DNA of 64,000 bases from Squalus acanthias (taxonomy: Eukaryota). A model generated the notes under the pieces. That model was not told where the DNA came from. It was given only the letters and a program-made list of their open reading frames with translations, and made no database searches. A program made the translations under genes and the position numbers. This document shows, piece after piece, positions 1 through 64,000 of this stretch (positions within the stretch are counted from its first letter, which is position 1; each line of letters begins with the position of its first letter). Location of the stretch: positions 156,180,001 through 156,244,000 of the forward strand of contig CM059431.1 in NCBI GenBank assembly GCA_030390025.1, written 5' to 3'.

Positions 1-3000
1 ACACAGAGTCTCAGAGTACCCTGTGCTACACAGAGTGTCAGAGTATCCTGGGCTACAAAGAGTGTCAGAGTACCCTGGACTACACAGAGTGTCAGAGTAC
101 CTTGGACTACACAGAGTTTCAGAGTACCGTGGACTACACAGAGTGTCAGATTAGCGTGGGCTAAACAGAGTGATAGAGTACACTGGGCTACACAGAGTTT
201 CAGAGTAACTTGGACGACACAGAGTGTCAGACTATCTTGGACTACAAAGCGTGTCAGAGTACCGTGGACTACACCGAGTGTCAGAGTATCCTTGGTAAAC
301 AGAGTGACAGATGACCCTGGACTACACGGAGTGTCAGTGTACCTTGGAATAGACAGAGTGTCAGAGTACCGTGTAATACACAGTGTTTCAGAGTACCGTG
401 GGCTACACAGAGTGTCAAGTTCATTGGCCTACACAGATTGTCAGAGTACCCTGGGATACACAGAGTGTCAGAGTACCGTGGAATACACAGAGTGTGAGAG
501 TACACTGGACTACACAGAGTGTCAGAGTACCGTGGAATACACAGAGTGTTAGAGTACCTTGGACTACACAGAGTGTCAGAGTACCCTGGTCTGCACAGAG
601 TGTCAGAGTCCCTTGGACTAAACAGCGTGTCAGAGTAAACTGGACTACTCAGAGTGTCAGAGTACCCTGGACTAAACAGCGTGTCAGAGTAAACTGGACT
701 ACACAGAGTGTCAGAGTACCGTGGACTACACAGAGTGACAGAGTACACTGGGCTACACAGAGTGTCAGAGTCCCGTGGACTACACGGAGTGTCAGAGTAC
801 CGTGTACTACACAGAGTGTCAGATTACCGTGGGCTACACAGAGTGACAGAGCACACTGGGCTACACAGTGTGTCAGAGTACCGTGGACTACACGGAGTGT
901 CACAGTACCCTGGGCTACACAGAGTGTCAGAGTACCGTGAACTACACAGAGTGTCAGAGTACCCTGGGCTACACAGAGTGTCAGAGTAACCTGGGCTACA
1001 AAGAGTGTCAGAGTACCCTGGACTACACAGAGTGTCAGGGTACCTTGGACTACACAGAGTATCAGAGTACCGTGGACTACACAGAGTGTCAGAGTACCGT
1101 GGGCTAAACAGATTGAAAGGGTACACTGGGCAACACAGAGTTTCAGAGTACCTTGGACTACACAGAGTGTCAGACTATCTTGGACTACACAGCGTGTCAG
1201 AGTACCGTGGACTACACAGAGTGTCAGAGTATCCTGGGTACACAGAGCGACAGAGGACCCTGGACTACACAGACTGTCAGAGTACCGTGTAATACACAGA
1301 GTTTCAGAGTTCCGTGGGCTACACAGAGTGTCAGAGTCCATTTGCCAACACAGAGTGTCAGAGTACCCTGGACTACACAGAATGTCAGAGTACCCTGGGC
1401 TACACAGAGTGTCAGAGTACCCTGGACTACACAGAGTGTTAGAGTACCGTGGAATAGACAGAGTGTTAGAGTACCTTGGACTAAACAGAGTGTCAGAGTA
1501 CCCTGGTCTACACAGAGTGTCAGAGTACGTTGGACTACACAGAGTGTCAGAGTACCCTGGACTACACAGAGTGTCAGAGTACCGTGGACTACACGGAGTG
1601 TCAGAGTACCGTGTACTACACAGAGTGTCAGATTACCGTGGGCTACACAGAGTGACAGAGTACACTTGGCTACACAGAGTGTCAGAGTACCGTGGACTAC
1701 ACGGAGTGTCAGAGTACCCTGTGCTACACAGAGTGTCAGAGTACCGTGGGCTACACAGAGTCTCAGAGTACACTGGGCTACACAGAGTGTCAGATTACCC
1801 AGGGCTAAAAGAGTGTCAGAGTACCTTGGACTACACAAAGTTTCAGAGTACCGTGGACTACACAGAGTGTCAGAGTACCGTGGGCTAAACAGAGTGATAG
1901 AGTACACTGGGCTACACAGAGTTTCAGAGTACCTTGGACGACACAGAGTGTCAGACTATCTTGGACTACAAAGCGTGTCAGAGTACCGTGGACTACACAG
2001 AGTGTCAGAGTATCCTGGGTACACAGAGTGTCAGAGGACCCTGGACTACACGGAGTTTCAGAGTACCGTGGGCTACACAGAGTGTCAGAGTACCCTGGAC
2101 TACACAGAGTGTCAGAGTACCCTGGGCTACACAGTGTGTCAGCGTACCGTGGAATATACAGAGTGTTAGAGTACCCTGTTCTACACAGAGTGTTAGAGTA
2201 CCGTGGAATACACAGAGTGTTAGAGAACCTTGGACTAAACAGAGTGTCAGAGTACCTTAGTCTACACAGAGTGTCAGAGTACCTTGGACTACACAGAGTG
2301 ACAGTGTACCCTGGACTACAAAGAGTGTCAGAGTACCGTGGACTGCACAGAGTGTCAGAGTACCTTGGATTACACAGAGTGTCAGAGTACCCTGGACTAC
2401 AAGGAGTTTCAGAGTACCTTGGACTACACAGAGTGTCAGAGTACCTTGGGCTACACAGAGTGTCAGAGTAACGTGGAATACACAGAGTGTTAGAGTACCC
2501 TGGACGACACAGAGTGTCAGAGTACCGTGGAATACACAGAGTGTTAGGTACCTTGGACTAAACAGAGTGTCAGAGTACCCTGGTCGACACAGAGTGTCAG
2601 AGTTTCTTGGACTGCACAGAGTGTCAGAGTACCCTGGACTACCCAGAGTGTCAGAGTTCCGTGGAATGCACAGAGTTTTAGAGTACCCTGGTCTACACAG
2701 TGTGTCAGAGTACCTTGGACTACACAGAGTGTCAGAGTACCCTGGGATACACAGAGTGTCAGAGTACCCTGGATTACACAGAGTTTCAGAGTACCTTGGT
2801 CTACACAGAGTGTCAGAGTTCCTTGGACTACACAGAGTGTCAGAGTCCCGTGGGCTACACGGAGTGACAGGGTACACTGGGCTACACAGAGTGTCAGAGT
2901 ACCGTCGACTACACGGAGTGTCAGAGTACCGTGGGCTAAAAGAGTGTCAGAGTACCCTGGGCTACACAGAGTGTCAGAGTACCCTGGGCTAAAAGAGTGT

Positions 3001-3840
3001 CAGAGTACCCTGGACTATACAGAGTGTCAGAGTACCTTGGACTACACAAAGTTTCAGAGTACCGTGGACTACACAGAGTGTCAGAGTACCGTGGGCTAAA
3101 CAGAGTGATAGAGTACACAGGGCTACACAGAGTTTCAGAGTACCTTGGACGACACAGAATGTCAGAGTACCCAGGACTACACAGAGTGTCAGAGTACCCT
3201 GGACTACACACAGTGTCAGAGTACCCTGGACCACACAGAGTTTCAGAGTACCTTGGACTAAACCGCGTGTTAGAGTAAACTGGACTACACAGAGTGTCAG
3301 AGTACCCTGGACTAAACTGCGTGTCAGAGTAAACTGGACTAAACAGAGTGTCAGAGTACTGTGGACTACACGGAGTGTCAGATTACCGTGAGCTACACAG
3401 AGTGACAGAGTACACTGGGCTACACAAGTGTCAGAGCACCGTGGACTGCACGGAGTGTCAGAGTACCGTGTACTAAACAGAGTGTCAGATTACCGTGGGC
3501 TACACAGAGTGACAGAGTACACTGGGCTACACAGAGTGTCAGAGTACCGTGGACTACACGGAGTGTCAGAGTACCCTGGGCTACACAGAGTGTCAGAGTA
3601 CCGTGGACTACACAGAGCCTCAGAGTACACTGGGCTACACAGAGTGTCAGAGTACCCTTGGCTAAAAGAGTGTCAGAGTACCCTGGACTACACAGAGTGT
3701 CAGAGTACCTTGGACTACACAAAGTTTCAGAGTACCGTGGACTACACAGAGTGTCAAAGTATCCTGGACTACACAGAGTGTCAGAGTACCGTGGAATACA
3801 CAGAGTGTTAGAGTACATTGGACTAAACAGATTTTCAGAA

Positions 3841-5566
3841 TACCCTGGTCTGCACAGAGTGTCAGAGTCCCTTGGACTAAACAGCGTGTCAGAGTAAACT
3901 GGACTACTCAGAGTGTCAGAGTACCCTGGACTAAACAGCGTGTCAGAGTAAACTGGACTACACAGAGTGTCAGAGTACCGTGGACTACACAGAGTGACAG
4001 AGTACACTGGGCTACACAGAGTCCCAGAGTACCGTGGACTACACGGAGTGTCAGAGTGCCGTGCACTACACAGAGTGTCAAATTACCGTGGGCGACACAG
4101 AGTGACAGAGTACACTGGGCTACACAGAGTGTCAGAGTACCGTGGACTACACAGAGTCTCAGAGTACCCTGGGCTACACAGAGTGTCAGAGTACCTGGGC
4201 TACAAAGAGTGTCAGAGTACCCTGGACTACACAGAGCGTCAGAGTACCTTGGACTACACAGAGTTTCAGAGTACCTTGAACTACACAGAGTGTCAGACTA
4301 TCTTGGACTACACAGCGTGTCAGAGTACCGTGGACTACACAGAGTGTCAGAGTATCCTGGGTGCACAGAGCGACAGAGGACCCTGGACTACACGGAGTGT
4401 CAGAGTACCTTGGACTACACAGAGTGTCAGAGTACCGTGTAATGCACAGAGTTTCAGAGTACCGTGGGCTACACAGAGTGTCAGAGTCCATTGGCCTACA
4501 CAGAGTGTCAGAGTAACCTGGACTACATAGAGTGTCAGAGTACCCTGGGCTACACAGAGTGTCAGAGTACCGTGGAATACACAAAGTGTTTTAGTACCTG
4601 GACTACACAGAGTGTTAGAGTACCGTGGAATACACAGAGTGTTAGAGTACCTTGGACTAAACAGAGTGTCAGAGTACCCTGGTCTACACAGTGTGTCAGA
4701 GTACCCTGGTCTGCACAGAGTGTCAGAGTCCCTTGGACTAAACAGCGTGTCAGAGTAAACTGGACTACTCAGAGTGTCAGAGTACCCTGGACTAAACAGC
4801 GTGTCAGAGTAAACTGGACTACACAGAGTGTCAGAGTACCGTGGACTACACAGAGTGACAGAGTACACTGGGCTACACAGAGTCCCAGAGTACCGTGGAC
4901 TACACGGAGTGTCAGAGTGCCGTGCACTACACAGAGTGTCAAATTACCGTGGGCGACACAGAGTGACAGAGTACACTGGGCTACACAGAGTGTCAGAGTA
5001 CCGTGGACTACACAGAGTCTCAGAGTACCCTGGGCTACACAGAGTGTCAGAGTACCTGGGCTACAAAGAGTGTCAGAGTACCCTGGACTACACAGAGCGT
5101 CAGAGTACCTTGGACTACACAGAGTTTCAGAGTACCTTGAACTACACAGAGTGTCAGACTATCTTGGACTACACAGCGTGTCAGAGTACCGTGGACTACA
5201 CAGAGTGTCAGAGTATCCTGGGTGCACAGAGCGACAGAGGACCCTGGACTACACGGAGTGTCAGAGTACCTTGGACTACACAGAGTGTCAGAGTACCGTG
5301 TAATGCACAGAGTTTCAGAGTACCGTGGGCTACACAGAGTGTCAGAGTCCATTGGCCTACACAGAGTGTCAGAGTAACCTGGACTACATAGAGTGTCAGA
5401 GTACCCTGGGCTACACAGAGTGTCAGAGTACCGTGGAATACACAAAGTGTTTTAGTACCTGGACTACACAGAGTGTTAGAGTACCGTGGAATACACAGAG
5501 TGTTAGAGTACCTTGGACTAAACAGAGTGTCAGAGTACCCTGGTCTACACAGTGTGTCAGAGTACC
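3841..5566. repeat. 861-bp higher-order repeat (~32 monomers), two tandem copies
   Basis: Identical ORFs offset by 861 (3967/4828, 4186/5047); ORF starts 4464/5325 share the same offset. Confidence 0.9.
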
Positions 5567-5749
5567 TTGGACTACACAGAGTGTCAGAGTACCCTGGACT
5601 ACACAGAGTGTCAGAGTACCGTGGATTGCACAGAGTGTCAGAGTACCGTGGGCTACACAGAGTGTCAGACTACCGTGGAATACACAGAGTGTTAGAGTAC
5701 CCTGGACTACACAGAGTTTCACAGTACCGTGGAATACACAGAGGGTTAG

Positions 5750-8700
5750 GTAACTTGGACTAAACAGAGTGTCAGAGTAACCTGGTCTGCACAGAGTGTC
5801 AGAGTACCTTGGACTGCACAGAGTGTCAGAGTACCACGGACTACACAGAGTGACAGAGTACACTGGGCTACACAGAGAGTCAGAGTACCGTGGACTACAC
5901 GGAGTGTCACAGTACCCTGGGCTACACAGAGTGCCAGAGTACCGTGGACTACACAGAGTCTCAGAGTACACTGGGCTACACAGAGTGTCAGAGAACCCTG
6001 GGCTAAAAAAGTGACAGAGTACCCTGGACTACACAGAGTGTCAGAGTACCTTGGACTACACAAAGTTTCAGAGTACCGTGGACTACACAGAGTGTCAGAG
6101 TACCATGGGCTAAACAGAGTGATAGAGTACACTGGGCTACACGGAGTGTCAGTGTACCTTGGAATACACAGAGTGTCAGAGTACCTTGTAATACACAGAG
6201 TGTCAGAGTTCATTGGCCTACCAAGAGTGTCAGAGTACCCTGGACTACACAGAGTATCAGAGTACCCTGGGCTACACAGAGTGTCAGAGTACCGCGGAAT
6301 ACACAGAGTGTTAGAGTACCCTGGACTACACAGAGTGTCAGAGTACCGTGGAATACACAGAGTGTTAGAGTACCTTGGACTACACAGAGTGTCAGAGTAC
6401 CCTGGTCTGCACAGAGTGTCAGAGTCCCTTGGACTAAACAGCGTGTCAGAGTAAACTGGACTACTCAGAGTGTCAGAGTAACCTGGACTAAACAGAGTGA
6501 CAGAGTACACTGGGCTACACAGAGTCCCAGAGTACCGTGGACTACACGGAGTGTCATAGTACCCTGGGCTACACAGAGTGTCAGAGTACCCTGGGCTACA
6601 AAGAGTGTCAGAGTACCCTGGACTACACAGAGCGTCAGAGTACCTTGAACTACACAGAGTGTCAGACTATCTTGGACTACACAGCGTGTCAGAGTACCGT
6701 GGACTACACAGAGTGTCAGAGTATCCTGGGTACACAGAGCGACAGAGGACCCTGGACTACACGGAGTGTCAGAGTACCTTGGACTACACAGAGTGTCAGA
6801 GTACCGTGTAATGCACAGAGTTTCAGAGTACCGTGGGCTGCACAGAGTGTCAGAGTCCATTGGCCTACACAGAGTGTCAGAGTAACCTGGACTACACAGA
6901 GTGTCAGAGTAACCTGGGCTACACAGAGTGTCAGAGTACCGTGGAATACACAAAGTGTTTTAGTACCCTGGACTACACAGAGTGTTAGAGTACCATGGAA
7001 TACACAGAGTGTTAGAGTACCTTGGACTAAACAGAGTGTCAGAGTACCCTGTTCTACACAGTGTGTCAGAGTACCTTGGACTACACAGAGTGTCAGAGTA
7101 CCCTGGACTACACAGAGTGTCAGAGTACCGTGGACTGCACAGAGTGTGAGAGTACCTTGGACTACACAGAGTGTCAGAGTACCGTGGGCTACACAGAGTG
7201 TCAGACTACCGTGGAATACACAGAGTGTTAGAGTACCCTGGACTACACAGAGTTTCACAGTACCGTGGAATACACAGAGAGTTAGGTAACTTGGACTAAA
7301 CAGAGTGTCAGAGTAACCTGGTCTGCACAGAGTGTCAGAGTACCTTGGACTGCACAGAGTGTCAGAGTACCCTAAAATACACAGAGTGACAGAGTACACT
7401 GGGCTACACAGAGTGTCAGAGTACCGTGGACTACACGGAGTGTCACAGTACCCTGGGCTACACAGAGTGCCAGAGTACCGTGGACTACACAGAGTCTCAG
7501 AGTACACTGGGCTACACAGAGTGTCAGAGTACCTTGGACTACACAAAGTTTCAGAGTACCGTGGACTACACAGATTGTCAGAGTACCGTGGGCTAAACAG
7601 AGTGATAGAGTACACTGGGCTACACAGAGTTTCAGAGTACCTTGGACGACTCGGAGTGTCAGGCTATCTTGGACTACAAAGCGTGTCAGAGTACCGTGGA
7701 CTACACAGAGTGTCAGAGTATCCTGGGTACACAGAGTGACAGAGGACCCTGGACTACACGGAGTGTCAGTGTACCTTGGAATACACAGAGTGTCAGAGTA
7801 CCGTGTAATACACAGAGTTTCAGAGTACCGTGGGCTACACAGAGTGTCAGAGTTCATTGGCCTACACAGAGTGTCAGAGTACCCTGGACTACACAGAGTA
7901 TCAGAGTACCCTGGGCTACACAGAGTGTCAGAGTACCGTGGAATACACAGAGTGTTAGAGTACCCTGGACTACTCAGAGTGTCAGAGTACCGTGGAATAC
8001 ACAGAGTGTTAGAGTACCTTGGACTACACAGAGTGTCACAGTATCCTGGTCTGCACAGAGTGTCAGAGTCCCTTGGACTAAACAGCGTGTCAGAGTAAAC
8101 TGGACTACTCAGAGTGTCAGAGTACCCTGGACTAAACAGCGTGTCAGAGTAAACTGGACTACACAGAGTGTCAGAGTACCGTGGGCTACACAGAGTGACA
8201 GAGTACACTGGGCTACACAGAGTGTCAGAGTACCGTGGAATACACAGAGTGTTAGAGTACCCTGGACTACTCAGAGTGTCAGAGTAACGTGGAATACACA
8301 GAGTGTTAGAGTACCTTGGACTACACAGAGTGTCACAGTATCCTGGTCTGCACAGAGTGTCAGAGTCCCTTGGACTAAACAGCGTGTCAGAGTAAACTGG
8401 ACTACTCAGAGTGTCAGAGTACCCTGGACTAAACAGCGTGTCAGAGTAAACTGGACTACACAGAGTGTCAGAGTACCGTGGGCTACACAGAGTGACAGAG
8501 TACACTGGGCTACACAGAGTGTCAGAGTACCGTGGAATACACAGAGTGTTAGAGTACCCTGGACTACACAGAGTGTTAGAGTACCCTGGACTACTCAGAG
8601 TGTCAGAGTACCTTGGACTACACAGAGTGTCAGAGTATCCTGGTCAGCACAGAGTGTCAGAGTCCCTTGGACTAAACAGCGTGTCAGAGTAAACTGGACT

Positions 8701-11700
8701 ACTCAGAGTGTCAGAGTACCCTGGACTAAACAGCGTGTCAGAGTAAACTGGACTACACAGAGTGTCAGAGTACCGTGGGCTACACAGAGTGACAGAGTAC
8801 ACTGGGCTACACAGAGTGTCAGAGTACCCTGGACTACACAGAGTTTCAGAGTACCTTGGTCTACACAGAGTTTCAGAGTGCCTTGGACTACACAGAGTGT
8901 CAGAGTACCGTGATTTAACAGAGTGTCAGAGTACCTTGGACTACACAGAGTGTTAGAGTACCCTGGGCTACACAGGGCTTCAGAGTACATTGGACTATAA
9001 AGAGTGTCAGAATACCGTGGACTACACACAGGGTCAGAGTATCGTGGATTAACAGAGTTTCAGAGTACCTTGGACTGCGCAGAGTGTCAGAGAAACGTGG
9101 GCGACACACATTGTCAGCGTACACTGGGCTACACAGAGTGTCAGAGTACCCTGGGCAACACAGAGTGTCAGAGTACATTGGAATACAAAGAGTGTCAGAG
9201 TAACCTGGACTACACAGAGTGTCAGAGTAAACTGGACTAAACAGAGTGTCAGAGTTCCGTGGAATACACAGAGTGTTAGAGTACCCTGGTCTACACAGAG
9301 TGTCAGTGTACCTTGGACAACACAGAGTGTCAGAGTACCCTGGACTACACAGAGTGTCAGAGTACCGTGGGCTGAACAGAGTGACAGAGTACACTGGGCT
9401 ACACAGAGAGTCAGAGTAGCGTGGACTACACGGAGTGTCAGAGTACCGTGTACTACACAGAGTGTCAGAGTACTGTGGACTACACAGAGTCTCAGAGTAC
9501 ACTGGGCTACTCAGAGTGTCAGAGTACCCTGGGCTAAAAGAGTGTCAGAGTACCGTGGACTACACAGAGTGTCAGAGTACCGTGAGCTAAACAGAGTGAT
9601 AGAGTACACTGGGCTACACAGAGTTTCAGAGTACCTTGGACGACACAGAGTGTCAGAGATCATTGGCCTACACAGAGTGTCAGAGTACCCTGGACTACAC
9701 AGACTATCAGAGTACCCTGGGCTACACAGAGTGTCAGAGTACCGTGGAATACACAGAGTGTTAGAGTACCCTGGACTACACAGAGTGTCAGAGTACAGTG
9801 GAATACACAGAGTGTTAGAGTACACTGGGCTACTCAGAGTGTCAGAGTACCCTGGTCTGCACAGAGTGTCAGAGTCTCTTGGACTAAACAGCGTGTCAGA
9901 GTAAACTGGACTACTCAGAGTGTCAGAGTACCCTGGACTAAACAGCGTGTCAGAGTAAACTGGACTACACAGAGTGTCAGAGTACCGTGGACTACACAGA
10001 GTGACAGAGTACACTGGGCTACACAGAGTGTCAGAGTACCGTGGAGTACACGGAGTTTCAGAGTACCGTGTACTACACAGAGTGTCAGATTACCGTGGGC
10101 TACACAGAGTGACAGAGTACACTGGGCTACACAGAGTGTCAGAGAACCCTGGGCTAAAAAAGTGACAGAGTACCCTGGACTACACAGAGTGTCAGAGTAC
10201 CTTGGACTACACAAAGTTTCAGAGTACCGTGGACTACACAGAGTGTCAGAGTACCGTGGGCTAAACAGAGTGATAGAGTACACTGGGCTACACGGAGTGT
10301 CAGTGTACCTTGGAATACACAGAGTGTCAGAGTACCTTGTAATACACAGAGTGTCAGAGTTCATTGGCCTACCAAGAGTGTCAGAGTACCCTGGACTACA
10401 CAGAGTATCAGAGTACCCTGGGCTACACAGAGTGTCAGAGTACCGTGGAATACACAGAGTGTTAGAGTACCCTGGACTACACAGAGTGTCAGAGTACCGT
10501 GGAATACACAGAGTGTTAGAGTACCTTGGACTACACAGAGTGTCAGAGTACCCTGGTCTGCACAGAGTGTCAGAGTCCCTTGGACTAAACAGCGTGTCAG
10601 AGTAAACTGGACTACTCAGAGTGTCAGAGTAACCTGGACTAAACAGCGTGTCAGAGTACACTGGGCTACACAGAGTCCCAGAGTACCGTGGACTACACGG
10701 AGTGTCAGAGTGCCGTGTACTACACAGAGTGTCAGATTACCGTGGGCTACACAGAGTGACAGAGTACACTGGGCTACACAGAGTGTCAGAGTACCGTGGA
10801 CTACACGGAGTGTCATAGTACCCTGGGCTACACAGAGTGTCAGAGTACCGTGGACTACACAGAGTCTCAGAGTACCCTGGGCTACACAGAGTGTCAGAGT
10901 ACCCTGGGCTACAAAGAGTGTCAGAGTACCCTGGACTACACAGAGCGTCAGAGTACCTTGAACTACACAGAGTGTCAGACTATCTTGGACTACACAGCGT
11001 GTCAGAGTACCGTGGACTACACAGAGTGTCAGAGTATCCTGGGTACACAGAGCGACAGAGGACCCTGGACTCCACGGAGTGTCAGAGTACCTTGGACTTC
11101 ACAGAGTGTCAGAGTACCGTGTAATGCACAGAGTTTCAGAGTACCGTGGGCTGCACAGAGTGTCAGAGTCCATTGGCCTACACAGAGTGTCAGAGTAACC
11201 TGGACTACACAGAGTGTCAGAGTAACCTGGGCTACACAGAGTGTCAGAGTACCGTGGAATACACAAAGTGTTTTAGTACCCTGGACTACACAGAGTGTTA
11301 GAGTACCGTGGAATACACAGAGTGTTAGAGTACCTTGGACTAAACAGAGTGTCAGAGTACCCTGTTCTACACAATGTGTCAGAGTACCTTGGACTACACA
11401 GAGTGTCAGAGTACCCTGGACTACACAGAGTGTCAGAGTACCGTGGACTGCACAGAGTGTGAGAGTACCTTGGACTACACAGAGTGTCAGAGTACCGTGG
11501 GCTACACAGAGTGTCAGACTACCGTGGAATACACAGAGTGTTAGAGTACCCTGGACTACACAGAGTTTCACAGTACCGTGGAATACACAGAGAGTTAGGT
11601 AACTTGGACTAAACAGAGTGTCAGAGTAACCTGGTCTGCACAGAGTGTCAGAGTACCTTGGACTGCACAGAGTGTCAGAGTACCCTGGACTACACAGAGT

Positions 11701-14700
11701 GACAGAGTACACTGGGCTACACAGAGTGTCAGAGTACCGTGGACTACACGGAGTGTCACAGTACCCTGGGCTACACAGAGTGCCAGAGTACCGTGGACTA
11801 CACAGAGTCTCAGAGTACACTGGGCTACACAGAGTGTCAGAGTACCTTGGACTACACAAAGTTTCAGAGTACCGTGGACTCCACAGATTGTCAGAGTACC
11901 GTGGACTAAACAGAGTGATAGAGTACACTGGGCTACACAGAGTTTCAGAGTACCTTGGACGACTCGGAGTGTCAGGCTATCTTGGACTACAAAGCGTGTC
12001 AGAGTACCGTGGACTACACAGAGTGTCAGAGTATCCTGGGTACACAGAGTGACAGAGGACCCTGGACTACACGGAGTGTCAGAGTACCGTGGACTAAACA
12101 GAGTCTCAGAGTTAACTGGGCTACACAGAGTGTCAGAGTACCGTGGGCTAAACAGAGTGATAGAGTACACTGGGCTACACAGAGTTTCAGAGTACATTGG
12201 ACGACTCGGAGTGTCAGGCTATCTTGGACTACAAAGCGTGTCAGAGTACCGTGGACTACACAGAGTGTCAGAGTATCCTGGGTACACAGAGTGACAGAGG
12301 ACCCTGGACTACACGGAGTGTCAGTGTACCTTGGAATACACAGAGTGTCAGAGTACCGTGTAATACACAGAGTTTCAGAGTACCGTGGGCTACACAGAGT
12401 GTCAGAGTTCATTGGCCTACACAGAGTGTCAGAGTACCCTGGACTACACAGAGTATCAGAGTACCCTGGGCTACACAGAGTGTCAGAGTACCGTGGAATA
12501 CACAGAGTGTTAGAGTACCCTGGACTACTCAGAGTGTCAGAGTACCGTGGAATACACAGAGTGTTAGAGTACCTTGGACTACACAGAGTGTCAGAGTATC
12601 CTGGTCAGCACAGAGTGTCAGAGTCCCTTGGACTAAACAGCGTGTCAGAGTAAACTGGACTACTCAGAGTGTCAGAGTACCCTGGACTAAACAGCGTGTC
12701 AGAGTAAACTGGACTACACAGAGTGTCAGAGTACCGTGGGCTACACAGAGTGACAGAGTACACTGGGCTACACAGAGTGTCAGAGTACCCTGGACTACAC
12801 AGAGTTTCAGAGTACCTTGGTCTACACAGAGTTTCAGAGTGCCTTGGACTACACAGAGTGTCAGAGTACCGTGATTTAACAGAGTGTCAGAGTACCTTGG
12901 ACTACACAGAGTGTTAGAGTACCCTGGGCTACACAGGGCTTCAGAGTACATTGGACTATAAAGAGTGTCAGAATACCGTGGACTACACACAGGGTCAGAG
13001 TATCGTGGATTAACAGAGTTTCAGAGTACCTTGGACTGCGCAGAGTGTCAGAGAAACGTGGGCGACACACATTGTCAGCGTACACTGGGCTACACAGAGT
13101 GTCAGAGTACCCTGGGCAACACAGAGTGTCAGAGTACATTGGAATACAAAGAGTGTCAGAGTAACCTGGACTACACAGAGTGTCAGAGTAAACTGGACTA
13201 AACAGAGTGTCAGAGTTCCGTGGAATACACAGAGTGTTAGAGTACCCTGGTCTACACAGAGTGTCAGTGTACCTTGGACAACACAGAGTGTCAGAGTACC
13301 CTGGACTACACAGAGTGTCAGAGTACCGTGGGCTGAACAGAGTGACAGAGTACACTGGGCTACACAGAGTGTCAGAGTAGCGTGGACTACACGGAGTGTC
13401 AGAGTACTGTGTACTACACAGAGTGTCAGAGTACTGTGGACTACACAGAGTCTCAGAGTACACTGGGCTACTCAGAGTGTCAGAGTACCCTGGGCTAAAA
13501 GAGTGTCAGAGTACCGTGGACTACACAGAGTGTCAGAGTACCTTGGACTCCACAAAGTTTCAGAGTACCGTGGACTACACAGAGTGTCAGAGTACCGTGA
13601 GCTAAACAGAGTGATAGAGTACACTGGGCTACACAGAGTTTCAGAGTACCTTGGACGACACAGAGTGTCAGAGATAATTGGCCTACACAGAGTGTCAGAG
13701 TACCCTGGACTACACAGACTATCAGAGTACCTTGGGCTACACAGAGTGTCAGAGTACCGTGGAATACACAGAGTGTTAGAGTACCCTGGACTACACAGAG
13801 TTTCAGAGTACAGTGGAATACACAGAGTGTTAGAGTACCTTGGACTACACAGAGTGTCAGAGTACCCTGGTCTGCACAGAGTGTCAGAGTCTCTTGGACT
13901 AAACAGCGTGTCAGAGTAAACTGGACTACTCAGAGTGTCAGAGTACCCTGGACTAAACAGCGTGTCAGAGTAAACTGGACTACACAGAGTGTCAGAGTAC
14001 CGTGGACTACACAGAGTGACAGAGTACACTGGGCTACACAGAGTGTCAGAGTACCGTGGAGTACACGGAGTTTCAGAGTACCGTGTACTACACAGAGTGT
14101 CAGATTACCGTGGGCTACACAGAGTGACAGAGTACACTGGGCTACACAGAGTGTCAGAGAACCCTGGGCTAAAAAAGTGACAGAGTACCCTGGACTACAC
14201 AGAGTGTCAGAGTACCTTGGACTACACAAAGTTTCAGAGTACCGTGGACTACACAGAGTGTCAGAGTACCGTGGGCTAAACAGAGTGATAGAGTACACTG
14301 GGCTACACGGAGTGTCAGTGTACCTTGGAATACACAGAGTGTCAGAGTACCTTGTAATACACAGAGTGTCAGAGTTCATTGGCCTACCAAGAGTGTCAGA
14401 GTACCCTGGACTACACAGAGTATCAGAGTACCCTGGGCTACACAGAGTGTCAGAGTACCGTGGAATACACAGAGTGTTAGAGTACCCTGGACTACACAGA
14501 GTGTCAGAGTACCGTGGAATACACAGAGTGTTAGAGTACCTTGGACTACACAGAGTGTCAGAGTACCCTGGTCTGCACAGAGTGTCAGAGTCCCTTGGAC
14601 TAAACAGCGTGTCAGAGTAAACTGGACTACTCAGAGTGTCAGAGTAACCTGGACTAAACAGCGTGTCAGAGTACACTGGGCTACACAGAGTCCCAGAGTA

Positions 14701-17700
14701 CCGTGGACTACACGGAGTGTCAGAGTGCCGTGTACTACACAGAGTGTCAGATTACCGTGGGCTACACAGAGTGACAGAGTACACTGGGCTACACAGAGTG
14801 TCAGAGTACCGTGGACTACACGGAGTGTCATAGTACCCTGGGCTACACAGAGTGTCAGAGTACCGTGGACTACACAGAGTCTCAGAGTACCCTGGGCTAC
14901 ACAGAGTGTCAGAGTACCCTGGGCTACAAAGAGTGTCAGAGTACCCTGGACTACACAGAGCGTCAGAGTACCTTGAACTACACAGAGTGTCAGACTATCT
15001 TGGACTACACAGCGTGTCAGAGTACCGTGGACTACACAGAGTGTCAGAGTATCCTGGGTACACAGAGCGACAGAGGACCCTGGACTACACGGAGTGTCAG
15101 AGTACCTTGGACTACACAGAGTGTCAGAGTACCGTGTAATGCACAGAGTTTCAGAGTACCGTGGGCTGCACAGAGTGTCAGAGTCCATTGGCCTACACAG
15201 AGTGTCAGAGTAACCTGGACTACACAGAGTGTCAGAGTAACCTGGGCTACACAGAGTGTCAGAGTACCGTGGAATACACAAAGTGTTTTAGTACCCTGGA
15301 CTACACAGAGTGTTAGAGTACCGTGGAATACACAGAGTGTTAGAGTACCTTGGACTAAACAGAGTGTCAGAGTACCCTGTTCTACACAGTGTGTCAGAGT
15401 ACCTTGGACTACACAGAGTGTCAGAGTACCCTGGACTACACAGAGTGTCAGAGTACCGTGGACTGCACAGAGTGTGAGAGTACCTTGGACTACACAGAGT
15501 GTCAGAGTACCGTGGGCTACACAGAGTGTCAGACTACCGTGGAATACACAGAGTGTTAGAGTACCCTGGACTACACAGAGTTTCACAGTACCGTGGAATA
15601 CACAGAGAGTTAGGTAACTTGGACTAAACAGAGTGTCAGAGTAACCTGGTCTGCACAGAGTGTCAGAGTACCTTGGACTGCACAGAGTGTCAGAGTACCC
15701 TGGACTACACAGAGTGACAGAGTACACTGGGCTACACAGAGTGTCAGAGTACCGTGGACTACACGGAGTGTCACAGTACCCTGGGCTACACAGAGTGCCA
15801 GAGTACCGTGGACTACACAGAGTCTCAGAGTACACTGGGCTACACAGAGTGTCAGAGTACCTTGGACTACACAAAGTTTCAGAGTACCGTGGACTACACA
15901 GATTGTCAGAGTACCGTGGGCTAAACATAGTGATAGAGTACACTGGGCTACACAGAGTTTCAGAGTACCTTGGACGACTCGGAGTGTCAGGCTATCTTGG
16001 ACTACAAAGCGTGTCAGAGTACCGTGGACTACACAGAGTGTCAGAGTATCCTGGGTACACAGAGTGACAGAGGACCCTGGACTACACGGAGTGTCAGAGT
16101 ACCGTGGACTAAACAGAGTCTCAGAGTTAACTGGGCTACACAGAGTGTCAGAGTACCGTGGGCTAAACAGAGTGATAGAGTACACTGGGCTACACAGAGT
16201 TTCAGAGTACATTGGACGACTCGGAGTGTCAGGCTATCTTGGACTACAAAGCGTTTCAGAGTACCGTGGACTACACAGAGTGTCAGAGTATCCTGGGTAC
16301 ACAGAGTGACAGAGGACCCTGGACTACACGGAGTGTCAGTGTACCTTGGAATACACAGAGTGTCAGAGTACCGTGTAATACACAGAGTTTCAGAGTACCG
16401 TGGGCTACACAGAGTGTCAGAGTTCATTGGCCTACACAGAGTGTCAGAGTACCCTGGACTACACAGAGTATCAGAGTACCCTGGGCTACACAGAGTGTCA
16501 GAGTACCGTGGAATACACAGAGTGTTAGAGTACCCTGGACTACTCAGAGTGTCAGAGTACCGTGGAATACACAGAGTGTTAGAGTACCTTGGACTACACA
16601 GAGTGTCAGAGTATCCTGGTCTGCACAGAGTGTCAGAGTCCCTTGGACTAAACAGCGTGTCAGAGTAAACTGGACTACTCAGAGTGTCAGAGTACCCTGG
16701 ACTAAACAGCGTGTCAGAGTAAACTGGACTACACAGAGTGTCAGAGTACCGTGGGCTACACAGAGTGACAGAGTACACTGGGCTACACAGAGTGTCAGAG
16801 TACCCTGGACTACACAGAGTTTCAGAGTACCTTGGTCTACACAGAGTTTCAGAGTGCCTTGGACTACACAGAGTGTCAGAGTACCGTGATTTAACAGAGT
16901 GTCAGAGTACCTTGGACTACACAGAGTGTTAGAGTACCCTGGGCTACACAGGGCTTCAGAGTACATTGGACTATAAAGAGTGTCAGAATACCGTGGACTA
17001 CACACAGGGTCAGAGTATCGTGGATTAACAGAGTTTCAGAGTACCTTGGACTGCGCAGAGTGTCAGAGAAACGTGGGCGACACACATTGTCAGCGTACAC
17101 TGGGCTACACAGAGTGTCAGAGTACCCTGGGCAACACAGAGTGTCAGAGTACATTGGAATACAAAGAGTGTCAGAGTAACCTGGACTACACAGAGTGTCA
17201 GAGTAAACTGGACTAAACAGAGTGTCAGAGTTCCGTGGAATACACAGAGTGTTAGAGTACCCTGGTCTACACAGAGTGTCAGAGTACCTTGGACTACACA
17301 GAGTGTCAGAGTTCCGTGGAATACACAGAGTGTTAGAGTACCCTGGTCTACACAGAGTGTCAGTCTACCTTGGACAACACAGAGTGTCAGAGTACCCTGG
17401 ACTACACAGAGTGTCAGAGTACCGTGGGCTGAACAGAGTGACAGAGTACACTGGGCTACACAGGGTGTCAGAGTAGCGTGGACTACACGGAGTGTCAGAG
17501 TACCGTGTACTACACATAGTGTCAGAGTACCGTGGAATACACAGAGTGTTAGAGTACCCTGGACTACACAGAGTGTCAGAGTACCGTGGAATACACAGAG
17601 TGTTAGAGTACCTTGGACTACACAGAGTGTCAGAGTACCCTGGTCTGCACAGAGTGTCAGAGTCCCTTGGACTAAACAGCGTGTCAGAGTAAACTGGACT

Positions 17701-20700
17701 ACTCAGAGTGTCAGAGTAACCTGGACTAAACAGCGTGTCAGAGTACACTGGGCTACACAGAGTCCCAGAGTACCGTGGACTACACGGAGTGTCAGAGTGC
17801 CGTGTACTACACAGAGTGTCAGATTACCGTGGGCTACACAGAGTGACAGAGTACACTGGGCTACACAGAGTGTCAGAGTACCGTGGACTACACGGAGTGT
17901 CATAGTACCCTGGGCTACACAGAGTGTCAGAGTACCGTGGACTACACAGAGTCTCAGAGTACCCTGGGCTACACAGAGTGTCAGAGTACCCTGGGCTACA
18001 AAGAGTGTCAGAGTACCCTGGACTACACAGAGCGTCAGAGTACCTTGAACTACACAGAGTGTCAGACTATCTTGGACTACACAGCGTGTCAGAGTACCGT
18101 GGACTACACAGAGTGTCAGAGTATCCTGGGTACACAGAGCGACAGAGGACCCTGGACTACACGGAGTGTCAGAGTACCTTGGACTACACAGAGTGTCAGA
18201 GTACCGTGTAATGCACAGAGTTTCAGAGTACCGTGGGCTGCACAGAGTGTCAGAGTCCATTGGCCTACACAGAGTGTCAGAGTAACCTGGACTACACAGA
18301 GTGTCAGAGTAACCTGGGCTACACAGAGTGTCAGAGTACCGTGGAATACACAGAGTGTTAGAGTACCTTGGACTAAACAGAGTGTCAGAGTACCCTGTTC
18401 TACACAGTGTGTCAGAGTACCTTGGACTACACAGAGTGTCAGAGTACCCTGGACTACACAGAGTGTCAGAGTACCGTGGACTGCACAGAGTGTGAGAGTA
18501 CCTTGGACTACACAGAGTGTCAGAGTACCGTGGGCTACACAGAGTGTCAGACTACCGTGGAATACACAGAGTGTTAGAGTACCCTGGACTACACAGAGTT
18601 TCACAGTACCGTGGAATACACAGAGAGTTAGGTAACTTGGACTAAACAGAGTGTCAGAGTAACCTGGTCTGCACAGAGTGTCAGAGTACTTTGGACTGCA
18701 CAGAGTGTCAGAGTACCCTGGACTACACAGAGTGACAGAGTACACTGGGCTACACAGAGTGTCAGAGTACCGTGGACTACACGGAGTGTCACAGTACCCT
18801 GGGCTACACAGAGTGCCAGAGTACCGTGGACTACACAGAGTCTCAGAGTACACTGGGCTACACAGAGTGTCAGAGTACCTTGGACTACACAAAGTTTCAG
18901 AGTACCGTGGACTACACAGTTTGTCAGAGTACCGTGGGCTAAACAGAGTGATAGAGTACACTGGGCTACACAGAGTTTCAGAGTACCTTGGACGACTCGG
19001 AGTGTCAGGCTATCTTGGACTACAAAGCGTGTCAGAGTACCGTGGACTACACAGAGTGTCAGAGTATCCTGGGTACACAGAGTGACAGAGGACCCTGGAC
19101 TACACGGAGTGTCAGAGTACCGTGGACTAAACAGAGTCTCAGAGTTAACTGGGCTACACAGAGTGTCAGAGTACCGTGGGCTAAACAGAGTGATAGAGTA
19201 CACTGGGCTACACAGAGTTTCAGAGTACATTGGACGACTCGGAGTGTCAGGCTATCTTGGACTACAAAGCGTTTCAGAGTACCGTGGACTACACAGAGTG
19301 TCAGAGTATCCTGGGTACACAGAGTGACAGAGGACCCTGGACTACACGGAGTGTCAGTGTACCTTGGAATACACAGAGTGTCAGAGTACCGTGTAATACA
19401 CAGAGTTTCAGAGTACCGTGGGCTACACAGAGTGTCAGAGTTCATTGGCCTACACAGAGTGTCAGAGTACCCTGGACTACACAGAGTATCAGAGTACCCT
19501 GGGCTACACAGAGTGTCAGAGTACCGTGGAATACACAGAGTGTTAGAGTACCCTGGACTACTCAGAGTGTCAGAGTACCGTGGAATACACAGAGTGTTAG
19601 AGTACCTTGGACTACACAGAGTGTCAGAGTATCCTGGTCTGCACAGAGTGTCAGAGTCCCTTGGACTAAACAGCGTGTCAGAGTAAACTGGACTACTCAG
19701 AGTGTCAGAGTACCCTGGACTAAACAGCGTGTCAGAGTAAACTGGACTACACAGAGTGTCAGAGTACCGTGGGCTACACAGAGTGACAGAGTACACTGGG
19801 CTACACAGAGTGTCAGAGTACCCTGGACTACACAGAGTTTCAGAGTACCTTGGTCTACACAGAGTTTCAGAGTGCCTTGGACTACACAGAGTGTCAGAGT
19901 ACCGTGATTTAACAGAGTGTCAGAGTACCTTGGACTACACAGAGTGTTAGAGTACCCTGGGCTACACAGGGCTTCAGAGTACATTGGACTATAAAGAGTG
20001 TCAGAATACCGTGGACTACACACAGGGTCAGAGTATCGTGGATTAACAGAGTTTCAGACTACCTTGGACTGCGCAGAGTGTCAGAGAAACGTGGGCGACA
20101 CACATTGTCAGCGTACACTGGGCTACACAGAGTGTCAGAGTACCCTGGGCAACACAGAGTGTCAGAGTACATTGGAATACAAAGAGTGTCAGAGTAACCT
20201 GGACTACACAGAGTGTCAGAGTAAACTGGACTAAACAGAGTGTCAGAGTTCCGTGGAATACACAGAGTGTTAGAGTACCCTGGTCTACACAGAGTGTCAG
20301 AGTACCTTGGACTACACAGAGTGTCAGAGTTCCGTGGAATACACAGAGTGTTAGAGTACCCTGGTCTACACAGAGTGTCAGTGTACCTTGGACAACACAG
20401 AGTGTCAGAGTACCCTGGACTACACAGAGTGTCAGAGTACCGTGGGCTGAACAGAGTGACAGAGTACACTGGGCTACACAGGGTGTCAGAGTAGCGTGGA
20501 CTACACGGAGTGTCAGAGTACCGTGTACTACACAGAGTGTCAGAGTACTGTGGACTACACAGAGTCTCAGAGTACACTGGGCTACTCAGAGTGTCAGAGT
20601 ACCCAGGGCTAAAAGAGTGTCAGAGTACCGTGGACTACACAGAGTGTCAGAGTACCTTGGACTCCACAAAGTTTCAGAGTACCGTGGACTACACAGAGTG

Positions 20701-21950
20701 TCAGAGTACCGTGAGCTAAACAGAGTGATAGAGTACACTGGGCTACACAGAGTTTCAGAGTACCTTGGACGACACAGAGTGTCAGAGATCATTGGCCTAC
20801 ACAGAGTGTCAGAGTACCCTGGACTACACAGACTATCAGAGTACCCTGGGCTACACAGAGTGTCAGACTACCGTGGAATACACAGAGTGTTAGAGTACCC
20901 TGGACTACACAGAGTGTCAGAGTACAGTGGAATACACAGAGTGTTAGAGTACCTTGGACTACACAGAGTGTCAGAGTACCCTGGTCTGCACAGAGTGTCA
21001 GAGTCTCTTGGACTAAACAGCGTGTCAGAGTAAACTGGACTACTCAGAGTGTCAGAGTACCCTGGACTAAACAGCGTGTCAGAGTAAACTGGACTACACA
21101 GAGTGTCAGAGTAGCGTGGACTACACAGAGTGACAGAGTACACTGGGCTACACAGAGTGTCAGAGTACCGTGGAGTACACGGAGTTTCAGAGTACCGTGT
21201 ACTACACAGAGTGTCAGATTACCGTGGGCTACACAGAGTGACAGAGTACACTGGGCTACACAGAGTGTCAGAGTACTGTGGACTACACGGAGTGTCAGAG
21301 TACCCTGGGCTACACAGAGTGTCAGAGTACCGTGGACTACACAGAGTCTCAGAGTACCCTGGGCTACACAGAGTGTCAGAGTACCCAGGACTACACCGCG
21401 TGTCAGAGTACCCTGGGCTACACAGAGTGTCAGAGAACCCTGGGTACACAGAGTGACAGAGGAACCTGGACTACACAGAGTGTCAGAGTACCTTGGTCTA
21501 CATGGATTGTCAGAGTACCGTGGGCTCCACAGAGTGACAGAGTACACTGGGCTACACAGAGTGTCAGTGTACCCTGGACTACACAAAGTTTCAGAGTACC
21601 TTGGTCTACACTGAGTGTCAGAGTGCCTTGGACTACACAGAGTGTCAGAGTACCGTGATTTAACAGAGTGTCAGAGTACCTTGGACTACACAGAGTGTTA
21701 GAGTACCCTAGGCTACACAGGGCTTCAGAGTACATTGGACTATAAAGAGTGTCAGAATACCGTGGACTACACAGAGGGTCAGAGTATCGTGGATTAACAG
21801 AGTTTCTGAGTACCTTGGACTACGCAGAGTGTCAGAGAACCGTGGGCGACACACATTGTCAGAGTACACTGGGCTACACAGAGTATAAGAGTACCCTGGG
21901 CTACACAGAGTGTCAGAGTACATTGGACTACAAAGAGTGTCAGAGTAACT
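5750..21950. repeat. Domain A ~3-4 kb higher-order repeats (boundaries approximate)
   Basis: The rare landmark TGATTTAAC recurs at 8911, 12872, 16887, 19905 and 21656 (spacings 3961, 4015, 3018, 1751), with matching ORF offsets. Confidence 0.85.
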
Positions 21951-23809
21951 TGGCTACACAGAGTGTCAGAGTAAACTGGGCTACACAGAGTGTCAGAGTT
22001 CCGTGGAATACACAGAGTGTTAGGGTACCCTGGTCTACACAGAGTGTCAGTGTACCTTGGACTACACAGAGTGTCAGAGTACCCTGGACTACACAGAGTG
22101 TCAGAGTACCCTGGACTAAACAGCGTGTCAGAGTAAACTGGACTACACAGAGTTTCAGTGTACCTTGGGCTACACGGAGTGTCAGATTACCGTGGGCGAC
22201 ACAGAGTGACAGAGTACACTGGGCTACACAGAGTGTCAGAGTACCGTGGACTACACAGAGTGTCAGAGTAAACTGGACTACCCAGAGTGTCAGAGTACCC
22301 TGGGTACACAGAGTGACAGAGGACCCTGGACTACACGGAGTGTCAGAGTACCTTGGACTAAACAGAGTGTCAGAGTACCGTGTACAACACAGAGTGTCAG
22401 AGTATCTTGATCTACACAGAGTGTCAGAGTACCGTGAGCTACACAGAGTGACGGAGTACACGGAGCTACACAGAGTGTCAGAGAACCCTGGACTAAACAG
22501 ACTGTCAGAGTACCTTCGTCTGCACAGGGTGTCAGAGTACCGTGGGATAGACAGAGTGACAGAGTACACTGGGCTACACAGAGTGTCTGAGTACCGTGGA
22601 CTACACAGAGTGTCAGTGTACCCTGGACTACACAGAGTGTCAGAGTACCTTGGACTACACGGAGTGTCAGAGTACCGTGGATTACACAGAGTGTCAGAGA
22701 ACCCTGGACTACACAGAATGTCAGAGTACCGTGGGCTACACAGAGTGTCAGAGTACCTTGGACTACACATGGTGTCAGAGTACCTTGGGATACACAGAGT
22801 GTTAGAGTACCCTCCACTGCACAGAGTGTCAGAGAACCCTGTACTACACAGAGTGTCAGAGTACCCTGAACTACACTGAGTGTCAGAGCACCCTGGAATA
22901 CACAGTAGTTTCATCAAACCCTGGACTACACAGAGTGTCAGAGTACCTTGGACTACACAGAGTGTCAGAGTATCCTGGACTACACAGCGTGTCAGATTAA
23001 CCTGGATTTCACAGAGTGTCACAGTACCCTGGACTACACAGAGTGTCAGAGCACCTTGGTCTACACAGAGTGTCAGAGTACCGTGAGCTACACAGAGTGA
23101 CAGATTACACTGGGCGACACAGAGTGTCAGAGTACCCTAGACTAAACAAAGTGGCAGAGTACCTTGGTCTACACAGGGTGTCAAAGTAAAGTGGGATATA
23201 CAGAGTAACAGAGTACACTGAGCGACAGATTGTCAGAGTACCGTGGACTACAGAGTGTTAGAGTACCCTGGGCTGCACAGAGTGTCAGAGTACATTGGAT
23301 TACAAAGAGTGTCAGTGTACCCTGTACTACAATGAGTGTCAGAGTACCCTGGACTACAAAGAGTGTCAGAGTACCGTGGACTACACAGAGTGTCAGAGTA
23401 CCTTGGACTACACAGAATGTCAGTGTACCTTGGGCTAAACAGAGTGTCAGAGTATCCTGGACTACACAGTATGTCAGAGTAAACTGGACTACACAGAGTG
23501 TCAGAATACCCTGGGTACACAGAGTGACAGAGGACCCTGGACTACACGGAGTGTCAGAGTACCTTGAAATACACAGAGTGTCAGAGTACCGTGCACTACA
23601 CAGAGTGTCAGTGTATCTTGATCTACACAGAGTGTCAGAGTACCGTGGGCTACACAGAGTGACAGAGTACACTGAGCTACACAGAGTGACAGAGAACCCT
23701 GGACTAAACAGACTGTCAGAGTACCTTGGTCTGCACATGGTGTCAGAGTATCGTGGGATACACAGAGTGACAGAGTACACTGGGCTACACAGAGTGTCTG
23801 AGTACCGTG

Positions 23810-26480
23810 GACTACACAGTAGTTTCATCAAACCCTGCACTACACAGAGTGTCAGAGTACCGTGGAATACACAGAGTGTTGGAGTACCCTGCACTGCACA
23901 GAGTGTCAGAGAACCCTGGACTACACAGAGTGTCAGAGTACCCTGAACTACACAGAGTGTCAGAGCACCCTGGAATACACAGTAGTTTCATCAACCCCTG
24001 GACTACACAGAGTGTCAGAGTACCTTGGACTACACAGAGTGTCAGAGTATCCTGGATTTCACAGAGTGTCAGAGTACCCTGGGTACACAGAGTGTCAGAG
24101 TACCGTGTACCACACAGAGTGTCAGAACACCATCGTCTACACAGAGTGTCAGAGTACCGTGGGCTACACAGTGTGACAGAGTACAGTGGGCTACACAGAG
24201 TGTCAGAGTCCCCTGGACTAAACAAAGTGTCAGAGTACGTTGGTCTACACAGGGTGTCAGAGTACCGTGGGAGGCACAGAGTGACAGAGTAAACTGGGCA
24301 ACACAGAGTGTCAGAGTACCCTGGACTGCACAGAGTGTTAGAGTACCGTGTACCACACAGAGTGTCAGAACACCATCGTCTACACAGAGTGTCAGAGTAC
24401 CGTGGGCTACACAGTGTGACAGAGTACAGTGGGCTACACAGAGTGTCAGAGTCCCCTGGACTAAACAAAGTGTCAGAGTACGTTGGTCTACACAGGGTGT
24501 CAGAGTACCGTGGGAGGCACAGAGTGACAGAGTATACTGGGCTACACAGAGTGTCAGAGTACCCTGGACTACACAGAGTGTCAGAGTATTCTGGACTACA
24601 CAGCGTGTCAGATTAACCTGGATTACTCAGAGTGTCAGAGTAACCTGGCTACACAGAGTGACAGAGGACCCTGGACTACACGGAGTGTCACAGTACCCTG
24701 GACTACACAGAGTGTCAGAGTACCGTTTACTACACAGAGTGTCAGAGCACCTTGGTCTACACAGAGTGTCAGAGTACCGTGGGCTACACAGAGTGACAGA
24801 TTACACTGGGCGACACAGAGTGTCAGAGTACCCTAGACTAAACAAAGTGTCAGAGTACCTTGATCTACATAGGGTGTCAAAGTAACGTGGGATATACAGA
24901 GTAACAGAGTACACTGGGCTACAGAGTGTCAGAGTACCGTGGACTACACAGAGTGTTAGAGTACCCTGGGCTGCACAGAGTGTCAGAGTACATTGGATTA
25001 CAAAGAGTGTCAGAGTACCCTGGACTAAACAGAGTGTCAGAGTACCCTGGACTACACAGAGTGTCAGAGTACCCTGAACTACACAGAGTGTCAGAGCACC
25101 CTGGAATACACATTAGTTTCATCAAACCCTGGACTACACAGAGTGTCAGAGTACCTTGGACTACACAGAGTGTCAGAGTATCCTGGATTTCACAGAGTGT
25201 CAGAGTACCCTGGGTACACAGAGTGTCAGAGTACCGTGTACCACACAGTAGTTTCATCAAACCCTGCACTACACAGAGTGTCAGAGTACCGTGGAATACA
25301 CAGAGTGTTGGAGTACCCTGCACTGCACAGAGTGTCAGAGAACCCTGGACTACACAGAGTGTCAGAGTACCCTGAACTACACAGAGTGTCAGAGCACCCT
25401 GGAATACACAGTAGTTTCATCAAACCCTGGACTACACAGAGTGTCAGAGTACCTTGGACTAAACAGAGTGTCAGAGTATCCTGGATTTCACAGAGTGTCA
25501 GAGTACCCTGGGTACACAGAGTGTCAGAGTACCGTGTACCACACAGAGTGTCAGAACACCATCGTCTACACAGAGTGTCAGAGTACCGTGGGCTACACAG
25601 TGTGACAGAGTACAGTGGGCTACACAGAGTGTCAGAGTCCCCTGGACTAAACAAAGTGTCAGAGTACGTTGGTCTACACAGGGTGTCAGAGTACCGTGGG
25701 AGGCACAGAGTGACAGAGTAAACTGGGCTACACAGAGTGTCAGAGTACCCTGGACTGCACAGAGTGTTAGAGTACCGTGTACCACACAGAGTGTCAGAAC
25801 ACCATCGTCTACACAGAGTGTTAGAGTACCGTGGGCTACACAGTGTGACAGAGTACAGTGGGCTACACAGAGTGTCAGAGTCCCCTGGACTAAACAAAGT
25901 GTCAGAGTACGTTGGTCTACACAGGGTGTCAGAGTACCGTGGGAGGCACAGAGTGACAGAGTATACTGGGCTACACAGAGTGTCAGAGTACCCTGGACTA
26001 CACAGAGTGTCAGAGTATTCTGGACTACACAGCGTGTCAGATTAACCTGGATTACTCAGAGTGTCAGAGTAACCTGGCTACACAGAGTGACAGAGGACCC
26101 TGGACTACACGGAGTGTCACAGTACCCTGGACTACACAGAGTGTCAGAGTACCGTTTACTACACAGAGTGTCAGAGCACCTTGGTCTTCACAGAGTGTCA
26201 GAGTACCGTGGGCTACACAGAGTGACAGATTACACTGGGCGACACAGAGTGTCAGAGTACCCTAGACTAAACAAAGTGTCAGAGTACCTTGATCTACATA
26301 GGGTGTCAAAGTGACGTGGGATATACAGAGTAACAGAGTACACTGGGCTACAGAGTGTCAGAGTACCGTGGACTACACAGAGTGTTAGAGTACCCTGGGC
26401 TGCACAGAGTGTCAGAGTACATTGGATTACAAAGAGTCTCAGAGTACCCTGGACTAAACAGAGTGTCAGAGTACCCTGGA
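23810..26480. repeat. 1,429-bp higher-order duplication (~53 monomers)
   Basis: ORF offsets 23862/25291, 24308/25737 and 24926/26355 all equal 1429. Confidence 0.85.
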
Positions 26481-29400
26481 CTACACAGAGTGTCAGAGTA
26501 CCCTGGGTACACAGAGTGTCAGAGTACCGTGTACCACACAGAGTTTCAGAACACCATTGTCTACACAGAGTGTCAGAGTGCCGTGGGCTACACAGAGTGA
26601 CAGAGTACACTGAGCTACACAGAGTTTCAGAGTGCCCCGGACTAAACAAAGTGTCAGAGTACGTTGGTCTACACAGTGTGTCAGAGTAGCGTGGGAGGCA
26701 CAGTGTGACAGAGTAAACTGGGCTACACAGAGTGTCAGAGTACCCTGGACTGCACAGAGTGTTAGAGTACCCTGGGCTGCACGGAGTTTCAGAGTACATT
26801 GGATTACAAAGAGTGTCAGAGTACCCTGGACTACACGGAGTGTCAGAGTACCCTGGACTACACAGAGTGTCAGAGTACCCTGGACTACAAAGAGTGTCAA
26901 TGTACCGTGGACTACAGAGAGTGTCAGAGTACCTTGGACTACACAGAATGTCAGATTACCTTGGGCTAAACAGAGTGTCAGAGTATCCTGGACTACACAG
27001 TGTGTCAGAGTAAACTGGACTACACAGAGTGTCAGAGTACCCTGGGTACACAGAGTGACAGAGGACCCTGGACTACACGGAGTGGCAGAGTACCTTGGAC
27101 TACACAGAGTCTCAGAGTACCGTGTACTACACAGAGTGTCAGAGTATCTTGATCTACACAGAGTGTCAGAGTACCGTGGGCTACACAGGGTGTCAGAGTG
27201 CCTTGGAATACACAGAGTGTCAGAGTACCCTGGACTACACAGAGTGTCAGAGTACCATGGACTACACAGATTGTCAGAGAACCTTGTACTACACAGAGTG
27301 TCAGAGTACCGTGGGCTACACAGAGTGATAGAGTACACTTGGCTACATAGAGTGTCAGAGAACCCTGGTATAAACAGACAGTCAGAGTACGTTGTTCTGC
27401 ACAGGGTGTCAGAGTACCGTGGGATACACAGAGTGACAGAGTACACTGGGCTACACAGAGTGTCTGAGTACCGTGGACTACACAAAGTGTCAGTGTACCC
27501 TGGACTACACAGAGTGTCAGAGTACCTTGGACTACACAGAGTGTCAGAGTACCGTGGATTAACAGAGTGCCAGAGTACCGTGGACTACACAGAGTGTCAG
27601 AGAACCTTGGACTACACAGAGTGTCAGAGTACCGTGGGCTACACAGAGTGATAGAGTACACTTGGCTACATAGAGTGTCAGAGTAGCCTGGACTCAACAA
27701 AGTGTCAGAGTATCCTTTGCTCAAAGAGTGTCAGAGTACCGTGGAATTCACAGATTGTTAGAGTACCCTGCACTGCACAGAGTGTCAGAGTACCCTGGAC
27801 TACACAGAGTGTCAGAGTACCCTGAACTGCACAGAGTGTCAGAGCACCCTGGAAAACACAGTAGTTTCATCAAACCCTGGACTACACAGAGTGTCAGAGT
27901 ACCTTGGACTACACAGAGTGTCAGAGTATCCTGGACTACACAGCGTGTCAGATTAACCTGGATTTCACAGAGTGTCAGAGTACCCTCGGTACACAGAGTG
28001 TCAGAGTACCGTGTACCACACAGAGTGTCAGAACACCATGGTCTACGCAGAGTGTCAGAGTACCGTGGGCGACACAGAGTGACAGAGTACACTGGGCTAC
28101 ACAGAGTGTCAGAGTCCCCTGGACTAAACAAAGTGTCAGAGTACGTTGGTCTACACAGGGTGTCAGAGTACCGTGGGAGGCACAGAGTTACAGAGTACAC
28201 TGGGCTACACAGAGTGTCAGAGTACCCTGGACTACACAGAGTGTCAGAGTATCCTGGACTACACAGCGTGTCTGATTAACCTGGATTACACAGGGTGTCA
28301 CAGTAACCTGGGTACACAGAGTGACAGAGGATCCTGGACTACACGGAGTGTCACAGTACCCTGGACTACACAGAGTGTCAGAGTACCGTGTACTATACAG
28401 AGTGTCAGACCACCTTGGTCTACACAGAGTGTCAGAGTACCGTGGGCTACACAGAGTGACAGATTACACTGGGCGACACAGAGTGTCAGAGTAGCCTAGA
28501 CTAAACAAAGTGTCAGAGTACCTTGGTCTACACAGGGTGTCAAAGTAACGTGGGATATACAGAGTAACAGAGTACACTGGGCTACAGAGTGTCAGAGTAC
28601 CGTGGAATACACAGAGTGTTAGAGTACCCTGGGCTGCACAGAGTGTCAGAGTACATTGGATAACAAAGAGTGTCAGAGTACCCTGGACTAAACAGAGTGT
28701 CAGAGTATCCTGGACTACACAGTGTGACAGAGTAAACTGGACTACACAGAGTGCCAGTGTACCCTGGGTACACAGAGTGACAGAGGACCCTGGAATACAC
28801 GGAGTGTCAGAGTACCTTGGACTACACAGAGTGACAGAATACCGTGTACTACACAGAGTGTCAGAGTATCTTGATCTACACAGAGTGTCAGAGTACCGTG
28901 GGCTACATAGAGTGACAGTGTACACTGAGCTACACAGAGTGTCAGAGAACCCTGGTATAAACAGACAGTCAGAGTACGTTGGTCTGCACAGGGTGTCAGA
29001 GTACCGTGGGATACACAGAGTGACAGAGTACACTGGGCTACACAGAGTGTCTGAGTACCGTGGACTACACAGAGTGTCAGTGTACCCTGGACTACACAGA
29101 GTGTCAGAGTACCTTGGACTACACAGAGTGTCAGAGTACCGTGGATTAACAGAGTGCCAGAGTACCGTGGACTACACAGAGTGTCAGAGAACCTTGGACT
29201 ACACAGAGTGTCAGAGTGCCGTGGGCTACACAGAGTGTCAGAGTGCCTTGGAATACACAGAGTGTCAGAGTACCCTGGACTACACAGAGTGTCAGAGTAC
29301 CATGGACTACACAGATTGTCAGAGAACCTTGTACTACACAGAGTGTCAGAGTACCGTGGGCTACACAGAGTGATAGAGTACACTTGGCTCGATAGAGTGT

Positions 29401-31553
29401 CAGAGTAGCCAGGACTACACAAAGTGTCAGAGTATCCTTTGCTCAAAGAGTGTCAGAGTACCGTGGAATTCACAGAGTGTTAGAGTACACTGCACTGCAC
29501 AGAGTGTCAGAGTACCCTGGACTACACAGAGTGTCAGAGTACCCTGAACTACACAGAGTGTCAGAGCACCCTGGAAAACACAGTAGTTTCATCAAACCCT
29601 GGACTACACAGAGTGTCAGAGTACCTTGGACTACACAGAGTGTCAGAGTATCCTGGACTACACAGCGTGTCAGATTAACCTGGATTTCACAGAGTGTCAG
29701 AGTACCCTCGGTACACAGAGTGTCAGAGTACCGTGTACCACACAGAGTGTCTGAACACCATGGTCGACACAGAGTGTCAGAGTACCGTGGGCGACACAGA
29801 GTGACAGAGTACACTGGGCTACACAGAGTGTCAGAGTCCCCTGGACTAAACAAAGTGTCAGAGTACGTTGGTCTACACAGGGTGTCAGAGTACCGTGGGA
29901 GGCACAGAGTGACAGAGTACACTGGGCTGCACAGAGTGTCAGAGTACCGTGGGCTAAACAGAGTGATAGAGTACACTTGGCTACATAGAGTGTCAGAGTA
30001 CCCTGGACTACACAAAGTGTCAGAGTATCCTTTGCTACACAGAGTGTCAGAGTACCGTGGAATACACAGAGTGTTAGAGTACCCTGCACTACACAGAGAG
30101 TCAGAGTACCCTGGACTACACAGAGTGTCAGAGTACCCTGAACTACACAGAGTGTCAGAGCACCCTGGAATACACAATAGTTTCATCAAACCCTGGACTA
30201 CACAGAGTGTCAGAGTACCTTGGACTACACAGAGTGTCAGAGTATCCTGGACTACACAGCGTGTCAGATTAACCTGGATTTCACAGAGTGTCAGAGTACC
30301 CTGGGTACACAGAGTGTCAGAGTACCGTGTACCACACAGAGTGTCAGAACACCATGGTCTACACAGAGTGTCAGAGTACCGTGGGCTACACAGAGTGACA
30401 GAGTACACTGGGCTACACAAAGTGTCAGAGTCCCCTGGACTAAACAAAGTGTCAGAGTACGTTGGTCTACACAGGGTGTCAGAGTACCGTGGGAGGCACA
30501 GAGTGACAGAGTACACTGGGCTACACAGAGTGTCAGAGTATCCTGGACTACACAGCGTGTCAGATTAACCTGGATTACACAGAGTGTCAGAGTAACCTGG
30601 CTACACAGAGTGACAGAGGACCCTGGACTACACGGAGTGTCACAGTACCCTGGACTACACAGAGTGTCAGAGTACCGTTTACTACACAGAGTTTCAGAGC
30701 ACCTTGGTCTACACAGAGTGTCAGAGTACAGTGGGCTACACAGAGTGACAGATTACACTGGGCGACACAGAGTGTCAGAGTACCATAGACTAAACAAAGT
30801 GTCAGACTACCTTGATCTACACAGGGTGTCAAAGTAACGTGGGATATACAGAGTAACAGAGTACACTGGGCTACAGAGTGTCAGAGTACCGTGGACTACA
30901 CAGAGTGTTAGAGTACCCTGGGCTGCACAGAGTGTCAGAGTACATTGGATTACAAAGAGTGTCAGAGTACCCTGGACTAAACAGAGTGTCAGAGTACCCT
31001 GGACTACACAGAGTGTCAGAGTACACTGGGTACACAGAGTGTCAGAGTACCGTGTACTACACAGAGTGTCAGAACACCATTGTCTACAGAGAGTGTCAGA
31101 GTGCCGTGGGCTACACAGAGTGACAGAGTACACTGAGCTACACAGAGTGTCAGAGTCCCCTGGACTAAACAAAGTGTCAGAGTACGTTGGTCTACACAGT
31201 GTTTCAGAGTACCGTGGGAGGCACAGAGTGACAGAGTATACTGGGCTACACAGAGTGTCAGAGTACCCTGGACTACACAGAGTGTTAGAGTACCCAGGGC
31301 TGCACAGAGTTTCAGAGTACATTGGATTACAAAGAGTGTCAGAGTACCCTGGACTACACAGAGTGTCAGAGTACCGTGGACTACACAGAGTGTCAGAGTA
31401 CCTTGGACTACACAGAATGTCAGATTACCTTGGGCTAAACAGAGTGTCAGAGTATCCTGGACTACACAGTGTGTCAGAGTAAACTGGACTACACAGAGTG
31501 TCAGAGTACCCTGGGTACACAGAGTGACAGAGGACCCTGGACTACACGGAGTG

Positions 31554-31688
31554 ATGCGGAGATGCCGGTGTTGGACTGGGGTGGACAAAATTGAGAGGTC
31601 GCACAACACCAGGTTATAGTCCAACAGTTTTATTTGAAATCACAAGCTTTCGGAGCTATCGATTTGCTCCTTCCTCAGGTGAAGTAAA
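31554..31688 (-). mobile_element. Short non-autonomous insertion (Penelope-like pLTR fragment / retrozyme-like) inside one satellite monomer
   Basis: Non-satellite sequence splits CACGGAGTG|TCAGAG. TG is present on both sides (31552-3, 31689-90). Homologous sites at 34762/3 and 37780/1 are empty. It contains a hammerhead core. Confidence 0.88.
31640..31682 (-). ncRNA. Minimal type-I hammerhead ribozyme motif
   Basis: Minus strand reads UCAC-CUGAGGA-A-GGAGC(AAAUCGAUA)GCUCC-GAAA-GC-U-U-GUGA: stem I UCAC/GUGA, CUGAnGA box, 5-bp stem II, GAAA box, palindromic AGCU mini stem III. Confidence 0.85.
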
Positions 31689-34600
31689 TGTCAGAGTACC
31701 TTGGACTACACAGAGTCTCAGAGTGCCGTGTACTACACAGAGTGTCAGAGTATCTTGATCTACACAGAGTGTCAGAGTACCGTGGGCTACACAGAGTGAC
31801 AGAGTACACTGAGCTACACAGAGTGTCAGAGTATCTTGATCTACACAGAGTGTCAGAGTAGCCTGGACTACACAAAGTGTCAGAGTATCCTTTGCTACAC
31901 AGAGTGTCAGAGTACCGTGGAATTCACAGAGTGTTAGAGTACCCTGCACTGCACAGAGTGTCAGAGTACCCTGAACTACACAGAGTGTCAGAGCACCCTG
32001 GAATACACAGTAGTTTCATCAAACTCTGGACTACACAGAGTGTCAGAGTACCTTGGACTACACAGAGTGTCAGAGTATCCTGGACTACACAGCGTGTCAG
32101 ATTAACCTGGATTTCACAGAGTGTCAGAATACCCTGGGTACACAGAGTGTCAGAGTACCGTGTACCACACAGAGTGTCTGAACACCATGGTCTACACAGA
32201 GTGTCAGAGTACCGTGGGCTACACAGAGTGACAGAGTATACTGGGCTACACAGAGTGTCAGAGTCCCCTGGACTAAACAAAGTGTCAGAGTACGTTGGTC
32301 TACACAGGGTGTCAGAGTACCGTGGGAGGCACAGAGTGACAGAGTACACTGGGCTACACAGAGTGTCAGAGTACCCTGGACTACACAGAGTGTCAGAGTA
32401 TCCTGGACTACACAGCGTGTCAGATTACCGTGGGCTACACAGAGTGACAGAGTACACTGGGCTACACAGTGTGTCAGAGTACCGTGGACTACACGGAGTG
32501 TCACAGTACCCTGGGCTACACAGAGTGTCAGAGTACCGTGGGCTACACAGAGTGATAGAGTACACTTGGCTACATAGAGTGTCAGAGTAGCCTGGACTAC
32601 ACAAAGTGTCAGAGTATCCTTTGCTCAAAGAGTGTCAGAGTACCGTGGAATTCACAGAGTGTTAGAGTACACTGCACTGCACAGAGTGTCAGAGTACCCT
32701 GGACTACACAGAGTGTCAGAGTACCCTGAACTACACAGAGTGTCAGAGCACCCTGGAAAACACAGTAGTTTCATCAAACCCTGGACTACACAGAGTGTCA
32801 GAGTACCTTGGACTACACAGAGTGTCAGAGTATCCTGGACTACACAGCGTGTCAGATTAACCTGGATTTCTCAGAGTGTCAGAGTACCCTCGGTACACAG
32901 AGTGTCAGAGTACCGTGTACCACACAGAGTGTCTGAAAACCATGGTCTACACAGAGTGTCAGAGTACCGTGGGCGACACAGAGTGACAGAGTACACTGGG
33001 CTACACAGAGTGTCAGAGTCCCCTGGACTAAACAAAGTGTCAGAGTACGTTGGTCTACACAGGGTGTCAGAGTACCGTGGGAGGCACAGAGTGACAGAGT
33101 ACACTGGGCTACACAGAGTGTCAGAGTACCGTGGGCTAAACAGAGTGATAGAGTACACTTGGCTACATAGAGTGTCAGAGTACCCTGGACTACACAAAGT
33201 TTCAGAGTATCCTTTGCTACACAGAGTGTCAGAGTACCGTGGAATACACAGAGTGTTAGAGTACCCTGCACTACACAGAGAGTCAGAGTACCCTGGACTA
33301 CACAGAGTGTCAGAGTACCCTGAACTACACAGAGTGTCAGAGCACCATGGAATACACAGTAGTTTCATCAAACCCTGGACTACACAGAGTGTCAGAGTAC
33401 CTTGGACTACACAGAGTGTCAGAGTATCCTGGACTACACAGCGTGTCAGATTAACCTGGATTTCACAGAGTGTCAGAGTACCCTGGGTACAAAGAGTGTC
33501 AGAGTACCGTGTACCACACAGAGTGTCAGAACACCATGGTCTACACAGAGTGTCAGAGTACCTTGGACTACACAGACTCTCAGAGTGCCGTGTACTACAC
33601 AGAGTGTCAGAGTCCCCTGGACTAAACAAAGTGTCAGAGTACGTTGGTCTACACAGGGTGTCAGAGTACCGTGGGAGGCACAGAGTGACAGAGTACACTG
33701 GGCTACACAGAGTGTCAGAGTACCCTGGACTACACAGAGTGTCAGAGTATCCTGGACTACACAGCGTGTCAGATTAACCTGGATTACACAGAGTGTCAGA
33801 GTAACCTGGCTACACAGAGTGACAGAGGACCCTGGACTACACGGAGTGTCACAGTACCCTGGACTACACAGAGTGTCAGAGTACCGTTTACTACACAGAG
33901 TTTCAGAGCACCTTGGTCTACACAGAGTGTCAGAGTACCGTGGGCTACACAGAGTGACAGATTACACTGGGCGACACAGAGTGTCAGAGTACCCTAGACT
34001 AAGCAAAGTGTCAGACTACCTTGATCTACACAGGGTGTCAAAGTAACGTGGGATATACAGAGTAACAGAGTACACTGGGCTACAGAATTTCAGAGTACCG
34101 TGGACTACACAGAGTGTTAGAGTACCCTGGGCTGCACAGAGTGTCAGAGTACATTGGATTACAAAGAGTGTCAGAGTACCCTGGACTAAACAGAGTGTCA
34201 GTGTACCCTGGACTACACAGAGTGTCAGAGTACCCTGGGTACACAGAGTGTCAGAGTACCGTGTACCACACAGAGTGTCAGAACACCATTGTCTACACAG
34301 AGTGTCAGAGTGCCGTGGGCTACACAGAGTGACAGAGTACACTGAGCTACACAGAGTGTCAGAGTCCCCTGGAATAAACAAAGTGTCAGAGTACGTTGGT
34401 CTATTCAGTGTGTCAGAGTACCGTGGGAGGCACAGAGTGACAGAGTATACTGGGCTACACAGAGTGTCAGAGTACCCTGGACTACACAGAGTGTTAGAGT
34501 ACCCAGGGCTGCACAGAGTTTCAGAGTACATTGGATTACAAAGAGTGTCAGAGTACCCTGGACTACACAGAGTGTCAGAGTACCGTGGACTACACAGAGT

Positions 34601-37600
34601 GTCAGAGTACCTTGGACTACACAGAATGTCAGATTACCTTGGGCTAAACAGAGTGTCAGAGTATCCTGGACTACACAGTGTGTCAGAGTAAACTGGACTA
34701 CACAGAGTGTCAGAGTACCCTGGGTACACAGAGTGACAGAGGACCCTGGACTACACGGAGTGTCAGAGTACCTTGGACTACACAGACTCTCAGAGTGCCG
34801 TGTACTACACAGAGTGTCAGAGTATCTTGATCTACACAGAGTGTCAGAGTACCGTGGGCTACACAGAGTGACAGAGTACACTGAGCTACACAGAGTGTCA
34901 GAGTATCTTGATCTACACAGAGTGTCAGAGTACCCTGGACTACACAGAGTGTCAGAGTAGCCTGGACTACACAAAGTGTCAGAGTATCCTTTGCTACACA
35001 GAGTGTCAGAGTACCGTGGAATTCACAGAGTGTTAGAGTACCCTGCACTGCACAGAGTGTCAGAGTACCCTGAACTACACAGAGTGTCAGAGCACCCTGG
35101 AATACACAGTAGTTTCATCAAACCCTGGACTACACAGAGTGTCAGAGTACCTTGGACTACACAGAGTGTCAGAGTATCCTGGACTACACAGCGTGTCAGA
35201 TTAACCTGGATTTCACAGAGTGTCAGAATACCCTGGGTACACAGAGTGTCAGAGTACCGTGTACCACACAGAGTGTCTGAACACCATGGTCTACACAGAG
35301 TGTCAGAGTACCGTGGGCTACACAGAGTGACAGAGTACACTGGGCTACACAGAGTGTCAGAGTCCCCTGGACTAAACAAAGTGTCAGAGTACGTTGGTCT
35401 ACACAGGGTGTCAGAGTACCGTGGGAGGCACAGAGTGACAGAGTACACTGGGCTACACAGAGTGTCAGAGTATCCTGGACTACACAGCGTGTCAGATTAC
35501 CGTGGGCTACACAGAGTGACAGAGTACACTGGGCTACACAGTGTGTCAGAGTACCGTGGACTACACGGAGTGTCACAGTACCCTGGGCTACACAGAGTGT
35601 CAGAGTACCGTGTGCTACACAGAGTGATAGAGTACACTTGGCTACATAGAGTGTCAGAGTAGCCTGGACTACACAAAGTGTCAGAGTATCCTTTGCTCAA
35701 AGAGTGTCAGAGTACCGTGGAATTCACAGAGTGTCAGAGTACCCTGGACTACACAGAGTGTCAGAGCACCCTGGAAAACACAGTAGTTTCATCAAACCCT
35801 GGACTACACAGAGTGTCAGAGTACCTTGGACTACACAGAGTGTCAGAGTATCCTGGACAACACAGCGTGTCAGATTAACCTGGATTTCACAGAGTGTCAG
35901 AGTACCCTCGGTACACAGAGTGTCAGAGTACCGTGTACCACACAGAGTGTCTGAACACCATGGTCTACACAGAGTGTCAGAGTACCGTGGGCGACACAGA
36001 GTGACAGAGTACACTGGGCTACACAGAGTGTCAGAGTCCCCTGGACTAAACAAAGTGTCAGAGTACGTTGGTCTACACAGGGTGTCAGAGTACCGTGGGA
36101 GGCACAGAGTGACAGAGTACACTGGGCTACACAGAGTGTCAGAGTACCGTGGGCTAAACAGAGTGATAGAGTACACTTGGCTACATAGAGTGTCAGAGTA
36201 CCCTGGACTACACAAAGTGTCAGAGTATCCTTTGCTGCACAGAGTGTCAGAGTACCGTGGAATACACAGAGTGTTAGAGTACCCTGCACTACACAGAGAG
36301 TCAGAGTACCCTGGACTACACAGAGTGTCAGAGTACCCTGAACTACACAGAGTGTCAGAGCACCCTGGAATACACAGTAGTTTCATCAAACCCTGGACTA
36401 CACAGAGTGTCAGAGTACCTTGGACTACACAGAGTGTCAGAGTATCCTGGACTACACAGCGTGTCAGATTAACCTGGATTTCACAGAATGTCAGAGTGCC
36501 CTGGGTACACAGTGTGTCAGAGTACCGTGTACCACACAGAGTGTCAGAACACCATGGTCTACACAGAGTGTCAGAGTACCGTGGGCTACACAGAGTGACA
36601 GAGTACACTGGGCTACACAAAGTGTCAGAGTCCCCTGGACAAAACAAAGTGTCAGAGTACGTTGGTCTACACAGGGTGTCAGAGTACCGTGGGAGGCACA
36701 GAGTGACAGAGTACACTGGGCTACACAGAGTGTCAGAGTACCCTGGACTACACAGAGTGTCAGAGTATCCTGGACTACACAGCGTGTCCGATTAACCTGG
36801 ATTACACAGAGTGTCAGAGTAACCTGGCTACACAGAGTGACAGAGGACCCTGGAATACACGGAGTGTCACAGTACCCTGGACTACACAGAGTGCCAGAGT
36901 ACCGTTTACTACACAGAGTTTCAGAGCACCTTGGTCTGCACAGAGTGTCAGAGTACCGTGGGCTACACAGAGTGACAGATTACACTGGGCGACACAGAGT
37001 GTCAGAGTACCCTAGACTAAACAAAGTGTCAGACTACCTTGATCTACACAGGGTGTCAAAGTAACGTGGGATATACAGAGTAACAGAGTACACTGGGCTA
37101 CAGAGTGTCAGAGTACCGTGGACTACACAGAGTGTTAGAGTACCCTGGGCTGCACAGAGTGTCAGAGTACATTGGATTACAAAGAGTGTCAGAGTACCCT
37201 GGACTAAACAGAGTGTCAGAGTACCCTGGACTACACAGAGTGTCAGAGTACCCTGGGTACACAGAGTGTCAGAGTACCGTGTACCACACAGAGTGTCAGA
37301 ACACCATTGTCTACACAGAGTGTCAGAGTGCCGTGGGCTACACAGAGTGACAGAGTACACTGAGCTACACAGAGTGTCAGAGTCCCCTGGACTAAACAAA
37401 GTGTCAGAGTACGTTGGTCTACACAGTGTGTCAGAGTACCGTGGGAGGCACAGAGTGACAGAGTATACTGGGCTACACAGAGTGTCAGAGTTCCCTGGAC
37501 TACACAGAGTGTTAGAGTACCCAGGGCTGCACAGAGTTTCAGAGTACATTGGATTACAAAGAGTGTCAGAGTACCCTGGACTACACAGAGTGTCAGAGTA

Positions 37601-38540
37601 CCGTGGACTACACAGAGTGTCAGAGTACCTTGGACTACACAGAATGTCAGATTACCTTGGGCTAAACAGAGTGTCAGAGTATCCTGGACTGCACAGTGTG
37701 TCAGAGTAAACTGGACTACACAGAGTGTCAGAGTACCCTGGGTACACAGAGTGACAGAGGACCCTGGACTACACGGAGTGTCAGAGTACCTTGGACTACA
37801 CAGACTCTCAGAGTGCCGTGTACTACACAGAGTGTCAGAGTCCCCTGGACTAAACAAAGTGTCAGAGTACGTTGGTCTGCACAGTGTGTCAGAGTACCGT
37901 GGGAGGCACAGAGTGACAGAGTATACTGGGCTACACAGAGTGTCAGAGTACCCTGGACTACACAGAGTGTTAGAGTACCCAGGGCTGCACAGAGTTTCAG
38001 AGTACATTGGATTACAAAGAGTGTCAGAGTACCCTGGACTACACAGAGTGTAAGAGTACCGTGGACTACACAGAGTGTCAGAGTACCTTGGACTACACAG
38101 AATGTCAGATTACCTTGGGCTAAACAGAGTGTCAGAGTATCCTGGACTACACAGTGTGTCAGAGTAAACTGGACTACACAGAGTGTCAGAGTACCCTGGT
38201 TACACAGAGTGACAGAGGACCCTGGACTACACGGAGTGTCAGAGTACCTTGGACAACACAGACTCTCAGAGTGCCGTGTACTACACAGAGTGTCAGAGTA
38301 TCTTGATCTACACAGAGTGTCAGAGTACCGTGGGCTACACAGAGTGACAGAGTACACTGAGCTACACAGAGTGTCAGAGTATCTTGATCTACACAGAGTG
38401 TCAGAGTACCCTGGACTACACAGAGTGTCAGAGTAGCCTGGACTACACAAAGTGTCAGAGTATCCTTTGCTACACAGAGTGTCAGAGTACCGTGGAATTC
38501 ACAGAGTGTTAGAGTACCCTGCACTGCACAGTGTGTCAGA

Positions 38541-41500
38541 GTACCCTGAACTACACAGAGTGTCAGAGCACCCTGGAATACACAGTAGTTTCATCAAACC
38601 CTGGACTACACAGAGTGTCAGAGTACCTTGGACTACACAGAGTGTCAGAGTATCCTGGACTACACAGCGTGTCAGATTAACCTGGATTTCACAGAGTGTC
38701 AGAATACCCTGGGTACACAGAGTGTCAGAGTACCGTGTACCACACAGAGTGTCTGAACACCATGGTCTACACAGAGTGTTAGAGTACCGTGGGCTACACA
38801 GAGTGACAGAGTACAGTGGGCTTCACAGAGTGCCAGAGTCCCCTGGACTAAACAAAGTGTCAGAGTACGTTGGTCTACACAGGGTGTCAGAGTACCGTGG
38901 GAGGCACAGAGTGACAGAGTAAACTGGGCTACACAGAGTGTCAGAGTACCCTGGACTACACAGAGTGTCAGAGTATCCTGGGCTACACAGCGTGTCAGAT
39001 TAACCTGGATTACACAGAGTGTCAGAGTAACCTGGGTACACAGAGAGACAGAGGACCCTGGACTACACGGAGTGTCACAGTACCCTGGACTACACAGAGT
39101 GTCAGAGTACCGTGTACTACACAGAGTGTCAGAGCACCTTGGTATACACAGAGTGTCAGAGTACCGTGGGCTACACAGAGTGACAGATTACACTGAGCGA
39201 CACTGAGTGTCAGGGTACCCTAGACTAAACAAAGTGTCAGAGTACCTTGATCTACACAGGGTGTCAAAGTAACGTGGGATATACAGAGTAACAGAGTACA
39301 CTGGGCTACAGAGTGTCAGAGTACCGTGGACTACACAGAGTGTTAGAGTACCCTGGGCTGCACAGAGTGTCAGAGTACATTGGATTACAAAGAGTGTCAG
39401 AGTACCATGAACTACACAGAGTGTCAGAGTACCTTGGACTACACAGAATGTCAGAGTACCTTGGGCTAAACAGAGTGTCAGAGTATCCTGGACTACACAG
39501 TGTGACAGAGTAAACTGGACTACACAGAGTGTCAGAGTACCCTGGGTACACAGAGTGACAGAGGACCCTGGAATACACGGAGTGTCAGAGTACCTTGGAC
39601 TACACAGAGTGTCAGAGTACCGTGTACTACACAGAGTGTCAGAGTATCTTGATCTACACAGAGTGTCAGAGAACCCTGGTATAAACAGACTGTCAGAGTA
39701 CGTTGGTCTGCACAGGGTGTCAGAGTACCGTGGGATACACAGAGTGACAGAGTACACTGGGCTACACAGAGTGTCTGAGTACCGTGGACTACACAGAGTG
39801 TCAGTGTACCCTGGACTACACAGAGTGTCAGAGTACCTTGGACTACACAGAGTGTCAGAGTACCGTGGATTAACAGAGTGTCAGAGTACCGTGGACTACA
39901 CAGAGTTTCAGAGAACCTTGGAGTACACAGAGTGTCAGTGTACCGTGGGCTACACAGAGTGCCAGAGTGCCTTGGAATACACAGTGTCAGAGTACCTGGA
40001 CTACACAGAGTGTCAGAGTACCATGGACTACACAGATTGTCAGAGAACATTGTACTACACAGAGTGTCAGATTACCGTTGTCTAAACAGAGTGATAGAGT
40101 ACACTTGGCTACATAGAGTTTCAGAGTACCCTGGACTACACAAAGTGTCAGAGTATCCTTTGCTACACAGAGTGTCAGAGTACCGTGGAATACACAGAGT
40201 GTTAGAGTACCCTGCACTACACAGAGTGTCAGAGTACCCTGGACTACACAGAGTGTCAGAGTACCCTGAACTACACAGAGTGTCAGAGCACCCTGGAATA
40301 CACAGTAGTTTCATCAAACCCTGGACTACACAGAGTGTCAGAGTACCTTGGACTACACAGAGTGTCAGAGTATCCTGGACTGCATAGCGTGTCAGATTAA
40401 CTTGGATTTCACAGAGTGTCAGAGTACCCTGGGTACACAGAGTGTCAGAGTACCGTGTACCACACAGAGTGTCAGAACACCATTGTCTACACAGAGTGTC
40501 AGAGTACCGTGGGCTACACAGAGTGACAGAGTACACTGGGCTACACAGAGTGTCAGAGTCCCCTGGACTAAACAAAGTTTCAGAGTACGTTGGTCTACAC
40601 AGGTTGTCAGAGTACCGTGGGAGGCACAGAGTGACAGAGTACACTGGGCTACACAGAGTGTCAGAGTACCCTGGACTACACGGAGTGTCACAGTAACCTG
40701 GACTACACAGAGTGTCAGAGTACCGTGTACTACACAGAGTGTCAGAGCACCTTGGTCTACACAGGGTGTCAAAGTAACGTGGGATACACAGAGTGACAGA
40801 GTACACTGGGCTACAGAGTGTCAGAGTACCGTGGACTACAAAGAGTGTCACAGTACCCTGGACTACACAGAGTGTCAGAGTACCGTGTACTACACAGAGT
40901 GTCAGAGCACCTTGGTCTACACAGAGTTTCAGAGTACCGTGGGCTGCACAGAGTGACTGATTACACTGGGCGACACAGAGTGTCAGAGTACCCTAGCCTA
41001 AACAAAGTGTCAGAGTACCTTGGTCTACACAGGGTGTCAAAGTAACGTGGGATATACAGAGTAACAGAGTACACTGGGCTACAGAGTGTCAGAGTACCGT
41101 GGACTACACAGAGTGTTAGAGTACCCTGGGCTGCACAGAGTGTCAGAGTACATTGGATTACAAAGAGTATCAGAGTACCCTGGACTAAACAGAGTGTCAG
41201 AGTACCCTGGACTACACAGAGTGTCAGAGTACCCTGGACTACAAAGAGTGTCAGAGTACCGTGGACTACACAGAGTGTCAGAGTACCTTGGACTACACAG
41301 AATGTCAGAGTACCTTGAGCTAAACAGAGTGTCAGAGTATCCTGGACTACACAGTGTGTCAGAGTAAACTGGACTACACAGAGTGTCAGAGTAACCTGGG
41401 TACACAGAGTGACAGAGGACCCTGGACTACACGGAGTGTCACAGTACCCTGGACTACACAGAGTGTCAGAGTACCGTGTACTACACAGAGTGTCAGAGCA

Positions 41501-44500
41501 CCTTGGTCTACACAGAGTGTCAGAGTACCGTGGGCTACACAGAGTGACTGATTACACTGGGCGACACAGAGTGTCAGAGTACCCTAGACTAAACAAAGTG
41601 TCAGAGTACCTTGGTCTACACAGGGTGTCAAAGTAACGTGGGATACACAGAGTGACAGAGTACACTGGGCTACAGAGTATCAGAGTACCGTGGACTACAC
41701 AGAGTGTTAGAGTACCCTGGGCTGCACAGAGTGTCGGAGTACATTGGATTACAAAGAGTGTCAGAGTTCCCTGGACTACACAGAGTTTCAGAGTACCCTG
41801 GACTACACAGAGTGTCAGAGTACCATGGACTACAAAGAGTGTCAGAGTACCGTGGACTACACAGAGTGTCAGAGTACCTTGGACTTCACAGAATATCAGA
41901 GTACCTTGGGCTAAACAGAGTGATAGAGTACACTGGGCTACATAGAGTGTCAGAGTACCCTGGACTACACAGAGTGTCAGAGTACCCTGGGCTACACAGA
42001 GTGTCAGAGTACCGTGGAATACACAGAGTGTTAGAGTACCCTGGTCTCCAGAGAGTGTCAGATTACCTTGGACTACACAGAGTGTCAGAGTATCCTGGAC
42101 TACACTGTGTGTCAGAGTAAACTGGACTACACAGAGTGTCAGAGTACCCTGGGTACACAGAGTGACAGAGGACCCTGGACTACACGGAGTGTCAGAGTAC
42201 CTTGGACTACACAGAGTGTCAGAGTACCGTGTACTACACAGAGTGTCAGAGTACCGTGGGCTACACAGGGTGACAGAGTACACTGAGCTACACAGAGTGT
42301 CAGAGAACCCTGGAGTAAACAGACTGTCAGAGTACCTTGATCTGCACAGGGTGTCAGAGTACCGTGGGATACACAGAGTGACAGAGTACACTGGGCTACA
42401 CAGAGTGTCTGAGTACCGTGGACTACACAGAGTATCAGTGTACCCTGGACTACACAGAGTGTCAGAGTACCTTGGACTACACAGAGTGTCAGAGTACCGT
42501 GGATTAACAGAGTGTCAGAGTACCGTGGACTACACAGAGTGTTAGAGTACCCTGGGCTACAAAGGGCTTCAGAGTACATTGGACTATGAAGAGTGTCAGA
42601 ATACCCTGGACTACACAGAGTGTCCGAGTACCCTGGACTACACAGAGTGTCAGAGTACCCTGGACTACACAGAGTGTCAGAGTACCGTGGACTACACAGA
42701 GTGTCAGAGTACCGTGGACTGCACAGAGTGTCAGAGTACCCTGGACTACACAGAGTGTCAGTGTACCCTGAACTACACAGAGTGTCAGAGCACCCTGGAA
42801 TACACAGTAGTTTCATCAAACCCTGGACTACACAGAGTGTCAGAGTACCTTGGACTACACAGAGTGTCAGAGTATCCTGGACTACACAGCGTGTCAGATT
42901 AACCTGGATTTCACAGAGTGTCAGAATACCCTGGGTACACAGAGTGTCAGAGTACCGTGTACCACACAGAGTGTCTGAACACCATGGTCTACACAGAGTG
43001 TTAGAGTACCGTGGGCTACACAGAGTGACAGAGTACACTGGGCTTCACAGAGTGCCAGTGTCCCCTGGACTAAACAAAGTGTCAGAGTACGTTGGTCTAC
43101 ACAGGGTGTCAGAGTACCGTGGGAGGCACAGAGTGACAGAGTAAACTGGGCTACACAGAGTGTCAGAGTACCCTGGACTACACAGAGTGTCAGAGTATCC
43201 TGGGCTACACAGCGTGTCAGATTAACCTGGATTACACAGAGTGTCAGAGTAACCTGGGTACACAGAGAGACAGAGGACCCTGGACTACACGGAGTGTCAC
43301 AGTACCCTGGACTACACAGAGTGTCAGAGTACCGTGTACTACACAGAGTGTCAGAGCACCTTGGTATACACAGAGTGTCAGAGTACCGTGGGCTACACAG
43401 AGTGACAGATTACACTGAGCGACACTGAGTGTCAGGGTACCCTAGACTAAACAAAGTGTCAGAGTACCTTGATCTACACAGGGTGTCAAAGTAACGTGGG
43501 ATATACAGAGTAACAGAGTACACTGGGCTGCAGAGTGTCAGAGTACCGTGGACTACACAGAGTGTTAGAGTACCCTGGGCTGCACAGAGTGTCAGAGTAC
43601 ATTGGATTACAAAGAGTGTCAGAGTACCCTGGAATAAACAGAGTGTCAGAGTACCCTGGACTACACAGAGTGTCAGAGTACCCTGGACTACAAAGAGTGT
43701 CAGAGTACCATGAACTACACAGAGTGTCAGAGTACCTTGGACTACACAGAATGTCAGAGTACCTTGGGCTAAACAGAGTGTCAGAGTATCCTGGACTACA
43801 CAGTGTGACAGAGTAAACTGGACTACACAGAGTGTCAGAGTACCCTGGGTACACAGAGTGACAGAGGACCCTGGAATACACGGAGTGTCAGAGTACCTTG
43901 GACTACACAGAGTGTCAGAGTACCGTGTACTACACAGAGTGTCAGAGTATCTTGATCTATACAGAGTGTCATAGAACCCTGGTATAAACAGACTGTCAGA
44001 GTACGTTGGTCTGCACAGGGTGTCAGAGTACCGTGGGATACACAGAGTGACAGAGTACACTGGGCTACACAGAGTGTCTGAGTACCGTGGACTACACAGA
44101 GTGTCAGTGTACCCTGGACTACACAGAGTGTCAGAGTACCTTGGACTACACAGAGTGTCAGAGTACCGTGGATTAACAGAGTGTCAGAGTACCGTGGACT
44201 ACACAGAGTTTCAGAGAACCTTGGAGTACACAGAGTGTCAGTGTACCGTGGGCTACACAGAGTGCCAGAGTGCCTTGGAATACACAGTGTCAGAGTACCC
44301 TGGACTACACAGAGTGTCAGAGTACCATGGACTACACAGATTGTCAGAGAACATTGTACTACACAGAGTGTCAGATTACCGTTGTCTAAACAGAGTGATA
44401 GAGTACACTTGGCTACATAGAGTTTCAGAGTACCCTGGACTACACAAAGTGTCAGAGTATCCTTTGCTACACAGAGTGTCAGAGTACCGTGGAATACACA

Positions 44501-47066
44501 GAGTGTTAGAGTACCCTGCACTACACAGAGTGTCAGAGTACCCTGGACTACACAGAGTGTCAGAGTACCCTGAACTACACAGAGTGTCAGAGCACCCTGG
44601 AATACACAGTAGTTTCATCAAACCCTGGACTACACAGAGTGTCAGAGTACCTTGGACTACACAGAGTGTCAGAGTATCCTGGACTGCATAGCGTGTCAGA
44701 TTAACTTGGATTTCACAGAGTGTCAGAGTACCCTGGGTACACAGAGTGTCAGAGTACCGTGTACCACACAGAGTGTCAGAACACCATTGTCTACACAGAG
44801 TGTCAGAGTACCGTGGGCTACACAGAGTGACAGAGTACACTGGGCTACACAGAGTGTCAGAGTCCCCTGGACTAAACAAAGTTTCAGAGTACGTTGGTCT
44901 ACACAGGGTGTCAGAGTACCGTGGGAGGCACAGAGTGACAGAGTACACTGGGCTACACAGAGTGTCAGAGTACCCTGGACTACACGGAGTGTCACAGTAA
45001 CCTGGACTACACAGAGTGTCAGAGTACCGTGTACTACACAGAGTGTCAGAGCACCTTGGTCTACACAGGGTGTCAAAGTAACGTGGGATACACAGAGTGA
45101 CAGAGTACACTGGGCTACAGAGTGTCAGAGTACCGTGGACTACAAAGAGTGTCACAGTACCCTGGACTACACAGAGTGTCAGAGTACCGTGTACTACACA
45201 GAGTGTCAGAGCACCTTGGTCTACACAGAGTTTCAGAGTACCGTGGGCTGCACAGAGTGACTGATTACACTGGGCGACACAGAGTGTCAGAGTACCCTAG
45301 CCTAAACAAAGTGTCAGAGTACCTTGGTCTACACAGGGTGTCAAAGTAACGTGGGATATACAGAGTAACAGAGTACACTGGGCTACAGAGTGTCAGAGTA
45401 CCGTGGACTACACAGAGTGTTAGAGTACCCTGGGCTGCACAGAGTGTCAGAGTACATTGGATTACAAAGAGTATCAGAGTACCCTGGACTAAACAGAGTG
45501 TCAGAGTACCCTGGACTACACAGAGTGTCAGAGTACCCTGGACTACAAAGAGTGTCAGAGTACCGTGGACTACACAGAGTGTCAGAGTACCTTGGACTAC
45601 ACAGAATGTCAGAGTACCTTGAGCTAAACAGAGTGTCAGAGTATCCTGGACTACACAGTGTGTCAGAGTAAACTGGACTACACAGAGTGTCAGAGTAACC
45701 TGGGTACACAGAGTGACAGAGGACCCTGGACTACACGGAGTGTCACAGTACCCTGGACTACACAGAGTGTCAGAGTACCGTGTACTACACAGAGTGTCAG
45801 AGCACCTTGGTCTACACAGAGTGTCAGAGTACCGTGGGCTACACAGAGTGACTGATTACACTGGGCGACACAGAGTGTCAGAGTACCCTAGACTAAACAA
45901 AGTGTCAGAGTACCTTGGTCTACACAGGGTGTCAAAGTAACGTGGGATACACAGAGTGACAGAGTACACTGGGCTACAGAGTATCAGAGTACCGTGGACT
46001 ACACAGAGTGTTAGAGTACCCTGGGCTGCACAGAGTGTCGGAGTACATTGGATTACAAAGAGTGTCAGAGTTCCCTGGACTACACAGAGTTTCAGAGTAC
46101 CCTGGACTACACAGAGTGTCAGAGTACCATGGACTACAAAGAGTGTCAGAGTACCGTGGACTACACAGAGTGTCAGAGTACCTTGGACTTCACAGAATAT
46201 CAGAGTACCTTGGGCTAAACAGAGTGATAGAGTACACTGGGCTACATAGAGTGTCAGAGTACCCTGGACTACACAGAGTGTCAGAGTACCCTGGGCTACA
46301 CAGAGTGTCAGAGTACCGTGGAATACACAGAGTGTTAGAGTACCCTGGTCTCCAGAGAGTGTCAGATTACCTTGGACTACACAGAGTGTCAGAGTATCCT
46401 GGACTACACTGTGTGTCAGAGTAAACTGGACTACACAGAGTGTCAGAGTACCCTGGGTACACAGAGTGACAGAGGACCCTGGACTACACGGAGTGTCAGA
46501 GTACCTTGGACTACACAGAGTGTCAGAGTACCGTGTACTACACAGAGTGTCAGAGTACCGTGGGCTACACAGGGTGACAGAGTACACTGAGCTACACAGA
46601 GTGTCAGAGAACCCTGGAGTAAACAGACTGTCAGAGTACCTTGATCTGCACAGGGTGTCAGAGTACCGTGGGATACACAGAGTGACAGAGTACACTGGGC
46701 TACACAGAGTGTCTGAGTACCGTGGACTACACAGAGTATCAGTGTACCCTGGACTACACAGAGTGTCAGAGTACCTTGGACTACACAGAGTGTCAGAGTA
46801 CCGTGGATTAACAGAGTGTCAGAGTACCGTGGACTACACAGAGTGTTAGAGTACCCTGGGCTACAAAGGGCTTCAGAGTACATTGGACTATGAAGAGTGT
46901 CAGAATACCCTGGACTACACAGAGTGTCCGAGTACCCTGGACTACACAGAGTGTCAGAGTACCCTGGACTACACAGAGTGTCAGAGTACCGTGGACTACA
47001 CAGAGTGTCAGAGTACCGTGGACTGCACAGAGTGTCAGAGTACCCTGGACTACACAGAGTGTCAGT
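38541..47066. repeat. Terminal tandem duplication: 4,222-bp and 4,304-bp copies, junction ~42,763
   Basis: Offsets 39313/43535 = 4222, then 40072/44376, 41086/45390 and 42579/46883 = 4304. Copy 2 has three extra monomers plus 1 bp. Confidence 0.9.
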
Positions 47067-47243
47067 GTACCCTGGACTACACAGAGTTTCAGCAAAACCC
47101 TGGACTAAACAGAGTGTTAGAGTTCCCTGGTTTAAACAGAGTGACAGAGTACCCTGGACTAGACAGATTGTCAGAGTTCGCTGGGCTACACATGAGTGTT
47201 AGAGTACCCTGGGCTACACAGAGTGTTAGAGTTCCCTGGGCTA

Positions 47244-48252
47244 TGTGTCCTGTCGACGATAAGATTAACTAGGTCATTGGGCATGCAGAGCGTCAGATTA
47301 TCCAGTGTAATGCATAGAGTCAGAGTAACATAGGCTATGCAGATGGTCAGAGTAACCAACGATATTGGGAGTACGATATTACCCTGGGCTGTATAGAACG
47401 TCCGAGTATCCGGGGATATTAGGCCTCTCAGAGGACAGATTACCCTTGTGTATTCGGCCTGCAGAGAGTAGGTGTCCCCTTGTCCATTCAGAGACTCAGA
47501 GTATCCTGGGCTATAATGAGATTCAAATTATCCTTGGCTATTTAGGCCTGTAGAGGATAAGAGTACTCTGTGCTATTGGGGCTTTAGAGGTCCAGATTAT
47601 CCTGGGCTATTGTGCTGCAGAGGTCAAAGTACTCTTAGTTTTGAGGCTGCACAGGTTCAGACTAGCTCAGCTATTGGGTGTGTAAAAAATCAGAGTACCT
47701 TTGCTATAAAGAGGTTCGGAGTTCTGCAGGCCTTTGGGGTATGCGTCTCAGAAAACCATGGGCTGTTCAGAGGGATAAAGTACCCTGCGTTAGCGGATCT
47801 GTAGAGGTTCAAGGTACCCGGGGCAAATAAGCAAGTAGAGGGCCAGCTTAGTTTGGTCAATTTTGCCTTTAAAGGATCAATGTACGCTAGTTAATTGGGC
47901 CTGCAGATGATCAGAGTACCCTGACCTACACAAAGTTGTCTGGGCTATTGGCCTGCAATGGATGAAAGAACAGTCAGCTATTGAGCCTGCAGAGGGACAG
48001 AGTAGCTGGGCTATTGGGCGTGTGAATTGTCAGAGTACCCTGGGTATAAAGAGTTTCGGAGTACCCCGGGATATTGGGTTATGCAGAGTGTCAAAATAGC
48101 ATGGGCTGTTCAGAGTGTTATAATAGCCTGGGCTAGTGGGTCTGTATTGGGTCAGATTACCCTGATATATTGGGTATGTCAGTGGAGTGTCAGAGGAACT
48201 AGGGCGATTGAGCAGGTAGAGGGTCAGAGTAGCGTGGCCAAATGTGCCTATC
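47244..48252. repeat. Degenerate satellite fringe (mixed 27-bp and ~34-bp units)
   Basis: Recurrent decayed motif GGGCTATTGGGCCTGCAGAGGGTCAGAGTACCCT, e.g. at 47941 and 48001-48050. Confidence 0.85.
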
Positions 48253-50758
48253 AGTTAAGAATAGTACTGGATCAAAGGAAGAGGCTTATAAAGGTGCCAA
48301 AAAAGAGTAGTAAGCCTGAAGATGGGGAGGATTTTAAAATTCAGCAAAAGAGGAACTTTAAATTGATAAAGAAAGGGAAAATAGAATGAGAGTATAATAG
48401 CGAGAGATATAAAAACAGACTGTAAAAGCTTCTATTAGTGTGCAAAAAGGAAAAGTTTAGCGAAAGTAAATGCGGGTCCCTTACAGGGTGAGACAGGAGA
48501 AATTATGATGGGGAATCAGGATTTGTCAGAGAAATTAAACAAATACTTTGTGTCCATCTTCACGGAAGAAAACGCAAAAAAATTCCCGGATATAGTGGAT
48601 AAGCAAGGGTTTAGCGAGAATGAGGAACTGAAAGATATTAGTATTTAAAAAAACGTAGTACTGGAGAAATTAAGAGGACTGAAAGCCGATAAATTCCCTG
48701 AACCTGATGGCCTACATAGTCGGGTTTTCAAAGAGTTGCCAATAGAGATAGTAGATGCATTGGTTGTCATTTTCCAAAATTTCCTATATTCTTGAACGGT
48801 TTCCGTGGATTGGAAGGTATCAAATGTATCCCCAAATTTAAGAAAGGAGGATGAGAGAAAACGGGGAAGGAAAGACCAGTTCGCCTGACATCAGAAGGAG
48901 GGAAAATGCTCGAATCTATTATTATGGAAGTGGTAACAGGGGACTTAGAAAATAATGGCCCAGATATTCCGATCGCAGGCCTCCCGCGGGAAAAATCTGC
49001 GCCCTTACCGAAGGACTCCACACTCCGGGACGCGCACATTTCCGATGCTGGGCCTCTCCAGACTCCAAGTGCCCAGGACCCACGTATCCCGGAGGCGCAT
49101 GTAGTTCGAAGCGTCCCTGGGATCACGTGGGCCATGGGGATCCAATCACAGAAGGGAATCTCCCTTCATACACTTGACAGGAAGACCTGTCAAATACATG
49201 AATGGAGATCACCAAAAAACATAATAAAACTTTTAATACATTTGTTAAAAAATCACATTTTTAAAATGACTTGAAATTACAATAAATTAGCTATTTTAAA
49301 CAACATTTTAATATAAAATAAACTTACCTTTTTTAAAGTATTTTTAAATGATAAATCAGTGATTTTTCAAAAAAACTTTTTTTCAACTCTTATCCTGGTA
49401 AACCAGGCGTAAGAATTGTAAAGGCTTTCTGCGGGCGGAGGGTCTCCAAACAGCGGAACTATCCGCCCGCAGAGGCCCTTCTTTCGGGCAGCCGGAGGAT
49501 CTGTCAAGAGCTTTCATGACAGATCGGAAATGCCGTTTCCCAGCGCATGCGCGGAGCATGCCTGAATCCGGCATTTCCGATGTCCCTGCGGGTGACTACA
49601 CAGCGCCTACCCATCCGTAGGGCTCGGGTTATCCGGCCCATTTATAGGATTGACCAGAGTCAACACGGATTTATGAAAGGGAAATCGGTTGGAAATTTTT
49701 GAGGTTGTAACTAGCAGAATAGATAAGGGGGATGTGGGGTATTCTGATTTTCAGTAGGCATTCGATAATGTGCCGCACAAGAGGTTATTAATTAAAATTA
49801 GGGCTCATGGGATTGGGGGCAACATTCAAGCATGGATTGAGGATTGGTTAACGGGCAGAAAACAGAGAGTAGGAATAAACGGGTCATTTACGGGTTGGCA
49901 GGCTGTAAATAGTGCGATACCACTAGGATCAGTGCTTCAGCCTCAGCTATTCACAATCTACATCAATAATTTGGATGAGCGGACCAAATGTAATATATCC
50001 TTGTTTGCTGATGATGCAAAGCTGGGTGGGAATGTAAGTTTTGAGGAGGATGCTAGGAGGTTTCAAGGTGATATGCACAGGCTGAGTTAGTGGGCAAGAA
50101 CATGGCAAATGGAATAGAATGTGGAGAAATGTGAAGTTATCCACTTTGGTATGAAAAATAGAAAAACAGAGTATTTTATTAATGGTGAGAGATTGGGAAA
50201 TGTTGCTGTTCATAGGAACCTGAGTCTCCTTGTGCACGAATCACTCGTTGTTAACATGCAGGTACAACAAGCAATTAGGAAAACAAATGATATGTTGACC
50301 GTTATTAGAAGAAGATTTTTTATAAGAGTAAAGACGTAATACTGCGATTAGATAGGGCCCTGGTGAGACCACACCTGTGTGTACAGTTTTGTTCTCCTTT
50401 CCTAAGGAAGGATATACTTGCATAGAGGGAGTGCAACGAAGGCTAACCACACTGATTCCTGGGATGGGGGGATTGTCCTATGCGGGCAGATTGAGTAGAC
50501 TAGGCCTACATTCTCTAGAATTTACAAGAATGAGAGGTGATCTCATTGAAACATGCATAATTCTTACAGGGCTTTACAGGGTAGATGCAAAGATGATTTT
50601 TCCCCTGGCTGGGCATTCTAGAAGCAGTGGTCACAATCTCAGAATAAGGGGATGGCCATTTAAGATTGAGATGAGGAGACATTTCTTCACTCAGAGGGTG
50701 GAGAATCTTTGGAAGGGCCAAATGGCCTAATCATGCACATATTTTTTATGTTCTTATA
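48253..50758 (+). mobile_element. 5'-truncated, degraded CR1-type LINE (ORF2 RT region to 3' end), interrupted at ~48957-49639
   Basis: Fragmented ORF2: PHKRLLIKIRAHGIGGNIQAWIEDWLTGRKQRV, GSVLQPQLFTIYINNL, FADDAKL, KCEVIHFG, RMRGDLIE, RRHFFTQRVENLW. CR1-like 3' end GGGCCAAATGGCCT...TTATGTTCTTAT. Many stops and frameshifts. Confidence 0.93.
48957..49639. mobile_element. MITE-like non-autonomous DNA transposon inserted in the CR1
   Basis: CR1 sequence resumes collinearly after it. Ends are imperfect inverted repeats (AATGGCCCAGATATTCCG vs rc AATGGGCCGGATAACCCG, 14/18). GC-rich arms surround an AT-rich core, with no transposase ORF. TSD not resolved. Confidence 0.72.
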
Positions 50759-51830
50759 ATGGGTCACTGTACACGGGTATATTTTTCCTGCAGAGGGTCA
50801 GAGTCCAGTGGGCAATACAGAGTTCCAGATCAGAGAGTCGTATTTGGCCTGTAGAGGGTAAGATAAAATGGGCTATTGGGCATGCAGAGGGTCAGATTAC
50901 CCTGGGTTTTGCAGAGTTTCAGAATAACCTGGGACATACAGCGAGTCAGAGTACATTGGTTTATTGGGCCTGTGGAGGACCAGATCACCCTGATCCATTA
51001 AGTGTGTCAGGTAAACCTGGGCTATTGGGCCATTAGATGGACTGCTTACGCTGGGCTTATGGCCTGCAAAGGGTAAGTGTACCCTTGGCTATACAGAGGT
51101 TCAGACTATCCTGGGCTATAGGTTCTTTAGAGGGTCAGCATACCCTCAGGTATTGAGCCTGCAAAGGATCCGAGTAACTGTGCTATTGTGGCGTGTACAT
51201 TTTCGGAGTACCCAGGTCTGAAAAGATAGTCAGAGTACCCTGGGCTTTTGGGTATGCAGAATGTCAGAGTAACCAAGGCTATTGGACTCTGCATAGGATC
51301 ATATTACCCTGGGCTATGGTATAATGCAGTGTGTCATATTAAATTGGCCTATGGTCCACCAGAGGGTCAGAGTATCCTGGGCTATTCATAGAAACATAGA
51401 AACATAGAATCTAGGAGCAGGAGTAGGCCATTCGGCCCGTCGAGCCTGCTCCGCCATTCAATACGATCATGGCTGATCATCCAAATCCAGTACCCTGTCC
51501 CTGCTATAATCCCCACAGTACACATATCCCACCCTACCCCCATAGCCCCACATATTTAATTCCCCCTAACATAGCCCATCCTATCCCCATAACCCCACAT
51601 ATGTAATCCCTCCTAACACTAAGGGTCAATTTATCATAGCCAAATCAACCTAACCCACACATTCGGCCTATAGATCGTCAGTGTATCCTGGTCTTTTAGG
51701 ATAATCAGACAATCTGATTACCCTCGGCATATTAAGCTGTCGAAGATCAGAGTACCCAGGTCTATTGGACCTTGAGATGGCCAGAGCCCCCTTGGTTATG
51801 CAGCGTTAGCTGGGAGCCTGGTGATTAATG
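50759..51830. repeat. Degenerate satellite fringe, continued (interrupted by the SINE at 51387-51660)
   Basis: Motifs such as GGGCTATTGGGCATGCAGAGGGTCAGATTACCCTGGG (50870) and GTCAGAGTACCCTGGGC (51230). Confidence 0.85.
51387..51660 (-). mobile_element. 5'-truncated SINE (HE1-like body fragment) with CR1-type 3' tail
   Basis: (CATAGAAA)n octamer tail plus AGGCCATTCGGCCC (reverse of a CR1 3' end). ACTAAGGGTCAATTTATCATAGCCAAATCAACCTAACC resembles the elasmobranch HE1 SINE body (recalled, not searched). ATT flanks both sides. Confidence 0.7.
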
Positions 51831-53445
51831 CGGCATAGTTTCCAAGAGCGTCCCTTGTGTACAGGGTTTATCAATGGGCCAGGCCTCTCACTACCAATCA
51901 CTGTCTTTCACCATCGTTACAGCCTGCTCTTTCCCCACGGAACTTATCTCTTCCTATCTCGACTCCATTTTTTCTCCCCTTGTCCAGTCTCTTCCCACCT
52001 ACATCCGCGATTCCTCTGACGACCTCCGCCACTTTAACAGTTTCCAGTTTCTTGTCCCCAACCGCCTCCTTTTCACCATGGACGTACAATCCCTCTACAC
52101 CTCCACCCCCACCAGGATGGCCTGAGGGCGCTCCGCTTCTTCCTTGAACAGAGGCCCAAACAGTCCCCATCCACCGCCATCCTCCTCCGCCTGGCTGAAC
52201 TTGTTCTCAAATAGAACAACTTTTCCTTTGACTCCACTCATTTCCTCCAAATCAAAGGTGTTGCTATGGGTACCCGCATGGGTCATAGCTATGCCTGCCT
52301 TTTTGTGGGATATGTGGAACACTCTTTGTTCCAGTCCCCTCCCTCATCTCTTTTTCCGGTACATTGACGACTGTACCGGTGCCGTTTCCTGCTCTCGCCC
52401 TGAACTAGACAATTTAATTCACTTTGCCTCCAATTTCGAACCTTCACTCACCTTCAAATGGTCCATCTCCGACTCTTCCCTTCCCTTCCTCGACTTCTCC
52501 ATCTCCATCTCTGATATAGGTTATTGACCAACATTCACTACAAGCCCACTGACTCCCACAGCTAACTACACTACACTCCCTCCCACCCGGCCTCCTGTAA
52601 GGACTCTATTCCCTTCTCCCAGTTTCTCCATCTCCGCCGCATCTGCTCCAACGATGCCACCTTCCATACCAGTGCTTCCAAAATGTTTTCCTTTTTCCTC
52701 AACCATGGATTCCCCTCTACCGTGGTTGACACGGCCCTCGACCGTGTCCGTTCTATCTCCCGCACTTCTGCCATCACCCCGGCCCCACCCTTCCGGAACC
52801 ACGATAGAGTTCACCTTGTCCTCACCTTTCACCCCACCAGCCTTCACATTCGACGGATCATCCTCCTCCATTTCCACCACCTCCAACGTGATCCCACCAC
52901 CAAACGTATCTTCCCCTCACCTCCCCTTTCAGCATTCCATAGGGACCGCTCCCTCCGAGACACCCTAGTCCACTCCTCTATCACCCCCAGCACCCCTTCC
53001 CCTTCGCCCGGCACCTTCCCGTGCAAGCGCAGGAGATGCAAAACCTGCCCTTATACATTCCCCTTTCCCACTCTCCAGGGCCCCAAGCACCCCTTCCAGG
53101 TGAAAAAGCGAATTACTTGTACTTCTTGTAATCTATTATACTGTATTCGCTGCTCACGATGTGGTCTCCTCTACATTGGGGAGACCAAACGAAGATTTAG
53201 TGACCGCTTTGTGGAACACCTCCGTTCCGTCCGTAAGGGTGATCCAGAGCTTCCGGTCGCTTGTCATTTTAATTCACCTCTCCACGCCCACTCAGACCTC
53301 ACCGTCCTCGGCCTCGTGCATTGTTCCACGGAAGCTCAGCGTAAGCTCGAGGAATAGCACCTCATCTTCCGATTAGGCACTTTACAGCCTTCCGGACTCA
53401 ATATCGAGATCAACAATTTCAGATCGTAACCTCGGCCCCCACCAC

Positions 53446-53465
53446 ATATATATATATATATATAT
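53446..53465. repeat. (AT)n microsatellite
   Basis: About 10 AT units directly after the PLE stop codon. Confidence 0.9.
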
Positions 53466-53721
53466 TTTATCCACCCATTTGGTTTGTGCCTTTTCCCTTT
53501 TTTTTCTCTCTCTTCCCCCACAGCAGCTGTCTCTCATCTGCCAGCATTTCACACTTCACACTTCTAGCCACCTTTTGATTCTTAACCTGTCCTATTACCA
53601 TCTCGTCTTGCCTTGAGCATCTCTTAATGTCTCTACTTACCATAGCCCACCCCTTTTGTTCTTTTATTCCTCCCCCCAGCCTCCCCCTGCTTTTTTATGT
53701 TTCATTTCCTGCTTTTTTCTC

Positions 53722-53757
53722 AGTTCTGACGAAGGGTTTCGACCTGAAACCTTAACT
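53722..53757 (+). ncRNA. Minimal type-I hammerhead ribozyme motif in the PLE 3' region (probably degenerate)
   Basis: AGUU-CUGACGA-A-GGGU(UUCG)ACCU-GAAA-CC-U-U-AACU: stem I AGUU/AACU, both conserved boxes, UUCG-capped stem II. Stem III is ACCU rather than a palindromic ACGU. Confidence 0.8.
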
Positions 53758-54100
53758 CTGTTTCTCTCTCCACGGATGTTGCCTGGCCTGTTGAGTTTTT
53801 CCAGCGTTTTCTGTTGTTGTTACTATCTTCTGGCTCTTGCTTACAAATTTAAATGAATGACTTTCATTCTGGAATTTATCGTGTGAAATTTGCTCTCACT
53901 CGCGAAAACAGCTTGACATACACGCTGTGCAGGCTCACAATAAACACACTCTGCAGAGGGATTGTACGAGTTTCTACATCAGTTGGATCAGGGCCATTTC
54001 GTGATAGACTCACAGCTTGTCTGGCACGGAAAAAATACATAAAGGTGCATATATGTACATTTAGGGCCGCTGTTGGCGAGTGTCCATCTTTCCAGATATT

Positions 54101-54310
54101 GGGCACAATATCGAGGCTGACACTCCAGTGCGGGATTGTAAGTGTACTGTCTAGGATACGGGGAACTTCCCTGATCTCCCTTCAAATAGTACCATGGGAT
54201 CTTTTGGATCTACATGAGCGGAAAGGCAGGGCCTCGGTTTTACGGCTCATCTAAAAGACGGTACCCCGGACAGTAATGCCCTGCCTCAGAACTGCATTGT
54301 AGTGTCATCA
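54101..54310. mobile_element. Two oppositely oriented DeuSINE (SacSINE1/AmnSINE1-like Deu domain) fragments
   Basis: Plus 54101-54151 reads AGGCTGACACTCCAGTGC. Minus 54160-54310 reads ...GTCTTTTAGATGAGCCGTAAAACCGAGGCCCTG...AAAAGATCCCATGGTACTATTTGAAG..., matching the recalled Deu-domain consensus. Confidence 0.7.
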
Positions 54311-56085
54311 AATAGCTCCAATTTGCCACAATATTACCGAACAGAACTGATCTCTAAGTCATGCATACTATCGAACTCACAATCGTGCCAACATCAGTTT
54401 CTTTACACTTTTCATTTGTGCTGGGCTGTCCAGCACTCAGTCATGAGTGAGAATATTCTGAACAGTATGATACAGAATACCTCTCTTGAGTAATTAAATC
54501 AGCATCCATTGAAAACGTCGTTCATTTTCATATTACTTTGCATGATTCTTGAATTAGATGATTTTGTCATATATTAAAATCTTTTGTCTCTACGTACCTA
54601 CATTATACATTCAGATGTCCACATTCTAATTGATATTGCGGATCTAGTTCTTACGCGTTAATTACAACATCCGAACAGTGGCGGCGCTGCAGCGCGTACA
54701 CATATCATTGTCCAGCTCCTTGCCACGAAATCGCATGGCCTTAAGTGAACTCCACTGATCTGCAAGCTAAATTGTAAATTGCTTTATTCATATGAATCAC
54801 AAGTAATAGAGACACAACAGATTATTATAAAATATAGGACGGATTGCATGCCTTTAAAACTGGATTGGAATAAGATCTGCCGACCCCTGGTAATAATTCC
54901 TCTTCAATTCTGGACTTCGATTTCATGGAACCATTCTTGCATGAATTACTAATTATAGGTTTCCAACATCGATCGCAGCGAGCTGAAACCTGGGCTGCGG
55001 CACTGTATTCTGTGATAACAAACAGCGGCATATTCACCTCTAGTGGGTGTAGATTGCACACTCCTCCTGAGCGTATCGGTCACAGCAGCCCTTAAAACTT
55101 ACCAGACCTCTAGTACCTTATCACTCTATTCGGAGGTATCAAGATGGTTATGGACATTGTAAGGGTATTGCATCGAATCCTGTCAGACTGTAACTTATCC
55201 TCCGAATCCTTTCACAACTTCACCCAAAACCTCAAGACATCACCTGATTTCCACTTGAAAAATCTTCTCTATGATTCCTATCTCATTTTGCACCAACTTT
55301 TTCAGTTATAATTTCCTGCGCAGTCATGTGTAGTATAAACATTCCCTGTAATTTGTCACGCTGTAATATTGGCCTGCATCCAGTGCTGATGCCAGAGCAA
55401 CTCGATTTTGCATCGCCCGGATATTAAGCCTGACCAGCAGAGAAACTGGTTGTTCTACCAACTATCTTTCGCTAATCACAATATTGCTGTGTGAGTAGAT
55501 ATTCAGCCATCAGTAAATTCAAGGTGTTTTTAAGCTATTTTCAATAAAACGTGGATATAGGATTTTATAACCACAAATAAATTGATACGTAAATGAGAGA
55601 TAATCATGACGACTCATTATATGTTTCTGTTAGCAGGATATGTGCAAAGGGGTAAGAATTTTAATATATTATTATGCATATACCGATGAGGGTAGCATAG
55701 CACAAATCAGATGAAGTGGTTGGGAATATTTGAGGTGATTCTGCTTCGGAAATTACTTGTGCTTCCTGTTTTATTAATATTAAAAGTCAATTAAATACCT
55801 GTCTTATTTCGCAGGTTCTTTTTGACAACAATTTGGAAAATACTTTCCGAAAACTAAGGACATATTGGATGATTGTTACGATGAGACGAAGTAAATTTGA
55901 AATCGCACCCTTATCTTGGTTGGAGTTACATTATTAGGGGACACTTCATCATTTGTAGGTATAAGTAAGAATCATATGTTTTCGATTTTAAGATAAGTTT
56001 ATTTATTGCTTTTTTCATTGAAATGTATTTCATCAAAGTTGTATACATATTTGGGACAGTATGTGAAACAATATCTTAGAAAATT

Positions 56086-58038
56086 CATAGAATCATAGAA
56101 TCTTACAGCACGGAAGGGAAACTATCAGACGGTCGTGCCTGTGCCGGGTCTTTGAAAGACCTGCCAATTTAGTTCCACACCCCAGATTTTTCCCCATAAT
56201 CCTGCAAATTAGTCCTCTTCAAATACAAGTCCAATTGGCTTTTCAAAGTACCTATGTCATCTGATTCCACCAGCCTTTCAGGTAGTGCATTCTGGATCAT
56301 AAAAACCCACAGTGAAATAACCTCTCCTCATTTCCTATATTGTTCGTTTGCCAATTATTTTAAAAAGATGACGCTGCTTAACAAACCACTTACCAAAGGA
56401 AATAGTTTCTCCCTACTTGCTCTACCAAAACCCGTCATAATTTTGAAAACTTCTATTGGTTTCCACTTAAACTTCTCTGCTCTAAGGAGTGCAATCATAG
56501 ATTCACAAATCTTCCCACCTAACTGAAGTCCCTCATCCCTGGTATCCTTCTGATAAACCTCCTCTGTAACCTCTCCAAGGCCTTAACATCCTGCCTAAAA
56601 TATTGTGCCCAGAATTGTGCACAGTGCTCATGCTGAGCCCTAACCAGTTATTTGCATGACTTCCTTGTTTTGTATTCAATGTCCCTCTTTACAAAGCGCA
56701 GTACCACATAGGCTTTCTTAACTGAACGTTCCCTGACTGCTTTAGAAATTGTGATTTTGCACCCCTTGTCCCTCTGCTCTTGCACTCCTTTAAAATAGTA
56801 CCGTTTATATTATACTGCCTCTCCATGTTGTTCGTCCCAATTGCATCACGTCACACTTATCCGCAGTAACTTGCATCGGCCGTGTGTCTGCTAATTACAC
56901 CAGTCTGTACATGTCCTTCTGACGTCTTCTATTATCCTGTTCAGTACTTAATACGTTGCCAAGTTTTGTATCATCTTCAGACTTCGCAACTGTATTCCTT
57001 ATAGACAAGTCCAGGTCATGTATGTGTAACAATAAAAGCAATGGTCCTAATAACAACCCGTGGGGACTCCACTGCATACTAAACTCCAGTCAGAAGAACA
57101 GCCGTCCATTAGTAATCTCTGCCTCCTATCTCTTAGTCAATTAGTTAGAAAGCTACCACCGGCCCTTTAATACCATGTGTTTCTATTTACCGAGTAAGTC
57201 TTTTTTTTCGTACTATATCACATGTCTTTTGATAGTCAATATACACATCTGCTGTTAGACTGATTCGCCTATAGTTACTAAGATTATCCCTCTCCTATTT
57301 TTTGAACAGGGATGTAACATTTACAAACCTCCAGTCCTCTGACACCACTCCCATTTCCAAGGAGGACTGACAGATTGAGGTCAAAGGTTCCCGTATCTCC
57401 ACCCAACCTTCCCTCACAACATAGGATGCGTCCCACGTGGTCCGGGTGACTTGTTAACTTTGAGTGATGCCAACCTATCGAGCACCTCCTTTCTATCTAT
57501 ATTTGTCCTTTACAGTATATCTACTCCTTTCCTCTGCTGCAACATTTATCAGCCCCACCATTCAATTAACTATCTATTTAATTTTTATCAGTTCATAAAA
57601 GATGTTTCTTGGTTCTATTTTAGGTTAACCGCTAATCTTTTCTCGTACAATCTCTTTGACCTGTTTACATCTGTTTCTTCAATTTCAACCTGCATTCTCT
57701 ATATTGTGTCTGATTTTATACAGTACTCTGTACCTGACATTTGTCATAAACTTCCACTTTCTGTTTTATTTTAATGTCTATTTCCTTTGTCATCCGGGAG
57801 CTTTAGCTTTCGAAGCGCAACCTTTCTTCCTTACATGAGTATCCTTCATTTGTACCCTTTACGGATATGTATACCTGCCACGAAGGCCTGCTATTGTTAA
57901 TTTACTTTTCTCCTGGCCAATCTTTGTTTACAGTCCTGCTAAGCTAGATCCCTTCTCAAATCACTGAACTTGGTTCTCTCCCAGGTGGGTATTTTCACCT
58001 TTGCGTTCCCTTTGATCCTTTCCATAACAACTTTAAAT
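56086..58038 (-). mobile_element. Old, internally deleted CR1-type LINE
   Basis: (CATAGAAT)n tail at 56086. RT remnant PHGLLLGPLLLLLHIHDLD...KSEDDTKLG (56895-57077). The 5' remnant reads FKVVMERIK...WERTKFSDLR at ~57955-58038. Confidence 0.82.
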
Positions 58039-58659
58039 ATATGAAAATAAAATATAAAACGAGTAGAGATTGAAGAAGGTTCAATTCTCGCCAAGATGAA
58101 TTAATTAAGAAAGGGAATAATATGTTCTAATAAATCTTGTTACCCAATACAATTAAAAAACAATGGCAAATGAATCGGTAATATTGTCACATCGATCTTA
58201 ACGACGACATTAAGGGAAGCAGTGGATAATCAGAATGCCTGAGCTCCCCTCTCCCTTGAATGTAAAGAGAACGCGTGCAGGGCGATTAATGCGGGTTAAA
58301 CCCGACACACTTGTGGCATTGATAGTAATCAGTGCGAGGTTTTGTTTTAATAGAATCCTTTCATTATTTGGCTCACGGTTCACGTTCCCAGTAACTCTAT
58401 GTTGAATGTTGACACGGCGCCCCTGCCCCCACCAGTCGGTAGCCGTGAGTTTAAATACCCGCCTCCCACCCCCCGACATTACACAGTTCCTACTGTGTGT
58501 GGTTTTTTTCATCTGAGCACTTCCCGACAACTTGAAAAAAATTGGCCTGATTCTAAAGAGTATAACCGGGAAAAATACTTAAAATATTGACATAAAACAG
58601 TCTTCATGGTAAACAATTCTTAATTTTTTAAGTACAGTGAAATTATCCTATATATTGGT

Positions 58660-58708
58660 TTACGTCAGAATTTGCTTATCTTCTGCAATGTGCTGATTGT
58701 GTATCAAC
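58660..58708 (-). pseudogene. Probable next/last NLR exon (LIHNQHIAEDKQILT*)
   Basis: TTTTTTCAG acceptor in the right phase; LxxN start typical of a final LRR; TAA at 58660-2 may be premature. Confidence 0.55.
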
Positions 58709-58950
58709 CTGAAAAAATATTAAGATAACGAAAATATATTATCAATAGTGAGTATTCTGTTGCCTGTGAATAGCGACATCGTTAGATTCATTCAAAACAA
58801 ACGTTTTTACTCAAATGATGGAAACAAATTCTCAAGAAAAATTGTGTTTATTCATTTTCCATTAAAAGTTCAGTTATTAAGTAAATTATGAAAATATATT
58901 TTAACAGTGAAAAAACATAAACATAATAAATAGTTAACACGGAAACTCAC

Positions 58951-59142
58951 CTGATTTCCTTTAGATTAGCTCTATTCTGGATGAGAATGCGCAATGCCGG
59001 AACATGCTTTTCTGTCAATCTGTTGGCCTGCTCGCCATCCTGATTATCGTTACTGAGATCCAGCTCCATCAGTGAACGGTGTAAACGGAGAGCAGAGACA
59101 AGACTTTCAACACAATCATCAGTGAGACCATTAGATTTTAAC
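58951..59142 (-). pseudogene. NLR LRR exon, 192 bp (LKSNGLTDDCVESLVSALRLHRSLMELDLSN...NLKEIR)
   Basis: CTGCAG acceptor, GTGAGT donor, phase 2/2, two RI-type LRRs, open frame. Confidence 0.88.
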
Positions 59143-59412
59143 CTGCAGTGATCTAAAAATAAACAGAGGTTACATAAGAAACACAAAGTCACGTTAAATT
59201 TTCGCCACTTGCAAATGATTACTGTGGAATTCCAAAATCACGGGCAGAATCCTGTTCCTGATGTTTGCATGACTTCCCGCTTTCTAAATGACTTCTGCCT
59301 TAAGGTAAATTGAATAGTGAAATTGACTGATCATCATTAACACAGTAATTATTAATATTATACATAGATAACTCTCTCGTGGTGCTGTTCGATATTTTGC
59401 AAAATTACTCAC

Positions 59413-59499
59413 TCCAGTATCATCATTTTACAATCATTTTTCTTCAGAACTCCAGAGAGCCGTTTTACTCCCGAATTTCCCAGTGTATTCTCATTGAGT
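59413..59499 (-). pseudogene. NLR LRR exon, 87 bp (LNENTLGNSGVKRLSGVLKKNDCKMMILE)
   Basis: TTTTTAG acceptor, GTGAGT donor, phase 2/2, one ribonuclease-inhibitor-type LRR, open frame. Confidence 0.88.
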
Positions 59500-60329
59500 C
59501 TAAAAACAAATAAATAAAATCATTAATGGATATTGAATAAAGTAACACACAGCAAATATTGTCAATTAATAATATATTTAACGTGGGAAACTTTGGACAT
59601 CCAAGAATATAATACACATCATTCCAATTCAAATCTATGATGTGAATTAAGTTAATTGCATGGAGCACATGTGGTAAAATGAATGGCTATCAGAGAGTGT
59701 GGTTGTTTAACTGGAAGTTACTCGAATGCCCGTGAGCAAGTTTTAACCAAACATTATGAAACGGTTACATGTAAAGAAGGCACTGAGTAGTTGGCAGTTT
59801 ACATGCTGTAAACTGGTGGTCTGTAACGAGCAGGAATCCCCAACAAAATGTCTCTCACAAGACAATTCCCTTCATCAAAAGGAGAATTTAGGGTAAAGTT
59901 AGGGACCGTCCCACCGACCTTGTCTCTATTTGAGGAAAGTTATCTATTTGACGCACTGAGTTTCAAAATGCACTTAAATCATTCTCAATTATATTGGAGA
60001 ATCCACTGATGTGGATTGTAACAGATCGCTCGAATGTGCATAAGAACAGGTGGAGAGACATTCCCTCTCAGTTTTCATCTCTACCGACCTCTGATGATGC
60101 CTTGGAACAGCAGTGCCGCTAGAAAGAGCACTCAGAAGTTGAGGAGTGGCAGACATGAACCCACATGGAACTATCTCAGCTGATATCATTGTGCTCAACA
60201 ACAACGTTATTAGTTCCCCAAATTCGATCGTATCGAAGAATTGGGAACATTCTAACGGTAGATCTATAACTTGCTTGTAAATTAATCAAACTTTGTTTAC
60301 AGTTTAGAAAAAAAGAGAAACATTTTCTT

Positions 60330-60657
60330 ACTGATCATGTTCCAGTTGAAAAAGTGTCGCTAACCAGAGGACGCAGATTGAAGGTAATTGCGATGAAAAG
60401 CCATATGGGAGAAAAGGGAAAAACATTCGCCAACGGGTTATGATGATTCGAAATGCACTGCCTGAAATGCTGGTGGAAGCAGATTCAATAGTATTTCTCA
60501 AAAGGGAATTGGATAAATACTTGAAGTAGATAAAATTGCAGCGCAATGGAGAAAGATCGGGCAGTGGAACTGATTGGATAGCTCTTTCGAAAAACCAGCA
60601 CAGGCAAGATGGGCTGAACAAGTTCCTTCTGTGCTGTAAGATTCTGTGATTCTGTGA
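60330..60657 (+). mobile_element. CR1 LINE 3' fragment in an NLR intron
   Basis: GAAATGCACTGCCTGAA...GTGGAAGCAGATTCAATA...GATGGGCTGAA and an (ATTCTGTG)2 tail. Confidence 0.85.
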
Positions 60658-61007
60658 AATGGTGTTATATCCCAATACAAATCTAATATATGGTGATTAA
60701 GAGGATATCTTACTGATTAATCCAGAATGCCCCGTGTTGCAAAAAGTGCGCAAGTTTCGGATATGATGTTGCCAACACCCAATCTGATTTAATTAAATGA
60801 GCACCAAAGCTTTTACAAGTATTACCCGAACAGACACTCCGGTGCCGTCTCTTACCGTTCCATTTAGCACAGCAGATAATGGAATGAGAGAATGTGCCCA
60901 TTAATTGTTCGAATTCAGTAGATTTTTTTGCTTTTAAGTAATATTATGCCACATGCCAGTAAAACAGTTATTGTTTATAACGTTATTTATCGATTTTGAT
61001 GAATTAC

Positions 61008-62786
61008 CTGAGTATTTTATATTTGTGTAGCACCGGCTCCAGCTGATGGATGCCTTCATCTTGTACACCACAACTACCGAGATTCAGCTCCTCCAAGACT
61101 TCAACCGCAATTATTGCGCTTGAAAGAACTGCACAGTCAGAAGGTTTAAGAGGACACTGTGTGAATGTCATTGTCTTCATCGGTGTTAATGCGGCCTTCA
61201 TCAGTTTTGAATCGCCAAATTCAAGAAAATGATGTAATATCTTAAAGAATGTCCTTTGGCTTTGCCCATCTTCCAAGTCCTGTACACATCTTCTGACATT
61301 TTCTGTGAGCCAATCCGACACAGACGGGAATGCTTCAGAAGGAAATTTTCCCAATTTTCTTTTAAGCTGATAAGTTGAATTCCTCGAGGAAAGACCAACA
61401 AGAAACCGTGAACATTTTTTTTAAGCTGTCGTCAGTGCACACGTGCCATTCATTGAGCAATCGTGTCAGTCCATTTCCTGGTGTGCTTGGACATTTCATA
61501 ATTGCAGCGACAAAGTCCTGCATACCGGAGTGAGTGAATGTGTAGACGACACTGCCCAGGCCTTCGTCTCGAATCTCCATCATAAAGGCAGAGCTAACAT
61601 TGGAAAGTTCGAGTCTGTGGTGACTAATTTGTTCTTTCTTGAACACAACGATTTTGCTGCAAATTCCCTTGTACGCTAACTCGCCCAGTTTCAGCACCGT
61701 GTCGCGAGAGGTTTCCGCGTCACAGCCGCATCTCTCCAAAAGGCTTGTGAAGTACCGGAGAACACCCGGGTGCTGGTTATGACGAAAAATTGTCTCTCCC
61801 GCGCTCCTTGTGCCCGGTGTGACTCGAATAATGAAGCGAGGACCGAGCAGTACAGAGGATTATTGCACATGCTGTACAAAGTCTCATTCTGCTCAATGTA
61901 CTCGATTACATCTGTCGCAAACTGCTCATCTCCAAAATAACGGCGAAAATATTGTTTTATTTGCTCAGAGGTGAAACCCAGGATTTCGACCGTTGGAATT
62001 ATGTTTGTCTTTTCCAGAGACTCCAGCTGCCACGGCCGGCTTGTGATCAGTACTGAGCAGCCCTTGAGCAACTCTCCCTGTATGAGACAGCGCACGATGT
62101 CTGACACATCAGAGCAGCACTCGGGATCGAAACTCTGATATTGGGGGTCGTTGAAGATCTGTGAATTCGATGGGTTGCCGAAATTCATCTAAATCATCAA
62201 AGATAAACAATATACCTCCGGGTTCTTTCCACAAAAGTTCAAACGCAGTTTCGAAATCGGGGTAGGAATCCAGGATCAGGATATTTAGACTTGTTTTTCC
62301 TTTTATCAAATTCAATTGTTGAACGCTAAAAGGAAAGACAACTTTAAACTGTTGGTATATATTCCCTCCGGTGCAGTCACTGATTATCTTCTGTATCAAG
62401 GTGCTTTTTAAATCCCTGCGGCCCCAATTATCGCAGTTGTCCCAGAGCTTCCTGTTTTAGCGAAACTCAACAATTGGTCCAGCTGAATCTCTTCCAGTTC
62501 ATCCTCGATGTTTTTCCTCTGTTATTCTTCACGCTCTCTACCTCGGGCCTTCAGTTCATTTTCTACCAGTCTCCGCTCACGCACGGAAGCAACAATCGTT
62601 GCTTTAGTATATTTTTCATCCAGAAAAAATCTTCGAAATCTTTATTTTCCTCCAGTGGTTTTGACTGTTATTTTTTCGTCATGTTTGCGGAGAGTGTCTT
62701 TGTGCTGTCGTTCTATCTCTTGAATATGAACAACGTCATTGGTGTATTCATTGTAATTCAGGAGACACATATTTATCAGATCAGTG
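61008..62786 (-). pseudogene. NLR large exon: pre-NACHT region, NACHT NTPase, HD1/WHD/HD2, first LRR (disrupted)
   Basis: Broken Walker A GAAGI*K/STLIQK (~62395-62425), Walker B ILFIFDDLDEF, LLKGCSVLITSRP, VEILGF, MCNNPLYC, YTFTHSGMQDFVAA, LEELNLGSCGVQDEG. Acceptor TTTCTCCTTCATAG, donor AG|GTAATT. TAA at 62642-4, 62522-4 and 62408-10. Confidence 0.9.
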
Positions 62787-63665
62787 CTATGAAGGAGAAA
62801 CTAATCGTTAAGAAATATAAAATATATATAAAATATCTCAGCAATGAGTGATCCCTTAATTATTTTACACATTATTGCCCAGACACACATAGAATAAAAA
62901 AAATAGAATTTCTGAAGTACCACGAAAATTTAGCATGAAGCAAGATTGAGGATTGTGGGCCGTTTGCTTTTGGATTTTGAGCTTCTGGGAATGAACATTT
63001 CTAAACTTCCATATAAATTGCAAAAAAAGTAAATCTGATTAAATTGCTGGAATTTTATATTCACAGATCAACATGGGTTATGAACGACTCCTTGGTTCGT
63101 GGTGTAACAAACGATGTTGGCGAACGCGGGTCCGGGCAGAAAAGGAGTTCCTTCATTATAATCTAACCTCGGGGATTCTATTTTTTCTGATTCTGCTGCT
63201 CAATGCTTTAACCGTTTGACACATTTTAGTGGCCAGCGGAGCCCGCAGGAGACTCCGGCGTCAGAGCAGTGGGGAGAATCGCAGAGACCCAGAGAAGGAG
63301 AACCGAAGAAAATCCATCATTTTACTGTTTGTTATGTCGAGAAATTTCATATTGTTATGGCTTTTATGGTGTATTATATTTGGTGGCGACCGCGGCTTAT
63401 TCAGTATCAGTCTATATTATGACCTAGTTTTTTTTTAACAAGAAGTTTGCTATTCTCTTCTATCTATATCTGAACACACACACAACAATTTACATGTTTA
63501 TATACCTAAAATACAGATGTAACCATACATTAGTATCAAAATATGAATTTAACATATTTTAAAGTGCAGTGGAGATTTATTACAACCACAAATACTAGTA
63601 AAGTCCATGTGGAAACCTCCGCTCCCAATAGATAAAAGCATTATGAGAACACAGCAGGACAGAAA

Positions 63666-64000
63666 CGGTGCGCCGTGGCTTCAGTGTATACTATCTACAA
63701 GATGCACTGCGGCAACTCGTTAAGGTTTCATCGTCATCACCTCCTAAAAACGCGATCTCTACCACCTAGAAGGGCAAGGGCAGCAGGCGCATGGGAACAC
63801 CATCACTTCCAAGTTCTCCTCCAAGTCACACACCTTCCTGATTTAGAAGTATATGGCCGATCATTTATCGTCGCTGGGTCAAACTCCCGGTACTCCCTAC
63901 CTAACAGCATTGTGGGAGCACCTTCATCACACGGACTGCAGCGGTTCAAGAAAGCGGCTCACCACCACCTTCTCAAGGATAATTAGGGATGGGCATTAAA
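63666..64000 (+). mobile_element. 3' fragment of a non-LTR retrotransposon common in chondrichthyans (RTE-X-like; clade uncertain)
   Basis: ORF remnant SVYTIYKMHC...RSFIVAGSNSRYSLP...LQRFKKAAHHHLL* resembles a LINE ORF2 C-terminus (recalled). Confidence 0.65.

Follow-up and report, generated by a model that had tools for sequence, protein, structure and literature searches.

A short hammerhead-bearing insertion in a satellite array of Squalus acanthias, most likely the truncated end of a Penelope-like element

The window analysed here, a stretch of 64,000 nucleotides of Squalus acanthias DNA, begins with 47,243 bp of satellite that is built from 1,754 copies of a 27-bp unit. When every 27-mer of this array was scored against the commonest unit, the sole long non-satellite run was found at about 31,554-31,688, and the remaining low-match runs proved to be short divergent monomers. 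No second copy of the insert was found in the window. A lone ribozyme element had originally been predicted at this place, and it is indeed the only long foreign run in 47 kb of array; it is lone in the window only, however, and its family is very abundant. The coordinates of the insertion, of its parts and of its satellite context are given in Table 1.

Table 1. Features of the insertion and of its satellite context. L002 is a related locus from a marine metagenome.
Feature	Position in window	Strand	Basis or remark
Host satellite array	1..47243	+	27-bp unit; higher-order blocks of ~3 kb near the site
Whole insertion, very probably a Penelope-like element's end module of 137 nt (pLTR terminus)	31552..31688	-	no open frame on the ribozyme strand
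Hammerhead region	31640..31682	-	pattern and folding
Stem I 5' arm, UCAC	31679..31682	-	folding; one compensatory change in L002
Core CUGAGGA plus extra A between A9 and G10.1	31671..31678	-	pattern, published consensus
Stem II GGAGC/GCUCC (31666-31670 with 31652-31656), 9-nt loop (31657-31665)	31652..31670	-	folding
GAA, palindromic AGCU (31645-31648), U17	31644..31651	-	cleavage predicted between 31644 and 31643
Stem I 3' arm, GUGA	31640..31643	-	folding
9-bp hairpin (arms 31618-31626 and 31569-31577, 40 nt between)	31569..31626	-	L002 keeps the spacing
Possible optional 40-nt 'tail' of the Penelope-like element	31552..31591	-	between the main end at 31552 and a weaker end near 31592
TG common to target and family terminus	31552..31553	+	either 2 nt of microhomology or the left copy in a 2-bp duplication
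Target TG at the element 5' junction	31689..31690	+	T possibly element-templated too
Empty sister sites	34761..34762; 37779..37780; 38237..38238	+	flank comparison

At its edge (47,243-48,230) the satellite fades gradually. It is followed on the plus strand by decayed LINE reverse transcriptase fragments (48,230-50,730; Pfam RVT_1, E = 1.7e-11), which we take to be CR1/L2-like and which are apparently split at about 48,960-49,640 by an insert of unrelated sequence whose inverted ends are imperfect. Worn satellite-like units return past the LINE (50,780-51,800), and older insertions have therefore broken the margin of the array. Further on, positions 59,000-62,850 of the minus strand hold an NLR-type immune gene with NACHT, winged-helix and HD2 matches over several frames and with leucine-rich stretches beyond them; this gene looks frameshifted.

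The filled site reads GGAGTG[135 nt]TGTCAG, and three sister sites elsewhere in the array are empty and read GGAGTGTCAG. Near the four sites (31,553, 34,762, 37,780 and 38,238) the satellite is organized in higher-order blocks of about 3.0-3.1 kb that diverge by about 1.2% when 1 kb is compared. Since a self-search for long higher-order blocks returned the self match alone, the sisters were compared by outward walks. Relative to the filled site, the sister at 34,762 showed 0 mismatches in 300 and 13 in 1,000 positions on the left and 1 in 170 on the right, the sister at 37,780 showed 12 in 1,000 on the left and 25 in 170 on the right, and the sister at 38,238, a third empty site that was absent from the original prediction, showed 4 in 400 on the left and 2 in 170 on the right. 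Over 1 kb on the left, the first two thus differ from the filled site by about 1.2%. On the right, collinearity is lost within 70-205 nt of the site. The element had been said to be missing from the copies at 34,762 and 37,780, and both sites were found empty between collinear flanks. These empty sisters support a recent insertion that followed their duplication, as had been proposed, and a single gain would be the simplest account, although the insert may alternatively have been removed from the sisters by conversion.

The same comparison bears on the junctions, for which a 2-nt TG duplication or microhomology and an element of about 135 bp had been proposed. TG does stand on both sides of an interval of 135 nt, but the left TG is also the family's own terminus. 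Because the family ends sharply at position 31,552, this TG is element sequence and the copy measures 137 bp. The junction sequence would fit a blunt insertion with 137 bp of element, and equally a duplication of 2 bp accompanied by microhomology. None of the contigs listed from four public sequencing runs bridges either junction, so the locus rests on the assembly. As satellite arrays are hard to assemble, one might suppose that no retrotransposition took place at this site and that we are looking at an assembly error or at a DNA-repair patch from another locus. However, one end of the insertion coincides exactly with the family terminus, its flanks align collinearly with those of three empty sisters, and the target has lost no bases; we therefore consider such an origin highly improbable.

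The minimal type-I hammerhead that had been predicted on the minus strand was borne out. The order on this strand is UCAC, CUGAGGA, the extra A, GGAGC/GCUCC with its 9-nt loop, GAAAGCUU and GUGA, which amounts to a 4-bp stem I, an extra A, a 5-bp stem II and an AGCU palindrome. The predicted stem III stood in part: the palindrome is present, but a true stem III is not, and there is no intramolecular helix III. The core CUGANGA...GAAAN..UH is found in the insert together with stems I and II, for which pair probabilities of 0.82-0.97 were predicted, and the modelled fold supports the expected cleavage after GAAAGCUU. Only one of 200,000 shuffles of the element matched the hammerhead descriptor. 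A looser core pattern occurred at two places in the window, and two occurrences were reached in 6 of 100 shuffles.

A comparison with published minimal hammerheads points in the same direction. As described in PMC4209133, these motifs are marked by an extra base, a G10.1-C11.1 pair and a palindrome, and the insert resembles them in being of type I, in carrying an extra base after A9 (A9/10.1), the G10.1-C11.1 pair and palindromic positions 15.2-16.2, in lacking helix III, and in its short stem I, U-rich upstream sequence and single copy; the letters of its stem I are identical to those of the lamprey example given there. It differs from them in its stem II of 5 bp and in its loop II of 9 nt, the commoner family form having 3 nt. 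One supplement file of that article holds no shark terms. With Rfam, a search against which had been suggested as a check, no hammerhead was obtained on the element at E ≤ 10, the lone match being mir-879 by chance (E = 3.2), and nothing in the whole window reached the gathering score; such silence would be expected for a motif without helix III. Folding z-scores against shuffles were weak for the element (-0.46), the hammerhead (-0.96) and the hairpin region (-1.07), and folding stability is therefore no evidence. On the ribozyme strand, none of the reading frames stays open over the length of the element.

Could the hammerhead act where it now lies? It had been proposed that it cuts antisense satellite transcripts at a defined site, and one may imagine that the insertion works, or was retained, as a processing site on minus-strand satellite RNA. 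Its core is intact, folding predicts stems I and II, and the family sequence occurs in a presumed RNA run, so that partner copies might exist in trans. Yet helix III is missing, and published experience with such motifs is discouraging: the single minimal hammerheads described in PMC4209133 did not cleave and their dimers cleaved little, eight of nine Xenopus dimers were inactive (bioRxiv 10.64898/2026.07.22.740005), and the anole ribozyme cuts only in the presence of its protein (PMC11167929). In our models the active two-copy fold (-21.7 kcal/mol) was not favoured over two monomers (-22.6 kcal/mol) or over the best cofold (-33.3 kcal/mol). As this is one young copy among 1,754 monomers, the intactness of its core reflects its age. 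Because in print lone motifs are inactive and dimers weak or mostly inactive, and because the active dimer fold is not favoured, cutting of satellite RNA is unsupported and, in our judgement, extremely improbable. With no helix III and no partner copy in the window, the modelled ribozyme is probably silent here.

When the hammerhead descriptor was scanned against public contigs, three metagenome loci (L001-L003) were obtained but no viral or prokaryote locus. An exact 22-23-nt motif of the element gave no match in viral, metagenome or prokaryote genome contigs, and Rfam reported no hammerhead in L001-L003. The marine metagenome locus L002 contains at positions 523-677 the C-terminus of a Penelope-like element (PLE) endonuclease, comprising the last ~50 codons and frameshifted, which matched the endonuclease of L003 (E = 9e-7) and the PLE-like reverse transcriptase-endonuclease proteins P0001 (E = 6e-4) and P0002 (E = 0.003). 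After a spacer of ~200 nt, the same hammerhead and hairpin follow. The spacings within the module are nearly identical in the insert and in L002 (26 versus 27 and 48 versus 47 nt), and the similarity between the two amounts to 79% over 53 nt. L002 (1-1663) is a low-coverage contig in which the PLE piece (about 520-1000) is flanked by stretches unrelated to the element, and it is possibly chimeric.

L003 carries a frame with a CxxxxCxxC motif and a GIY-YIG domain that is 44% and 47% identical to P0001 and P0002, respectively, and on the same strand as this frame a closely similar hammerhead, with an inverted piece between them. L001 overlaps L003 and has a reverse transcriptase fragment on the opposite strand. 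L003 (1-1470) and L001 (374-1050) have 677 nt in common at 99.6%; in L003, 109 nt of PLE coding sequence are also present as an inverted duplicate, and the contig stops on an ATG some 100 nt past the hammerhead. We found no viral locus that encodes a relative of the L003 endonuclease. In L002 the module thus follows a PLE endonuclease on its 3' side, both being on one strand, and the same holds for L003 apart from an intervening inversion; the link between module and PLE frame rests on L002, a single low-coverage contig. A CX2-5CxxC linker, a motif common to Neptune and Nematis, precedes the endonuclease in L003, P0001 and P0002, and judging from these sequences the source element was probably of the Neptune type.

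A decayed PLE from a different family is present in the window too, on the plus strand (51,979-53,830), with reverse transcriptase, cysteine linker and GIY-YIG domain interrupted by stops and frameshifts. Its frame (51,979-53,430) is followed by a spacer of ~290 nt and by a worn minimal hammerhead (53,722-53,757) with a G-U pair at the base of stem II and a broken palindrome, a layout that matches the one described above. No solved structure was found to match this frame.

Across the rows available for comparison, 17 of 18 cells of the 9-bp hairpin were paired, and no two-sided change was seen. The hairpin may serve as a recognition or start structure for the reverse transcriptase. Covariation in the hammerhead consisted of one compensatory pair (stem I, L002) and one G-U change in four rows, of which two are near-identical and in which stem II was fixed by the search pattern; 109 of 500 shuffles reached as much.

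The family was then considered in public sequencing runs. Among the 24 runs listed, 15 hold at least half of 14 sampled words (four organisms and two unlabelled runs), and four of these 15 (X7, X6, X2 and X15) were analysed; X16-X24, with small shares, were left out. Expressed as matching contigs and not as summed contig depth, abundance amounted to 11,643 in X7, 1,122 in X6, 2,126 in X2 and 700 in X15. X2 is presumed to be an RNA run. In all four runs the family breaks off sharply at position 31,552, with 164 (X7), 25 (X6), 27 (X2) and 15 (X15) contigs leaving into unrelated flanks at an agreement of 0.38-0.49. In each run the loose-end consensus ends in TCA, from which the ribozyme strand would have an ATG at its terminus. 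This ATG might be the start of the PLE frame, although a target preference would look identical. Among the rows listed, weaker loose ends were found at 31,592 in X2 (15 contigs) and X15 (4 contigs) and at 31,589 in X6 (2 contigs), with none listed for X7, and depth increases past 31,592; these ends may mark an optional PLE tail of 40 nt. One X7 contig has a joint from 31,583 to 31,552 with 15 other letters between, which suggests a short head-to-tail repeat of the terminus.

All five indels among those listed fall in loop II, and the six listed substitution rows (31,590, two at 31,591, 31,597, 31,600 and 31,628) sit in the hairpin loop or the linker and none in the core, the stems or the hairpin arms, coverage of the 5' half being biased. 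The commoner form of the family combines a 3-nt loop II with C at N7, which is also the letter that the loose-end consensus gives there in most runs; stem II includes a G-U pair in some copies. Towards the 5' end, the majority of the listed loose ends share their sequence as far as about 31,685 and differ beyond it, a second group departs already in stem I, and some extend several bases beyond the end of our copy; contigs cannot separate a fixed from a ragged 5' end. The X7 loose-end consensus, a contig of depth 1,108 in X6 and a contig in X15 run upstream past the 5' end of our copy. X2 and X7 both contain a joint to the opposite strand, and in X2 one loose end folds back at 31,642; these features, each supported by 1-2 contigs, fit the inverted copies that are typical of PLEs. 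No autonomous partner of the exact family was seen among the short contigs of the four runs, and a literature search, with Repbase and Dfam outside its range, found no published description of the family.

Two origins of this family have to be weighed. The original prediction had favoured a distinct, non-coding mobile unit and had named a 5'-shortened PLE copy as the fallback. A separate family of about 135 nt, either SINE-like or a non-LTR retrozyme monomer, would propagate from short masters or tandem arrays with PLE proteins supplied in trans, and its high copy number, its fixed 3' end and the diversity that sets in a few bases upstream of stem I would be consistent with it. Moreover, retrozymes, as far as they have been described, stem from PLE pLTRs, occur in the sole cartilaginous fish sampled, have consensus lengths of 51-972 bp in different species and are commonly found as monomers. 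The vertebrate non-LTR retrozymes reported in bioRxiv 10.64898/2026.07.22.740005 resemble the insert in being short, non-coding, related to PLE pLTRs and equipped with a type I hammerhead. They are, however, defined by at least two tandem units, each with its own ribozyme, whereas our copy is single in the window and has a 5' end that lies off the cleavage site, unlike a unit excised by its ribozyme. In addition, contigs of X7, X6 and X15 continue upstream as noted, the L002 module is attached to coding sequence, and neither a tandem unit nor a promoter of its own has been shown. We therefore regard a separate family as unlikely. The layout of L002, the fixed 3' end and the upstream-continuing contigs make the former fallback the better reading, namely that an abundant PLE with an endonuclease, probably of the Neptune type, very probably gave rise to the insert as a short copy of its terminal module (pseudo-LTR end) that was dead on arrival.

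Insertions of this kind are known. In metazoans, the minimal hammerheads of PLE pLTRs described in PMC4209133 are mostly single dispersed motifs that probably derive from truncated PLEs. With the solo pLTRs and 5'-truncated insertions of endonuclease-bearing (EN+) PLEs reported in PMC3846280 and PMC8557442, our insert has in common a heavy 5' truncation, a short or absent target duplication, microhomology at the junction, inverted copies in the family and possibly an optional tail of 30-40 bp, and it differs from them in being extremely short and in having no inverted partner. It is thus most likely a real insertion of a known kind, a truncated EN+ PLE with a minimal hammerhead.

A mechanism may be borrowed from the anole element Poseidon PAc of Anolis carolinensis, whose protein is reported to nick DNA and to initiate reverse transcription at internal positions of the RNA that lie 111-118 nt into a frame opening at stem II; these start sites coincide with the genomic ends, and the main template is uncut RNA (PMC11167929). 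In our family, 119 nt separate the beginning of stem II from the family end (113 nt with the 3-nt loop), and 92 nt separate the cut site from that end. In both systems, then, genomic copies stop at fixed positions some 111-119 nt after stem II begins, a stem-loop lies close to the end, the hammerhead enters the DNA uncut, and there may be two ends with a tail between them. They are unlike in that the PAc frame starts at stem II, whereas no frame crosses our module and the ATG would lie at its terminus, in that PAc prefers AT-rich targets, whereas the satellite target is not AT-rich, and in that relatives of the insert have a cysteine linker of the Neptune/Nematis type.

Accommodating the insert to this scheme, a PLE protein would bind the element RNA near the conserved hairpin, and its GIY-YIG domain would nick the satellite at TG. 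Reverse transcription would then start internally, at a constant position 92 nt beyond the ribozyme cut site and perhaps with the help of a 2-nt pairing, would pass through the uncut hammerhead and would end 10 nt beyond the core, after which repair would join the 5' end to the target. As the 5' end of the copy indeed lies 10 nt before the core, the template was uncut at this ribozyme. The 5' end itself may reflect early termination or a start of the RNA at this position, and we see little to choose between the two. The proposal that a PLE-type minimal hammerhead was moved by a PLE reverse transcriptase with a GIY-YIG endonuclease is in these respects supported by the sequence comparisons.

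If the RNA started there, the copy might be a defined run-off product, made by reverse transcription from the internal site of the first pLTR to the 5' end of the RNA (~135 nt) and inserted alone, like retroviral strong-stop DNA. We advance this only tentatively and would rather wager against it; here its basis is the 5' end of a single copy and a family that diversifies just upstream of stem I. PLE transcripts are reported to start within the pLTR in Drosophila and Chlamydomonas, and our literature search found no strong-stop model for PLEs.

As a single locus, the insertion carries little weight, since lone minimal hammerheads from truncated PLEs were already described in 2014 (PMC4209133). 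Its value lies in a clean young insertion with matched empty sites, in which both junctions are fixed to the base and which marks one satellite block. The family as a whole is a natural test of the internal-initiation model that was developed in vitro for the anole element. Should 5' ends prove to cluster some 10 nt upstream of the core, the run-off model would have a bearing on why PLEs leave ribozyme-sized copies in such numbers and on whether the ribozyme cuts the template. If true, it would mean that the PLE transcript starts some 10 nt upstream of the core and that uncut RNA serves as the template in vivo, and it would explain the flood of single minimal hammerheads in animal genomes.
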